Positions 1-64,000 of a DNA stretch of 64,000 nucleotides are shown one piece after another. The notes below the pieces were generated by a model that saw only the letters and a list, made by a program, of their open reading frames with translations, searched no databases and had not been told where the DNA came from. The first letter of the stretch is position 1, and each line of letters starts with the position of its first letter. The translations under genes and the position numbers were made by a program. Origin of the DNA: Aulosira sp. ZfuVER01 (lineage in GTDB: Bacteria; Cyanobacteriota; Cyanobacteriia; Cyanobacteriales; Nostocaceae). The stretch lies in contig JAVRCV020000008.1 of NCBI GenBank assembly GCA_034530615.2, positions 96,001 through 160,000 on the forward strand, given 5' to 3'.

Positions 1-729
1 AACCCTCTAGCTATTGGGGCAATTGGCAGTGTAGTAGTTATCTTAGCAGGTGTCGGTTCTTGGGCGTTGGTGAGTTCTCTTCGCAGTCAATCGAATACAT
101 CACAAGAAAAACCAGGGCAAACTTTCCCTTCACCAGTGATTTCTGGTGGTACTACATTAACACCCACACCTACACCTACACCTACCAACACTGCACCTGT
201 TGTGTTGAGTAAACGCCTCAATTTGGGAGCATCCAATACAGCTACTGTAGAAAGTACTCTAAAAGAAAATCAAGTAGTTCAGTACACTTTGTTTGGCCAA
301 AAAGGGCAAAAGTTAACTACAGTTCTTCAGCAAGGAACTGGCATTGTACTGACAATTTTAGATCCTCAGAAACAACCAATTGATAATTTAGCTAGCCAAG
401 TTCAATCCTATGAAGGCAGATTACCTGTAACTGGTAGATATACTATTCAATTAAATCTAGACCCAGGAATTGCCGAGAGTGATTACAGCCTCAATGTTGC
501 ATTAGAAAAAATAATTAAGGCGACACCTACACCAACTCTTACACCAAGTCCTACGCTAACCACAACACCAACCCCAACACCAGATATTACAAAAACACTT
601 ACGCCAACTCCAACACCAACTCTTATACTCAGCCCAACACCAAGTCCTACACTCAGCCCAACACCAACCCCTACTTCTATTGAACAACCAAATAACTTTC
701 CCGATCCTGTTTCTACCCCAGGAAATTAA
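1..729 (+). CDS. C-terminal part of a membrane protein (TM helix, Pro/Thr-rich linkers, PPC-like beta domain), probably a cyanobacterial Ser/Thr kinase; truncated by window start
   Basis: Frame is open from base 1 ([24 protein letters not shown] = TM helix); PT repeats flank a domain ending [13 protein letters not shown]. Kinase domain itself not visible. Confidence 0.6.
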
Positions 730-893
730 AAACGAATTAAACTCTGACCATACACAAAGACCTAATACTCCTACTATTAATGATGGAGCGATCGCTCACA
801 TCAAAAATTGGTAAGCTTGGTGAAAAACGACATGATACGAGATATCACTACATACCGAAATAAGTAAAGGTTGTAATTAATGGTGGTGTATCC

Positions 894-2054
894 ATGTTTA
901 ATCAGGATTTTTCAGAATTTATTCAAAGTAACTTCTTTCAAGCTCATAAATACTGGTATTGTTGCTGCACAATAGCCTGCCTAAATTCAAATCAAGTGGT
1001 GATTTCTATGCGAGGGTATTTGATGTATGAGTCACCCGATGATAAGGATGTACCTTTGTGCTGTGAAGGAAGTTTAGAAAGTTATCGCAGCGACTATAGG
1101 CTAAATTTTCGTGCCTCAATCGAGCAATATACGGGTTTATATTCATTAGTTCAATTTCCTTATCAACTCTTTTTTCGTATTGAACGACAAGGAGAAAAAC
1201 AATTAATTGCTACTTTTAATTGGAATAATTATCTTGGTGAGGAAAGCACTAATATCCAATTAGTTGGATATCAATCTGGTGTATTGTCTGGATTTGGGAA
1301 GTTGCAAGCTCTTGATACCGATGAATCCAAATGTGAGATGATGTATCTTATCAGTATAGACAAGCCGCAAGCTCTGAGTCGAGATATATGGCAACAACAA
1401 AAGCATCCAAAATTTGGTAAAACTAATCCTGAAAAAATGGATTTGGAGTTTTGGAAATATATGGTCAAAACACGAGATTCTGCTTATTCAGCTACCAAAA
1501 GATTTAGCAATATAGATAATTTCTCTGATTCACCTGTCTGGTGTTTTCACAGATTTGGTGTATCTCGAACAGAATTATTAGACGATAGAGTAATTTGTAT
1601 AGGTGGAGAACATGAAGATTATTACGATCCAGATTTTTATATTTACAATGATGTAATTGTTATATATCCAGATGGGGAAATTACCATTTACGCCTATCCT
1701 AGAGAAATTTTTCCTCCTACCGATTTTCACTCAGCAACTTTAATAGATAAGTTTCATGGTGAGATTTATATCATAGGATGCTTGGGTTATTTACAAGATA
1801 GAAAACCTGGAGAAACTCCTGTTTATTTACTGAATTGCGAAACTTTTGTTATTGAAGAGGTGGAGACAACAGGAGAAAAACCTGGTTGGATTTATGAGCA
1901 TAAAGCAGACTTTTTAGAAAGTGAAAATTGTATCAAAATTGAAGAAGGTAAAATTTTTGAATTAGAAGGAGATGAACAAGTTTATCGAGATAACACGGAA
2001 GTATACTATCTAAATCTGTCAAATTACCAATGGTATCGTAGTGCTATAAGATAG
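894..2054 (+). CDS. Hypothetical protein with C-terminal Kelch-like beta-propeller repeats
   Basis: RFGVSRTELLDDRVICIGGEHED, DFHSATLIDK...IYIIGCLG and GWIYEHKA resemble Kelch repeats; start codon uncertain. Confidence 0.55.
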   Translation: MFNQDFSEFIQSNFFQAHKYWYCCCTIACLNSNQVVISMRGYLMYESPDDKDVPLCCEGSLESYRSDYRLNFRASIEQYTGLYSLVQFPYQLFFRIERQGEKQLIATFNWNNYLGEESTNIQLVGYQSGVLSGFGKLQALDTDESKCEMMYLISIDKPQALSRDIWQQQKHPKFGKTNPEKMDLEFWKYMVKTRDSAYSATKRFSNIDNFSDSPVWCFHRFGVSRTELLDDRVICIGGEHEDYYDPDFYIYNDVIVIYPDGEITIYAYPREIFPPTDFHSATLIDKFHGEIYIIGCLGYLQDRKPGETPVYLLNCETFVIEEVETTGEKPGWIYEHKADFLESENCIKIEEGKIFELEGDEQVYRDNTEVYYLNLSNYQWYRSAIR

Positions 2055-2189
2055 AGAGCGAAAAATTTCGGGGGAGATGAGGGACAGAACGCGGTAAAAT
2101 GAACGAAATAAGCTAATTGTCAAGAAACATAGTTATAAGTATTATTAGGAATTAGTACATAAGTTGATAATTGACTCTGCTAAAACAAA

Positions 2190-2888
2190 TTGTTGAACAC
2201 ACTACTAATTACAGGCACTGATACAGAGGCTGGCAAGACTGTTTTGACAACAGCATTAGCAGCTTATTGGCAAAAATATTTTCCTGGGCGCAACTGGGGA
2301 ATTATGAAACCGATTCAATCAGGAGAGGGCGATCGCGAGTGGTATCAAAAGCTATTTTCGCTACAACAAACGGCTGAAGAAATTACACCCTTGTATTTTC
2401 AAGCACCGCTAGCACCTCCCATCGCCGCCGCTAAGGAAAACCGCCAAGTCGATTTAGCTGTAGTTTGGCAAGCTTTATCTAAGTTGCGATCGCGTCACGA
2501 TTTTCTTTTAGTAGAATCTTTGGGGGGCTTAGGTTCACCCATTACTGAAGAATTGACGGTAGCCGACTTAGCAGGAGAATGGCATTTACCAACAATTTTA
2601 GTCGTGCCAGTGAGATTAGGAGCGATCGCTCAAGCAGTGGCTAATGTTGCATTAGCTAGACAAGCGCTGGTACATCTTAAAGGGATTGTTCTCAACTGCG
2701 TACAACCTCGTTCCGATGCAGAAATAGCCGACTTAACGCCACCAGAGTTGATTCAATCGCTAACCAATATCCCTGTTTTAGGCTGCTTACCTCATCTCGA
2801 TAACCTCACTGATTTAGATAAACTAGCCCAAGTCGCGTCAGATTTAGATTTAGGAATAATTCCAGAAATCTCATGTATTAAATTTTGA
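2190..2888 (+). CDS. bioD: Dethiobiotin synthase
   Basis: [12 protein letters not shown]-loop, [17 protein letters not shown]. Confidence 0.95.
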
Positions 2889-2994
2889 ATTTTGAATTCC
2901 CTGTAGGGTTGACTCTGCTTGCAGGAAGTGTGGCAGAATGTCACACTGAGAAAATAACCTAAGTTAGCTGTGTTTACCTAGGCTTTTCTTCACA

Positions 2995-4212
2995 ATGGTT
3001 TCCACCTTCCCAAATCCTGCTTCTGTTGACTTATCTCACGTCCGCCTCTCGATCCGTTCGTTACAAGCGCAACTGGTAGAATGGCGGCGACGGCTACATC
3101 AAAAACCAGAGTTGGGTTTTAAAGAAAAACTCACAGCCGAGTTTATTTCACAGAAGTTACAAGAATGGGGAATTGAGCATCAAACTGGTATTGCTCAAAC
3201 AGGAATTGTTGCCGTCATCAAAGGTAACAAACTCAGTACTGGTAAGGTTTTGGCAATTCGGGCAGATATGGATGCTTTGCCAATTCAAGAACTTAACCAA
3301 GTGCCTTATTGCTCCCAGCATGACGGAGTAATGCACGCTTGTGGACATGATGGACATATAGCGATCGCACTAGGTACAGCTTACTATTTGCAACAGCATC
3401 GTGAAGATTTTGGTGGCACTGTCAAAATTATCTTCCAGCCAGCAGAAGAAGGGCCGGGAGGTGCAAAACCAATGATTGAGGTTGGGGTACTAAAAAACCC
3501 TGATGTCGATGCCATTATCGGTTTACATCTGTGGAACAATTTACCCTTGGGGACAGTGGGTGTCCGGGCTGGGGCGTTGATGGCAGCTGTAGAATTATTC
3601 AACTGCACAATTTTGGGTAAAGGTGGACACGGTGCAATACCCCATCAAACTGTAGATTCGATTGTAGTTGCAGCCCAGATTGTCAACGCCTTACAAACCA
3701 TTGTGGCGCGCAACGTCAATCCGATTGATTCAGCAGTAGTGACTGTAGGTGCGCTGCACGCTGGCACAGCACACAATGTGATTGCTGATACAGCAAATAT
3801 GAAAGGAACAGTTCGGTATTTTAACCCAGCTTTTGCAGGCTTTTTTAAACAGCGTATCGAGCAGATAGTTGCTGGAGTGTGCCAAAGTCATGGTGCAAGT
3901 TATGACTTGGAATATGTCTCGCTTTATCCCCCAGTAATTAATGATGCAGGTATAGCAGAATTAGTGCGATCGATCGCAGTGGAAGTGGTAGAAACTCCCG
4001 TAGGTATAGTGCCAGAATGCCAAACGATGGGCGGTGAAGATATGTCCTTCTTCTTGCAAGAGGTTCCTGGGTGCTATTTCTTTCTCGGTTCTGCCAACCC
4101 TACAAAAGACTTAGCTTATCCTCATCATCATCCCAGGTTTGATTTTGACGAAACCGCTTTGCCAATGGGTGTGGAAATATTTGTCAGGTGTGTGGAGAAG
4201 TTTTTGAATTAA
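2995..4212 (+). CDS. M20D family amidohydrolase (N-acyl-L-amino acid amidohydrolase)
   Basis: RADMDALP, MHACGHDGH, FQPAEEG, GGEDMSF, HHHPRFDFDE. Confidence 0.93.
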   Translation: MVSTFPNPASVDLSHVRLSIRSLQAQLVEWRRRLHQKPELGFKEKLTAEFISQKLQEWGIEHQTGIAQTGIVAVIKGNKLSTGKVLAIRADMDALPIQELNQVPYCSQHDGVMHACGHDGHIAIALGTAYYLQQHREDFGGTVKIIFQPAEEGPGGAKPMIEVGVLKNPDVDAIIGLHLWNNLPLGTVGVRAGALMAAVELFNCTILGKGGHGAIPHQTVDSIVVAAQIVNALQTIVARNVNPIDSAVVTVGALHAGTAHNVIADTANMKGTVRYFNPAFAGFFKQRIEQIVAGVCQSHGASYDLEYVSLYPPVINDAGIAELVRSIAVEVVETPVGIVPECQTMGGEDMSFFLQEVPGCYFFLGSANPTKDLAYPHHHPRFDFDETALPMGVEIFVRCVEKFLN

Positions 4213-4274
4213 TGGAATAAGGGATTCTCTGAAATGTGAATCTCAACCTAGCGCGCTAGGAAAAATTACTGCCC

Positions 4275-4307
4275 AGATCCCGGACTTCTTAAAGAAGTCC
4301 GGGATCT
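4275..4307. repeat. Dispersed palindromic hairpin (AGATCCCGGACTTCT-taa-AGAAGTCCGGGATCT), copy 1; may also act as terminator
   Basis: 15-bp perfect stem; related copies at 47853-47884 and 50331-50363. Confidence 0.8.
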
Positions 4308-4627
4308 AAAATTATGTTTGCCCATCATTTCAGTCCTCTGTATTTTCCCTGAATTTTTTCCAAATTAAACCTGGCTCCTGAAGTAACAAGAGTCATAATT
4401 TGTTAGTCGGTAGTAGCGGCTAGCATCAGTATTTATAGTTTTCATAAATACTCTAAATTGAGCAAAAATCTTGGGAATATTAAGTTAATCAGAGGTTGGT
4501 AGAATTCCGAGTAAATTACTGAAGGCTGGCACTAGGGGAAGTAATCCCCAACTCAACAGATTTCTTGCCGTTAAAAATGCACCTTACTTTTTTTAGGTGT
4601 GAGTTAGACAGTGAACCGAGAAAAATT

Positions 4628-7600
4628 ATGATTACGCTTTTAGAATACAAAGTGACAGAAACAGTTTATGAGGATTCGAGAACCGTTATTTACCGGGCAA
4701 TAAGAGGAAAAGATAAAAAATCAGTTATTCTCAAAACGCTGCGTGCTGACTGTCCCACGTTAGAAGAAATCAGCCAACTTCGGCATGAATACGATATTTC
4801 AAAAAAACTAAAAATAGCCGGAATCGTTCAACCTTACAGAATAGAGAACTATCGCAACAGTCTAGTTATCGTCTTAGAAGATTTTAGCGGTCAATCTATC
4901 AAGCAATTTATTGATAACAATCATATTGATATTGTTGATTTTCTCAAAATCGCCATTCATCTAGCAAAGACTCTATTTTCTCTGCACGAAAATCAGATTA
5001 TCCATAAAGACATTAAAAGCCAAAATATCATTATCAATCCAGAAACCTTGGAAGTCAAAATTACTGACTTCAGCATTGCTTCGCGCTTATCAAAAGAAAA
5101 TTCTAACTTCAGCAATCCTAAATTTATCCAAGGAACGCTTGCTTATATGTCCCCAGAACAAACTGGGCGGATGAATCGTTCCATTGACTATCGTACTGAC
5201 TTCTACTCTTTGGGTGTCACTTTTTATGAAATCCTCACCGGGAAGTTACCTTTTCCCACAAATGACCCACTAGAGTTAGTTCATTGTCATATTGCCAAAC
5301 AACCTTTATCGCCTAGCGAACTCAAGCCAGAAATTCCTGTAACTATTTCTAATATTATCCTGAAGTTATTAGCAAAGACGGCAGAAGATAGATATCAAAG
5401 CGCTCTTGGTCTACAAGCTGATTTAGAAAATTGTCTCGTACAACTGGAAGTTACAGGCAAGATAGAAAACTTTATTTTGGGTGAAAAAGACCATTCCGGT
5501 CAACTACAAATACCGCAAAAACTTTACGGTCGTGAAGCCGAAGTCACAACGCTAATCAAGGCTTTTACTCGCGTTGCAAATGTTGCAGAAAACCCAGCAA
5601 ATTCTGGCGCAACAGAAATGATGTTAGTAGCAGGTTATTCAGGAATTGGTAAGTCAGCTTTAGTGAATGAAGTCCACAAACCAATTGTGAAAGCAAGGGG
5701 ATATTTCATTGCTGGGAAGTTCGATCAGTTTAAACGAAATATTCCCTATAGTTCTGTTGTCAATGCCTTTCAAGATTTAATTCGCCAACTGCTCACAGAA
5801 AGTCAAGAAAATATAACTATTTGGAAACAAAAACTATTAGAGGCTTTGGGTGCTAATGCTCAAGCAATTGTAGAAGTTATCCCTGAAGTTGAACTAATTA
5901 TCGGTCAACAACCAGACATTCCGCAATTAGGGCCAGCCGAATCTCAAAACCGCTTCAATCGCCTATTTCAAAAGTTTATTCAAGTCTTCGCTCAAGGTGA
6001 ACATCCGCTAGTTCTGTTTTTAGATGACTTACAGTGGTCAGATTCAGCGTCTTTAAAATTAATCCAGCTGATGATGACAGATCCAGATAGCAAACATTTG
6101 TTGCTGATTGGAGCTTATCGAGATAACGAAGTCAGCGCTACCCATCCTTTAATGTTGACCTTGGAGGAAATTCAAAAAACTGGTGCAACAGTCAATGCGA
6201 TCGCTCTCCAAGCTTTAGCAGTTGACCACGTCTGTCAAATAGTAGCCGATACCCTCAAAGAAAGCGAAAAATCCCAACCTCTTGCCGAATTACTGTTCAA
6301 TAAAACTCAAGGAAATCCCTTCTTCCTAACTCAGTTACTCCAAACTCTCCACCAAGAAAAGCTATTAACTTTTGACTTTAAATCTGATACTTGGCAGTGG
6401 GACATTGCGAAAATTCAAAGCATTGGCATTACTGATTATAATGTTGTCGAACTCGTTGCCAGAAATATTCAAAAACTGCCGCCCGCAACCCAGGAAGTTC
6501 TCAAATTAGCCGCTTGTATTGGCAACTCTTTTAATTTAGACGTTCTCGCAATTGTCCGCGAGAAATCTCAGTCAACAACAGCTACAGAACTTTGGAGCGC
6601 GCTGCAATCAGGTTTAATTTTACCCCTCAGCAATGCTTATAAAATTCCTTTAGCTACTGATGATGAATTACAAATCATTGATGGGTTGGAACAGCTAAAT
6701 ACAAGCTGTGAAGCACTAATCATTTCCTATAAATTTTTACACGACCGAGTGCAGCAAGCGGCTTATTCTCTGATTCCTGAGGAGCAGAAACAAGAAACTC
6801 ACCTGAAAGTTGGTCAACTGCTACTAAAAAATACCTCTCCTGAAAAAATTGAAGAAAATATCTTCGATATAGTTAACCAACTTAATATTGGGGTAGAACT
6901 GATTAGCGAACGCACACAAAAAGACGATCTAGCTCGCCTTAATTTAATTGCAGGACGCAAAGCCAAAGCCGCAACAGCTTACGAACCAGCAGTGAGATAT
7001 TTAACGGTGGGATTAGGACTGCTAGCGCCTGATAGTTGGCAAACTCACTACGACCTGACGCTCAATCTCTACGTAGAAACAGCAGAAGCAGAGTACTTAA
7101 ACACAAACTTTCAGCAGTCAGCCGCCTTAACTGAAGTTGTGTTGCAACACGCTACTACCTTACTTGACAAAGTAAAGGTATACGAAATTCAAATCCAGTA
7201 TTATTTTGCTCAAAGCCAAATGGGCGCTGCGCTAGAAACTGGTCTTTCTGTATTAGAAATGCTAGGAGTTTCCTTAGAATCTGACTCTAATAATGTGCAT
7301 TGGGTAGTTGAAATTCCGGGAATTGAGGATTTAAACAACCTTCCGATAATGAGCGATCCTCACAAACTAGCAATTTTGCGACTGCTGATCAATGTTTCGG
7401 CCAGTTCTACTTTTGCTAAACCTGAAATTTTGCCACTTATTATATTGACTCAGATTAATTTCTGTCTTGAACATGGTTATTCTGGGCTAGCAGCTTTTGC
7501 TTATGTTTTGTATGGAATGCTTTTGTGTACGGTAAAAGGAGACACGGAAACCGGATATCTTTCAGGTAAATTAGCATTAAAGCTGTTAGATAAATTTAAT

Positions 7601-10156
7601 GCCAAAGAACTCAAAAGCAAGGTATATAACCTCTTCAATTTATTTATCCGGCCTTGGAAAGAGCATATTAAAACAACTCTCAAACCATTTATTGAAGGAG
7701 CGCATAGCGGACTAGAAACAGGCGATATCGAGTTTTCTAGCTATTGTACAATTAACTACTGCTCTAATTTATTCTTCGCAGGAGAGCAACTAGGAAAGGT
7801 GCAGCAGCAGCAAAAACAATACTTCGAGCTACTGCTAACACTGAAGCAAGAATATTCAATCAACTGCGTGAGAATCTGGCGACAACTTACTTTAAATTTG
7901 TTAGGAAAAGCCGATAATAAATATCAACTAATTGGTGAAAGTTTTGATGAATCTCAAAGCTTACCTGATTTCTTAGCAGCAAACAATCCAATTTTGCTGT
8001 TTCTTACATACAATGCCAAAGTCACTTTACTGTATCTATTTAAAGACTATGCCCAAGCAGTTACCAATGCGAAATTAGCCGCAGACTACATTACGCCTGT
8101 TATGGGGTGGGTGATATATGTTGGTAACTATAACTTCTTCTATTCCTTGGCGCTTCTCGGTTTGTATTCTCAAGCGAAAACTAGCGAACAACAACAGTAT
8201 CTAGCTCTGGTTGAAGAACATCAGCAAAAAATGCAGCAATTAGCCGATCGCGCTCCTTGCAACTTCCAGCATAAGTACGAACTGGTAGAGGCAGAAAAAG
8301 CCCGAGTCTTGGGACAAATTTTGGCCGCAATGGAGCTTTACGACAAGGCGATCGCTAATGCCAAAGAGCAAGGATTCATTCAAGATGAAGCCTTAGCCAA
8401 CGAACTAGCAGCAGAGTTTTACTTTTCGCTGGGACGAGAGAAAGTAGCTCAAACTTATTTAATAGAGGCTTACTACACCTATATTCGCTGGGGAGCGACA
8501 GCAAAAGTTAAAGATTTAGAATTAAGCTATCCAGTAATTTTCTCCCAAATTCATAAACGAGAAACTGTAGATAGGGAATTAACTCAGACGACAACCTCGA
8601 CTAGTGGGATTGCATCCAGTATCTTGGATTTCACCACCTTTATTAAAGCATCGCAAGCTTTAACGGGTGAAATTGTTCTGAGTCGTTTGCTAGAAAAGTT
8701 GCTAAAAATTGTCATGGAAAATGCAGGCGCTCAAACGAGTTACTTGCTTTTAGAAAAAGCAGGACAGTTATTAATTGAGGCTAAGGGTTCGGTTGCGCAA
8801 GATGAATTCACTTTATGTTCGTCTATTCCTGTAGAAACTAAAGATGCTTATTTGCCACTTTCTTTAATTAATTATGTGGCGCGAACAAAGGAAAATATTG
8901 TCTTAAATCATGCCGTTAAAGAAGGAAAATTTACCAAAGACCCTTATATTGCTAAAAATAAACCAAAGTCTATTTTGTGCATTCCTCTAATTAATCAATG
9001 TCAATTAATTGGCATTCTTTACTTAGAAAATAATCTCACTACTGATGCCTTTACTTCCCAAAGACTCGAAGTGTTAGGACTGCTTTCTTCTCAAATAGCC
9101 ATCTCTTTAAAAAATGCTTTACTGTATGCCAATCTAGAATCAGCTAACGGTAAACTTAAAGAAGCAAAAGACAGTTTAGAAGATTACAGCAAAAATTTAG
9201 AACACAAAGTTGAGTTAAGAACGCTGGAACTTAAAGATAAAAATCAGCATTTACAACTAGCTTTGCAACAATTGCAGCAAACTCAAACTCAACTGATTCA
9301 AACCGAAAAAATGTCCAGTTTAGGACAACTAGTTGCTGGTGTAGCGCACGAAATTAACAACCCAATTAACTTTATCAATGGCAATCTTGTTCATACAAGT
9401 AGATATCTTCAAGATTTGCTAGAGCTAGTGCAGGACTACGAAGAATATTATCCAAATCCTGTATCGGAAATCATAGATAGACAAGAAGCTATTGATTTAG
9501 AATTCTTGAAAGAAGATCTGCCAAAAACCTTAGAATCAATGAAAATGGGAGCCAATCGCATCCGCGAGATTGTGCTGTCGTTGCGTAACTTTTCTCGCCT
9601 GGATGAAGCGGAAATGAAAGATGTTGATATTCATGAAGGCATTGACAGTACATTACTAATTTTGCAACATCGCTTAAAAGAGAAGGCAGAACGACCAAGA
9701 ATTGAAGTTTATAAAGAGTACATTCAACTTCCAGAGGTGGAGTGTTATCCTGGGCAGCTGAATCAAGTCTTTATCAATATTTTGACAAACGCGATTGATG
9801 CCATCGAACAGCAGTATGCCGATAGTCATGTTCTCTGTTCTTTAGGGGAAAAAAATGGGAAGACTTCTGATGCGATCGCTAATTCGCCAACCATTCATAT
9901 TTGTACAGAACGGCTAGATGTTCACCACGTCGCAATCCGCATCACAGACAATGGCCCTGGAATGACAGAAGAAGTGCGAAAGCGAGTTTTCGATCCTTTC
10001 TTTACAACCAAACCAATTGGTTCTGGTACAGGTTTAGGATTATCGATTTGCTATCAAACTATTGTTGAAAAGCACCGAGGTCAACTGAAATGCAACTCTG
10101 CGCTAGGGAAAGGATCTGAATTTATCATTGAGATTCCTATCCAGCAGCATAAGTAA
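4628..10156 (+). CDS. Trifunctional Ser/Thr kinase - AAA ATPase - GAF - histidine kinase (HstK-like)
   Basis: IIHKDIKSQN, AYMSPEQTGR, GYSGIGKS Walker A, LDDLQW, GAF (KSILCIPL...LYLEN), H-box AHEINNP, G boxes DNGPG/GTGLGLS; ATG 4628 preferred over TTG 4565. Confidence 0.95.
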   Translation: MITLLEYKVTETVYEDSRTVIYRAIRGKDKKSVILKTLRADCPTLEEISQLRHEYDISKKLKIAGIVQPYRIENYRNSLVIVLEDFSGQSIKQFIDNNHIDIVDFLKIAIHLAKTLFSLHENQIIHKDIKSQNIIINPETLEVKITDFSIASRLSKENSNFSNPKFIQGTLAYMSPEQTGRMNRSIDYRTDFYSLGVTFYEILTGKLPFPTNDPLELVHCHIAKQPLSPSELKPEIPVTISNIILKLLAKTAEDRYQSALGLQADLENCLVQLEVTGKIENFILGEKDHSGQLQIPQKLYGREAEVTTLIKAFTRVANVAENPANSGATEMMLVAGYSGIGKSALVNEVHKPIVKARGYFIAGKFDQFKRNIPYSSVVNAFQDLIRQLLTESQENITIWKQKLLEALGANAQAIVEVIPEVELIIGQQPDIPQLGPAESQNRFNRLFQKFIQVFAQGEHPLVLFLDDLQWSDSASLKLIQLMMTDPDSKHLLLIGAYRDNEVSATHPLMLTLEEIQKTGATVNAIALQALAVDHVCQIVADTLKESEKSQPLAELLFNKTQGNPFFLTQLLQTLHQEKLLTFDFKSDTWQWDIAKIQSIGITDYNVVELVARNIQKLPPATQEVLKLAACIGNSFNLDVLAIVREKSQSTTATELWSALQSGLILPLSNAYKIPLATDDELQIIDGLEQLNTSCEALIISYKFLHDRVQQAAYSLIPEEQKQETHLKVGQLLLKNTSPEKIEENIFDIVNQLNIGVELISERTQKDDLARLNLIAGRKAKAATAYEPAVRYLTVGLGLLAPDSWQTHYDLTLNLYVETAEAEYLNTNFQQSAALTEVVLQHATTLLDKVKVYEIQIQYYFAQSQMGAALETGLSVLEMLGVSLESDSNNVHWVVEIPGIEDLNNLPIMSDPHKLAILRLLINVSASSTFAKPEILPLIILTQINFCLEHGYSGLAAFAYVLYGMLLCTVKGDTETGYLSGKLALKLLDKFNAKELKSKVYNLFNLFIRPWKEHIKTTLKPFIEGAHSGLETGDIEFSSYCTINYCSNLFFAGEQLGKVQQQQKQYFELLLTLKQEYSINCVRIWRQLTLNLLGKADNKYQLIGESFDESQSLPDFLAANNPILLFLTYNAKVTLLYLFKDYAQAVTNAKLAADYITPVMGWVIYVGNYNFFYSLALLGLYSQAKTSEQQQYLALVEEHQQKMQQLADRAPCNFQHKYELVEAEKARVLGQILAAMELYDKAIANAKEQGFIQDEALANELAAEFYFSLGREKVAQTYLIEAYYTYIRWGATAKVKDLELSYPVIFSQIHKRETVDRELTQTTTSTSGIASSILDFTTFIKASQALTGEIVLSRLLEKLLKIVMENAGAQTSYLLLEKAGQLLIEAKGSVAQDEFTLCSSIPVETKDAYLPLSLINYVARTKENIVLNHAVKEGKFTKDPYIAKNKPKSILCIPLINQCQLIGILYLENNLTTDAFTSQRLEVLGLLSSQIAISLKNALLYANLESANGKLKEAKDSLEDYSKNLEHKVELRTLELKDKNQHLQLALQQLQQTQTQLIQTEKMSSLGQLVAGVAHEINNPINFINGNLVHTSRYLQDLLELVQDYEEYYPNPVSEIIDRQEAIDLEFLKEDLPKTLESMKMGANRIREIVLSLRNFSRLDEAEMKDVDIHEGIDSTLLILQHRLKEKAERPRIEVYKEYIQLPEVECYPGQLNQVFINILTNAIDAIEQQYADSHVLCSLGEKNGKTSDAIANSPTIHICTERLDVHHVAIRITDNGPGMTEEVRKRVFDPFFTTKPIGSGTGLGLSICYQTIVEKHRGQLKCNSALGKGSEFIIEIPIQQHK

Positions 10157-10234
10157 GTAGCTCAACGTAAATAAATATAATATGTTTTGTCCACAGCGAA
10201 GAACGTAGACACTACCGAAACAAATAACTAAGTT

Positions 10235-10306
10235 GTACAAGTCTACATGTAAACATTAATATATGCTTACATTATTACATGTTATAATGTGATTAAGTTT
10301 ACATGT
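10235..10306 (+). promoter_or_regulatory. Nine tandem degenerate 8-bp units (consensus about TTACATGT) overlapping a TATAAT -10 box; likely RHH operator or parC-like array
   Basis: gtacaagt ctacatgt aaacatta atatatgc ttacatta ttacatgt tataatgt gattaagt ttacatgt; TATAAT at 10283-10288; GGAG RBS before ATG 10325. Confidence 0.6.
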
Positions 10307-10324
10307 AATTATGGAGATGTATAA

Positions 10325-10618
10325 ATGGGCAAGCGTCCCAGCCTTACCTCTGCTTTGCACAAAACAAGCGGCAAGCCTCAATATGAATCACAGCAAGAGC
10401 CAGTATCAGGGCAGATGCGAGTAACTAACGAAGCATCTACAGCATCATCAGTGCCACCAAGCCGCCAGGGGAAAAAGGCGATCGCGGGGCATTTTGACCC
10501 AGCGGTTTCTAAACAGCTAAAACAGATTGCCCTCGATCATGGTACGACTGTACAGGCTTTACTCACTGAAGCCATGAACGACCTCTTTATTAAATACAAA
10601 CGCAACCCGATCGCTTGA
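10325..10618 (+). CDS. Ribbon-helix-helix DNA-binding protein (ParG/antitoxin-like)
   Basis: Low-complexity N-terminus then PPSRQGKKAIAGHFDPAVSKQLKQIALDHGTTVQALLTEAMNDLF (strand-helix-helix). Confidence 0.8.
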   Translation: MGKRPSLTSALHKTSGKPQYESQQEPVSGQMRVTNEASTASSVPPSRQGKKAIAGHFDPAVSKQLKQIALDHGTTVQALLTEAMNDLFIKYKRNPIA

Positions 10619-10630
10619 TTGTTTATAAAA

Positions 10631-13309
10631 ATGACTCAGAGCCGTACAAAGAAAAGCCCCTTGCCTGATATTCATACTGATCTAATGGAAGATTCAGTGA
10701 TAGCGATAAAACAGGAACCTTACTATAAAACGGAGTTCGGGGCAGCCTATTTGGGAAATAGCCTTGAGTTGATGAAGGAATTACCTGACGAGAGCATCGA
10801 TCTTATCTGTACTTCACCGCCTTTTGCGCTGGTTCGCAAAAAGGAGTATGGAAATAAAGATCAGCATGAATATGTTGAGTGGTTCCTTGGTTTTGCCAAA
10901 GAATTTCAGCGCATCCTAAAGCCATCAGGTTCTCTGGTGATTGATATTGGTGGAAGCTGGCTGAAAGGTTATCCTATCCGCTCCTTGTATCATTTCGAGT
11001 TAGTTATAGAGTTGTGCAAGCCGACCGATAAAGGTGGGTTAGGTTTCTTTCTGGCACAGGAGTTGTACTGGTATAACCCAGCTAAGTTACCTACACCAGC
11101 GGAGTGGGTGACAGTGCGACGGGAGCGGGTAAAGGATGCTGTAAATACCGTCTGGTGGTTATCTAAACAGCCTCATCCCAAAGCCAATAATAAAAGGGTT
11201 CTTCGTCCATACAGTGATGCGATGAAAAATCTACTGAAAAATGGCTATGATGCTAAGTTACGCCCGTCTGGACATGATATTTCTACGAAATTTGGCAATG
11301 ATAGAGGCGGAGCAATTCCACCAAATATTATTAACGGTCAGATTGAAAATAGTAATGGTAGTATAGGTTCCCCTGTTCTTGCTGGCTTTGATTGGCTATT
11401 GCTGAATGATCTGGCGCAACCTGTTAATGTCATTTCAGCTTCTAATACCGCATCTAATGATTATTATCAGAGAAAATGCAAGGAAGAGGGCATCAAGCCT
11501 CATCCAGCCAGATTTCCTCAAGCTCTACCAGAATTTGCTATTAACCTTTGTACAGATAAAAATGATTTGGTGTTAGACCCTTTTGCTGGTTCTAACATGA
11601 CTGGTCGCGTTGCAGAAACACTTCAGCGGCGCTGGTTAGCTTTTGAGCTTGATGAGTCTTACATCAGTGCATCCAAATATAGGTTTGAATCAAATGCGCC
11701 GCTGGTGGTTGAGCCTCTTGCCTTTGAGAAAAATAATAAGGACAAAGTGCTTGAAGTTTTGCAATCTATGCCAGACAACAGGTTATTGAGCAATCGCCCA
11801 AATCAGCACCAACAATTAAGCCTCCCTTTCCTAGAAGATATAGACTCTATGGAACAACGCCAACTTAAATTCACCTATGGACACCAGTTTGAATCTGAAA
11901 AGTTTTCTTTACCTGAAATTGTGCAGCTGTGTATAGATTGCGCTCCCGATCGGCGAGAACTACAGAAACAGATTGCTGATCGATATTTTGCTGGTCATTC
12001 CAAGCAAAGCACCGATCCTGCAAAAGCATTGGAAAACATAGGTAAGTTGTCTATGAATTGTTTCTTATCCTTACGGGCATATCAACTTGTTGAAAAAATA
12101 GGCGATGATGATTGGGCTTATCAGGTTACTGACATTGCGAATGAAATTCTTCAGGCAAAGAATGATCCTCAAGCTGTTGCTAGTATATTTGCCCGCCATA
12201 TCCTGACTAATCTTACTGGTATGTCACTATTGAAGGCTGTTGAGGCAATTAACGCCAGAGGAGATAAACCACAGCTAGAAGTGATTGGCTATGAACTGCA
12301 AGAGATGGGATATTCCCTTTCTCCTAATGCAATTTATGTCAGTACCATGCGGAAATGGCTTGAGCTTGCAGGAGTTTTTGAGCGCGAGTATGAGATTAAC
12401 TGGGATACAGTTTCTGACTTGCTTGGGCTTGATAAAGACTATGTTGATGAGCTTTACACCCTAACACCGCAGCAGAAGTATTTTCTGCTGGCTATGATTC
12501 ACCTTGATATTGAGGTATTGACACCGTGGAACAAGGTTAAAGATTATGCGACCAGTGCCTATAAGATTCGATTGCCGAGTAAGTCTTTTGTTAAAGATGT
12601 TATTGAACCTTTAGTTGCTCTTGATTTAATTGAAACCGAAAAAACAACTGGAGGGCGAGGAGCTAAACCAAACTCTGTTAAATTGACCGATAAAGCCAGA
12701 GCGGAGCTTGTTTCCCGCCTTCTTTCAAGTATTGCCGATTTAACTGAAATTTCTCAGACCGAACTTAATAAAGCTTTTGAAGATGTTATCAATGATCTTG
12801 ACAGTGAGGATAGGCATGTCAAGGGCAAGGCTTTAGAGTTATTAGCTATTTGGATGATTAGACTAACCAGCTTACGTTTCACCAAGTGGCGCAAGCGTGA
12901 TTATGAAACAGGTCAAGGCGAAGTGGATGTTCTTGCCGCTTCTGATAGGTTTGTTTACCACCGTTGGCAAATTCAGTGCAAAAATACAAAGCGTGTTGAT
13001 GTTGATGTTTTGGCGAAAGAAGTAGGGATGACCTTTGTGACTGGTGCTGATGTGGTAATGGTTGTGACTACTGGAGAATTTACAAGAGATGCTTTCCAGT
13101 ATGCCTACCGCATGATGGAGGTTTCCAGATATTACATGATATTGCTTCAGAAAGAAGATATTGAAGCGATTAAGCAAGATAGAACCAGTATTATCCAGAT
13201 ACTTGACCGTAAAGCCCGCCGAGTTTTTGCTAAGAAAGAACTTGGCATGACTGACGAGTCAGTCGATCAGGTAGAGGAAGAACTTGCTACTTTAAGTGAC
13301 TGTAACTGA
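10631..13309 (+). CDS. Fusion of beta-class N4-cytosine DNA methyltransferase (M.PvuII-like) and Mrr-type restriction endonuclease
   Basis: TSPPFALVRKKEYGN, RVKDAVNTVWW, RPSGHDI, HPARFP, DPFAGS as in M.PvuII; C-terminal GKALE...GEVDVL...QIQCKN...VMVVTTGEFTRDA is an Mrr-type PD-(D/E)XK domain; single open frame. Confidence 0.85.
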   Translation: MTQSRTKKSPLPDIHTDLMEDSVIAIKQEPYYKTEFGAAYLGNSLELMKELPDESIDLICTSPPFALVRKKEYGNKDQHEYVEWFLGFAKEFQRILKPSGSLVIDIGGSWLKGYPIRSLYHFELVIELCKPTDKGGLGFFLAQELYWYNPAKLPTPAEWVTVRRERVKDAVNTVWWLSKQPHPKANNKRVLRPYSDAMKNLLKNGYDAKLRPSGHDISTKFGNDRGGAIPPNIINGQIENSNGSIGSPVLAGFDWLLLNDLAQPVNVISASNTASNDYYQRKCKEEGIKPHPARFPQALPEFAINLCTDKNDLVLDPFAGSNMTGRVAETLQRRWLAFELDESYISASKYRFESNAPLVVEPLAFEKNNKDKVLEVLQSMPDNRLLSNRPNQHQQLSLPFLEDIDSMEQRQLKFTYGHQFESEKFSLPEIVQLCIDCAPDRRELQKQIADRYFAGHSKQSTDPAKALENIGKLSMNCFLSLRAYQLVEKIGDDDWAYQVTDIANEILQAKNDPQAVASIFARHILTNLTGMSLLKAVEAINARGDKPQLEVIGYELQEMGYSLSPNAIYVSTMRKWLELAGVFEREYEINWDTVSDLLGLDKDYVDELYTLTPQQKYFLLAMIHLDIEVLTPWNKVKDYATSAYKIRLPSKSFVKDVIEPLVALDLIETEKTTGGRGAKPNSVKLTDKARAELVSRLLSSIADLTEISQTELNKAFEDVINDLDSEDRHVKGKALELLAIWMIRLTSLRFTKWRKRDYETGQGEVDVLAASDRFVYHRWQIQCKNTKRVDVDVLAKEVGMTFVTGADVVMVVTTGEFTRDAFQYAYRMMEVSRYYMILLQKEDIEAIKQDRTSIIQILDRKARRVFAKKELGMTDESVDQVEEELATLSDCN

Positions 13310-13487
13310 GATGAATGATTACCCCGAAAATCCTATAGAGGCTTTACCTATAGCCTTTCCAGAGAAAAGTTAAGTTTTAACAGTCAGAGTTTCACATTCC
13401 ACCACATTTCATGTAAAGCCGTCCTATAAAGACGGGGTTTCTACTCAGATTTTCGATGAAACATAGACAAGGAGAATAATTAATAAC

Positions 13488-13522
13488 CAATGCTCAATGC
13501 TCCATGCCCTATGCCCCATTCC
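13488..13522. repeat. Short tandem heptamer repeats (STRR; caatgct/ccatgcc type)
   Basis: caatgct caatgct ccatgcc ctatgcc ccattcc. Confidence 0.7.
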
Positions 13523-13527
13523 TTTTT

Positions 13528-14310
13528 TCACCGGAATAATTGAGGGTAAATTTGTCTCCACGCCAGCCAGATGGAGACGCCCATTAATAGCAACAACCAA
13601 ATCAGGGCTGCTAACCACCACTGTGGTACACTGAACGGCCAGCGTAATAGATCGACAAAGGCTGCTAAGGGTAACGCACTCGCTACTTTTTGGAGTATGG
13701 GAGGAAGTGTTTCGCGAGGAAAATAAGTGCCGCAGATTGTAAACATGGGGACGATTAATAAAAAAATCGGTACGTTTAATTGATCTACTGTGCGGACAAT
13801 TCCTGCGGTTAGCAGTCCCATTGCGGCAAATAGAAGACAGCCTAGACAAATTAGGGGTAAAGATAAAAGCATATTCCACCCCGAATATAACCCCCATAAA
13901 ACTACTACGATTGCAGTGAATAGACCCGCTATCAAACCGCGAGTTGCTGACCACAGCCATTCGCCTAAAAACACTTCGGCAAATGTTAGTGGTGCTGTCA
14001 ACAATGCTTGCCAAGTTCGTTGATATTTCAAACGGATAAAACTACCGTAGGCTCCTTCAAAAAAGGATTGATTGAGGACTGCGATCGCAATTGCTCCCGG
14101 AGCAATAAACTCTAAATAACTAATGCTTCGTCCGCTATAAGTTATCTCTCCCACTAAGGGAGTTAAGCCATAACCAAAAGCCACCAAATAAATTAAGGGT
14201 TCTAAGATTGGCGGTAGTAAGTTAACTAGCCACGTATGTTGGTAAACCTTCGCATTCCGACGCCAGACAGAGTAGATACCCCAAACGGTAATACTTGAAT
14301 TTAACTTCAT
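13528..14310 (-). CDS. ABC-2 type exporter permease (NodJ-like)
   Basis: YLEFIAPG, LLTAPLTFAEVFLGE, PMFTICGTYFP; multiple TM segments; overlaps the ATPase stop codon. Confidence 0.9.
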   Translation of the reverse strand: MKLNSSITVWGIYSVWRRNAKVYQHTWLVNLLPPILEPLIYLVAFGYGLTPLVGEITYSGRSISYLEFIAPGAIAIAVLNQSFFEGAYGSFIRLKYQRTWQALLTAPLTFAEVFLGEWLWSATRGLIAGLFTAIVVVLWGLYSGWNMLLSLPLICLGCLLFAAMGLLTAGIVRTVDQLNVPIFLLIVPMFTICGTYFPRETLPPILQKVASALPLAAFVDLLRWPFSVPQWWLAALIWLLLLMGVSIWLAWRQIYPQLFR

Positions 14311-15215
14311 CCTAATGATGTACCAGTAAGTCGTAGGAACACATCTTCTAAATTAGCCCGTCTGCGAGTCAGGCTGGTTGGTTGAGTAGCAACAAGTTGT
14401 TCCCATAAAAGATTGGGATTGTTTGCAGGTAAAGTTACGAGATAACTGCTACCAAATGGACGATACCAAACTCCTGTTGATATCGCTAGCTGTTGCAAAA
14501 TAGATTCTGCTATACCTTCAATTTCAACTATTTCTTGCCCAACAATACGCTCAATTAATTCTATCGGACTACCTCGATCAATCACTTGTCCTTGCTGAAG
14601 TAAAAGTAGGCGATCGCATAATCGCTGTGCTTCATCCATATAATGAGTTGTGAGCAGCACAGCACTACCATTTTGTTTAAGTTGACTAACTAATTTCCAA
14701 AAATCTTGTCGCGCATCTGGATCTAAACCTGTCGTTGGTTCATCCAAAAAAACTACTTGCGGATGGTTAATCAAAGCACGCGCCAAAACAACTCGTCGCT
14801 TGAGTCCACCAGAGAGTTGATCGATGCGATACTTGGCATAATCTTGCAGTCCTAATTGCTCTAATAATTCTCCAACTCGATGTCTTGCTGTTTTCCCAAC
14901 TAAGCGATAGTGATGGGCAAAGTGAATTAAGTTTTGAAAAACAGTAAACTCTGGATCTAAGTTATCTTCTTGAGTAACTATTCCCATAAAAGTACGAGCT
15001 TGGCGGCCTTGATGCTGTACTTGCCAATTTCCCAATTGCACCGCTCCTCGACTAGGAATTACTGCTCCATAAAGCATCCCTAGCGTTGTCGTTTTTCCGG
15101 CTCCATTTGGTCCTAAAAGACCGAGAATCTCTCTAGGATTCAGTGTGAAATTGACGCTTTGAACGACTGGAATATTTCCATAAAATTTCCATAGATCCCG
15201 AACCAATAATGCCAT
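14307..15215 (-). CDS. ABC exporter ATP-binding protein (NodI/DrrA-like)
   Basis: GPNGAGKT, LSGGLKRR, FLDEPTTGLD, LTTHYMDEA; start at 15215 or 15251. Confidence 0.93.
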   Translation of the reverse strand: MALLVRDLWKFYGNIPVVQSVNFTLNPREILGLLGPNGAGKTTTLGMLYGAVIPSRGAVQLGNWQVQHQGRQARTFMGIVTQEDNLDPEFTVFQNLIHFAHHYRLVGKTARHRVGELLEQLGLQDYAKYRIDQLSGGLKRRVVLARALINHPQVVFLDEPTTGLDPDARQDFWKLVSQLKQNGSAVLLTTHYMDEAQRLCDRLLLLQQGQVIDRGSPIELIERIVGQEIVEIEGIAESILQQLAISTGVWYRPFGSSYLVTLPANNPNLLWEQLVATQPTSLTRRRANLEDVFLRLTGTSLG

Positions 15216-15306
15216 TGATTCTCTTTCATAATTTAATACTAGCTGTCTCATGGTAGGTTCCCGCTGAAGCTAGATTACCACACTCAAGTGCTTTAGATAC
15301 TTGCAT

Positions 15307-16218
15307 CTACTCTTTCACCGAGCAGACAGTTATTTGATAGAACGAAGCATCACTAAAAACAGAGCGATCGTAAGCTCCAAATTTCTTTTCTATTTTGAAT
15401 CCATTGTATCTTAGCAAAGCTTCTAGTTCTTGGGGAAAGTATAATCGATAAGTTATTTCTTCAATCCGTTCTTGTTCTTCTCCAACCAACTTAAAAAATA
15501 ACTTCGTCTTATAAATTTGCTGGGTTAGATTCAATTCATTAGATGCAGTAACTACTACTGTACCTTCTCCATCTGGATTAGGGTAAATTGAATAGAGATT
15601 TTTTTTAGGATCGAACAACATATCTAAGCTGGCTTTTGTAGCAGGATTAAGCATATCAATAACAAACTTTCCTCCTGGTTTTAAATGTTTCTTTACACAA
15701 GCAAAACAAGCCTCAACCGCTTCTATATCTAAAAGATGCCAAATACAATTGATGGGAAAAATAATCAGGTTAAACTTCTGAGCTAGATCGAAGTTTTGGA
15801 TATCAGCTTTTATCCATTCAACTTGAGCAGACTTCTTTCTAGCTAGTTCTAGCATTGAGTCACCAATATCAATTCCAGTTACTTGGAATCCTTTGTTAGC
15901 TAATGGTATAGCTATTCTACCTGTTCCGCAGCTTAACTCTAAAATTGGATCGCCGTATTGACTAGCCATGTCCAACCAGAAAGGAATATCTAAAGTCGTG
16001 ACATTAGGAACTGGACAATAGTTTTCGTAAATCAAATCGTAATGCCTACCTTCATAATGAAGATATTCCTTTTCTGGAAATATGAAGGAATTTTCTTTTT
16101 CTCTGTCTTTTGAACTTGCGAAGCTTGCATTTACTCGTGTTTCTAATTCATTACTCATTTGCTTTGCCCAACTTGCATCTACGGCAATTACAGGGTTCTT
16201 TACCAAGATAGACATCAT
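15307..16218 (-). CDS. Class I SAM-dependent methyltransferase (probable cluster tailoring enzyme)
   Basis: ILELSCGTGR, VTGIDIG, HLKPGGKFVID; co-oriented with the exporter, divergent from the NRPS. Confidence 0.88.
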   Translation of the reverse strand: MMSILVKNPVIAVDASWAKQMSNELETRVNASFASSKDREKENSFIFPEKEYLHYEGRHYDLIYENYCPVPNVTTLDIPFWLDMASQYGDPILELSCGTGRIAIPLANKGFQVTGIDIGDSMLELARKKSAQVEWIKADIQNFDLAQKFNLIIFPINCIWHLLDIEAVEACFACVKKHLKPGGKFVIDMLNPATKASLDMLFDPKKNLYSIYPNPDGEGTVVVTASNELNLTQQIYKTKLFFKLVGEEQERIEEITYRLYFPQELEALLRYNGFKIEKKFGAYDRSVFSDASFYQITVCSVKE

Positions 16219-16679
16219 GAGCTTAGCCTATACCTGAGCAATCATCAATGTTATTCTTTATAATCAATTCATAAGTAATATTACTAGTAAGAACTTAATG
16301 TTAGGCGATCGCATCAAACCAGCATTACATATTCCATGCCCAGTTTGCTAAAGACAATATTTTATTGATATTAAATCCCGATTTTAGTTTCAAATTTTTA
16401 CTTTTACTGAAAAATTTAATGAGCTTTTTTTGCGTGTCCGTAATGTTACATAGTAGGTACAAGTTATTAATCATAATAACACCGGAAATTCTACTTATTT
16501 TTAATCTTATTAATTATGTGGAAAAATTCAAAATCCTTGATTTCCAGAATGTTTTGCTAGGATTTTAGCTAATTTTAAAGTAGAAAAAAGTTACCTAACT
16601 TAGATGATATTCCTGTTAGCTTTCTCAAGTTCATGGGAATAATATATACAAGGTTAGATAATTATTCATATTTCTAACA

Positions 16680-16979
16680 TAAGTAGATCGGCGCAATGAA
16701 AATACTGGTGATGACGGTTATTCTTACAAAGTTCTGAGCGTAGGAAACCTCCGGTCAACGCCAGTTTGTTCAAGTCGGGAGACCCTTTCGGCAGTCGCTC
16801 ATGGGGGAAGCCCTTACGGGTTCTCCAGTTCCTTTATGCCGGGGAACCCGTCCACCGGACTGGCTCACCGCTACGCTAACACCACACGACTGGCTCGACT
16901 TTGCGCTTTGTCATTGGTAAGGATTTCAAGCCTATTTATATAAAGTACATAGCTTGATTAATTTCTACCGATTTACTTA
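16680..16979. mobile_element. MITE-like element with nested small dispersed repeats inside
   Basis: Terminal inverted repeats taagtagatcgg / ccgatttactta (11/12 match); nested hairpin elements at 16758-16896. Confidence 0.6.
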
Positions 16980-17362
16980 TTTGTGTTGTGCATATTTTCT
17001 GTTCACTCTTAGTCTAAATTATTTAATTTTGTAGACTAAATGGACTTCAAATGAAGGCTGAATTATCAAGTATGTAGACGCATAGCGGCTTGCCGCAGGC
17101 TGGTATGAAATTAACCCATAAATAAAAGGATGGGGCTAAAATTGCGGAAAAACTTAATTTTTTCGTCTAGACTTCTACAAGCTTAGTGTCCTCATTGTCC
17201 CCCTTCCTTGCATCCTTTATCGTTCATCTTTTGCAATTTGAATGATTATTTAGCTGAAAAATTAGCCTGAACGAGCAACTTTTTCGGACAAAGTAAGCAG
17301 CTTAATAATTTTCTGGGAACTTCAACATCGCTTATTCAATTTTCAGAGAAAGTCAAAATCCA

Positions 17363-20300
17363 ATGTTCAGTTACTTTCAAGATGCATCTATCCACCAGCT
17401 GTTTGAAGTTCAGGTTGAGCAATCACCTGATTCTATAGCGGTAGTATTTGAGGGAATAGAAAGTCACCTTCAAGTTTCTCACAGCGCTAACAGCTTTCTT
17501 ACCTACAAAGAGTTAAATGTCCGTGCCAATCAATTAGCGCATTACTTAAAAACTCTAGGCGTAGGGCCAGAAGTATTGGTGGGTATTTGTGTAGAGCGTT
17601 CCCTTGAGATGATTGTCGGGGTGTTAGCCATCCTCAAAGCAGGTGGTGCTTACCTTCCTCTTGACTCTAACTATCCTAAAGAGCGTTTGGCGTTCATGCT
17701 GGAAGACTCTCAAATTTCTGTTTTAATAACTCAGCAACGTTTCCTGGAATCTCTCCCTAGCAACACAGCACAAATAATTTGCTTAGATACAGATTGGACT
17801 GGAATTGCCGAACACAGCCAACAAAATCTTATTTGCGAAGTCACTTCAAACAATCTCGCTTATGTGATTTACACATCTGGATCTACAGGTAAACCAAAAG
17901 GTGTTTTAGTTCCACACGCCGGAGTTGGCAATTTAGCCAGAGAACAGATCCGCATCTTCGATGTCCAACCAGATAGCCGGGTTCTGCAATTTGCTTCCTT
18001 TAGCTTTGATGCGTCTGTTTCAGAAATTTTCATGGCATTGCTAGCAGGCGCAACGTTAGTTTTAGCAACACGGGACTCTTTAATGCCAGGAACGGGTTTG
18101 CTCAAGTTGTTACGCGAACAGCGAATTACGACAGTTACCTTACCTCCATCCGCCTTAGCTGTTCTACCCATACAAGAATTACCCGATTTGCGATCGCTCA
18201 TTGTTGCAGGCGAAGCCTGTCCCCCAGAACTGATTAACCGTTGGGCACCTGGCCGTCGCTTCTTCAACGCTTACGGCCCAACAGAAGCTACGGTTTGCAC
18301 AACAATTGCCGAATGCACTCCTAGTGTTAAAAAACCGTCTATTGGCTATCCGATTGCTAACAAGCAAGTTTATTTATTAGACGAACAGTTAGAACCTGTG
18401 CCTGTTGGTGTAGTTGGCGAGTTATATATTGGCGGGTTGGGTTTAGCAAAAGGCTATCTCAACCGACCGGAATTGACGGCAGAGAAGTTTATTTTGAAGA
18501 AGGCAGGGGGTTGGGGAGCAGAGGAGCAGGGGGGCAGAGGGGCGGAGGAGCCTGTCACTAGACTTTACAAAACTGGGGATTTAGCTCGTTACCTTCCTGA
18601 TGGTAGCCTGGAGTTTTTGGGACGCATTGACGAGCAAGTTAAAGTTCGGGGTTACAGAATTGAACTAGGTGAAATTGAAGCGGTAATTGGGCGACATCCA
18701 GGTGTGCAGCAAGCAGTCGCGATCGCACGCGAAGACGTACCGGGGCAGAATCGCTTAATTGCTTATGTCGTGCAAAATCCTGAGTACGAAGGTGAACCGG
18801 AACAAGTTGCCGATTTAGAGGCTGAGTTTATCTCCCAATGGCAAAGCGTTTCTGATGAAACTTACAAACAAACCACTGGCGATCGCGCATTCAATTTTGC
18901 TGGATGGAATAGCAGTTACACGGGTTTACCGATCCCAGAAGCACAAATGCGCGAATGGGTTGAGCAAACTGTGGCGCGAATTCAATCTTTGCAACCAAAC
19001 CAAGTTTTAGAACTCGGTTGCGGAACGGGGATGTTGATGTTCCGCATTGCACCACAGTGCAGCCTTTATTGGGGAACTGATTTTTCTCAACAAGTACTGG
19101 GCTATCTCCAACAACAATTGCAGCACCTAAAGTTACCGCAAATCAAGTTAGGACACCGCACGGCAGATAACTTTGCAGGTATTGAACCAGCCAGCTTTGA
19201 CACGGTAATTTTAAACTCGGTTAGCCAAAACTTCCCCAGCATCGACTATATGGTGCAAGTGATGTCAGGGGCAGTCAAGGCAGTGAAACCAGGCGGTCGC
19301 ATTTTTATCGGGGATGTTCGCAGTTTACCGTTGTTGGAGGCATACCACGCTTCCGTGCAGCTGTATCAAGCTCCCGATTCGCTAACACGAACGCAATTAC
19401 AAGAACAAGTGCGATCGCGTTTTGCCCAAGAAGAAGAACTCGTCATCGATCCTGGCTTTTTTCTCGCCTTGCAACAGCATTTTCCCGAAATTAGCCGGGT
19501 GCAAATTCAACTTAAACGCGGTGTTCATCACAATGAATTAACTCGCTTCCGCTATGATGTCACCCTCCACATCGGTAGCGAAGTTAGTTCCTCAGCTGAT
19601 ATCACTTGGTTAGACTGGCAACAGCAACAACTGACGTTACCAGCTCTCCGCCGATACCTCAGCGAAACTCAAACGGAGATTTTGGGATTGCGAGGTGTTC
19701 CAGATGCACGTTTAGCCACAGAAGTCAAGACTTTAGAATGGTTGGCGAGTGGGGATGGTGTTGAGACAGTTGAAGAGTTTCTTGCCCAGATATTGCCAAC
19801 CCTGGAAGGATGGGGAGTAGATCCAGAAGATCTGTGGGCATTGAGCGAAGACCTACCATACAACATCGATATCATTTGGTCTCTTGTTGCAGGCTTTTAC
19901 GATGTGGTGTTGCAGCGCCGAGATACCCCACCCCTCAAGGATAAAATTTTTGAGCATGAGGAAGGAGTGACCAATGACGGCAGTTGCTTCAAGCCGGGGA
20001 ACCCGTCCAACGCACTGCCTCCCCAATGCTCAATGACGGCAGTTACTACCACGGGCAGGCAGCCGTGTGGTGAGGCAGTCCGGTCTTGGGGGTTTCCCCC
20101 AGGAGGAACTGCCGAAAGGGTTTCCCGACTTGAGCCGACTGCCGTGGAAACCCCCACAACACACTGCCTCCCCAATGCCCAATGCCCAATGCCCCATGCC
20201 CATCTGTGGAATGCTTACGCCAACAATCCCCTGAAAAGTAAACTGGCTCGCAAGCTGATTCCCCAACTGCGGAGTTTCTTGCAAGAAAAGTTACCTGACT

Positions 20301-23300
20301 ATATGATGCCCGATCGCTTTCTGTTGTTGGATAGCTTGCCAATTACGCCCAACGGCAAAGTCGATTGCAAAGCACTACCAGCACCCGACGCAACTAGACC
20401 GGAATTGGCAGAAAACTTTGTGCTATCACGCACGCCCTTAGAAACAGAACTTACACAAATTTGGGCAGAAGTGCTGGGAATAGAACAAGTTGGCGTTCAA
20501 GACAACTTCTTAGAATTGGGCGGACAATCTTTACTTGCGATTCAGGTAGTTTCTCGTATCCGCGACAATTACCAGGTAGATTTGCCGATGCGATCGCTGT
20601 TCGACTCGCCCACCATCGCCCAACTTGCCCAACAAATCGAAAGCACTCAGAAAAATTCTAGTTTGCAAGTGCCTGGGATTGTTCCTGCTCCTCGGCATCA
20701 AAACATACCGCTTTCGTTTGCTCAACAGCGCTTCTGGTTCTTTGAACAATTAATTCCAGGTACTTCTTTATCTCATGAGTCTACCGAGCTACGTCTGCCT
20801 AATTTGCAGAATATAACAGCCTTAGAACGAAGTTTTAACGAAATTATCCGACGGCATGAAATTTGGCGCACTACCTTTGAAATGCTTGATGGGCAAGCGA
20901 TTCAAGTTATTCATCCCAACCTTTACATCCCCTTACCTGTTGTAGATTTGCAAGCACTTCCCACCGCCGAACGAGAAGCAGAAGCGTTACGGTTTACCAC
21001 CGAACAATCACAAACACCCTTTAACTTAACGCAATTACCTCTAATTCGAGCGATTTTATTCAAATTTAGCGAGACTGATTATCGTTTGTACATGACAATG
21101 CACCATATCATCTTTGATGGTTATTCTCTGTACAACGTCTTTTTGCCAGAATTAGCAGTACTTTACGAAGCCTTTTTTGAAGACAAACCTTCTCCATTAC
21201 CAGAATTATCGATTCAGTATGCAGACTTTGCATATTGGCAACGGCAATGGTTGCAAACAGAAATTCTCACGCCCCAACTGAATTACTGGAGAAACCAGCT
21301 TGCCAATCTTTCCATGTTGGAATTACCGACCGATCGTCCGCGTCCAGTAATGGAAACCTTCCGAGGTGCAAGACATTTAGTCAAGTTACCCAAACAATTG
21401 ACTGAGGAACTGAAGAAACTGAGTAGTCGTAAGGGAGTCACTTTGTTTATGACCTTGCTAGCCGGGTTTAAAACACTACTAGCGAGGTATGCCCAACAAG
21501 ATGATATTGCTGTAGGTACGCTACTTTCTGGAAGCAATCGCCCTGAAATAGCTGAATTAATTGGGATTGTAATTAATAACCTCGTCTTGCGAACAGACCT
21601 TTCCGGTAATCCCAGTTTCTCAGAACTACTCTTACGGGTACGAGAAACTACTTTAGGCGCTTATGCCAATCAAGACGTACCATTTCAAAAGTTAGTTGAA
21701 GTCCTGCGACCAGAACGCCACCTCAGTCATCATCCTTTATTTCAAGTATTGTTTATCCTAGAACCACCAGCATTAGTATTAGAGTCTGGCTGGAGTTTAC
21801 GTTCCTTAGTTGTAGATACAGGAACGTCAAATATGGATATAACGCTTTCACTGGGCGATCGCCCTGAAGGTTTAGAGGGCTACCTTGAGTACAACAGCGA
21901 TTTATTTGATGGCACAACCATTACTCGGATGGTTGGGCATTTCCAAACTCTATTACAAAACGTTGTTGCTAATCCCGAACAAAAACTTTCAGAGTTACCT
22001 TTACTAACACAAGCACAAAAGCAACAGTTGCAGCTTGAGAACGACACCCAGACCGATTATTCTCTGAATTTATGCTTGCATGAATTATTTGCCGCACAAG
22101 TCGAACGTTCTCACGATGCTGTTGCAGTAGTGTATGAAAATGAGCAGTTAACCTACCAAGAACTCAACGCTAGAGCAAATCAACTAGCACATTACCTACA
22201 AAAGCTAGGTGTAGGTAAAGAAGTACTAGTAGGAATTTTTGTCGAGCGTTCCCTTGATACGGTAATTGGCATATTGGCTATCCTGAAAGCGGGTGGTGCT
22301 TATGTACCGCTAGATCCCAGCTATCCACAAGAGCGATTAGCCTTTATCTTGCAAGATTCTCAAGTGTCTGTGTTGTTGACTCAGCAGCATTTGACGGAGA
22401 CTTTATCGCCACATCAAACCAGGATTATTTGCCTAGACACAGCTTGGGAAACAATCGCCAATGAAAGCCAAGAAAACTCGATCGGTGATTGTACAACTGA
22501 CAACCTCGCTTATATTATCTACACCTCAGGCTCAACGGGTAAACCCAAGGGTGTATTAGTAAATCACAGTAATGTAGTCCGCCTGTTCACAGCCACAGAA
22601 TCTTGGTATCACTATGATCAACAGGATGTCTGGACTCTTTTTCATTCGATTGCCTTTGATTTTTCAGTTTGGGAAATGTGGGGTGCTTTGCTATACGGTG
22701 GAAAGTTAGTAGTAGTACCGTATTTGATCGGTCGTTCACCCTCAGATTTCTATAAATTGTTGGTAACGCAGCAAGTTACAGTACTCAACCAAACACCTTC
22801 AGCTTTTACTCAACTGATACAAGCAGAGGAAGCTTTGGGAGTTGATAAAAAGCTGAGTTTGCGATTAGTGATTTTTGGTGGTGAAGCTTTAGAACTTCAG
22901 AGTTTAAAACCTTGGTTTGACAAGCATGGCGACCAAGTTCCCCAATTAGTGAATATGTACGGGATTACAGAAACAACTGTGCATGTGACTTATCGCCCAA
23001 TAGCGATCGCAGATTTAGAAGCAGGATTAGGAAGTGTTATTGGTCGTCCAATTCCTGACTTACAACTTCACTTACTAGATAGGTATCAGCAGCCAGTACC
23101 GATTGGAGTTATGGGTGAGATGTACATTGGTGGTGCTGGTGTAGCACGAGGTTATCTGAACCGCCCAGAACTAACTAACCAAAAGTTTATCCCCAATCCC
23201 TTTAGCAAAAAACTTAATGCACGCTTGTATCGTTCTGGTGACTTAGCCCGTTACTTACCCAATGGCGATATTGAATATTTAGGACGTATCGACCAGCAAG

Positions 23301-24292
23301 TGAAAATCCGTGGTTTCCGGATTGAACTGGGTGAAATTGAGGCGGTATTGAGCCAGCACCCAGATGTCCGGGAAGCAGTAGTTGTTGTGCAAGAAGAGAC
23401 AGGTGACAAGCGACTACTAGCTTATGTTGTCACTGCTCATTATCCAGAACGAGTGCCTTATCAAGTTGCTTGTCCGGTGGAATTTACTGGAAAAGGAACA
23501 GCCATTTTAGACACTGAGGATATCTCTAGCAGTGGAGTTTGTTTGGTCGGTGCTACTGATGTAGAACCGGGTCAGCCTGTCCGTCTGCGCCTACAAATAC
23601 CGGGTTCCCATGAGGAACGGTGGTTAGTGGGAAGTATTGCTTGGCAACAAGGAAATCGAGCCGGAATTCAACTTGACCTGACACCCGATTTGCAAGAGTT
23701 GTGGGAGCAAGGTGTCCATTATCTGCTGGAAACCCAAGGCTTTTTGAAAGTTTGGCAGCGCACGGTTAGTGCTAGCTTACGAGATTTTCTCAAGCAGAAG
23801 TTACCTCAGTACATGGTGCCTAACAGTTTTATTCTGCTGGATACTTTACCGCTGACTCCTAGTGGCAAAGTTGATCGTAGAGTCTTGCAGCAACAACGTT
23901 CTACAACCGTAGCACCACCAGCCAAGCCGGAATTAGAAGCAGAATTGGCATCACCTCGGAATGCGATCGAGCAGGTTGTGACTGATGTTTGGGCTGAAGT
24001 TCTGAAATGCGATCGCATCGGTATTCATGACAACTTCCTAGATTTGGGAGGACACTCGCTAATAGCAACGCAGGTGATTTCTCGATTACGCAATCTTTTT
24101 CAGGTGGAATTGCCTTTACGTTTGATGTTTGAGTCTCCCACTGTGGCGGAACTCGCAGCAGCAGTTGCTCAACTTCAAAACACTCCAGCAATTGCCCCAG
24201 AACCCGCTATTACATCAGTATCTCGTGCCGCGTATCGCATGAAGCGATCTGCCCTTAACAAAGGCACAGATGGAAATGGCAGCAAAGGATAA
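17363..24292 (+). CDS. NRPS 1: A(Tyr)[N-MT]-PCP-C-A(Thr)[PilZ-like insert]-PCP
   Basis: Two YTSGSTGKPKG motifs; specificity codes read by eye DASTIAAVCK (Tyr) and DFWNIGMVHK (Thr); N-MT LELGCGTG; HHIIFDG; PCP GGQSL and GGHSL. Confidence 0.95.
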   Translation: MFSYFQDASIHQLFEVQVEQSPDSIAVVFEGIESHLQVSHSANSFLTYKELNVRANQLAHYLKTLGVGPEVLVGICVERSLEMIVGVLAILKAGGAYLPLDSNYPKERLAFMLEDSQISVLITQQRFLESLPSNTAQIICLDTDWTGIAEHSQQNLICEVTSNNLAYVIYTSGSTGKPKGVLVPHAGVGNLAREQIRIFDVQPDSRVLQFASFSFDASVSEIFMALLAGATLVLATRDSLMPGTGLLKLLREQRITTVTLPPSALAVLPIQELPDLRSLIVAGEACPPELINRWAPGRRFFNAYGPTEATVCTTIAECTPSVKKPSIGYPIANKQVYLLDEQLEPVPVGVVGELYIGGLGLAKGYLNRPELTAEKFILKKAGGWGAEEQGGRGAEEPVTRLYKTGDLARYLPDGSLEFLGRIDEQVKVRGYRIELGEIEAVIGRHPGVQQAVAIAREDVPGQNRLIAYVVQNPEYEGEPEQVADLEAEFISQWQSVSDETYKQTTGDRAFNFAGWNSSYTGLPIPEAQMREWVEQTVARIQSLQPNQVLELGCGTGMLMFRIAPQCSLYWGTDFSQQVLGYLQQQLQHLKLPQIKLGHRTADNFAGIEPASFDTVILNSVSQNFPSIDYMVQVMSGAVKAVKPGGRIFIGDVRSLPLLEAYHASVQLYQAPDSLTRTQLQEQVRSRFAQEEELVIDPGFFLALQQHFPEISRVQIQLKRGVHHNELTRFRYDVTLHIGSEVSSSADITWLDWQQQQLTLPALRRYLSETQTEILGLRGVPDARLATEVKTLEWLASGDGVETVEEFLAQILPTLEGWGVDPEDLWALSEDLPYNIDIIWSLVAGFYDVVLQRRDTPPLKDKIFEHEEGVTNDGSCFKPGNPSNALPPQCSMTAVTTTGRQPCGEAVRSWGFPPGGTAERVSRLEPTAVETPTTHCLPNAQCPMPHAHLWNAYANNPLKSKLARKLIPQLRSFLQEKLPDYMMPDRFLLLDSLPITPNGKVDCKALPAPDATRPELAENFVLSRTPLETELTQIWAEVLGIEQVGVQDNFLELGGQSLLAIQVVSRIRDNYQVDLPMRSLFDSPTIAQLAQQIESTQKNSSLQVPGIVPAPRHQNIPLSFAQQRFWFFEQLIPGTSLSHESTELRLPNLQNITALERSFNEIIRRHEIWRTTFEMLDGQAIQVIHPNLYIPLPVVDLQALPTAEREAEALRFTTEQSQTPFNLTQLPLIRAILFKFSETDYRLYMTMHHIIFDGYSLYNVFLPELAVLYEAFFEDKPSPLPELSIQYADFAYWQRQWLQTEILTPQLNYWRNQLANLSMLELPTDRPRPVMETFRGARHLVKLPKQLTEELKKLSSRKGVTLFMTLLAGFKTLLARYAQQDDIAVGTLLSGSNRPEIAELIGIVINNLVLRTDLSGNPSFSELLLRVRETTLGAYANQDVPFQKLVEVLRPERHLSHHPLFQVLFILEPPALVLESGWSLRSLVVDTGTSNMDITLSLGDRPEGLEGYLEYNSDLFDGTTITRMVGHFQTLLQNVVANPEQKLSELPLLTQAQKQQLQLENDTQTDYSLNLCLHELFAAQVERSHDAVAVVYENEQLTYQELNARANQLAHYLQKLGVGKEVLVGIFVERSLDTVIGILAILKAGGAYVPLDPSYPQERLAFILQDSQVSVLLTQQHLTETLSPHQTRIICLDTAWETIANESQENSIGDCTTDNLAYIIYTSGSTGKPKGVLVNHSNVVRLFTATESWYHYDQQDVWTLFHSIAFDFSVWEMWGALLYGGKLVVVPYLIGRSPSDFYKLLVTQQVTVLNQTPSAFTQLIQAEEALGVDKKLSLRLVIFGGEALELQSLKPWFDKHGDQVPQLVNMYGITETTVHVTYRPIAIADLEAGLGSVIGRPIPDLQLHLLDRYQQPVPIGVMGEMYIGGAGVARGYLNRPELTNQKFIPNPFSKKLNARLYRSGDLARYLPNGDIEYLGRIDQQVKIRGFRIELGEIEAVLSQHPDVREAVVVVQEETGDKRLLAYVVTAHYPERVPYQVACPVEFTGKGTAILDTEDISSSGVCLVGATDVEPGQPVRLRLQIPGSHEERWLVGSIAWQQGNRAGIQLDLTPDLQELWEQGVHYLLETQGFLKVWQRTVSASLRDFLKQKLPQYMVPNSFILLDTLPLTPSGKVDRRVLQQQRSTTVAPPAKPELEAELASPRNAIEQVVTDVWAEVLKCDRIGIHDNFLDLGGHSLIATQVISRLRNLFQVELPLRLMFESPTVAELAAAVAQLQNTPAIAPEPAITSVSRAAYRMKRSALNKGTDGNGSKG
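19976..20200. repeat. In-frame nested small dispersed repeats plus cccaatg heptamers inside NRPS 1
   Basis: 20074-20134 is the reverse complement of 56427-56487 (59/61 identical); cccaatg repeats at 20171-20200. Confidence 0.85.
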
Positions 24293-24303
24293 AGGAGAAA
24301 AAA

Positions 24304-27300
24304 ATGATACACAAGCTTCCTAACAACTCCTATGGGACTGGTGAAAATTCTTTGGCTGCTGATGAGGAAGAAGTCTTTGTTTTTCCTCTCTCCTTTGCCC
24401 AACAACGGTTGTGGTTTCTCGACCAGTTGATTCCCAACAGTCCAATTTACAACATTCCCGGTGCTGTACAATTCCAAGGACGATTGGATCGGGTGGCTCT
24501 TGAAAAGAGTTTTAGCGAAATCGTTCGTCGCCACGAAGCTCTGCGAACCACCTTTGTAATTGCAGATGGTCAACCCATGCAAGCTGTAGCTGCTGTGGAA
24601 CAAGACTCTAACCTACAGCGTTACTACTCGTTGCAAGAAATAGACCTCAGCCACTTAAGCGAACCAAACCGCCAGACGGAAATCGCAAGACTGGCAACCG
24701 CAGGAGCTAGACAACCATTTAACTTAGAACAAGAGCCGCTACTGCGAGTTACGCTTTTATGTCTTAGCGAACAGGAGTACATCTTCCTCACTACGATACA
24801 TCACATCATCTCCGATGGTTGGTCGCTGAGTATGTTCATGCGGGAATTGATGGCACTTTACCATGCTTTTTCCCAAGGACAGCCCTCACCTCTTCTCGAC
24901 CTCCCCATCCAATACGCAGACTTTGCTCTCTGGCAGCGAGAGTGTTTGCAAGGCGAACTCCTCACCAGTAAACTCGCTTATTGGCAGCGACAACTTGCTG
25001 GTTCTTTACCCGTGCTGCAACTCCCCACCCAAAGAACGCGGCCCGCTGTTCAGTCTTTTCTGGGGGCGCGACAAACGTTCGCCCTATCCTCAAAGTTCGC
25101 TGAGGCGCTGAAGTCCTTCGCTCGTCAGGAAAGCGTAACTGTGTTTATGACGCTGCTGACAGCGTTCAAAACCTTACTTTACCGCTACACCGGACAGGAA
25201 GACATTTTAGTCGGTTCGCCCGTTGCTAATCGTCAACGTCCTGAACTCGAAGGGTTGATGGGCTTTTTTGTCAATACTTTGGTGTTGCGAACTGACCTAT
25301 CTGGCAATCCGTCGTTTAGAGAATTGCTGACTAGAGTACGGGAAGTAACCCTAGAAGCTGACGCTCACCAAGATGTGCCTTTCGAGAAACTGGTAGAAGC
25401 ACTGCAAATTGAACGCGAACTGAGTCGAAATCCCCTGTTCCAAGTCGCCTTTGTCATTGCGCCCCCGATGCCAGTCCTAACTCCACCGTGGAGTTACTGC
25501 CAGTTAGATATGGATACGGGTACAGCAAAGTTCGATTTGACGCTGGCAATAGAGGAAAGACCAGAGGGTTTTATCTGTGCGTTTGAATATAGCACCGATT
25601 TGTTTGAGGCAGATGCGATCGCTCGGATGGTCGGACATTTCCAGACTTTGCTCGCAGGTATCCTTGCTAACCCAGACCAGTGCATTGGTGAGTTACCCTT
25701 GCTAACTGCATCTGAGTGGCAGCAGATGCAGTCTTGGAATCAAACCCAAGTTGATTATCCCCAAGGGTGCATTCATCAGCTATTTGAGGCACAGGTTGAG
25801 AAAAATCCCGATGCGGTGGCTATGGTTTTTGGAGAGCAGCAATTAACCTACCGCGAACTGAATACCAAAGCCAATCAACTCGCGCATTACCTACAAAGCC
25901 TTGGTGTTGGGCCAGAAGTATTGGTGGGGATTTGCGTTGAGCGATCGCTCTATACCTTAATCGGCATCTTGGGCATTTTCAAAGCAGGTGGTGCATACTT
26001 GCCACTCGATCCCGCTTATCCTGCCGAACGTTTGGCATTCATGTTAGAGGATGCTCAAGTTCCGGTGCTGCTAACTCAGCATTCATTAGGTATCGAGCGA
26101 ACACACCGCCAATCATTACAAAAGACAACCATCGTTCATCTAGACAATTGGCAGGCAAATACTGATGGTGAGGAAAACCCTGTTTCTGGTGTCACTTCTG
26201 ATAACCTAGCCTATACAATCTACACTTCTGGCTCTACAGGCAAACCTAAAGGTGTTCTGCTGACACATCACGGGCTGTGCAATCTAGCTAAAGCACAGCA
26301 GCAGCTTTTCAACGTGCAGCCAAACCACCGTGTTTTGCAATTTGCATCCCTCAGTTTTGATGCTTCTATTTGGGAAATTGTCATGGCTTGGGTAGGTGGT
26401 GCCACCATTGTTCTAGCCCAGCAGGACGATTTGCTTCCAGGTAATACTTTGCTGAAGTTGTTGCGCGACCAGCAGATCGCAATTGTTACCTTGCCTCCCT
26501 CAGCTCTAGCAGTTTTGCCAGCAGCGGAACTTCCTGATTTGCAGACAATTATCGTTGCGGGAGAAGCTTGTCCTCCTGAGCTAGTAAAACGTTGGGCACC
26601 TGGTCGTCGTTTCTTCAATGCTTACGGCCCAACGGAAAGCACTGTCTGTGCCACTGTTGCTGAATGTAACCCAGGCGATCAAAAGTTACCCATTGGTTAT
26701 CCAATTGCGAATACCCAGGTTTACATACTTGACGCTAACCTACAGCCTGTTCCTGTTGGCGTTCCTGGTGAAATATACATTGCTGGAGTTGGGTTAGCAC
26801 GCGGCTACCTCAATCGACCTGAATTGACGGCAGAGAAGTTTATTTTGAAGAAGGCAGAGGGAGCAGGGAGCAGGGAGCAGGGGAGTCACCTCGATCTTGG
26901 GGTTTCACGCCACTCCCCTCAAGTCGGTAGACCCGCCCACGGGGGTGGCTCCCCAAGTAGAGCAAGTGGCGTAGCAGGGGGAGAATTCCTAACTCCTCAC
27001 TCCTCACTCCTCACTCAGTACTCAGGACTCAGGACTCAGCACTCACAGGAGCGTCTGTATAAAACTGGCGACTTAGCTCGTTATCTTCCTAATGGTAATA
27101 TAGAATACCTTGGACGCATTGATAATCAAGTAAAAATTCGCGGTTTCCGAATTGAACTGGGTGAAATTGAGACGGTTGTGAGCCAGCATCCAGATGTCAA
27201 GGAAGCGATCGCCATAGCACGAGAAGACTTATCAGGTGACAAGCGGCTGGTTGCTTATATTGTCTGGCAGCCGAAACCGAATCGGGTGCCTTATGAAAGC

Positions 27301-28098
27301 GAGTGTTTGGCAGAATTGGACGGCTACGGAACAGTGCAACTCCAAACTGAGGATATCTCCGTTGGTGGTGCTTGCTTGGTAGGAGTACCAGAGATGTCTG
27401 TCACTCAGCACCTCCGCTTGTGTCTGACATTACCAGGTACAACTGAAGCTCAGTGGTTTTCTGGAAAAATCGTTTGGCAAGAAGGAACGAAAGCGGGGAT
27501 TCAATTTCAGGTTTCACCATCCGAGCAAGCAGTTTTAAATCAAAGTGTTGAGTATCTGCTCAAAACAGGAGGCTTTTTAAAAGTTCTGCAACGCACTGCT
27601 GTTGAGAGCTTGCGAAGCTTTCTTAAACAGAAGTTACCTGACTATATGATGCCTTCTAGCTTTGTGTTTCTTGATACCCTACCTCACACCCCAAATGGCA
27701 AGGTGGATCGCAAGAAACTTCCCGCACCAGAGAATTTGCGATCGCAATTAAACACCAGCTATACCGCACCCCAGACGGAGATAGAGCAAGCGATCGCTTC
27801 AGTTTGGCAACAAGTTCTGCAAGTGGACAAAGTCGGATTGCACGATAATTTCTTCGACTTGGGCGGTCATTCTCTGCGGATGGCGCAAGTTCATACTCAG
27901 TTGTGCGGGGTATTGCAGCAAAAAATCTCGATGGTGGAACTGTTTCAATATCCTACGGTGAGTGCCTTGGCTAAACACTTAAGCCAGGAAAACGAAGCAC
28001 AACCCACTTTTGCACAAAGCCATCAACGCGCCAACAAGCAAAAAGAAGCCCTGCATCTACAAAAGCAAAGAATGCAAAGGAAGAAGGAAAATGGATAA
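24304..28098 (+). CDS. NRPS 2: C-A(Phe)[PilZ-like insert]-PCP
   Basis: LSFAQQRLWFL, HHIISDGWS, YTSGSTGKPKG, code DAWTIAAVCK (Phe), PCP GGHSL; RBS aaggag upstream. Confidence 0.95.
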   Translation: MIHKLPNNSYGTGENSLAADEEEVFVFPLSFAQQRLWFLDQLIPNSPIYNIPGAVQFQGRLDRVALEKSFSEIVRRHEALRTTFVIADGQPMQAVAAVEQDSNLQRYYSLQEIDLSHLSEPNRQTEIARLATAGARQPFNLEQEPLLRVTLLCLSEQEYIFLTTIHHIISDGWSLSMFMRELMALYHAFSQGQPSPLLDLPIQYADFALWQRECLQGELLTSKLAYWQRQLAGSLPVLQLPTQRTRPAVQSFLGARQTFALSSKFAEALKSFARQESVTVFMTLLTAFKTLLYRYTGQEDILVGSPVANRQRPELEGLMGFFVNTLVLRTDLSGNPSFRELLTRVREVTLEADAHQDVPFEKLVEALQIERELSRNPLFQVAFVIAPPMPVLTPPWSYCQLDMDTGTAKFDLTLAIEERPEGFICAFEYSTDLFEADAIARMVGHFQTLLAGILANPDQCIGELPLLTASEWQQMQSWNQTQVDYPQGCIHQLFEAQVEKNPDAVAMVFGEQQLTYRELNTKANQLAHYLQSLGVGPEVLVGICVERSLYTLIGILGIFKAGGAYLPLDPAYPAERLAFMLEDAQVPVLLTQHSLGIERTHRQSLQKTTIVHLDNWQANTDGEENPVSGVTSDNLAYTIYTSGSTGKPKGVLLTHHGLCNLAKAQQQLFNVQPNHRVLQFASLSFDASIWEIVMAWVGGATIVLAQQDDLLPGNTLLKLLRDQQIAIVTLPPSALAVLPAAELPDLQTIIVAGEACPPELVKRWAPGRRFFNAYGPTESTVCATVAECNPGDQKLPIGYPIANTQVYILDANLQPVPVGVPGEIYIAGVGLARGYLNRPELTAEKFILKKAEGAGSREQGSHLDLGVSRHSPQVGRPAHGGGSPSRASGVAGGEFLTPHSSLLTQYSGLRTQHSQERLYKTGDLARYLPNGNIEYLGRIDNQVKIRGFRIELGEIETVVSQHPDVKEAIAIAREDLSGDKRLVAYIVWQPKPNRVPYESECLAELDGYGTVQLQTEDISVGGACLVGVPEMSVTQHLRLCLTLPGTTEAQWFSGKIVWQEGTKAGIQFQVSPSEQAVLNQSVEYLLKTGGFLKVLQRTAVESLRSFLKQKLPDYMMPSSFVFLDTLPHTPNGKVDRKKLPAPENLRSQLNTSYTAPQTEIEQAIASVWQQVLQVDKVGLHDNFFDLGGHSLRMAQVHTQLCGVLQQKISMVELFQYPTVSALAKHLSQENEAQPTFAQSHQRANKQKEALHLQKQRMQRKKENG
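26845..27048. repeat. In-frame STRR plus nested dispersed-repeat insertion inside the NRPS 2 A domain
   Basis: gggagca heptamers, hairpin element acgccact...gtggct, ctcctca/actcagg heptamers; encodes about 65 extra residues between EKFI and RLYKTGD. Confidence 0.8.
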
Positions 28099-31000
28099 TC
28101 TACAAACAAGCGAAGCTTTAGAAGGAATTGCCATTGTGGGAATGGCTGGGAGATTTCCAGGTGCGAAAAATGTGGATGAATTTTGGCAGAATCTCCAGAA
28201 CGGTGTAGAGTCCATTTCTGTTTTCTCCGAGCAAGAATTGGCAGAAGCTGGTATCGATCCGGCAGTATTACAGAATCCTGACTACGTTAAAGCCAAAGCA
28301 GTTTTAGACGATATCGATTTATTTGATGCAGCTTTCTTTGGCTTTAGTGCCAAAGAAGCCACCATTACCGATCCCCAACATCGCTTATTTTTAGAATCTG
28401 CTTGGGAAGCACTGGAAAATGCAGGTTACAACCCAGAAACATACACAGGTGCAATTGGAGTGTATGCAGGGGTAGGGATGAGTGCCTATCTATTAAATAA
28501 TCTTTTTACAAATCCTGAATTAACCCGTTCAGCTGGGGCTTATCAAACTTTAATCGCCAACGATAAAGACTTTTTACCTACTCGCGTTTCTTATAAACTC
28601 AACCTCAAAGGCCCAAGCGTTAATATTCAAACTGCTTGCTCAACTTCCTTAGTCGCTACTTGTATAGCCTGCCAAAGCTTGCTGAACTATCAATGCGATA
28701 TGGCTTTAGCAGGAGGTGTTTCCATTAGCTTGCCGCAAAAATCAGGATATTTGTACCAAGAAGGCATGATTTTTTCACCTGATGGTCATTGTCGAGCTTT
28801 TGATGCCCAAGCACAGGGAATCGTGGCGGGAAGTGGAGTCGGAATTGTTGTTTTAAAACGATTAGAAGATGCGATCGCAGATGGTGATACTATTCATGCT
28901 GTCATTAAAGGCTTTGCTGTAAACAATGATGGCTCGATGAAAGTAGGTTACACTGCTCCCAGCGTCGAGGGTCAAGCAGAAGCGATCGCTCAAGCTTTGG
29001 CAATGGCGGAAGTCGATCCAGAAAGCGTAACTTATATCGAAGCTCACGGTACGGGAACACCCTTAGGCGATCCCATTGAAATTGCCGCACTTACAAAAGC
29101 CTTTCGCGCTAGCACCCAGAAAACGAACTTTTGTGCCATTGGTTCGGTGAAAACAAATATCGGACATTTAGATACAGCAGCTGGGGTTACTGGTTTAATT
29201 AAGACTGTTCAGGCGCTGAAACACCAGTCCATACCACCCAGTTTGCACTTTGAAACTCCAAATCCGAAAATTGATTTTGCCAACAGTCCTTTTTACGTTA
29301 ATCACAAACTCACTGAATGGCACAAAAATGGCAGTCCTCGCCGTGCTGGTGTGAGTTCGTTTGGTATTGGTGGGACAAATGCTCACGTTGTTTTAGAAGA
29401 AGCAACATCTTTAAAAGAGCAGAGGGGGAGAGAGGCAGAGGGGCAGGGGAGAAATTATCAGATATTGGTAGTTTCAGCCAAGTCTGAATCTGCAATTAAC
29501 ACAGCTACAGAGAATTTAATTGCACATTTAAAACAGCATCCCGAACTAAATTTAGCTGATGTTGCTTATACACTTGCTTTTGGTCGTAAGGCTTTCAACC
29601 ATCGCCGGATAGTTGTTTGTAGCAATTTGGAAGAAGCGGTAACAGCGCTTTCTCGACTCAATCAGCGAGTTTTTACTAATAATCAAGAATCTAAACAACA
29701 AGCTATAACATTCATGTTTTCTGGGCAAGGTTCGCAATATGTGAACATGGCGTTGGAACTTTATCAAGTTGAACCAATATTTCGCCAACAAATAGATAAA
29801 TGCTCGGAACTCCTTAAACCTGATTTAGGATTAGATTTACGCGATGTTTTGTATCCCAGTGAAGCACAAACAGAAATCGCCACACAACAATTAAAGCAAA
29901 CAGCAATTACACAACCAGCCTTATTTGTCATTGAGTACGCTTTAGCGCAATTATGGATGTCTTGGGGTGTGCGTCCTCAAGCCTTAATTGGGCATAGTAT
30001 TGGTGAATATGTTGCCGCCTGTATTGCTGGTGTATTCTCCTTAGAAGATGCTTTATCGCTGGTTGCGGCGCGGGGACGACTAATGCAGCAAATGCCTGCA
30101 GGAGCCATGTTAGCTGTACCTTTAACAGAAACAGAAGCGCGATCGCACCTCAACAATAACCTGTCTCTAGCAGTCATCAATGCTCCTTCCAGTTGTGTCA
30201 TTGCAGGTACGATTGCAGAGATAGATGCTTTAGCACAACAGTTACCAGAAAGTCGTCGCTTACATACTTCTCATGCGTTCCATTCGCAAATGATGGAACC
30301 TATTTTAGAACCCTTCATTGAGCGTGTTGGGAAGGTAAAACTGAATCCCCCACAAATTCCTTATATTTCTAACGTCACAGGAACTTGGATTACCACCGCC
30401 GAAGCGACGAACCCCAACTATTGGGCGCAACATTTGCGTCAAACGGTACGCTTTGCTGATGGCTTAGAAAAGTTGATGCAAGATCCTCACCAAATTCTTT
30501 TAGAAGTTGGGCCTGGAAGAACACTGATGACACTCGCTAAACAGCATCCTTATCATGATGCAGCGGTAATTCTTTCTTCCTTACGCCATCCCCAAGAGCA
30601 AGAATCAGATGTGGAATTTTTGTTAACTACTCTAGGACGACTTTGGCTGGCGGGTGTAGAAATTGATTGGTCAGAATTTTATACTGGCGAACAGCGTTAC
30701 CGCGTACCGTTGCCAACTTATCCTTTTGAACGTCAGCGTTACTGGGTTGAACCGCAAGCATTACTACCAGTACAAAAGGCTGCTAACTCTTTCACTAAAA
30801 AACCGGATATTGCTGACTGGTTCTATATTCCTTCTTGGCAACGTTCACCTATTCTGGGGGACAATGATAGCCTTGCTAAGGAGCGTTTTTGTTGGTTGGT
30901 GTTTGTAGATGAGTGCGGTTTAGGCGATCGCATTATCAAGCAACTAGAACTTGCAGGTCAAGATGCGATCGCTGTCAGGATTGGAGAGCATTTTAGCAAG

Positions 31001-33724
31001 GAACGCCCCTACAGCTACACACTCAATCCCTCACAGCGCCAAGACTACGAGACTTTATGGCAAGAATTAAAAGCACTAAACAAGCTGCCACAAACCATCG
31101 TTCATTTGTGGAGTGTTACCTCTGATGAGTTTGAAGAAGGCAGGAGGCAGGAGGCAGGAGGCAGAAGGGATAATTCAGATGTAAATATTTCGATTCCCGC
31201 AGAATTAGCGCCAGGCAAAGTTGCTGTTTATTCAAACCCTTACTCCCTTGTGTCTGGGCAAACAGATTGTAAGCCTTCTGCCACGCCACTTGCTACAACG
31301 GAGGGAATCTCCGCAACGCAGTGGCTCCTCTGCCCTCTGCCCTCTGCCTTTCTTATTGAACGAGTAGAAAAGTTGCAAAATTTAGGCTTCTGGAGTTTAC
31401 TGTTTTTAGCCCAGGCATTAGGAAAACAAAACATCAGCGATCGCCTACAAATTGCAGTCATTTCTAACAATTTACAAGAAGTGACGGGTGAAGAGAATCT
31501 ATGTCCAGAGAAAGCAACTCTACTTGGAACCTGTAAAGTTATTCCTCACGAATATCTCAATATTTCTTGTCGCAGTATTGATATAGTTCTGCCCAAACCT
31601 GGAAGTCAGCAAGCAGAGAAATTAGTTAACAATTTGCTGACAGAACTAACTGTTCAAACCTCAGATATGGCGATCGCTTATCGCGGTAATCATCGTTGGG
31701 TACAAACCTTTGCACCCGTCCGACTAGAACGAACTGAAAAAGCAACACCCCAGTTAAGAGATGGGGGAGTTTACTTAATTACAGGAGGATTAGGCGGTAT
31801 TGGTTTAGTTTTGGCAGAATATCTTGCAAAGACGGTACAAGCGAAATTGGTATTGGTTGGGCGATCGCCTTTTCCCGCATCATCTGAGTGGGAACAATGG
31901 CTGAGTACTCACGATCCACAAGATAGCGTCAGTGTCAAGATTCGCCAATTGCAGGACATGGAAGCGTTAGGTGCAGAGGTGGTGCTCGCCTGTGCCGATG
32001 TTGCGAACTTACAACAAATGCAAGGGGTGATTCGTGAAGTATGCGATCGCTTCGGTCAAATTCACGGTGTCATTCATGCTGCGGGTGTGATGCCAGGAGG
32101 AATGATCCAACTGAGGACACCGGAAGCGATCGCTAATCTGCTAGCGCCGAAAGTAACGGGGACTTTGGTATTAGATACTTTACTTCAGGATGGCGATTTA
32201 GATTTCTTTGTTCTGTGTTCATCGCTCAATTCCTTTCTTGTAGGATTGGGACTAGTCGATTATTGCGCTGCAAATTCCTTTTTAGATGCCTTTGCTAACT
32301 ATAAAGCTTCTCGCTCCAATATCTTTACAACTGCAATTAACTGGGACGGTTGGCAAGAGGTTGGACAAGCCGCTAACGTTAAACTCTCCGAACAACTCCA
32401 ACAATGGCGTGATGCCAATTTCCAACAAGGTATCTTATCTCAAGAAGGAGTAGAGGCGTTTAAGCGCATCTTAGACAGTAGGTTGCCGCAAGTTATAGTA
32501 TCAACTCAGGATTTTCTTTCTCGGTTCGAGCAGTTTAACGCAACTAAAGAATTGCAACATCTGCAATCTCAGCCACAGGCGAACTCATCTAAACCTACTC
32601 ATTCCCGACCGCAATTGAGCCAGGCTTATGTTGGACCTCGCAATCAATTAGAGGAGACTATAGCCCAAATTTGGCAACAATCTTTAGGAATTGAGCCAAT
32701 CGGCATTGACGATGACTTCTTTGAATTGGGAGGTGATTCTTTACTTGCAGTGCATTTAATCGCCAAAATTAGCGCCGCTACCCAAACAAAGTTATCATCC
32801 CATAGCCTACTCGACGCACCGACGATTGCAGACTTAGCTGAATTAATTACTCAAAATGCCTCGCCATCTCAACTAGCTAATGGACAAGCAAAGCCAGAGT
32901 TACCTTCAACCCTAGTAGAAATTCAGTCTGGTAGTTCTAAGCCGCCGCTTTTCCTCATCCATCCTGTTGGCGGTCACGTCTACGTCTATCGCGATTTAGC
33001 TCAATATTTAGGCTCAGACCAACCTGTTTATGGATTGCAGGCACAAGGTATTGATGGTAAAACTCCTCCTCTAACTAAAGTTGAGGAAATGGCAACTCAA
33101 TATCTTGAAGCACTGCGCGTTGTCCAACCGCATGGGACTTACTTTCTCGGTGGGTCCTCTTTTGGCGGAACCATCGCCTATGAAATGGCACAGCAACTCC
33201 AAGCGCAAGGGGAAAAAGTAGGGTTGCTTTTCCTCATAGATACTCCTAGTCTCGGTCATATGCCGTCAGAAAATATTGAAGATGATGGCATCAAAATCAT
33301 GTCTTATGCCTTGGGTGTAGGTGCTAATGTTCCTGTATCTATAGAATATCTGCGACAACTAAGTACCGATGAGCAACTGCACTACTTTTTGCAGCAAGGA
33401 AAAACAGCGTTGAAAATGCCTGCTGATTTTGGCTTAAGCGAGTTGCATCTTTACTACAATCTGTTCAAAATCAACACTAAAGCGATGCGAAATTATATAC
33501 CGCAAGCTTATCCAGGTCGCGTCATCTTTTTTAAAGCCAGCGATCGCGATTCCTTCAACCCCCAAAACCCAGAACTCGGTTGGCAAGATTTGGCAATGGC
33601 AGGGTTAGAAATCCACGAAGTTCCTGGTAATCACATTACAATGAACTTCCCACCACAAGTCCAAGTTATGGCTAAGTTGTTAAGGATATATCTGGAGAGC
33701 GATCCACAAAAACAAAACTTTTAA
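28091..33724 (+). CDS. Type I PKS module KS-AT(malonyl)-KR-ACP-TE
   Basis: TACSTS, EAHGTGT, NIGHL (KS); GHSIG and HAFHS (malonyl AT); GGLGGIG and YCAAN (KR); GGDSL (ACP); GSSFG and GNH (TE); ATG 28091 overlaps the NRPS 2 stop. Confidence 0.95.
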   Translation: MDNLQTSEALEGIAIVGMAGRFPGAKNVDEFWQNLQNGVESISVFSEQELAEAGIDPAVLQNPDYVKAKAVLDDIDLFDAAFFGFSAKEATITDPQHRLFLESAWEALENAGYNPETYTGAIGVYAGVGMSAYLLNNLFTNPELTRSAGAYQTLIANDKDFLPTRVSYKLNLKGPSVNIQTACSTSLVATCIACQSLLNYQCDMALAGGVSISLPQKSGYLYQEGMIFSPDGHCRAFDAQAQGIVAGSGVGIVVLKRLEDAIADGDTIHAVIKGFAVNNDGSMKVGYTAPSVEGQAEAIAQALAMAEVDPESVTYIEAHGTGTPLGDPIEIAALTKAFRASTQKTNFCAIGSVKTNIGHLDTAAGVTGLIKTVQALKHQSIPPSLHFETPNPKIDFANSPFYVNHKLTEWHKNGSPRRAGVSSFGIGGTNAHVVLEEATSLKEQRGREAEGQGRNYQILVVSAKSESAINTATENLIAHLKQHPELNLADVAYTLAFGRKAFNHRRIVVCSNLEEAVTALSRLNQRVFTNNQESKQQAITFMFSGQGSQYVNMALELYQVEPIFRQQIDKCSELLKPDLGLDLRDVLYPSEAQTEIATQQLKQTAITQPALFVIEYALAQLWMSWGVRPQALIGHSIGEYVAACIAGVFSLEDALSLVAARGRLMQQMPAGAMLAVPLTETEARSHLNNNLSLAVINAPSSCVIAGTIAEIDALAQQLPESRRLHTSHAFHSQMMEPILEPFIERVGKVKLNPPQIPYISNVTGTWITTAEATNPNYWAQHLRQTVRFADGLEKLMQDPHQILLEVGPGRTLMTLAKQHPYHDAAVILSSLRHPQEQESDVEFLLTTLGRLWLAGVEIDWSEFYTGEQRYRVPLPTYPFERQRYWVEPQALLPVQKAANSFTKKPDIADWFYIPSWQRSPILGDNDSLAKERFCWLVFVDECGLGDRIIKQLELAGQDAIAVRIGEHFSKERPYSYTLNPSQRQDYETLWQELKALNKLPQTIVHLWSVTSDEFEEGRRQEAGGRRDNSDVNISIPAELAPGKVAVYSNPYSLVSGQTDCKPSATPLATTEGISATQWLLCPLPSAFLIERVEKLQNLGFWSLLFLAQALGKQNISDRLQIAVISNNLQEVTGEENLCPEKATLLGTCKVIPHEYLNISCRSIDIVLPKPGSQQAEKLVNNLLTELTVQTSDMAIAYRGNHRWVQTFAPVRLERTEKATPQLRDGGVYLITGGLGGIGLVLAEYLAKTVQAKLVLVGRSPFPASSEWEQWLSTHDPQDSVSVKIRQLQDMEALGAEVVLACADVANLQQMQGVIREVCDRFGQIHGVIHAAGVMPGGMIQLRTPEAIANLLAPKVTGTLVLDTLLQDGDLDFFVLCSSLNSFLVGLGLVDYCAANSFLDAFANYKASRSNIFTTAINWDGWQEVGQAANVKLSEQLQQWRDANFQQGILSQEGVEAFKRILDSRLPQVIVSTQDFLSRFEQFNATKELQHLQSQPQANSSKPTHSRPQLSQAYVGPRNQLEETIAQIWQQSLGIEPIGIDDDFFELGGDSLLAVHLIAKISAATQTKLSSHSLLDAPTIADLAELITQNASPSQLANGQAKPELPSTLVEIQSGSSKPPLFLIHPVGGHVYVYRDLAQYLGSDQPVYGLQAQGIDGKTPPLTKVEEMATQYLEALRVVQPHGTYFLGGSSFGGTIAYEMAQQLQAQGEKVGLLFLIDTPSLGHMPSENIEDDGIKIMSYALGVGANVPVSIEYLRQLSTDEQLHYFLQQGKTALKMPADFGLSELHLYYNLFKINTKAMRNYIPQAYPGRVIFFKASDRDSFNPQNPELGWQDLAMAGLEIHEVPGNHITMNFPPQVQVMAKLLRIYLESDPQKQNF
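31133..31354. mobile_element. In-frame MITE-like insertion in the PKS (inverted ggcagga/ctctgcc heptamer ends, internal hairpin repeat)
   Basis: gaagaaggcaggaggcagg... and ...ctctgccctctgcctttctt; internal 31283-31327 matches 56382-56426. Confidence 0.7.
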
Positions 33725-33941
33725 TACTAAGTAAAGGCTGGTTTACTCAGATCCCTGTTAGTCATTAAACCTCTTGCATTAACTCAATGTTTTGGATATC
33801 AAACCACAGATAAACACCGATATTTATCTGTGGTTCCTTCTGCGCGATCGCTCTCACCCCCGATCGTTTAACAAAGTTACAATTAGAAAATTGCCTTTCA
33901 AACCTGATTATTTCTCATCTGGAAACAGACGGGAGACTTTT

Positions 33942-34538
33942 ATGACCCCAGCAACTATCGCCAAACCTCCAAAGGAATCACCCCTTTTGTTTGAGGGACT
34001 GACCTGGAGAGAATTCAAAGCCGTTGAGCAGTTGTTATACCGCCCAGGATATCGACTATCTTACCTGGATGGGATTTTGGAGATACGCAGAATGCCTGGA
34101 GAACCACACGAAACCGTTAAGGAAAGGATCGGCGCATTGTTGGAACTTTACCTGTTGATGGCAGGATTTGACTTTACTCCCACTGGCTCAATGACCTTGG
34201 AAAGTGAAGTAGGTGCGGTCAAGCGAGAAGCAGATAAATCTTATAAACTGGCTCCTGGTCGAGTGCGTCCCGATTTGGCGATTGAAGTGGTGTTTACTAG
34301 TGGGGGTATCGACAAGCTGGAGGCATACAAGCGATTGAAGATCAAGGAAGTATGGTTTTGGGAAGATGGCGTGTTAGAGGTATATCACCTCCGGGGAGAA
34401 GCCAATGCGCTTGACTATGAACAGATTTCCAGTAGTGAAGAAGTCAAAGGAATCGATCTGGATTTGTTGTTACGTTGCATCAATATGGTGAATCATGTTG
34501 ATGCTATTAAGACTTTTCAACAAGCGCTGGTGAAATAG
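33942..34538 (+). CDS. Uma2 (DUF820) family putative endonuclease
   Basis: LTWREF, RLSYLDGILEI, READKSY, PDLAIEVVFTSG, KLEAYKRL..EVWFW. Confidence 0.9.
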   Translation: MTPATIAKPPKESPLLFEGLTWREFKAVEQLLYRPGYRLSYLDGILEIRRMPGEPHETVKERIGALLELYLLMAGFDFTPTGSMTLESEVGAVKREADKSYKLAPGRVRPDLAIEVVFTSGGIDKLEAYKRLKIKEVWFWEDGVLEVYHLRGEANALDYEQISSSEEVKGIDLDLLLRCINMVNHVDAIKTFQQALVK

Positions 34539-34787
34539 CTGCGGATAAGTTGTCGCGTATTCTTAAATATTACCGAGCGATCGTATTGTTGGGGATGTGC
34601 CCGAAAGGCTTTATCTAGGCAAAGCGAAAGGGGAAAAGGGTAAAGAGTGATTTTAAATCTTTATCCTTTTCCCTTTATCCCTAATCTCCACTCCCTGAGG
34701 TCGTGGGGCCCCGAGTTCCCCCTTAACCGAACCGCATTGGAGGCAGGTTGACAAAAATAATGAATTATTAATTTTCTCGCCCGATCG

Positions 34788-35021
34788 CTAATCATCTAAC
34801 TCAATATCACTGTCGTCATCATCATGATCGTAAGGCAGATCGTCAAGATCGATCATCTCTGAAATTTCTTCTACTTGAGCTAGATACTCCGAATCTTGCG
34901 TTTCACGTGCTATTAAGCGACCATTTGACTTTAGCCATTCTATAAGAACAAATTCATTACTTGAACGAATGACAGTGGCTCGCTGGTTACGAGGTGCTTC
35001 ATGCAAAGGGCCATTATTCAT
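34788..35021 (-). CDS. Small conserved cyanobacterial protein (DUF3134-like)
   Basis: LHEAPRNQRATVI...IEWLKSNGRLIARE with acidic tail. Confidence 0.7.
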   Translation of the reverse strand: MNNGPLHEAPRNQRATVIRSSNEFVLIEWLKSNGRLIARETQDSEYLAQVEEISEMIDLDDLPYDHDDDDSDIELDD

Positions 35022-35765
35022 AAAAATCTCACTTTGAATGGGGAATAACTGAAGTCGTCCAAGATTTGGTGTATTTAGAAAAATGAAAGCTTTAAATAGC
35101 AAGCATTTCAAATTTTCCCTCTGGATCTGCCTAGTTTGGACTAATTCCTAAGCAAGCTGTTCTATAGTATTCCCCTAAGGGAACTTTTGCCAGAAGCATC
35201 TCTCTAAATTTTTCTAATTCTTTTAAAATACTATCTCCTAGTTATATTGGCTTCTAATTTGAGCAAACTTACTGCTATCAAATTTAACGACGAAGTAATA
35301 TATTTACACAGCAAAGGCAATTATGTCTACTACCTCATCTATGGCGCAAAGTTGATAGCTTTATGCCGTCAGCTGTAATTTATTATCAGGTTAATTTTTA
35401 CTTAAAATATTCGTAATTAATAGAACTTATATTTTAAAAACCTGACATATTAATCATATCTTTTATTTTAAACCATCTTGTCAAAAAAGTACTGATTTTA
35501 ATAATGGATATAGCTTTTTTGAGAATGCATAGTTAGGAATAGGTTACAAGTACCGGAATCTGGTTTCATTTTTGAAAAAGGATTTGCCTTGAAAATACCT
35601 GTATAATTTCCAACTTTGCTACTGATAACAATGGGATATCCTTCAGTAGTCTTAAAGATACTTAATGAAACTTGATAGAAGGGAAAGCTAGATTAGAAGC
35701 AAATGTCCTTTAAATACTGAAGATTAGCTCTGTTTTTTGTGATTTTGAAACTGAAATATGACAGT

Positions 35766-36428
35766 ATGGCTGCTAAAAAACTGACTAATTCTGACAAACA
35801 CGTTGTTGTCGATGCAGAGCGACAACAAGGCAAAAATAAAAATAAGAGCATAGCTAGTAAAGCAACGCCAATCCCAAACATATCCTATAGTGTTGTCCAT
35901 GCTATTCGGGGACGAATTCGTTTTCGGATTCCTCGGTTAGCCAAAGATTCTGAGTATGCCAATAAACTCCAGCGATTGATAGAATCAGATGCTAGGATTA
36001 CAAATGTACGAATTAACCCTGCTGCCGCATCAATTGCGATCGCCTATCAACCTGGGGTAATATCAGGCGAAAAAATGCGATCGCATCTAGTTAATCTAAT
36101 TCAAACTGCCCCAAATATAGCTTTACCAGCCCCAGTCACAGCAAAAACAATTGCCAAAGCCATCTTGGATGCTGTAATTAACTTTATTGACGGTACACGT
36201 AACATCAACAAAGCGCGTACTGCTATTAAGCATCAAGAAGTGAAGCCAAATATTTGGGAACGGATACTAGGTAGCGCTAAAGCTGTCATCAAGGGGCTAA
36301 AGTCTGCAATTGTGTTTATATTGCCTAATCAACAGTGGCGATCGCAAAGTAGTAAAAAGAAATTAGGCTTGCAGCCATTAGCACCGCCACCTATGGCTGG
36401 AAGTAAACATCGCCTAGCTTTGCCATAA
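35766..36428 (+). CDS. HMA2 (heavy-metal-associated-like) domain protein
   Basis: VVHAIRGRIRFRIPRL...VRINPAAASIAIAY pattern. Confidence 0.75.
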   Translation: MAAKKLTNSDKHVVVDAERQQGKNKNKSIASKATPIPNISYSVVHAIRGRIRFRIPRLAKDSEYANKLQRLIESDARITNVRINPAAASIAIAYQPGVISGEKMRSHLVNLIQTAPNIALPAPVTAKTIAKAILDAVINFIDGTRNINKARTAIKHQEVKPNIWERILGSAKAVIKGLKSAIVFILPNQQWRSQSSKKKLGLQPLAPPPMAGSKHRLALP

Positions 36429-36595
36429 TTGCTCGCTGCATTCACAAAAGGCGTAAAGTCGATTTTAGTCAGCAAAAAGGCAAATTCTGTCTCATTTGAG
36501 TAATTCCAAAACTCATGAGAAATATTGCACTTGTTGCAATAGCCAATTAAATCCAATTTTTGGACTTTATTTAATTTACGATCGCAAATAGAAAA

Positions 36596-37570
36596 ATGGG
36601 TACTCTTAATTTTGATCAACTTCCTAATGAGAATCTTTTAGTTAGAACCATACATAGTGCCGTTAAAGGCAGAGCTAGATATAAAGTGAATGGACTTTAT
36701 GGTTCGGAGGCTGTCAAAAGATATCTGGGATTTAGGTTGTCAAAAGAGAAAGGAATTGCCCAAGTTAGTGCTAATACTTGGACAGGAAATGTTCTGGTGA
36801 TTTTCCATCCTGATTTTAGCCCAAGTGCGATCGCACTTCTTATTCAAGATATTGTCCGAGATTACGTAAAAGAAGCCAGAAAACTAGTGCTAGAGACAGC
36901 ATCTATTAATAAAGGGATAGAAAAAGCTCAAAATCTACCTCAAGCCTTAAATCAAGTCAATAATCAATTAATTATCGCATCTGGGACTATTGGCGCTTTT
37001 GCTTTAGGAGCCGCATTGCTGCACAGATATAATCTGGATGAAAGCATATTGTTAGCCATTCAAAAGTTACACACACCAATTCTAGACAGCATCATGCTGG
37101 GTATCACGTCTCTAGGCGATCCACTGGCTTTGGTGTTGATTTGTTTGGGAGTAGAATTTTATCTGCGTTATCATCGTCGTCCCTACGCTACTCGCTTAGG
37201 TTTAGCTACAGCCAGTGCCATCAGCTTAAATTATCTGCTAAAAGTGATTTTTGGTCGGGCGCGTCCAGCACTGTGGGATCGAATTATTCATGTAGGTCAA
37301 CATAGCTTTCCCAGCGGTCACGCTATGGTGTCAATAGTGATTTACGGTTTCATCTGTTATATTTTGGCGGAGCAATTTCCCCAATGGCGCAAACAGATTT
37401 TCGCCTTGAGCGTTGTCTTAATTTTGTTAATAGGTTTTAGTCGGCTTTATTTGGGCGTACATTGGCCTACTGATGTGTTAGTTGGCTATGCTATCGGTTT
37501 AGCTTGGTTAGTTGCTTGTATTCTCACATTGGAAGTGCAGCCCAAATATAACTTGTCAGGTGGACATTAA
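36596..37570 (+). CDS. HMA2 domain fused to a PAP2 family membrane phosphatase
   Basis: N-term IHSAVKGRARYKV...ANTWTGNVLVIF; PAP2 motifs K..FGRARP, SFPSGH, SRLYLGVHWPTDV. Confidence 0.9.
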   Translation: MGTLNFDQLPNENLLVRTIHSAVKGRARYKVNGLYGSEAVKRYLGFRLSKEKGIAQVSANTWTGNVLVIFHPDFSPSAIALLIQDIVRDYVKEARKLVLETASINKGIEKAQNLPQALNQVNNQLIIASGTIGAFALGAALLHRYNLDESILLAIQKLHTPILDSIMLGITSLGDPLALVLICLGVEFYLRYHRRPYATRLGLATASAISLNYLLKVIFGRARPALWDRIIHVGQHSFPSGHAMVSIVIYGFICYILAEQFPQWRKQIFALSVVLILLIGFSRLYLGVHWPTDVLVGYAIGLAWLVACILTLEVQPKYNLSGGH

Positions 37571-37857
37571 GAAAACGCAAAGCGTTTCACTCATGGGAAA
37601 GTGTTGATTTTTTCTAGTGAAAACTCGGTTTATCAAGAAATGTTGATACCACTAAGCAGCTTACACCTAACAAATTATTCTAAAAAGTAGGAACTGACTT
37701 TTCGTGTGAAAATTTCGGATTTGTCTTATGGGCAAATGTGAGGAGAAAGGGAAAAGAAAGCAGGAATAACCTGTCACTTTGAACCCTGACCCTTCCCTCA
37801 ATGACCAGAGTCTATCCATAACTCCACTCTCGCCGCGAAGTTCAGCTAATTGGAAAA

Positions 37858-40800
37858 ATGAACAATCATTTCCCCGACTCCCGCCACAGTAAGAATCCTA
37901 TTGTTCGGGCAATACATACTGCTGTTAAAGGGAGAGCTAGATATAAGGTTGATGGACTTCATCACTCGGAGTCACTTAAACAATATATTGAGTTAAGGCT
38001 GAAAGAGGAAGCAGGGATTAGGGATGTCTTTGCTAATCCACTTACAGGTAATGTACTGGTAATCTTCCAACCAGATTTTAGCTTTCAAGCGATCGCCTGG
38101 CTCATCAAAGCTATTGTTTGCGATTTCCTCGAAAAAGGGAGAAAATCTCTAGCCAAGACACCTGTTATCAGCCCAGCTAAACATCTATCTTCCTCCTCTC
38201 TTGCAAAAAGAGGAAACCATACCAGCAAAATGAGCAAGTTGACTACATCTGGTCAGGAGCAACAAATTTTACCCTGGCATATTTTAAAAGCAGATACTGC
38301 GATCGCAGATTTACACACATCAATAACATCAGGATTAGCTACTAATACTGCTCAAGCCAACTTGCTCAAATATGGAGCAAATATCCTACCCATATCTGAA
38401 AAACGCTCTAAGCTGAGTATTTTTATTGACCAATTTAAATCTTTGCCAGTAGGACTACTAAGTATAGCGGCAGGTTTGTCAATTGCTACTGGGGGCATAG
38501 CTGATGCTGTAGTAATTATGGGAGTTGTATTCATTAATGCTGTAATTGGCTACGCCACAGAAAGCAACTCAGAAAAGATTATTAATTCACTCAAGCATCT
38601 AGTCAAACCATCTGCTGTGGTCATTAGAGATGGAATTTCGCAAGAAATCAGCGCCACGGAGATTGCGATCGGAGATATTTTAGTACTTAGACCGGGCAGT
38701 TATGTGCCAGCTGATGCCAGACTAATTGAAGCCAATCGTTTGACTGTAGATGAGTCGGCTTTAACAGGTGAGAGTTTGCCCGTTCCCAAAAACACCGAAC
38801 CCCTGAGCAAACAGGATATACCCCTTGGCGATCGCGTGAATATGGTCTACATGGGAACCTTAGTTACTGGCGGTCAAGGACTGGCTGTAGTGGTTGCTAC
38901 AGGCAAATTTACCGAAATGGGCAGAATTCAAACCCTGGTTTCTGAAAGCCAAATGCCAGAAACGCCCATGCAAAAACAACTCGACCAAGCAGGTAGCCAA
39001 CTTGTTGTCGTATCGGGGGCGGTTTGTGCAGTTGTTTTTGGTATCGGTCTGTTGCGGGGATATGGTTGGATTCAGATGTTGAAATCATCCATTTCCTTGG
39101 CTGTGGCTGCGGTTCCCGAAGGATTGCCAACCATTGCAACTACAACCCTAGCTTTAGGAATCGCCAACATGAGACGGCATAACGTCTTGATTCGGCGTTT
39201 GGATGCGGTGGAAACCTTGGGTTCTGTACAGACAATTTGCTTGGATAAAACAGGCACGCTCACAGAAAATAAAATGTCTGTGGTTGAACTATATGCAGAT
39301 AGCAAATCTATCCAAGTGTCATCTGATGGTAAATTTATTGCCCAATCGCAAGATATTAACCCTTACAACTGCGATCGACTCTTAAAGCTAATTCATGTCT
39401 CAGTACTGTGCAATGAGAGTGAAGTCCACAAAAATTCCGATGGAGAATATGTAGTCAAAGGTTCAGCTACAGAGAATGCTCTAATTTATTTGGCAATTAG
39501 CGCTGGGGTAGATGTTATCCAACTCAAAGAAAATTATCCATGTTGCCGAACTAATCACCGTTCAGAACATCAGAATTTCATGAGTACGGTGCATACCATA
39601 AAACACGAGGATACTTCATCTACTTTGGTTGCTGCTACAACAGAAATCGGTTCCTTACAACCATTGGCGATAAAGAAAAAACGCCGGGGTCGTCCGCCGT
39701 CATCGCGTCGTGCAGAAAAGCAACTTGTGGCAATTAAAGGTAGCCCTTCTGAAGTGCTGGAAATGTCTACCCAACAAATTAAAGATGGCGAACTAGTACT
39801 GCTAACAGAAGCAGATAGACAAGCCATCGATAATGAAAACGAAGTCATGGCGGGTAAAGGACTGCGGATATTAGGGGCAGCTTACACTCATGTTGATGCC
39901 GCACAAACAAATGGCAACGTTCCGCACGATGTGATTTGGTTGGGTTTGATTGGGATGACAGACCCGATTAGAAATGGTGTCAAAGACTTGATGGGTGTCT
40001 TCCATCAAGCGGGGATTAATACAGTCATGATCACCGGGGATCAAAGTCCCACAGCTTACGCTATTGGTAAAGAATTGAATTTGAGTCGCAGCGAGCAACT
40101 AGAAATCCTCGATTCTACTCATCTTAACAACCTTGACTCAGAGTTGATGAAAGGATTATGCGATCGCGTTAATGTTTTTGCGAGGGTTAGTCCTGCCAAT
40201 AAATTACAAATCGTCCAAGCGCTGCAAAGCGCAGGTAAAGTTGTTTCCATGACTGGAGATGGTATTAATGATGCACCTGCTTTAAAAGTTGCTGATGTTG
40301 GCATCGCAATGGGGCATACAGGCACAGATGCAGCGCGGGAAGTTGCAGATATTGTCTTAGAAAATGACAATTTGGAAACCATGATTATTGCTGTCAGTCA
40401 TGGACGGACAATTTATAACAACATCAGAAAATCTGTGCATTTTTTGCTGTCTACCAACTTGAGCGAAATCATGGTGATGTTGACAGCGACAGCCGCAGGT
40501 ATTGGTCAGCCTTTAACTGCCATGCAACTATTGTGGCTGAATTTGGTGACAGATATCTTCCCCGGATTAGCTTTAGCTTTGGAACCACCAGAACCCGATG
40601 TTTTAAATCAACCACCCCGCAATCCTGAAGAACGAATTATCAAAACATCCGATTTTCAAAGAATTATTTTTGAATCAGCGACAATTTCTGTTAGTTCCTT
40701 AGCAGCATATAGCTACGCAATTAGCCGCTATGGTATTAGCGCACAAGCCAGCACCATCGGTTTTATGAGTCTGACAATGGCGCAACTGCTACATACTCTT

Positions 40801-41040
40801 AGCTGTCGTTCGCCGCAACACAGTATTTTCAGTTCCGAAAAACTGCCAGCTAACCGTTATTTAACTGTAGCGCTGGGAGGCTCCTTTGGTCTGCAAATAT
40901 TAGCAGCAGCAGTACCAGGACTCAGACAAATGCTGAACTTGACAGCAATTAATCTGGTAGATAGTGCTGTGATTGGTACTAGTGCTTTACTGCCATTTGT
41001 AGTGAATGAAGGTACGAAACCAATTCAAAATTCGTCTTGA
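37858..41040 (+). CDS. P-type (IIA, Ca2+-type) cation-transporting ATPase with N-terminal HMA2 domain
   Basis: TGES, AVPEGL, DKTGTLT, TGDGINDAPAL, LWLNLVTD; N-term IHTAVKGRARYKV. Confidence 0.93.
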   Translation: MNNHFPDSRHSKNPIVRAIHTAVKGRARYKVDGLHHSESLKQYIELRLKEEAGIRDVFANPLTGNVLVIFQPDFSFQAIAWLIKAIVCDFLEKGRKSLAKTPVISPAKHLSSSSLAKRGNHTSKMSKLTTSGQEQQILPWHILKADTAIADLHTSITSGLATNTAQANLLKYGANILPISEKRSKLSIFIDQFKSLPVGLLSIAAGLSIATGGIADAVVIMGVVFINAVIGYATESNSEKIINSLKHLVKPSAVVIRDGISQEISATEIAIGDILVLRPGSYVPADARLIEANRLTVDESALTGESLPVPKNTEPLSKQDIPLGDRVNMVYMGTLVTGGQGLAVVVATGKFTEMGRIQTLVSESQMPETPMQKQLDQAGSQLVVVSGAVCAVVFGIGLLRGYGWIQMLKSSISLAVAAVPEGLPTIATTTLALGIANMRRHNVLIRRLDAVETLGSVQTICLDKTGTLTENKMSVVELYADSKSIQVSSDGKFIAQSQDINPYNCDRLLKLIHVSVLCNESEVHKNSDGEYVVKGSATENALIYLAISAGVDVIQLKENYPCCRTNHRSEHQNFMSTVHTIKHEDTSSTLVAATTEIGSLQPLAIKKKRRGRPPSSRRAEKQLVAIKGSPSEVLEMSTQQIKDGELVLLTEADRQAIDNENEVMAGKGLRILGAAYTHVDAAQTNGNVPHDVIWLGLIGMTDPIRNGVKDLMGVFHQAGINTVMITGDQSPTAYAIGKELNLSRSEQLEILDSTHLNNLDSELMKGLCDRVNVFARVSPANKLQIVQALQSAGKVVSMTGDGINDAPALKVADVGIAMGHTGTDAAREVADIVLENDNLETMIIAVSHGRTIYNNIRKSVHFLLSTNLSEIMVMLTATAAGIGQPLTAMQLLWLNLVTDIFPGLALALEPPEPDVLNQPPRNPEERIIKTSDFQRIIFESATISVSSLAAYSYAISRYGISAQASTIGFMSLTMAQLLHTLSCRSPQHSIFSSEKLPANRYLTVALGGSFGLQILAAAVPGLRQMLNLTAINLVDSAVIGTSALLPFVVNEGTKPIQNSS

Positions 41041-41102
41041 AAAGTTTGCTCAACGGGGGGAACCCCCGCACGCAACTTTTCGCAAAATTCAAAATTCAAA
41101 AT
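41041..41102. repeat. Hairpin dispersed repeat followed by aaattca heptamers
   Basis: aaagtt-tgctcaa-cgggg-ggaac-ccccg-cacgc-aacttt, then caaaattcaaaattcaaaat. Confidence 0.75.
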
Positions 41103-41210
41103 AATTCCAGCCTTTGATAGTGCCTTACCACTCTTCCTCACTATCTCAAACTCTCAAATCCTTACGCTCTTAATTCTCTGCGCTTTTGCGTCTTTGCGTG
41201 AGAAAAATCT

Positions 41211-42410
41211 ATGAAAAAAGACTTTTTATTTACATCTGAATCTGTCACCGAAGGACATCCTGATAAACTTTGCGATCAAATTAGCGATGCCATTGTCGAT
41301 CAATTTCTCCGGCGAGACCCCTTTGCCAGAGTCATTACTGAATGTGCGGTATCGACGGCGATTGTCTTCATTTCTGCTAGGTTTGAGTCGGATGCGATCG
41401 TAGATTTTACAAAAATAGCCAGACAAGTAATTAAGCAGGTGGGTTATGACCAGTCTGATTTTAATGCTAAGACTTGTAGCATTATGACGAGTTTGAAAGA
41501 ATTACCTAACAGTGAAAATCGCTGTTGGGATGAAAAAAAACTCTCGGAACAGGAGATAGAAGATATTCCCGTCAAAGACCAAGTGACGGTATTCGGTTTT
41601 GCTTGCAATCAAACTAAAGTTTTGATGCCACTTCCTATTTGGCTGGCACACCAATTAGCTAGAAGATTAACCAATGTCAGGCAGGAGAAAATATTGCCAT
41701 ACCTCGCACCTGATGGTAAAACTCAGGTAGCAATTGAATACAAAAATAGCAAACCTCATCGAATTTATAGTATTACTTTAATTGCCAGTCAAACCAAACT
41801 ATCAGCTTCAAATGCTGCTAATCTCAAACGCCTTCAAGAAGATTTGCGAGCAAGTGTAATTGATGTTGTTTTTGCAGACGAAGAACTCAAACCCGATGCT
41901 AACACCAGAATATTTATTGACTCTGACGATCCCTTTGCAATTGGTGGCCCTTCTGTTCATTCGGGGTTAACGGGTAGGAAGAATGCCATAGATACTTACG
42001 GCGAATATTCCCGCCACAGTGGTGCAGCACTAAGTGGCAAAGACCCCACACGCATAGATAGAGTCGGAGCTTATGCAGCGCGTTATGCTGCGAAGAATAT
42101 AGTTGCAGCAGGTTTAGCTGATGAATGTGAGGTGCAACTTACCTACTCTATTGGACTTTCTCGCCCAGTGAGCATTCAAGTAGAAACCTTTGGCACAGGT
42201 AAGATGGATGATGAAGAAATTGCTGTAATTTTAGAAAAGAATTTTGATTTCCGCCTTGCAGGAATTATTCGGGAGTTTAATTTAAGATATTTGCCTGCAA
42301 TTGTCAAAGGCGGATTTTATAAAAAGCTTGCGGCTTACGGTCATGTAGGTAGGTTAGATATTGGTGTTTTGCCTTGGGAAGAAATTGATAAAGTGCCGAT
42401 TTTGCAATGA
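41211..42410 (+). CDS. metK: Methionine adenosyltransferase family protein (divergent MetK paralogue)
   Basis: FTSESVTEGHPDK, PDGKTQV, GLTGRK, SGKD, AAYGHVGR; several canonical substrate residues altered. Confidence 0.85.
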   Translation: MKKDFLFTSESVTEGHPDKLCDQISDAIVDQFLRRDPFARVITECAVSTAIVFISARFESDAIVDFTKIARQVIKQVGYDQSDFNAKTCSIMTSLKELPNSENRCWDEKKLSEQEIEDIPVKDQVTVFGFACNQTKVLMPLPIWLAHQLARRLTNVRQEKILPYLAPDGKTQVAIEYKNSKPHRIYSITLIASQTKLSASNAANLKRLQEDLRASVIDVVFADEELKPDANTRIFIDSDDPFAIGGPSVHSGLTGRKNAIDTYGEYSRHSGAALSGKDPTRIDRVGAYAARYAAKNIVAAGLADECEVQLTYSIGLSRPVSIQVETFGTGKMDDEEIAVILEKNFDFRLAGIIREFNLRYLPAIVKGGFYKKLAAYGHVGRLDIGVLPWEEIDKVPILQ

Positions 42411-42478
42411 ATTTCCAAGTCCTAACGCACCATCTGAGACTTGTGGTGCGTTAGCGTGCAGCATAACACATTCACACT

Positions 42479-42751
42479 TTATTCTATGGGTTTAGCTGAC
42501 TTCATCGGCTGTTCAGCAAGCTCAGTTCTGGCTTCTGTTAAGATATCCTCCCAAGCGTCGTTGATTTCTGCGATCGCTCCTTTGTTGTTTTCATAGAAAA
42601 GAATTGCACGTTTAATCGCTGCTTTGGTAATTGGTCTAGCTACACGCGCGATCGCTGGTGCAAATAATGGTAGAAGTACGATTGCTGCAATACCTGTTAC
42701 ACCAAGGCCTTCAACTAAATCTTCAATGTCTGGTAAAAATTTAATTGACAT
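42479..42751 (-). CDS. Small membrane-associated protein (DUF5132-like)
   Basis: GLGVTGIAAIVLLPLFAP..ARPITKAAIKRAILFYE...WEDILTEARTEL. Confidence 0.7.
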   Translation of the reverse strand: MSIKFLPDIEDLVEGLGVTGIAAIVLLPLFAPAIARVARPITKAAIKRAILFYENNKGAIAEINDAWEDILTEARTELAEQPMKSAKPIE

Positions 42752-42842
42752 AGTATTTTCACCTTCATTGTTCTAATCACTTTTATTTTATGCCCGTGTA
42801 ATCAAAAACTTTTCACCACTTCACAATTTAATGCGGATCTTT

Positions 42843-43700
42843 ATGAGCAATAGTCCTGCGGTTAAAACAATTCTTGTACTTGCAGCTAGTCCCGTAGATC
42901 GAGCTAGACTGCGCTTAGACATAGAAGTGCGTGAGATTGAAGAAGGGTTGCGACTGTCTAAATATCGCGACCAAATTAAGTTGGTATCTCGATGGGCTGT
43001 GAGAATCAAAGATCTGCGTCGAGTATTGTTAGATTTAGAACCCCAAATCGTGCATTTTTGCGGTCATGGTGTTGATGAAGGAATCATATTTGAAGACGAA
43101 CAAGGCAAAGGTAAACTAGTCACTACAGAAGCTTTGGCGAATCTGTTTGAGTTATTTGCAGGTCGAGTTGAGTGTATTGTACTCAATGCTTGTTATTCCC
43201 AAGCGCAAGCCAAAGCGATGATTCAGCACGTTGGTTATGTAATTGGGATGAGTAAAGCTATTGGGGATGAAGCTGCAATTAATTTTGCCGTGGGGTTTTA
43301 TGATGCTCTTGGTGGCGGACGTAATGTAGAAGACGCTTACAAGTTTGGTTGCAATGCAATTCAACTGCAAGGAATTCCAGAGCATTTGACTCCCATTATC
43401 CAAATTAATACGGCATTAAAGGCTGCATTGGGATCTACGCAAACAACTACCATCACACCTCAACCAGCAAAGCCTGCTCCGAAAATAGATCGAATGAAGT
43501 TGATTAAACTACTCAATGATATACCGCCGCAACAGTTGGATATGCTGTTGTTTGCAGTAGACGCGCCTAATGGTGTAGTTCCACCACTCACTGCTCCCCA
43601 AGGCGATCGCGCTGCTGCATTATTAAGATGGGCACAAAGTCCAACAGGTTGTGGTTTGGCAGCACTGCAACAAGAATTAGATAACATCCTTTGTTCGTAG
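42843..43700 (+). CDS. CHAT (caspase-like) protease with C-terminal ~68-aa effector-associated/death-like domain
   Basis: ILVLAASP..RLRLDIEVREI; catalytic His in HFCGHG and Cys in VLNACYS; GFYDALG. Confidence 0.9.
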   Translation: MSNSPAVKTILVLAASPVDRARLRLDIEVREIEEGLRLSKYRDQIKLVSRWAVRIKDLRRVLLDLEPQIVHFCGHGVDEGIIFEDEQGKGKLVTTEALANLFELFAGRVECIVLNACYSQAQAKAMIQHVGYVIGMSKAIGDEAAINFAVGFYDALGGGRNVEDAYKFGCNAIQLQGIPEHLTPIIQINTALKAALGSTQTTTITPQPAKPAPKIDRMKLIKLLNDIPPQQLDMLLFAVDAPNGVVPPLTAPQGDRAAALLRWAQSPTGCGLAALQQELDNILCS

Positions 43701-43728
43701 TTGCGCTTTAGCGCTAAAGCGCAACTAC
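43697..43728. repeat. Perfect 32-bp palindrome (GTAG-type REP-like)
   Basis: gtagttgcgctttagcgctaaagcgcaactac equals its own reverse complement. Confidence 0.85.
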
Positions 43729-43863
43729 AAACCGAAACGATCGCTTGTGTAATTAATTGAAAACGGTGCGTTTACTCCGTGAGACAACATATCCTACATT
43801 TAAGGGAAAATTGGCGTAGGTTTTGTTGTTCTAAAATAGAACATTACTCTTGTCAACCCGTTA

Positions 43864-46353
43864 ATGGTTACACCCCAACGCGATCGCTTTGCACTCATCA
43901 AGCTGCTGAATGAGATAACGCCGCAAGATTTGGATATGCTTTTGTTTGCAGTGGATGCGCCGAATAATATAGTTCCACCACTGACAGCACCCCAAGGCGA
44001 TCGCGTTTCTGCATTATTGAGATGGGTGGAAGGATCGACGGGTTGTGGTTTGCGGGTATTGCAACAGGAATTGGCAGAAATTGTCCCGCTACCGCAGAAC
44101 GACGAAATTGCAACAGCACAATTGTGGAATATACCATACCCGCGCAACCCGTTTTTTACAGCGCGTGAAGCTGTATTGCAAGAATTGCGGGAAGCTTTGT
44201 TAACCAAGAAGCTAGCAGCATTAAGCGGCTTGGGTGGGATTGGTAAAACTCAGACTGCAATTGAGTATGCTTATTGCTATAAAGATGAGTATCAGCAAAT
44301 ACTTTGGGTAAGGGCGGCTTCACAGCAAGAATTGGTGTCGGGTTTGGTGAAGCTGGCAGAATTACTCAAGTTACCCATCAGCCAAGAACAGGATGAAAGC
44401 ATAATAATTAACGCAGTTAAGCAGTGGTTAGCAACACATAACGACTGGCTGTTGATTGTAGATAACGCCGATGAAATAGCGATGCTGCGGGAGTATCTAC
44501 CAGGGGCGCATCAAGGTTATGTGTTGTTGACTACCCGCGCTCAGGCGACGGGGATATATCAGCAAATTGAAATTAAAAAGTTGCAACCGGAAGATGGGGC
44601 GCTGTTGTTGCTACGGCGTGCGAAACTGATTGCAGAAAATGCGGGGTTAAATGCAGCAACAGAAGAAGAATGCTGTTTAGCAGCAAACATCTCGCGGGAA
44701 ATGGACGGTTTACCCCTAGCATTAGATCAAGCAGCAGCGTTTATTGAAGAAACTCCTTCGAGTTTGGCGGAGTATTTGCAATTTTACCGGGAAGAAGCGG
44801 CGAGACTGCTGGCGGAACGAGGCGAACTGGCAATTGATCATCCCAGCGTGAGCATCACCTTTTCCCTAGCTTTTGAGAAAGTAATGCAACGTAACCCCAC
44901 CGCCGCCGATTTGATTGGCGTTTGCGCTTTTTTAGCACCCGATGCGATTCCTGAAGAAGTTTTTACCGAGGGTGCGGCAGAATTAGGGGAAAACCTCAGC
45001 CAATTAGCAAACAAACCCCTAGATTTTGTCAAAGTCATCGCCGAAGCGGGACGCTTTTCGCTGATTTACCGCAACTCGTCTAATAAAACCTTGGATATTC
45101 ACCGCCTAGTGCAGGAAGTGTTAAAAGCCGAGATGGATGAAGACAGCCGCCGTCTTTGGGCAGAAAGGACTGTTTGTGCAGTTACAAAAGTCTTTCCGAA
45201 TGTTGAATATGCAAATTGGCGGCTATGTGAGCGACTTTTACCCCATGCTAGAGTTGCAATTGATTGGATAAAGCAGTGTCAATTTGAGTTGGAAGCAGCC
45301 GCTTTGTTACTTGCTAAGACTGGCTACTACTTGCAGGAACGTGGACAGTACAGTGAAGCCGAACCTCTGTATCAAAAAGCATTGTCACTCAGGCAACGGC
45401 TGCTGGGAGAAGAGCATCCCTCTGTCGCCACCAGTTACAACAACCTGGCTTATCTCTACGAATCCCAAGGCAGGTACAGTGAAGCCGAACCTCTGTATCA
45501 AAAAGCATTGTCACTCAGGCAACGGCTGCTGGGAGAAGAGCATCCCCATGTCGCCATCAGTTACAACAATCTGGCTTATCTCTACGAATCCCAAGGCAGG
45601 TACAGTGAAGCCGAACCTCTGTTTCAAAAAGCATTGTCACTTAGGCAACGGCTGCTGGGAGAAGAGCATCCCGATGTCGCCATCAGTTACAACAATCTGG
45701 CTTTACTCTACAAATCTCGAGGCAGGTACAGTGAAGCCGAACCTCTGTTTCAAAAAGCATTATCACTAATGCAACGGCTGCTGGGAGAAGAGCATCCCCA
45801 TGTCGCCACCAGTTACAACAATCTGGCTTCACTCTACTATTCCCAAGGCAGGTACAGTGAAGCCGAACCTCTGTTTCAAACAGCTTTGTCACTAAAGCAA
45901 CGGCTGCTGGGAGAAGAGCATCCTTATGTTGCCCAAAGTTACCACAATCTGGCAGGACTCTACGATTCCCAAGGCAGGTACAGTGAAGCCGAACCTCTGT
46001 ATCTAAAAGCTTTGTCACTTTATCAACGGCTGCTGGGAGAAGAGCATCCTGATGTTGCTCAAAGTTACCACAATTTGGCAGGACTCTACGATTCCCAAAG
46101 CAGGTACAGTGAAGCCGAACCTCTGTATCTAAAAGCATTGTCACTTAGGCAACGGCTGCTGGGAGAAGAGCATCCCCATGTCGCCACCAGTTACAACAAT
46201 CTGGCTTCACTCTACTATTCCCAAGGCAGGTACAGTGAAGCCGAACTTCTGTGTCAAAAAGCTTTGGAAATTGCGGAACGCAGTTTAGGGGTGAATCATC
46301 CCAAAACAATTACTATCCGTAATAATCTGCAATTATTGCGCGATCGCACTTAA
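43864..46353 (+). CDS. NLR-like protein: N-terminal adaptor domain - NB-ARC (STAND) NTPase - TPR repeats
   Basis: WNIPYPRNPFFTAR, GLGGIGKT Walker A, LLIVDNAD Walker B, LLTTR, GLPLAL, IHRLVQ; 42-aa TPRs. Confidence 0.93.
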   Translation: MVTPQRDRFALIKLLNEITPQDLDMLLFAVDAPNNIVPPLTAPQGDRVSALLRWVEGSTGCGLRVLQQELAEIVPLPQNDEIATAQLWNIPYPRNPFFTAREAVLQELREALLTKKLAALSGLGGIGKTQTAIEYAYCYKDEYQQILWVRAASQQELVSGLVKLAELLKLPISQEQDESIIINAVKQWLATHNDWLLIVDNADEIAMLREYLPGAHQGYVLLTTRAQATGIYQQIEIKKLQPEDGALLLLRRAKLIAENAGLNAATEEECCLAANISREMDGLPLALDQAAAFIEETPSSLAEYLQFYREEAARLLAERGELAIDHPSVSITFSLAFEKVMQRNPTAADLIGVCAFLAPDAIPEEVFTEGAAELGENLSQLANKPLDFVKVIAEAGRFSLIYRNSSNKTLDIHRLVQEVLKAEMDEDSRRLWAERTVCAVTKVFPNVEYANWRLCERLLPHARVAIDWIKQCQFELEAAALLLAKTGYYLQERGQYSEAEPLYQKALSLRQRLLGEEHPSVATSYNNLAYLYESQGRYSEAEPLYQKALSLRQRLLGEEHPHVAISYNNLAYLYESQGRYSEAEPLFQKALSLRQRLLGEEHPDVAISYNNLALLYKSRGRYSEAEPLFQKALSLMQRLLGEEHPHVATSYNNLASLYYSQGRYSEAEPLFQTALSLKQRLLGEEHPYVAQSYHNLAGLYDSQGRYSEAEPLYLKALSLYQRLLGEEHPDVAQSYHNLAGLYDSQSRYSEAEPLYLKALSLRQRLLGEEHPHVATSYNNLASLYYSQGRYSEAELLCQKALEIAERSLGVNHPKTITIRNNLQLLRDRT
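45343..46224 (+). repeat. Seven near-identical 126-bp repeats encoding 42-aa TPR units, plus a terminal capping repeat from 46225
   Basis: Units of GRYSEAEPLxQKALSLxQRLLGEEHPxVAxSYNNLAxLYxSQ; tacagtgaagccgaac recurs every 126 bp. Confidence 0.95.
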
Positions 46354-46443
46354 CGGCTATTTATAAGCGATCGCATTATTACTCATCTTTATTTTGTAAT
46401 GCGATCGCAGAATCAATTTCTGAGCGTCGCATCACTTCATAAT

Positions 46444-47064
46444 TTAATGCGGAAAGCTTTGAAAAATTTGTTCGGCATTCAAATTTAATTCTGGGAAAGC
46501 TTGTGAGATGAGACTCTCGCTGTTACGGAATTGTCGGACTTGGTATTCGCCCTCAACTAACGAGTAAATTGAGATAGTGGGTTGCTTAGGATTGCCGATA
46601 AACCGCCTACCACCTAAAGCAGCATAATCTACAATCCAGTATTCGGGAATGCCTATTGCTTCATAGTCAGCCGCTTTTTTTAAATAATCATCTCTCCAGT
46701 TGTTACTAACCACCTCAACAACTAAAGGAATTGATTCTGGAAGGCTGACAGTTGATTCTTTTTTCCACAGAGGCTCATTCACTAAATTAGGCTGATTTAA
46801 TATTAGGACATCTGGTGAATAAGCTGATTCACCCTCTGGTGGTTTAACAAACGCTGTTTTGGGAATAAAGTAAGGCAGTTTTAAACGTTTATATTCTGCA
46901 ACTATTTCTCCAACTAAAAACCCAATAACCTGTTCATGGTCGCCAGTTGGTGGGGGCATCTCAACAATTACTCCATCATACAGTTCATAGCGTTGTGGCG
47001 CATTTTCTGGATACCAAGCGATAAAATCATTAAATGTTACTAGCGCCCGTTTGGCTTGAATCAT
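46444..47064 (-). CDS. Uma2 (DUF820) family putative endonuclease
   Basis: RYELYDGVIVEMPPP, YSPDV, LVVEVVS, DYEAIGIPEYWIVD. Confidence 0.92.
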   Translation of the reverse strand: MIQAKRALVTFNDFIAWYPENAPQRYELYDGVIVEMPPPTGDHEQVIGFLVGEIVAEYKRLKLPYFIPKTAFVKPPEGESAYSPDVLILNQPNLVNEPLWKKESTVSLPESIPLVVEVVSNNWRDDYLKKAADYEAIGIPEYWIVDYAALGGRRFIGNPKQPTISIYSLVEGEYQVRQFRNSESLISQAFPELNLNAEQIFQSFPH

Positions 47065-47201
47065 AAATTATTTTCTCTATCGTCTTCATATTGATTACAA
47101 GGTGCAGAGCATACCTCAAACATATCTGTTTTACCCATTAACCTGCAAGCGCTCGAAGGTTGAGTTTGTTTGCAGCAACGATTAATCCTTAAAAATGCGA
47201 T

Positions 47202-47367
47202 CGCATTGCCCTGCAATTGAATTGCATCGACCTGCAATTGTGTTGCATTGCCCTACAATTGCATTGCATTGCCCTGCAATTGTGTTGCATCGCCCTGCAA
47301 TTGAATTGCATCGCCCTGCAATTGTGTTGCATTGACTTGCAATTGTGTTGCATCGACGTGCGATCGC
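47202..47367. repeat. Tandem array of seven 21-bp units plus a partial eighth (consensus TGCATYGCCCTGCAATTGTGT), bounded by HIP1 sites
   Basis: Units start at 47202, 47223, 47244, 47265, 47286, 47307, 47328; GCGATCGC at 47197-47204 and 47360-47367. Confidence 0.9.
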
Positions 47368-47451
47368 TAAATTACCCTTTGATTTACTTTACTGATAAGT
47401 TTTTTTGTCGTAATGGGTACATTAAATGTGTAATTTACCACGTATGAGTAT

Positions 47452-47838
47452 ATGCCAGCCCAAGATACAACACGCCGCTTGCGCCCTCAACTGATTAGTC
47501 AAGATATAGATTCATGGCACGGTTTGCAAACTGTCAGCACCTACAATACAAGCCGTGCTGATGCTTCTGCTGCTAAGTTAAAGCAAGCTTATCAGGCGAT
47601 GTTGGCACAGAAACAAGCCGAAACAGAAACACTAACTTTACACCGTGCGGCGGCGGATGCGGCGCGATTAGCAGAATGGGAATTTCACAATACTGTATTA
47701 GCGATGAAAGAAGTTATCCGCGGGCAATATGGATCGGATAGCGATGAAGCGCAGGCGGTGGGACTGAAGAAAAAATCAGATCGCAAACGTTCTAAGCGGA
47801 AAAAGCCAAGTGCGATCGCCACTTCAGGAAACTCTTAA
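47452..47838 (+). CDS. Hypothetical alpha-helical protein with basic C-terminal tail
   Basis: 128-aa ORF, Ala-rich helices, ending QYGSDSDEAQAVGLKKKSDRKRSKRKK. Confidence 0.8.
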   Translation: MPAQDTTRRLRPQLISQDIDSWHGLQTVSTYNTSRADASAAKLKQAYQAMLAQKQAETETLTLHRAAADAARLAEWEFHNTVLAMKEVIRGQYGSDSDEAQAVGLKKKSDRKRSKRKKPSAIATSGNS

Positions 47839-47852
47839 CGAGAAACTTGCCC

Positions 47853-47884
47853 AGATCCCCAACTTCTTTAAAAGTCGGGGATTT
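47853..47884. repeat. Dispersed palindromic hairpin, copy 2 (between convergent genes)
   Basis: agatccccaacttctttaaaagtcggggattt. Confidence 0.7.
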
Positions 47885-47893
47885 AAATACATC

Positions 47894-48424
47894 TTATTTC
47901 AGTGAGTTTTGCTCTAAATACCGCATTACTCCTGTACTCATTGCTAATAAATTCGGTTCAATATTTTTCCCCAAAAAATCTTCAACTACATGGGCAATTG
48001 TACCTGTGAGGAAAAATGGTACTCCCTTGATTTGTTTGGGATCAATTACTAATTCGCCACGGCTTTCAATTATTGTATTGTTGCCATCTGCCAAAAAGCG
48101 ATTTGTGCCACCACACTTGACTGCTTCTGTAAAAGCGTGAGTTTCAATCCGCCATTCAAGTGTAAATTTACTCTCATTCCATGTATTGTATTCTGTCCAA
48201 GAAAGCATATCTTCACTGAGTACAGCTCTTGCTGCTGCTGGAATTTCACTACCACCGTGCCATACATTGACACTATCAACTTTTCCCTCAGTTTCCTGGC
48301 GCGATTTAACTTCGATGTAGCGCACGTTTGGCATATAGGGAACTAGCTCAACCAGTTTGTCTCGGTAGGTAGCATAAACTAGGGAGCGTGGAAAGGAAAT
48401 TTTAGTATCAGCACAGATCAGCAT
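47894..48424 (-). CDS. START/SRPBCC-fold-like hypothetical protein
   Basis: FPRSLVYATYRD..., alternating beta-strand pattern, C-terminal amphipathic helix; fold call is an inference. Confidence 0.55.
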   Translation of the reverse strand: MLICADTKISFPRSLVYATYRDKLVELVPYMPNVRYIEVKSRQETEGKVDSVNVWHGGSEIPAAARAVLSEDMLSWTEYNTWNESKFTLEWRIETHAFTEAVKCGGTNRFLADGNNTIIESRGELVIDPKQIKGVPFFLTGTIAHVVEDFLGKNIEPNLLAMSTGVMRYLEQNSLK

Positions 48425-48462
48425 TAATTAATACCAAATCAAAAGAGAAATGCAATCAGGAA

Positions 48463-49983
48463 TTACCAAGAGTTGAGCGATCGCATCTGGGGTGTCTTTT
48501 TCTGTTGATGTGCTTCCATTCGAGTTAAGACATCATCCAGAATTGTCACGGCATCAGCGATAAACGGCCCTTTATTTAACATGACACATTCAGCCCGTTC
48601 TGCCATTGCCGCATCAGTAATCTCGGCGCGTGAGGGAATGCCTTTCTTTACGAGATTTTCTAATACCTGTGTAGCCCAAATTACCGGAACATGAGCAGCT
48701 TCACATAGCCAAAGAATTTCTTCTTGAATTTCTGCCAAACGTTGATAGCCAATTTCAATTGCTAAATCTCCTCTGGCAATCATAATGCCAAAGGGTTGTT
48801 TGGCTGCTGCCTGCACAATCAATTCTGGAAGATGGAGCACAGCTTGGGGTGTTTCAATCTTGGCGACAATCGCAGGTGGTGTATTTGGGTGTCGGCGTTC
48901 TAACTCCCATTGCAAAAGCTCAATATCCGCAGCCTGTTGGACAAAAGAATAACCCACCATATCAGCATGAATTGCGACAAAATCCAAATCCTGCAAGTCT
49001 TTATCTGTTAAGGGACTCAGATGTAAATCAGTGTCAGGAAAGTTAAGACCTTTTTCATGGGGAATTTTGTTGCCCTTCAAGTTAGCATGGGTGATGCGTA
49101 ACATTACCCCATCAGGCGTTAAAGCTTCAACTTGCGCACCAAGACTGCCATCATCAATCCAAACAATAGCACCAACTTTTAATTTATCTAAGACTTCGGG
49201 GAGAGAGCAATTTGCTTGAAAACAGTCAGAACAAATTGTGCTGGGTAAATTTCCAGTTAGCAAGATACAATCACCCCGGTATAAACGTTGCGGAGATTTG
49301 CGGGCGATCGCCATGCTAATTCTCGGCTTAGGGCCAGCTAAATCCATTAATATCTTGCAAGGATATCCTGTTTCTCTACTCGCCAGACGCACATTAGCAA
49401 TCATCGCTGACCATTCTACAGGAGTATCATGGGCACAGTTAATGCGCACGCAATCACATCCGCGTTGAATTAAATCTCGCACGAATTCGTAATTGCTGGC
49501 TGCTTGCGTCGGTAAAGTCACCATAATTCTGACTCGGCGGCGATCGCGTGTATTGCCGAATAACTCTTCTGTATGTTGTTGCAACAAGCGATCGCCTGCA
49601 AAAAACTCCTCAATTGATGGACGATTAGGTAAGATATCTGGATCTGCCTGACAAATTGCTCCCAAAGTTGCGATCGCTGCATCTAAATTCGCTAATACCC
49701 GTCCTTCAATTCGCCCCAACGAAGTTAAACCCCAAGGCATCAAAGCTGCTTGCAGATGACGCAAATCATGCCGTCTCAGTGCCAAGTAGTAGGCAAAGTT
49801 GAGGCTACTGCTAACAAAAGCTTCTCTTTGAATGTGCGATCGCCACTCGTTAAAAATTTTTTCTCCCTCTTCTATCACTAACTGACGCAACTGTTGCAGC
49901 GTATTCAGCAAATTTTGAGCATCTAATAGGTCTAAACCTGAATAATTACATAAAATATCGTGATTTTTATCTAAATTAGACAT
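48463..49983 (-). CDS. pyk: Pyruvate kinase (variant with N-terminal helical extension)
   Basis: RINCAHD, DLAGPK, IVAKIET, MIARGDLAIE, IWATQVLE, PSRAEITD, CVMLN. Confidence 0.9.
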   Translation of the reverse strand: MSNLDKNHDILCNYSGLDLLDAQNLLNTLQQLRQLVIEEGEKIFNEWRSHIQREAFVSSSLNFAYYLALRRHDLRHLQAALMPWGLTSLGRIEGRVLANLDAAIATLGAICQADPDILPNRPSIEEFFAGDRLLQQHTEELFGNTRDRRRVRIMVTLPTQAASNYEFVRDLIQRGCDCVRINCAHDTPVEWSAMIANVRLASRETGYPCKILMDLAGPKPRISMAIARKSPQRLYRGDCILLTGNLPSTICSDCFQANCSLPEVLDKLKVGAIVWIDDGSLGAQVEALTPDGVMLRITHANLKGNKIPHEKGLNFPDTDLHLSPLTDKDLQDLDFVAIHADMVGYSFVQQAADIELLQWELERRHPNTPPAIVAKIETPQAVLHLPELIVQAAAKQPFGIMIARGDLAIEIGYQRLAEIQEEILWLCEAAHVPVIWATQVLENLVKKGIPSRAEITDAAMAERAECVMLNKGPFIADAVTILDDVLTRMEAHQQKKTPQMRSLNSW

Positions 49984-50330
49984 AATTGTTTCCTTTTTCC
50001 AAGATGTTTCTTTTTACTAATACGTTTTGATTATCAAGTAAATATCTAAGGAAATTGTGAAGGAGACAACTATTTTACAAGGTTGAATCAATCTATTATT
50101 ATCAATTTAAATTTAATCCTTTATTAACTGATATTTAACCTTTGCTTAATATAGCAATACTATGAATAATCAATAAGTTTAACTATCAAAAAATCGAACT
50201 TCTATTGTTAAAGCAAAAAATAGAAAGTTAAGCAAAGAAGCCTTTCAAGCTAACAAGAACTTATTAACCAAACTTTCTCCCCTGCTGCTTTTCTCCATGA
50301 GAAAGTTAGCAAATCAAATAAAGTTTATTT

Positions 50331-50363
50331 AGCTCTCCGACTTCTTAAAGAAGTCAGGGAGCT
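50331..50363. repeat. Dispersed palindromic hairpin, copy 3, just 3' of the sugar-binding protein gene
   Basis: agctctccgacttcttaaagaagtcagggagct. Confidence 0.65.
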
Positions 50364-50387
50364 ATGCAGCGTGACAAATTTGTCTAA

Positions 50388-51734
50388 TTACTTAAAAATT
50401 AAATCTAAGCGTTGCTGAGTAATATTGAGCGCTTCTGCTGGCAAATTTTTACCCAATAATACAGATTCAATTGCCCTACCTAAATTATCAGAAATCCGCG
50501 TATAGCTAGGAAAAATTGGACGCGATCGCCCATATTGTGCTTGTTCTAGAAATACCTTAACTTGCGGTAAATTCTGAATAAATTGCTGATATTTTGCACT
50601 TTGTCGCGATTTCAAATTTACAGGTAAATAGCCTGTCCCTAAAGCTAATTCGGTCTGAAATGCTTCACTAACTGCATACTCAGCAAACTTAAACGCAGCT
50701 TTTTGTTGTTCTGGCGTAGTTTTGAACAAGAATAAATTTTCACCACCAATACTAGTTGCCGGATGCTGGGCAACAGGAATCGGAAATACATCAAAATCTA
50801 CACCACTTTGTTGAAATTCTCCCAAACTCCAGGGGCCAGTTACTTGCATTGCCACCTTACCAGAAACTAAGTCACCAACTTCATAACCCCGTTCTGGTTC
50901 AGATAACATTGCTGAACCGTCTGCAACCAGATCGTGCCAAAATTGCAAAGCGGCGATCGCTCCTTGATTATCTTTTAAAGTTACGCCTGCTGCCTGTTGT
51001 GAATCGCCACTCACCAATTCACCACCGCTACTCCACATAAATGGTAGCCAGGTGAAGACTGTAAATTCTCCCTTACCCAAAGGCAAAAGCATACCGTACC
51101 GATCGATTTGGCCATCGCCATTAGTATCACGAGTTAATTTCTGAGCAACTTGCCGCAACTCCTGCCAAGTACGAGGTAATTTAGTAATACCTGCGGCTTT
51201 AAACAGACTGGGACGATAAAAAACACCGACATTATTTGTCGCAAAAGGCATTGACCAAATTTTGCCTTTATATTCCATTGAGCCAATTAAAGTTGGGTCA
51301 ATTTCGTTTTTGACTGGTGAACTTTCCAGCATTTCATCCACAGGAATTAAAGCATCAAGTTCCACTAATTGACCGGCGATCGTCGGGTTGTACCACAATA
51401 AATCAGGGGGTGCATTGCCTACCACTGCTGCCAAAATTTTCGGCATTTGCTGATCTTGTTGCCCAATATAAAGCGACTCCACTTGTATATTTGGGTGAGT
51501 TTGATTAAATTTATCTACCAACTTTTGCAACACATCGCGATTCGGCGGTGGATTTACCCCTTGCCATAGAGTTACATGAATCACTTTTGCTTCTTCCACC
51601 CGCCGCAGGATGGCATGACATCCAGTTAAAGCTAAGATGCCTACTAGCATCAACAGCAGCCAGCGTCTTAGGTAACGTGGTAATTTGTTTCTTTTTCGCT
51701 GGGAATGGTGAGAAGTTGCAAAAAAGTTGTACAT
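50388..51734 (-). CDS. Carbohydrate ABC transporter substrate-binding lipoprotein
   Basis: Lipobox LTGC, FNQTHPNIQV, PRTWQEL, GKVAMQVTGPW, IGGENLFLF. Confidence 0.9.
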   Translation of the reverse strand: MYNFFATSHHSQRKRNKLPRYLRRWLLLMLVGILALTGCHAILRRVEEAKVIHVTLWQGVNPPPNRDVLQKLVDKFNQTHPNIQVESLYIGQQDQQMPKILAAVVGNAPPDLLWYNPTIAGQLVELDALIPVDEMLESSPVKNEIDPTLIGSMEYKGKIWSMPFATNNVGVFYRPSLFKAAGITKLPRTWQELRQVAQKLTRDTNGDGQIDRYGMLLPLGKGEFTVFTWLPFMWSSGGELVSGDSQQAAGVTLKDNQGAIAALQFWHDLVADGSAMLSEPERGYEVGDLVSGKVAMQVTGPWSLGEFQQSGVDFDVFPIPVAQHPATSIGGENLFLFKTTPEQQKAAFKFAEYAVSEAFQTELALGTGYLPVNLKSRQSAKYQQFIQNLPQVKVFLEQAQYGRSRPIFPSYTRISDNLGRAIESVLLGKNLPAEALNITQQRLDLIFK

Positions 51735-51833
51735 GAAATCGATGAATGACTAATTATCGAAAGCGATCGCCACAACTTTGGCACTTTTACTAAGTGTTGC
51801 ACAATTATCTTAGGTAAGAGTCAATGGTCAATC

Positions 51834-52028
51834 AATTTTGAATTTTAGATTGCCAATTTTGGATTGAACCCAACCACAAGGATATGTTGCACAAGGATTT
51901 TAAATTTTGAAGCCACTGCATTGCGGAGGAAAGTTGCGTAGGTGGGTTTCCCGGCTTGTTCGCTGCAAGCACTTCCGCAGGGTAGCAACTGGCGTCAATC
52001 TAAAATCTAAAATCCAAAATCTAAAATC
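51834..52028. repeat. Inverted ttttgga/aatctaa heptamer tracts enclosing a nested hairpin repeat (51911-51996)
   Basis: attttgaattttagatt... and aatctaaaatctaaaatccaaaatctaaaatc; reverse complement of the core begins gacgccagttgctac. Confidence 0.6.
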
Positions 52029-52112
52029 GTTTGACTCTTTTCCCAAATGCCTTTGCATTTTGGTAAAAGCTACGTATATCCTAAATTTTGAAATCATAGT
52101 TAAGTTCAGGTT

Positions 52113-52871
52113 ATGGCAGGACATAGTAAATGGGCGAATATTAAGCGCCAAAAGGCAGTAGTAGATGCAAAAAGGGCAAAGACTTTTACCCAACTGTCGC
52201 GAGCAATTATTGTTGCGGCGAGAAGCGGTGTGCCAGATCCCGCCGGAAATTTTCAACTGCGGACAGCAATTGATAAAGCTAAGGCGGCGGGGATTCCCAA
52301 TGATAATATTGAACGAGCGATCGCTAAAGGTGCAGGTACATTTGGCGGAGATAACTCCAGTTTAGAAGCGATTCGCTATGAAGGTTACGGCCCTGGTGGT
52401 GTAGCGATTTTAATTGAAGCCCTGACAGATAATCGCAATCGTACTGCTGCTGACTTACGCGCCGCTTTTAGTAAAAATGGTGGCAATCTGGGTGAAACAG
52501 GTTGTGTTAGCTGGATGTTTGAACAAAAAGGCGTTTGTACAATCCAGGGAGTAGGAGATGAAGAACCACTGTTAGAAGCATCCTTAGAAGGTGGGGCTGA
52601 GTCTTACGAAATGGCTGAGGATGAAATAGCGGAAGTCTTTAGCGCCGTAGAAAATTTAGAGACTCTCAACAAAACCCTCAACGACAAAGGTTTTACAGTA
52701 ACTGATACAGAATTGCGCTGGATTCCTAGTAATACCGTCGAAGTTACCGATACCGATCAAGCGCGATCGCTTCTGAAATTAATGGATACTTTAGAAGGTT
52801 TAGATGATGTTCAAAATGTGACATCCAATTTTGAAATGTCAGAAAGCCTAATGGCTATGAGTATTGTCTAG
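52113..52871 (+). CDS. yebC: YebC/PmpR family protein
   Basis: MAGHSKWANIKRQK, YEGYGPGG, TDNRNRT, LEGLDDVQNV. Confidence 0.97.
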   Translation: MAGHSKWANIKRQKAVVDAKRAKTFTQLSRAIIVAARSGVPDPAGNFQLRTAIDKAKAAGIPNDNIERAIAKGAGTFGGDNSSLEAIRYEGYGPGGVAILIEALTDNRNRTAADLRAAFSKNGGNLGETGCVSWMFEQKGVCTIQGVGDEEPLLEASLEGGAESYEMAEDEIAEVFSAVENLETLNKTLNDKGFTVTDTELRWIPSNTVEVTDTDQARSLLKLMDTLEGLDDVQNVTSNFEMSESLMAMSIV

Positions 52872-52882
52872 AGGAATATTTA

Positions 52883-52976
52883 GGAACTTCCAAATAGAGT
52901 AGGGAAGCAGGGAGCAAGGGGAAGAAACCGTTGTGTTAATTCCAGAAATTTGGATAATTTCTTTTTTGGAGTTCCC
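52883..52976. mobile_element. Short MITE-like element
   Basis: Inverted ends ggaacttccaaa / tttggagttccc. Confidence 0.45.
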
Positions 52977-53118
52977 TGACAACAGAAAAACAGACATACA
53001 AATTTCATAGAAATTGCAAACTTATGACACAAAGCTATGGGATTGTTTGATTGTTAATACATAGATAAACAATTACCCTAAATAATTTGGTTAAAGTCTT
53101 GTTTTGGTTTTAAACATC

Positions 53119-53338
53119 AGGAGCATCCCAATTTTGCAAATTTATCAAATTCAAACTAGTTATTGCGAATGGAGCGTTAGCCCTTGGCGTTCCCGTTCGG
53201 CTTTCCCACAGGGTAGAGTAGGGTAGCAATCGCAGCAGCTAGACTTTGCAATTGCTTCTCTGCGAGACGCTCCGCGAACGCTTCATTTCATTACTCTCGC
53301 AATGACAAAATATGTTTTTACACATTTGGGATGCTCCC
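53119..53338. mobile_element. MITE-like element (~220 bp)
   Basis: Terminal inverted repeats ggagcatcccaattttgcaaa / tttacacatttgggatgctcc (18/21); internal gttattgcga...tcgcaatgac inverted pair. Confidence 0.65.
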
Positions 53339-53869
53339 TAAACATTACTATCTCCCGCATTTGCTGTCTCCTGTTCCCTACATCACCAAATAAAAGAGTA
53401 TCAATCTAAAAAATTTGTTTTTCCTCTGGTAAAACGCTGTTTATTTCTTGAGCTTGCTGCTATGATGAAGGTTTTTTATTTTGAATCTTGAGTATAGTTG
53501 CTATAAGATTTTTATATCAAAATTATGAAATGTCAGATGATATATCGATTCAAAAAAACAATTTTGTCAGAGAAAAATATAAAAATCTACATATAAAATT
53601 TATATAAACAACAAGCTAAAAACACATTATTTTGCGATACTATAATGGTCTGCTATCAAAGATATGCAAAATATCAAATAGAGAAGTTGGCGTTAACTCC
53701 CAAGTTTGGCTCTATTTTTAGCTGTATTAACTGCAAACCTATTTTCTAACCAACGTTTGAGGTTCTGATACAGCAGCCTCCGCCAAGATAAGTGACTGCT
53801 AATTTCTACACTCCATAGCAGAAAGAAAATTCTTTTTTGATTTTCCCGTAACTACACACTATACCATTT

Positions 53870-53899
53870 GAGCCTGTTACCTTCGGTAGCAGGTTTTTT
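53870..53899 (+). terminator. Rho-independent terminator
   Basis: gcctgttacc-ttc-ggtagcaggt followed by a T run. Confidence 0.7.
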
Positions 53900-54264
53900 G
53901 TATTGTTAATTTATTCAAATAAATAGTTCTCATTTTAAAATTGTCGGCGGTTTTCTCTATTCTCTTTCTTCCCCAGGTAGATAATTGCGCAGCCTTTATT
54001 TGTTAAGCTAGAAAGTACTGGCTACAAACCCTCAAAATAATTTAAGCTTCGTTTATATGTCTTTACATAGTTATTTATTTATACACATTTATTAACTTTA
54101 ATCAAACTATTGTATGACCAGGAAACTGAAAACCTATTTACAATAAATGCAAAGCTTATAGTCAAAATCTCCACTAAAACTTCATAGGAATAACAAATCA
54201 CTGACATATACTTCTGGGATAGTTAAATCGTTGGTTACTTAATCAAATAAATCGTAAATCTCTC

Positions 54265-54474
54265 ATGAATAAATTAGCTAAAGGTTTACTTCTTGCTCTA
54301 GCGATCGCTACCCCTGTAGCTATGTCTGCACCCATTTTTCAAGCTGAAGCAGCAACCCCACATAAAACGCATCATGTAGCAGCAGCTAAAGCTAATGGTG
54401 GCAAAGTTGTTAAGCATAAACATCACAGGAAACATCTCAAGCACCGTGCTAATTCAGCAACAACTAAAAAATAA
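54265..54474 (+). CDS. Small secreted His/Lys-rich protein
   Basis: Signal peptide MNKLAKGLLLALAIATPVAMSAPIFQAEA; mature part with HKTHH and KHKHHRKHLKH; terminator downstream. Confidence 0.75.
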   Translation: MNKLAKGLLLALAIATPVAMSAPIFQAEAATPHKTHHVAAAKANGGKVVKHKHHRKHLKHRANSATTKK

Positions 54475-54588
54475 AACCTTGTATTTAGCTTTGCGCTTTG
54501 AAAGCCGCGATTACCTAGGGTATCAATAGTTTGTATTAGCTTTAAACTTAGTTTGTCTTTATTTATCTTTGCTCAAGATAACAACATT

Positions 54589-54628
54589 AAACCTCGCCGC
54601 GTTCCTTATTAATCAGCGAGGTTTTTTC
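54589..54628 (+). terminator. Probable Rho-independent terminator
   Basis: aacctcgc...gcgaggtt followed by a T run. Confidence 0.55.
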
Positions 54629-54670
54629 TTATTTCAACTCAGTTAAGCTAATTAATGCACATTAAACTTA

Positions 54671-54788
54671 TATAGCAATCCTATTGGAGTTGTGAAAAAT
54701 ATCAGTGGTAGCTGTTAGCTATCAACTGTTAACTCTCATTGGTCAAGATTCTGTATTTGAGATTTCACAAATAATTAGGACTGCTATA
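54671..54788. mobile_element. MITE-like element (~118 bp)
   Basis: Inverted ends tatagcaatcctattggagttgtgaaa / tttcacaaataattaggactgctata. Confidence 0.65.
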
Positions 54789-55082
54789 TGTTGACTAATA
54801 ATTCCTTGATGGTATAAAGCCAGCAGATTTATCTGTGGAATAAATCGAATATCAAAATTCCTAAGCCCTAAGATTAACCTGAAAATTCAATCCCAAATCT
54901 AAACTTAGCAACCCTTTTGAGATCTGAGTTTCTTAATTTTGAATTTTGCGGAAAGTCTGAGCGGAGGTTTCCTCCGCTCAAACTTTCCAAGAGAGAATTT
55001 TGAATTTTGAATTGATCTAACTTGCTCTAAACCGCCCAATTGCGTCAGAATAATAGTTAAGATGCTGTAATTTATCTTAACA

Positions 55083-56342
55083 ATGCCGCTAACACAGCTT
55101 TTGCAAACCCTAAACCCTCCCCAAACATCCACAGACAAGCGGGGATATGATTATGATTTGGTGATTGTCGGCGGCGGGATTATCGGATTAACCCTAGCCT
55201 CTGCCTTAAAAGATTCAGGCTTGAATATACTGCTGGTAGAAGCAAAAGTAGCATCAGCCGCAGTAGCCAAAGGGCAAGCCTACGCAATCCACATGCTTTC
55301 AGCGCTAATTTACCAAGGAATTGGTATTTGGGACAAAATTTTGCCTCAAATCGCCAAGTATAACCGCGTTCGCCTATCTGATGCTGACTATTCTGAGGTA
55401 GTGGAATTTGAAACAGCAGATTTAGGTACGCCAGAGTTGGGTTATGTAGCAGAACACCAAGCACTGTTACAACCCTTACAAGAATTTGTGCGCGATTGTG
55501 CCAATGTGACTTATATATGTCCCGCAGAGGTAGTTAATACACAGTACCAACAGGACATAGTAGCCATAGATATTAAATTGGCAGAACAGATCCACACAGT
55601 TCGCAGTAAATTACTAGTAGCCGCAGATGGAGCGCGATCGCCTATTCGCCAAGCAGCAGGAATTAAAACTCACGGCTGGAAATATTGGCAATCGTGCATT
55701 GTAGCTTTTGTGCAACCAGAAAAACCCCACAACAATACCGCCTACGAAAAATTTTGGACTAGCGGGCCGTTTGCAATTTTACCCTTACCTGGGAACCGTT
55801 GCCGAATTGTCTGGACAGCGCCCCATGCAGAAGCCAAAGCTTTATGTGAGTTAGATGATGAGCAATTTTTAGCAGAACTCACCCGTCGGTTTGGTAATCA
55901 GATGGGTAAGTTGCAATTATTAGGCGATCGCTTTATTTTCCAAGTACAACTCATGCAAAGCGATCGCTATGTCTTACCCAGATTGGCATTAATTGGGGAT
56001 GCAGCTCACAATTGCCATCCTGTTGGCGGACAAGGTTTAAATCTAGGTATTCGCGATGCAGCTGCTTTAGCTCAAGTACTGCAAACAGCCAACGCAGCTG
56101 GTGAAGACATTGGCAAAATCCAGATTCTCAAACGTTATGAACGCTGGCGTCAGCGAGAAAACCTGACAATATTAGGTTTCACCGATTTATTAGATCGGAT
56201 GTTTTCTAACAACTTCTTACCCTTGTTGATAGTTCGGCGTCTGGGTTTATGGATTATGCGTCGAGTACCAATGCTAAAAATCTATACTCTCAAGTTGATG
56301 ATTGGCTTAAAAGGGCAGACTCCAGAATTGGCAAAAAGGTAA
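55083..56342 (+). CDS. UbiH/COQ6 family FAD-dependent hydroxylase
   Basis: IVGGGIIG, VAADGARS, LIGDAAHNCHPVGGQGLNLG. Confidence 0.92.
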   Translation: MPLTQLLQTLNPPQTSTDKRGYDYDLVIVGGGIIGLTLASALKDSGLNILLVEAKVASAAVAKGQAYAIHMLSALIYQGIGIWDKILPQIAKYNRVRLSDADYSEVVEFETADLGTPELGYVAEHQALLQPLQEFVRDCANVTYICPAEVVNTQYQQDIVAIDIKLAEQIHTVRSKLLVAADGARSPIRQAAGIKTHGWKYWQSCIVAFVQPEKPHNNTAYEKFWTSGPFAILPLPGNRCRIVWTAPHAEAKALCELDDEQFLAELTRRFGNQMGKLQLLGDRFIFQVQLMQSDRYVLPRLALIGDAAHNCHPVGGQGLNLGIRDAAALAQVLQTANAAGEDIGKIQILKRYERWRQRENLTILGFTDLLDRMFSNNFLPLLIVRRLGLWIMRRVPMLKIYTLKLMIGLKGQTPELAKR

Positions 56343-56380
56343 ATTTGTCAAGAGTCATTATTCTCCTTATCTGCCTTGTC

Positions 56381-56551
56381 AACGCCACTTGCTACAACGG
56401 GGGGAACCCCCGCAACGCAGTGGCTCCTCAAGTCGGGAGACCCTTTCGGCAGTTCCTCCTGGGGGGAACCCCCAAGACCGGACTGCCGACGCTCCTACGT
56501 CGCTACCGCTTCGCTAACACCACGCAACTGGCTCCGCAACGCAGTGGCTCC
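56381..56551. repeat. Tandem/nested small dispersed hairpin repeats between convergent genes
   Basis: acgccacttgctacaacggggggaacccccgcaacgcagtggctc followed by nested copies; cgcaacgcagtggctcct occurs twice. Confidence 0.85.
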
Positions 56552-56567
56552 TGCTTGTCTTCCCCTA

Positions 56568-59500
56568 CTACTCAACTCGTCCTGCTGCTTGAGCAATGAT
56601 TAGAGCCAAATTCGCCGGGTTAATTGGTTTGGTAATGTGGGTTTGAAAGCCAGCTAAGAGGTTTTGTGGCTGCTGAATATCTTCGGTATACGCAGTGAGT
56701 GCGATTACGGGAATTTGCCCTCCTAACTCTGGGGGCATAGCTCTAATTTGACGGATCAACGTATAACCGTCGATTTCTGGTATACCAATATTGCTCAATA
56801 ATACATTTGGCTGGAAGTCAATTAGAACTTGTAGCGCCTCGGTAGGCGATCGCACTTGAGTGACTTCGGCTCCTAACTGTTCTAGAAAGTAACTAATCAA
56901 ATCTCCTGTATCGAAATCATCATCGACAACCAGAACTTTGACTCCATTGAGATCGGGAAATTCATCTAGTTGTTTCTTACCTTGATAGCTATCTAAATGC
57001 GTCTGTATTAATGGCAGCGTTACTGTAAAGGTTGCTCCTTGCCCTTCTCCAGGGCTTTCTGCTCTCACCGTACCACCATGTAGCTCGACCAGGTGACGGA
57101 CAATGGCTAACCCTAAACCCAATCCACCAAATTTCCTGGTATTCGTGCTATCAGCTTGCCGGAAGTAGTCAAATACATAAGGTAAAAAATCAGGGCTAAT
57201 GCCTTTACCTGTATCCTCCACCTGTAACTGTACCTGGGAACCCAAGGATGCTAAACGAATTTCTATGCGTCCATTTGGCGGCGTAAACTTTACAGCATTA
57301 GATAGTAAGTTCCAAACAACTTGCTGTAAACGATTGCGATCGCCACAAATCTTACCGACATTCGGTTGTAGTTGCACTTGAAGCTGAATGCATTTAGCTT
57401 CAGCAGCTAACTGAACATTTTCTACAGCTGCGGCGATTGTTGATGCTGGATCAACTTGAGTAATATTTAAGTTGAGCTTGCCTTGCAGAATGCGAGAGAC
57501 ATCAAGTAAATCTTCAATCAACTCGGTCTGAAGTTTTGCATTGCGCTCGATAGTTTCCAGAGCGCGGGTAGTGGTTGCTTCATCACACTTTTGAGTACGC
57601 AGTAACTTCGACCATCCCAAAATTGGGTTAAGCGGTGTGCGCAGTTCATGGGAGAGAACTGCTAAAAATTCATCTTTGAGTCGGTTAGCTTGAATCAATT
57701 GCTCTGTTTGCTGCTGCAACGAAACCACTAATTCAGCACGTTCTAGGGCGATCGCTATTTGGTCAGAAGTTGCTTGCAGCAGCTCTATCTCCTCTGGGGT
57801 AAACTGATTACGGGTGCGGCTGCCAAAAGACAGTACACCAAGTAACTTGCCACGAGCAATTAACGGTTGAGCTGCATAAGCTGTCATATTTAAAGTGCAG
57901 AGTATCTCAGTATTTGGATGGGTGGAATGCTGCACATTGTTAACAATAATTTGACGATGTGTGTGTGCGGCTAATCCGCATACAGCTTGACCCATTTCCA
58001 GCCATTCAATTATCGGGACTACTCGATCGTCAATCCCACTCCACGACTTCAAGTGCAGTTTTTGCCTATTTCCCTGTGTATCGATTAGATAGTTAAAGTA
58101 ACAATGTAAATCCATCTGGGCTGAGAGTTTGGCGAACAAATCATTCATTAACTCTAGAGGGTGCTCAGTTGAAAGCAAATCACTAGCTGTTTCCGAGAGT
58201 AACTTCAATCGTTCACTATGTTTTTGTAAAGCTTGTTCTGCTTGCTGGCGTTGTCGTAGCGCGCGTTCGCGTTCGGTAATATCAACCGCCACGCCTCCTA
58301 CTAAGCATTTTCCAGAAGGATCGGTAATAGGAAACTTGTAAACCAAAAAGTCGCCCATCGTGCCATCTTGTAGTGGGGCTAACTCGATCGCCTCAACGAC
58401 TTGATTTGTCTGGACGACTTTTCTAATATTATTGAGAAATTTTTGAGCAATTTCTCTTGGGTAGAGGTCAAATACCGTTTTACCGATCGCGTCGGTTGTT
58501 GATAATTGGAATGTGCGGTAATAAGTTGGACTTAGATAGAGTATATGTCCTCGGCTATCTGTAATCCAGGCTGCGGCTGGGCTGTTGTCCATAAAAGCCT
58601 GAAATCGCTCTTCACTTTGGTGTAGCGCTCTTTCAGTTTGTTTGCGACTGCTAATGTCAAGAATAAAAGCCATTGATTGCTGTCGAGGCTCGCGTAACAG
58701 AGAGTAGCCAACTACAACAGGTACGCGGGAACCATCTTTACGAATAAATTCTTTCTCATAAGGGGTACAAGTTCCCTTAACCTTGGCTTCAGCGATACCT
58801 AATTCATCTAAATCCCAGTATTCTGGGGGCGTGATATTCAGCCAACTGAGTCTACCTGCTTGGAGATCGGCGCGACTATAGCCAACAATTCGTAGAAACT
58901 CTTCATTGGCTTCGACAATGCTACCGTTTTCATGACCAAAGAGAATTCCTACTAAATTCGCTTCAAAAAAACTTCTCAGCCGTTCTTGGCTAGCTCGAAC
59001 TACTGCTTCTGCTTCCTGGCGATCGCGTCGTGCAGCTTGCTGTTCGCTGATATTCTGAAAATATACGTTTATACCCTCTTCTGAAGGATAAACGTGGATA
59101 TCATACCAACAATCACAAGCTTGATAGTAGTATTCAAAGTTAATCGGCACGCTTTCAGCACAGGCGCGATGATATTGCTGATAAACTACAGTATCGGTGA
59201 ACACTGGATATTGCTCCCAAATGTTTTTACCCAGTAATTCATGGCGCGGTTGACCTAAAATGCGCTCTGCACAACTATTAATGTATGTAAAACACCAATC
59301 ACGATCCAAAGAATAAAAAGCATCGGTCATGCTTTCTAAAATAGTGGTGACTTGCGCTTTTGCGGTTTTTAACTCGGTTTGTAATTGTTGCTGTCGCTGC
59401 ACAGTTGCTTGACGCAAACGACTCATCTTCAAATTTATTTTGATTCGAGATAACAGTTGCGAGTCAGAAAAAGGCTGGCTGAGATAATCATCGGCTCCCA

Positions 59501-59819
59501 TTTCTAGCGCCGTTATACAAAGTTCTTCCTCCGCCTGTGGTGACAGCAGGATAATGGTTATATCTTGCGTTTGTGGATTTGAGCGTAGCGATCGCAATAA
59601 CTCTAATCCATCCATTCGCGGCATGATTAAATCAGCGATTACCAATTCAGGCAGCTGCTTTAATTGTTGGATATGAGTTAAAGCATCTATACCATCCACT
59701 GCTAAATGGAGTTGATAACGTTGGCTTAACAACTGCTGCAAGCGATCGCGCATTTGTGCATCATTGTTAGCTAAGAGAATTCGAGCAGCAGGGATATTTA
59801 CTTTTGTTTCTAGAGTCAC
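56568..59819 (-). CDS. Hybrid sensor kinase REC-PAS-PAS-PAS-GAF-HisKA-HATPase-REC
   Basis: DLIMPRMDG; PAS motifs (FTYINS, KDGSRVPV, FMDNSP); GAF (AYAAQPLIARGKLLGVL); SHELRTPL, NLLSNAVKF, GGLGLGL. Confidence 0.93.
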   Translation of the reverse strand: MTLETKVNIPAARILLANNDAQMRDRLQQLLSQRYQLHLAVDGIDALTHIQQLKQLPELVIADLIMPRMDGLELLRSLRSNPQTQDITIILLSPQAEEELCITALEMGADDYLSQPFSDSQLLSRIKINLKMSRLRQATVQRQQQLQTELKTAKAQVTTILESMTDAFYSLDRDWCFTYINSCAERILGQPRHELLGKNIWEQYPVFTDTVVYQQYHRACAESVPINFEYYYQACDCWYDIHVYPSEEGINVYFQNISEQQAARRDRQEAEAVVRASQERLRSFFEANLVGILFGHENGSIVEANEEFLRIVGYSRADLQAGRLSWLNITPPEYWDLDELGIAEAKVKGTCTPYEKEFIRKDGSRVPVVVGYSLLREPRQQSMAFILDISSRKQTERALHQSEERFQAFMDNSPAAAWITDSRGHILYLSPTYYRTFQLSTTDAIGKTVFDLYPREIAQKFLNNIRKVVQTNQVVEAIELAPLQDGTMGDFLVYKFPITDPSGKCLVGGVAVDITERERALRQRQQAEQALQKHSERLKLLSETASDLLSTEHPLELMNDLFAKLSAQMDLHCYFNYLIDTQGNRQKLHLKSWSGIDDRVVPIIEWLEMGQAVCGLAAHTHRQIIVNNVQHSTHPNTEILCTLNMTAYAAQPLIARGKLLGVLSFGSRTRNQFTPEEIELLQATSDQIAIALERAELVVSLQQQTEQLIQANRLKDEFLAVLSHELRTPLNPILGWSKLLRTQKCDEATTTRALETIERNAKLQTELIEDLLDVSRILQGKLNLNITQVDPASTIAAAVENVQLAAEAKCIQLQVQLQPNVGKICGDRNRLQQVVWNLLSNAVKFTPPNGRIEIRLASLGSQVQLQVEDTGKGISPDFLPYVFDYFRQADSTNTRKFGGLGLGLAIVRHLVELHGGTVRAESPGEGQGATFTVTLPLIQTHLDSYQGKKQLDEFPDLNGVKVLVVDDDFDTGDLISYFLEQLGAEVTQVRSPTEALQVLIDFQPNVLLSNIGIPEIDGYTLIRQIRAMPPELGGQIPVIALTAYTEDIQQPQNLLAGFQTHITKPINPANLALIIAQAAGRVE

Positions 59820-60861
59820 AGTCTCTGCTCCTCATTCTTCAAGTATTTGGTTACTAAGTATTTGTCTGCACTTTATGAGATAGTGCGTCAACTCCTGCAA
59901 TCTCTTCTGCTTCTGCTTAACACAGCAGCTAGGTATCTGGAGTTGCTCTCCATATCTAGCAGGAGACTTTGACAAAAACAGATCAATTTGCTGCCGTAAA
60001 TCAAGCACTAAATCTAAAATTTTTAGCGGCTTTCTTACAGACATATTATTTTTTTATTTTTATATATAGAATGCAGAATAAGATAAATATTGTGCTACTT
60101 GTCTCTTACTTAGGAAATATCTTAGGAATAAATATACTTTTTGCCGTATCTATTCTCTCTACCGATATATGTACTACACAAGTGTATAAATACATCCCAA
60201 CCATTAGAGCTTGAGTAGTTTTATCTTTGTAGCTCTGCTTTTAAAATCTAATTTTTAGTAGTTAATAATTATTTTTAAGTACCCCATTAAGCTATTTATA
60301 TTATTTTGTATTCATTTATTTATATACTATCTATGTAAATAGTTATTGGTGTTCAAAAATAGAATAATAAAGATTAATATTAACAATATATAATAAATTT
60401 AAATAGCAAATTTTCTATAGAATTTATTTAAAGATAATTTCACCTGAATATTGGCAGTCTTACTTCAGTATGTAGCCTGATACTCTATAGAGATAGAATT
60501 TAATTTTTACAAACGAATATCTACTGAAATTCCTGATTTCACTGTTCTCTACCTCTAGTTTGTAAGTTCACAAATCAAATAGGATAGCTCAGACTACCGG
60601 GATCAGGAAAATAAATTAACTTTCATTAAGTGTGTTGCCTGATGCTCAATTTCCGCCAAATTTGGCCTATCCTCTACTGAGAGATAGATGTCAGGGGATC
60701 GCTAATGCGCTAAAAGTAATTCCAGTTCTGGCAAATCTTAGAATTCCGAGATTTGCAGGGTTTGAGATGAGATTAAAAATCAAAAATGAAAAAGTGGCGA
60801 CACTGACCGTCAGTAATGCTAAAGTTTCAAGAAATTCACCTGAAAATTTCAGCGGGTATTC

Positions 60862-63057
60862 ATGCTGAAGCAGCTTAAAAAAAATCCAATTCCTCTAATT
60901 GCTGGTGCGGGACTATGTGCCTTTTTAGCCGGGGCAATGGTGTCAGCACCTGAGATTGGAAAGTCCTTAGGGCAATGGCTAAAACATGGCAATAATTCAC
61001 CTGAGCAGATATCGGAAACCACCAAAGCCAAATCAGCCGTTTACCCACTGGTATCACAATCTCTGCCAGAAAGAGCAGCAAAACTAGCAGATCTCGCGCA
61101 AAATTCTCGCTCTGCCGATCGAGAGCGTGCGCGTTATCTATTGGCTAGTGATTACATTGAAAGAACACAAGCGAAAAAAGCACTGGTTTTACTAGAAGGA
61201 TTGGAGAAAGACTATCCACTCCTCGCTCCTTACATTTTGCTGAAACAGGCCCAAGCTCAAGATATGTTGGGTCAAGATGGCAAAGCCTCAGATCTGCGGC
61301 AACAAGTGCTGAAACAGTATCCGAAAACAGCCGCCGCAGTTAAAGCCATCTATCTAATTGCCCAACCAAAGCAACAGAATTTAGCGATCGCGCAATTTCC
61401 CTCTCATCCCCTAACCTGGGAAATTATCCGCAAGCGCCTCGATGAAAATCCTAATCAGCCACAATTACAATTAATTTTGGCAAAATACGCTGCTAACCAA
61501 CCAGGGACAGTTAGCGTTCTGGATAACCTAGCAAAAAGTTTCACTCTCAAACCCGAAGATTGGGAAATTATTGGTACAGCTTACTGGACAAATAATATAT
61601 TTGACAAAGCTGCCAATGCTTATGCTAAAGCACCCAAAACACCACTTAACCTCTACCGTGCTGGACGGGGTTTGCAAGTAACAGGTAAGGAAAAAGAGAA
61701 AGCGATCGCAATTTATAAACAATTGGTACAGCAATTTCCCGAAGCGCCAGAAAGCGGAACTGCTTTATTGCGGTTAGCAGAAATGGCAAAAACCCGCAAA
61801 GATGCCTTACCATATCTTGACCAAGCGATCGCCAAATTTCCTGATGCAGCTAGTAAAGCATTGGTAGAAAAAGCCAAAATTTTCCAAGGGCTCAAAGATA
61901 ATAAGTCAGCCCAGCAAACATGGCAATTATTGATTGCCAAATACGGCAATTCTGATGAGGCTGCCGAATATCGCTGGAAAATAGCCCAAGAAAAGGCCGC
62001 CGCCAAAGACTATACAAGTGCATGGCAATGGGCAGAACCAATTACTACCAACAACCCCACCAGCATTTTGGCTCCTAGGGCAGGTTTTTGGGTAGGTAAA
62101 TGGGCAACTCAATTAGGAAAACAGCAAGAAGCGAAAACCGCTTATGAATATGTAATTAGCCAGTTTCCTTACTCCTACTATGCATGGAGATCGGCTGCAA
62201 TCTTGGGGCTGAATGTCGGTAACTTTAATACCGTGCGCCAACTCCAGCCGGAAGTAGTTCCACCCCAACGTCCTGTACCAACCGCTGGTTCAGAAACTTT
62301 CAAAGAATTGTATCTTTTAGGCCAAGACCGAGATGCTTGGTTGCAATGGGAGACAGAATTTCAAAATAAAGACAAGCCTACGGTGGCAGAACAATTCACT
62401 GAAGGTTTAATGCAACTAGCCAGAGGCGAAAATAAATTAGGAATTGACACCATTTCTAAATTAGAAGATCGAGAAACCCCAGAAGAACAAGCCGAATATC
62501 AAGCTCTTAGCAAACAAAGCATTTACTGGCAAGCTCGTTATCCCTTTCCTTATCTGCAAGAAATTGAAAAGTGGTCTACCGAACGTCAACTAAATCCTTT
62601 GTTAGTAACCGCTTTGATTCGTCAAGAGTCGCGGTTTGAATCTAAAGCCAAATCCATCGCCAATGCTATGGGGTTAATGCAAGTTTTACCAAGCACAGCT
62701 AATTGGATCGCACCACAAATTAAGGTAGATAGCAAAAAAATTAAGCTAGATGATCCGAACGACAATATTATGCTAGGGACTTGGTATTTGGATCATACTC
62801 ATCAGCAATATAACAATAACTCCCTGCTAGCGATCGCCAGTTACAACGCTGGCCCAGGTAACGTTTCCAAATGGCTGCAAACCATACCCACCCAAGACCC
62901 AGATGAATTTGTCGAAAAAATCCCCTTCGATGAAACTAAAAATTACGTGCGTCAAGTTTTGGGTAACTATTGGAATTATTTGCGGCTATACAACCCAGAA
63001 ATTTCTACCTTAGTTGGACAATACTCAGCGACACACCCTAAATTGCCAACGCAGTGA
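60862..63057 (+). CDS. Soluble lytic murein transglycosylase with TPR-like helical region
   Basis: IRQESRF, AMGLMQV, ASYNAGPG, IPFDETKNYV. Confidence 0.93.
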   Translation: MLKQLKKNPIPLIAGAGLCAFLAGAMVSAPEIGKSLGQWLKHGNNSPEQISETTKAKSAVYPLVSQSLPERAAKLADLAQNSRSADRERARYLLASDYIERTQAKKALVLLEGLEKDYPLLAPYILLKQAQAQDMLGQDGKASDLRQQVLKQYPKTAAAVKAIYLIAQPKQQNLAIAQFPSHPLTWEIIRKRLDENPNQPQLQLILAKYAANQPGTVSVLDNLAKSFTLKPEDWEIIGTAYWTNNIFDKAANAYAKAPKTPLNLYRAGRGLQVTGKEKEKAIAIYKQLVQQFPEAPESGTALLRLAEMAKTRKDALPYLDQAIAKFPDAASKALVEKAKIFQGLKDNKSAQQTWQLLIAKYGNSDEAAEYRWKIAQEKAAAKDYTSAWQWAEPITTNNPTSILAPRAGFWVGKWATQLGKQQEAKTAYEYVISQFPYSYYAWRSAAILGLNVGNFNTVRQLQPEVVPPQRPVPTAGSETFKELYLLGQDRDAWLQWETEFQNKDKPTVAEQFTEGLMQLARGENKLGIDTISKLEDRETPEEQAEYQALSKQSIYWQARYPFPYLQEIEKWSTERQLNPLLVTALIRQESRFESKAKSIANAMGLMQVLPSTANWIAPQIKVDSKKIKLDDPNDNIMLGTWYLDHTHQQYNNNSLLAIASYNAGPGNVSKWLQTIPTQDPDEFVEKIPFDETKNYVRQVLGNYWNYLRLYNPEISTLVGQYSATHPKLPTQ

Positions 63058-63061
63058 AGAA

Positions 63062-63208
63062 AGGCAGAGGGCAGAAGGCAGAAGGGACAACAGAGACAAG
63101 GAGGACAAGGGGGACAAGGGAGTGTGGGGAGAAATGGCACAAGGGAAGGGAGAATAACAAATGACGAATGCCCAATGCCCCATGCCCCATGCCCAATGCC
63201 CAATGCCC
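63062..63208. repeat. Intergenic STRR tracts (ggcagaa, ggacaag, cccaatg)
   Basis: aggcagagggcagaaggcagaagg...; atgcccaatgccccatgccccatgcccaatgcccaatgccc. Confidence 0.8.
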
Positions 63209-63246
63209 AGTAAAATAGTTAGCAAATGTTGCCTAATCGCTGAATC

Positions 63247-64000
63247 ATGACGCCACAAAATTTAGACACTGTACCGCAGTCCGATTCGTCAGGGGAATTC
63301 CCAGATGCAGCTGCTACAACTTCTCCTAATATCGACGTGGAAGGATATGGCGACTCTGATATCGATCCGCTTGATGAGTTGCCAGGTGAAGTCGAAATGT
63401 CGTTTTTCGACCACCTAGAAGAGTTGCGACAGCGGATTTTTTATGTGCTAATTGCTGTTGCAGTAGGTGTTGTAGGCTGTTTTTTCAACGTCAGGCCAAT
63501 TGTCCAGCTATTAGAAGTTCCAGCACAGGGAGTAAAATTTCTCCAACTTGCTCCTGGGGAATATTTCTTTGTCTCTTTGAAAGTTGCAGCCTACAGTGGC
63601 TTATTACTTTCTACTCCTTTCATCCTTTACCAAATTATTCAGTTTGTGCTTCCCGGACTAACTCGCCGCGAACGCCGCTTGCTAGGGCCTGTAGTTTTAG
63701 GCTCGAGTGTGCTATTTGCGGCTGGGTTAGCATTTGGTTATTTTCTGCTTATCCCCGCGGCGTTGAAGTTTTTCATCAGCTATGGTGCAGATGTAGTAGA
63801 ACAGCTTTGGTCAATTGAAAAATACTTTGAATTTGTGTTGTTGCTATTATTTAGCACAGGCATAGCATTTCAAATTCCTGTTATTCAACTACTGCTTGGT
63901 GCGTTGGGAATTGTTTCTTCGCAACAAATGTTTTCTGGTTGGCGTTACGTAATTATGGGTGCAGTGGTTTTAGGTGCTGTCCTCACTCCTTCTACTGACC
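63247..64000 (+). CDS. tatC: Twin-arginine translocase subunit TatC (truncated by window end)
   Basis: Translated from ATG 63247: [47 protein letters not shown]; absent from the ORF track because it has no stop in the window. Confidence 0.95.

Follow-up and report, generated by a model that had tools for sequence, protein, structure and literature searches.

The assembly line and its interrupted A domains

The window, a stretch of 64,000 nucleotides from Aulosira sp. ZfuVER01, contains two NRPS genes followed by a PKS gene (Table 1). Pfam searches of gene 1 found two AMP-binding, one Condensation and two PP-binding domains, together with methyltransferase families and PilZ, and the motifs a3, a5 and a7-a10 were found in both of its A domains. 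Gene 2 contains Condensation, AMP-binding, AMP-binding_C, PilZ and PP-binding domains, and gene 3 ketoacyl-synt, Acyl_transf_1, KR, PP-binding and Thioesterase domains. Judging by their position, the three divergent genes (13528..16218, minus strand) probably also belong to the cluster.

Table 1. Features of the assembly line and of the genes beside it, in window coordinates.
Feature	Positions	Strand	Evidence
ABC-2 permease, divergent gene	13528-14310	-	Pfam
ABC ATPase, divergent gene	14307-15251	-	Pfam
SAM methyltransferase, divergent gene	15307-16218	-	Pfam
NRPS gene 1, 2309 aa: A(methyltransferase insert)-T-C-A(PilZ insert)-T	17363..24292	+	ORF, Pfam, motifs
Module 1 a8-a9 insert with class I SAM methyltransferase	18770..20266 (approximate limits)	+	Pfam
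a8 motif, module 2 (GRIDQQVKIRGFRI)	23282..23323	+	Regex match at aa 1974
PilZ insert, module 2: beta-barrel and C-terminal helix; HxxxR, DISSSG	23438..23776	+	Pfam, AF2, Foldseek
a9 (LPQYMVP) and a10 (SGKVD) motifs, module 2	23801..23875	+	Regex matches at aa 2147 and 2167
NRPS gene 2, 1264 aa: C-A(PilZ insert)-T	24304..28098	+	Pfam; motifs a3-a10
Second PilZ insert, module 3, same a8-a9 site; PxxxR, DISVGG	27262..27606	+	Pfam PilZ
PKS gene 3: KS-AT-KR-ACP-TE, end of the assembly line	28010..33724	+	Pfam

In module 1, matches to Methyltransf_12/25/31/11 at aa 528-668 lie between a8 (aa 420) and a9 (aa 977), in agreement with the methyltransferase that the earlier note had placed there. Between a8 and a9 of module 2, the reading frame of gene 1 continues without a break through a 113-residue insert, HYPERVPYQVAC...TEDISSSGVCL...GSIAWQQGNRAGIQL...SAS, which is preceded by ...DKRLLAYVVTA and followed by LRDFLKQKLPQYMVP. 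The translation agrees with the claim of about 113 extra residues between DKRLLAYVV and the a9 region. The two inserts share the same boundaries (after ...AYVV and before LRxFLxxKLPxYMxP), so that the extra domain of module 2 does sit, as had been proposed, at the site that accommodates catalytic inserts. The NCBIfam ANL-family models match the insert-bearing stretch in two pieces. Positions 394-450 and 461-499 of the DltA model correspond to residues 1-55/56 and 167-205 of the equivalent stretch, and therefore about 110 residues replace about 10 model positions.

A second insert, overlooked in the earlier reading, was found at the same site of module 3 (PilZ at aa 994-1079 of gene 2, 33.6 bits against a cut-off of 22.5). 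It is 48% identical to the insert of module 2, and 52% over A-sub plus insert. Both A domains of the line with a free a8-a9 site thus carry a PilZ insert. The host A domains keep their core motifs: a3, a5, a7 and a10 are present, a8 precedes the insert by 39-42 aa and a9 follows it after 8-11 aa. The T-domain Ser is intact by motif check. The inserts fit the interrupted A domain of the a8-a9 type, in which a foreign domain lies within an otherwise complete A domain. The pocket residues extracted from module 2 read DFWNIGMVH, a code which we take to be that of Thr, in line with the earlier assignment of this module.

Fold of the insert

PilZ is the classical fold of receptors for the bacterial signal c-di-GMP. 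The insert of module 2 alone matches the Pfam PilZ family PF07238 with an E-value of 3.7e-10 and 40.5 bits (gathering cut-off 22.5 bits), residues 4-87 of the insert covering positions 6-94 of the 102-position profile. In the whole protein of gene 1 the match lies at residues 2029-2112 with 34.0 bits. PilZ is the sole Pfam family matched, and NCBIfam gave only a sub-threshold match to the PilZ-like paralog family TIGR02266. The AF2 model of the insert revealed six strands followed by a helix at residues 86-102 (pLDDT 87, pTM 0.78). When A-sub and insert were modelled together, the secondary structure of A-sub remained intact and two well-folded domains were predicted (pLDDT 87.6).

Comparison of the insert with PDB sequences by phmmer yielded only a chance-level match (2imr, E 0.25) and the family profile only weak PilZ matches, and it took a structure comparison to settle the fold. 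Foldseek with the insert model returned 26 matches at E ≤ 0.001, and the top ones listed are all solved PilZ domains, the best being BcsA (9b8v_E, E 1.2e-5; 4i86) and Alg44 (4rt0). The PilZ-like beta-barrel with its C-terminal helix, at first read from the letters alone, is thus borne out by the Pfam score, the predicted structure and the fold search. In modules 2 and 3 alike, the a8-a9 loop in the lid of the A domain is occupied by a PilZ barrel that is folded and non-catalytic.

c-di-GMP motifs of the inserts

The RxxxR motif is incomplete in both inserts. It reads HYPER in module 2 and PKPNR in module 3, with the second Arg alone present, so that the degeneracy observed earlier in module 2 extends to its neighbour. 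Mutants of Alg44, BcsA and YcgR show that losing either Arg normally abolishes binding. The second motif, [D/N]hSxxG, occurs in both inserts as DISSSG (module 2) and DISVGG (module 3); its Ser and Gly are invariant in the alignments of 18 and 33 sequences and its Asp nearly so. Among 75 evaluable single inserts the first Arg is missing in 66, with Leu as the usual replacement, while [D/N]xSxxG is present in 58 and the remaining Arg in 72. Where the alignment shows departures from [D/N]xSxxG, the changes are conservative (DIC..G, EIS..G). In the sets of 18 and 33 sequences, R8, T29, S33, G36, P58, W72 and G79 are among the conserved positions, and the surface motif residues Arg, Asp, Ser and Trp are conserved at 30-50% overall identity.

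Each of the two modules holds one barrel per insert, and tandem forms were found only in other proteins. A fully canonical domain is present in 17 of 26 tandem inserts from other genomes, which ties the whole insert class to c-di-GMP. In most tandems this canonical site is located in the second domain, which is absent from the inserts of this window. Some tandems carry SDRIVDR at the junction; a full RxxxR is possible there, and its absence from the single inserts therefore looks selected.

The genome has 22 GGDEF matches, indicating that the organism makes c-di-GMP, and three recognisable PilZ domains, two of them within this NRPS. Its own BcsA-like cellulose-synthase PilZ domain keeps the canonical motifs RLQRR and NISETG. 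The hhalign comparison of this domain with the family profile aligned 24 columns around the second motif at a probability of 1%, and the pairing of the insert [D/N]hSxxG with NISETG is to be read as motif register only. A scan of 17 ORFs of the window found no GGDEF or EAL gene; the nearest GGDEF matches of the genome are some 40 kb and 55 kb beyond its limits. Likewise, none was found in 36 scanned of the 62 neighbour ORFs at related loci, a set biased towards close relatives by the two peptide patterns of the 5-row alignment with which the loci were found. A gene-neighbourhood link to c-di-GMP enzymes was therefore not found in the window ORFs, the genome matches or the related loci. The allosteric gating by c-di-GMP suggested in the earlier note is weakened by this and by the loss of the first Arg, which is a family-wide trait of single inserts and no peculiarity of this locus.

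Distribution and evolution

The insert is matched by 106 database representative clusters, 79 of which adjoin A-domain motifs, and the insert-bearing proteins come mostly from filamentous cyanobacteria and Beggiatoaceae. Orthologous inserts in three named genomes are 80-91% identical. The dN/dS values of the insert against three orthologues are 0.22, 0.10 and 0.13, similar to those of the catalytic flanks, and the insert is under purifying selection. The inserts of modules 2 and 3 belong to a conserved, NRPS-specific PilZ subfamily.

Among 65 A domains with a PilZ insert, 46 different pocket codes occur. This is in keeping with a generic rather than a residue-specific regulatory role, and a residue-specific tailoring role was rejected on this diversity. 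The insert moves together with the lid while the substrate pocket gets swapped. In multi-A-domain proteins with the insert, some A domains only carry it in 16 of 22 and all carry it in 4 of 22, so that an insert in every module was rejected as a general rule. Microcoleus proteins have up to three PilZ inserts, and an orphan A-sub-PilZ unit without an A core was also found in this genus. As to whether the insert is already present in many characterised synthetases, a point raised earlier, many NRPSs do carry it, but the name of a characterised synthetase appears in none of the 68 listed.

A quick tree of the insert domains has one clade of 87 rows that contains 69 of 76 single inserts together with 14 of the 19 domains that come first in two-domain tandems. 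The single inserts thus fall with the first tandem domains, which are mostly degenerate, and apart from the canonical second domains (split at 96% SH-aLRT). The tree is unrooted with 62 of 113 branches unresolved, and therefore no order of events is drawn from it.

Comparison with known systems

Similar to the A domains interrupted at a8-a9 in, for example, McyA, PchF, KtzH and TioS, the modules described here hold a whole foreign domain inside a complete A domain, and module 1 is a classical example of this type, its boundaries being identical to those of the PilZ insert. However, the inserts of those systems are catalytic, whereas modules 2 and 3 carry a receptor-type beta-barrel without known chemistry. 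In the available text of the two articles on the subject, the A-domain inserts described are all catalytic, namely M, KR and Ox (Lundy, Mori, Garneau-Tsodikova 2020, PMC8341866; PMC11355689), and the term "PilZ" does not occur in it.

BcsA and Alg44 likewise have a PilZ barrel with [D/N]hSxxG within a biosynthetic machine. Their barrels are terminal fusions that have a full RxxxR and bind c-di-GMP, whereas the barrel here is a nested domain with xxxxR. The two-barrel switches of the YcgR/PlzD type resemble those relatives of the insert that place two barrels in tandem at this a8-a9 site and carry RRxxxR in the linker between them, an arrangement that mirrors the xPilZ-PilZ logic set out in the accessible part of a preprint (10.1101/814665). 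The inserts of this window are single and resemble the first, mostly degenerate barrel of the tandems. The best, though weak, match of the family profile to PDB sequences is the type IV pilus PilZ protein of Xanthomonas (XC1028/XAC1133; 3cnr, 3dsg, 4f48), with E-values of 0.003-0.006 over profile positions 36-84, half the domain. This protein has no working RxxxR and exerts its role by way of partner proteins. According to the accessible part of the same preprint, neither motif survives in it and its barrel has become incomplete (10.1101/814665), whereas a full barrel is predicted here and [D/N]hSxxG is kept.

A proposed sensory handle on the lid

The lid is the small C-terminal subdomain of the A domain, which turns as the enzyme passes from the adenylation to the thiolation state and back. 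We propose, with a probability of roughly 0.35, that the insert is a ligand-responsive sensory handle on this mobile lid. A small ligand, with c-di-GMP or a related nucleotide as the leading candidate, would bind the conserved face built from the invariant residues Arg and Trp together with the [D/N]hSxxG turn. With no first Arg in RxxxR, such binding would be non-canonical. The bound ligand would alter the packing of the barrel on the lid or the core and thereby bias lid rotation, so that more or less amino acid would be loaded at the two consecutive modules. In relatives, the tandem YcgR-like inserts, mostly with a full RRxxxR and [D/N]xSxxG, would represent the clear-cut c-di-GMP-responsive version. 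That a nucleotide second messenger docks directly on the barrels of two consecutive lids and turns amino-acid loading on or off there, the single barrel using a new one-Arg mode possibly completed by lid residues, is a tentative proposal. The non-binding relatives of PilZ have lost both c-di-GMP motifs, as stated in the accessible part of the preprint (Galperin and Chou, 10.1101/814665), and the retention of [D/N]hSxxG and the Arg here therefore argues for a ligand site.

It is possible, and nearly as likely as the sensor, that the barrel has lost c-di-GMP binding and acts as a ligand-independent adaptor that organises or localises the assembly line through protein-protein contacts on the lid. 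Candidates for such contacts are a partner in trans, a complex for export or in the membrane, and other portions of the synthetase itself, among them the PilZ domain of the neighbouring module. The incomplete RxxxR of both inserts and of single inserts across the family is consistent with such an adaptor, as are the weak matches to the partner-binding, non-c-di-GMP Xanthomonas protein and the hydrophobic residues conserved in linker (L-x-P before the Arg) and C-terminal helix (YLLETQGFLK), which could be contact surfaces. A line-wide scaffold would also fit the insert in both free A domains and in up to three A domains in Microcoleus, where the orphan A-sub-PilZ unit has been kept. However, [D/N]hSxxG, lost in the known non-binding relatives treated in the accessible part of the preprint (10.1101/814665), is kept here. 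In addition, no conserved candidate partner gene was found beside the loci scanned, and a line-wide role sits poorly with the 16 of 22 multi-A-domain proteins in which some A domains only carry the insert.

The single insert might also be the surviving first half of an ancestral YcgR-like tandem, kept solely because the lid needs it to fold and with no present role in signalling or binding. The clustering of single inserts with first-position tandem domains points this way, as does the absence here of the second domain, canonical in most tandems, but the poor resolution of the tree, the conserved surface residues and a dN/dS as low as that of the catalytic flanks make this reading unlikely. 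Uninterrupted A domains, moreover, manage with a short loop at the a8-a9 site, as the gap of about 10 positions in the ANL models shows. A catalytic insert that modifies the loaded residue, like the M, KR or Ox inserts, is very improbable. To our knowledge the PilZ fold has no catalytic activity; all listed fold matches are receptor domains, and the host A domains, diverse in their pocket codes, have no common substrate. In its favour, the insert occupies the site used by catalytic inserts in the available text of the articles cited above (PMC8341866, PMC11355689). Chance similarity or an assembly artefact has next to no probability. Nothing was found in its favour, and it is opposed by two independent inserts above the Pfam curated cut-off, a confident fold, close orthologues in three genomes and the 106 representative clusters.

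Novelty and significance

No description of a PilZ insert in an NRPS A domain was found in the searchable literature, and the same holds for the a8-a9 site in particular, in accordance with the earlier note, which knew of none. Co-matches of "PilZ" with adenylation or nonribosomal terms proved, where opened, to be an author's surname, and the one c-di-GMP match in a preprint on NRPS structure came from its list of references. The design of a PilZ domain within an A domain is widespread yet apparently undescribed.

Interrupted A domains have so far been known only as carriers of extra chemistry. A receptor-type domain at this site would give an NRPS module its first built-in element of a sensory or adaptor kind, and direct post-translational control of non-ribosomal synthesis would become experimentally testable. 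Half-motif single barrels, full-site tandem barrels and orphan A-sub-PilZ units are natural comparators within the family, and the co-transfer of insert and lid with a swapped pocket is of use for engineering. In filamentous cyanobacteria, the inserts would constitute a new class of c-di-GMP output, by which natural-product output would be set post-translationally, module by module, by the lifestyle signal of the cell.

A PilZ domain interrupts the adenylation domain of module 2

Translation of window positions 23438-23776 (+ strand) recovered the 113 residues that the earlier note had described as a PilZ-like insertion, in frame within the 2309-aa product of NRPS gene 1. Pfam gives this protein an A-T-C-A-T architecture, in which the first A domain contains class I methyltransferase families and the second contains PilZ (PF07238). 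In an HMMER comparison of the insert alone against PF07238, the score was 40.5 bits (E 3.7e-10, cut-off 22.5), with residues 4-87 aligned to profile positions 6-94 of 102. Motif a8 precedes the insert by 39 residues; a9 follows at a distance of 8 residues, and a10 comes after it. The lid, which is the small mobile C-terminal subdomain of the A domain, is matched by ANL-superfamily models as two pieces, skipping about 10 model positions against about 110 residues in the protein. The borders are identical to those of the methyltransferase insert of module 1 (after ...AYVV and before LRxFLxxKLPxYMxP), bearing out the proposed a8-a9 placement. The observation of a PilZ insert within an A domain is confirmed, and its identity and placement are secure.

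AlphaFold2, supplied with a 33-row alignment from the window and public loci, predicted a six-stranded fold followed by a C-terminal helix (pLDDT 87.0, pTM 0.78). Foldseek against the PDB returned 26 matches at E <= 0.001, and those listed are PilZ domains (BcsA, the K. xylinus CeSA PilZ, MapZ, MotI, PA0012, Alg44 and VCA0042), with YcgR, MrkH and PlzA at weaker E-values; the insert therefore models as a PilZ barrel. In the model of lid plus insert (pLDDT 87.6, pTM 0.62), the lid elements are preserved on either side of the barrel. We read the lower pTM as meaning that both domains fold well and that their relative orientation is less certain.

A second insert and the layout of the cluster

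The C-A-T product of NRPS gene 2 carries a PilZ domain at the same a8-a9 site (aa 994-1079, 33.6 bits by Pfam), which the earlier note did not mention. The inserts of modules 2 and 3 share 48% identity, or 52% when the lid is included, whereas each matches orthologues of its own in named Nostocales genomes at 74-91% identity, so they are old paralogues rather than a recent copy. With three modules and a PKS protein as the end of the line, no A domain of the line lacks an a8-a9 insert: module 1 carries the methyltransferase, modules 2 and 3 the PilZ domains. The true PKS start is probably further downstream than the listed TTG. Pocket residues were extracted for module 2 (DFWNIGMVH) and module 3 (DAWTIAAVC) and read by hand for module 1 (DASTIAAVC); we take them to be a Thr, a Phe-like and a Tyr-like code, respectively.

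Features of the window and of related loci (L and P numbers denote loci and proteins compared in the analysis)
Feature	Window position or loci	Remarks
Ser/Thr-kinase-AAA_16-GAF-HisKA-HATPase protein	4565-10156	1863 aa; ~7 kb upstream of cluster
N6/N4 DNA methylase + Mrr-type restriction endonuclease fusion	10619-13309	896 aa; between kinase and cluster
Class I methyltransferase	15307-16218	opposite strand
NRPS gene 1	17363-24292	A-T-C-A-T
PilZ insert, module 2	23438-23776	113 residues
NRPS gene 2	24304-28098	C-A-T
PilZ insert, module 3	27262-27606	
PKS protein	28010-33724	KS-AT-KR-ACP-TE (Pfam); listed TTG start overlaps gene 2 end by 89 bases (28010-28098)
Short tandem repeats	18515-18551, 20171-20202, 26858-26882, 26987-27045, 29419-29446, 31135-31168, 31327-31348	heptamers/octamers
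HMA_2 domain in three consecutive genes	35739-41040	229-aa protein, PAP2 phosphatase fusion, 1060-aa P-type cation ATPase
Orphan lid-PilZ units	L007, L010, L012, L013, L016, L020, L022	Microcoleus, Kamptonema, Argonema; P0004, P0005, P0011, P0012
Kinase C-terminal ends	L004, L008, L011, L014, L016, L017	upstream ends of loci
Methyltransf_2-type O-methyltransferases	L004, L005, L008, L009, L010, L011, L013, L016, L035	

Distribution, constraint and novelty

Among 1.84 billion representatives searched by HMMER, 106 proteins match the insert alone at E <= 0.001, 57 of them also at E <= 1e-10. Re-analysis of the 106 gave a local hit in 103, adjoining recognisable a8, a9 or a10 motifs in 79; 81 proteins are at least 700 aa long, and 26 carry two or three barrels in tandem per insert. 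Motifs a8 and a9 stand at strikingly constant distances from the insert, about 42 residues before it and about 10 after it, respectively. The hosts with names comprise filamentous cyanobacteria (Nostoc, Mojavia, Amazonocrinis, Aerosakkonema, Microcoleus, Kamptonema, Argonema and Laspinema), large sulfur bacteria (Ca. Parabeggiatoa, Ca. Marithrix, Thioploca and Ca. Halobeggiatoa) and further Gammaproteobacteria including Aquicella. Where a protein has at least two A domains, only some of them hold the insert in 16 of 22 cases and all of them in 4. Precomputed annotation places PF07238 together with NRPS families in 66 of the 68 proteins that a word-indexed search listed with a family profile. 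The earlier note had allowed that many characterised NRPSs might already carry such a domain; many NRPSs do, but none of the 68 listed bears a characterised synthetase's name, their source names being without exception unspecific or automatically assigned ('amino acid adenylation domain-containing protein', 'non-ribosomal peptide synthetase' and one automatic 'Linear gramicidin synthase subunit').

The dN/dS of the insert against three orthologous clusters (0.22, 0.10 and 0.13) is in the same range as that of its flanks (upstream lid 0.23, 0.13 and 0.09; downstream a9-to-T 0.12, 0.14 and 0.19). Among the positions conserved in alignments of 18 and 33 rows are an Arg (R8, invariant across the 18 rows), the stretch Thr-Glu-Asp-Ile-Ser-x-x-Gly, single Pro, Trp and Gly residues, and the helix YLLETQGFLK. 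Both host A domains retain a3, a5, a7, a8, a9 and a10, plus the T-domain GGHSL.

PilZ-interrupted NRPS A domains are apparently unreported. Consistent with the earlier note, the openly accessible full-text literature yielded no relevant paper on PilZ with NRPS or adenylation, or on c-di-GMP with adenylation domains, and the hits examined came down to an author surname or a reference-list entry. Going by its accessible text, each of the seven families in the systematic catalogue of interrupted A domains has a methyltransferase insert, and a term search found no 'PilZ' there (PMC8341866). The accessible part of a 2024 A-domain review names M, Ox and KR as the only inserts (PMC11355689), and the words 'adenylation', 'AMP-binding' and 'synthetase' are all absent from that of a PilZ domain survey (10.1101/814665).

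Other features of the cluster and its relatives

Gene 1 and its Nostoc sp. T09 orthologue are 80-98% identical almost throughout. The pocket part of module 2 (~22463-23063, aa 1701-1900) has only 24-42% identity, with anchors FDFSVWE/NMYGITE in the window versus FDVSVWE/NLYGPTE in the orthologue, while the lid, PilZ insert and T domain have 88-91%. From these identities, it looks like the pocket subdomain was swapped and the PilZ-bearing lid left in place; the pocket is presumably Thr-type in the window and Ser-type in the orthologue. At aa 851-950, identity falls to 14-18% between flanks of ~90%. Heptamer and octamer repeats (e.g. CCCAATG, TCCTCAC and AGGGAGC) run in frame within the NRPS and PKS genes and encode stretches of low complexity, GAEEQGGRGAEE and GEFLTPHSSLL among them; they look to be tolerated in surface loops, and presumably resemble the short tandem repeats of heterocystous cyanobacteria.

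Several relatives have an orphan unit, a second lid with its own PilZ followed by a T domain, with no A core. The junction comes behind a complete A(PilZ) module, where a shortened T domain (...DDNLLD) leads directly into mid-a8 (IELGEIE...), and some copies have lost the a10 Lys (NGELD, NGTVD). A kinase with GAF, HisKA and HATPase domains stands upstream of the cluster in the window, and the C-terminal end of a GAF-HisKA-HATPase_c kinase lies just upstream of six Microcoleus or Kamptonema PilZ-NRPS loci; the parallel may be coincidental, given how frequent such kinases are in cyanobacteria. Microcoleus-type loci are accompanied by a Methyltransf_2-type O-methyltransferase with a dimerisation domain; the window has the class I methyltransferase instead.

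Possible function of the insert

The canonical c-di-GMP site comprises RxxxR plus [D/N]hSxxG, according to Galperin and Chou (preprint 10.1101/814665). RxxxR is degenerate in module 2 (HxxxR), as noted earlier, and also in module 3 (PxxxR), and the second motif is intact in both (DISSSG and DISVGG). Single inserts number 84 among the 106 representatives, and 75 are evaluable, 9 being partial. Of these 75, 52 have xxxxR plus [D/N]xSxxG, 14 the Arg only, 6 both motifs complete and 3 neither. Departures from the second motif that are visible in the alignment are conservative (e.g. DIC..G, EIS..G), and the first-Arg position is usually Leu, with Pro two residues on. At least one barrel holds the full motif set in 17 of the 26 tandem inserts, usually the second, with RRxxxR in the inter-barrel linker as in YcgR. 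One tandem group has it in the first barrel instead (SDRIVDR), so a full motif is possible at the A-domain junction. The own genome has 22 GGDEF matches versus only three PilZ matches, two of them in this NRPS and the third, with canonical RLQRR and NISETG, in a BcsA-like cellulose synthase/glycosyltransferase (1196-3802 of locus L040). Scans of 17 window ORFs and of 36 of the 62 neighbour ORFs of related loci found no GGDEF/EAL gene; the GGDEF matches closest to the window are ~40 kb and ~55 kb away from it.

The absence of the first Arg, which appears selected, argues against canonical c-di-GMP binding. The Arg, Asp, Ser, Gly and Trp are strongly constrained and known non-binding PilZ relatives lose them, which favours a retained binding face. 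The role we infer for the insert, a ligand-responsive handle on the rotating lid that would answer c-di-GMP or a related nucleotide in a non-canonical mode, is tentative (about 0.35). A ligand-independent adaptor, close to the interaction-type PilZ that the earlier note allowed for, is only slightly less likely. In a quick, unrooted and poorly resolved tree of the barrels, 69 of 76 single barrels cluster with first barrels from two-domain tandems (14 of 19), and 13 of 17 second barrels from those tandems fall in the other clade (96% SH-aLRT for the split). This grouping fits a vestige of a tandem switch, a reading that we consider improbable and that the low dN/dS of the insert speaks against. 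The remaining readings, including an artefact, a tailoring role or one not named here, are together unlikely. PilZ-bearing A domains show 46 different nine-residue pocket codes among 65; the insert is therefore not tied to one substrate, which argues against tailoring.

Control by c-di-GMP looks considerably likelier for the tandem inserts of other genomes than for those of the window. A signalling interpretation is attractive, though the motifs of the window's single-barrel inserts bear it out only by half. The interruption of NRPS adenylation domains by a PilZ-type insert is genuine and conserved, occurs twice in this cluster, and brings a non-catalytic, receptor-type addition to the interrupted-A-domain theme.
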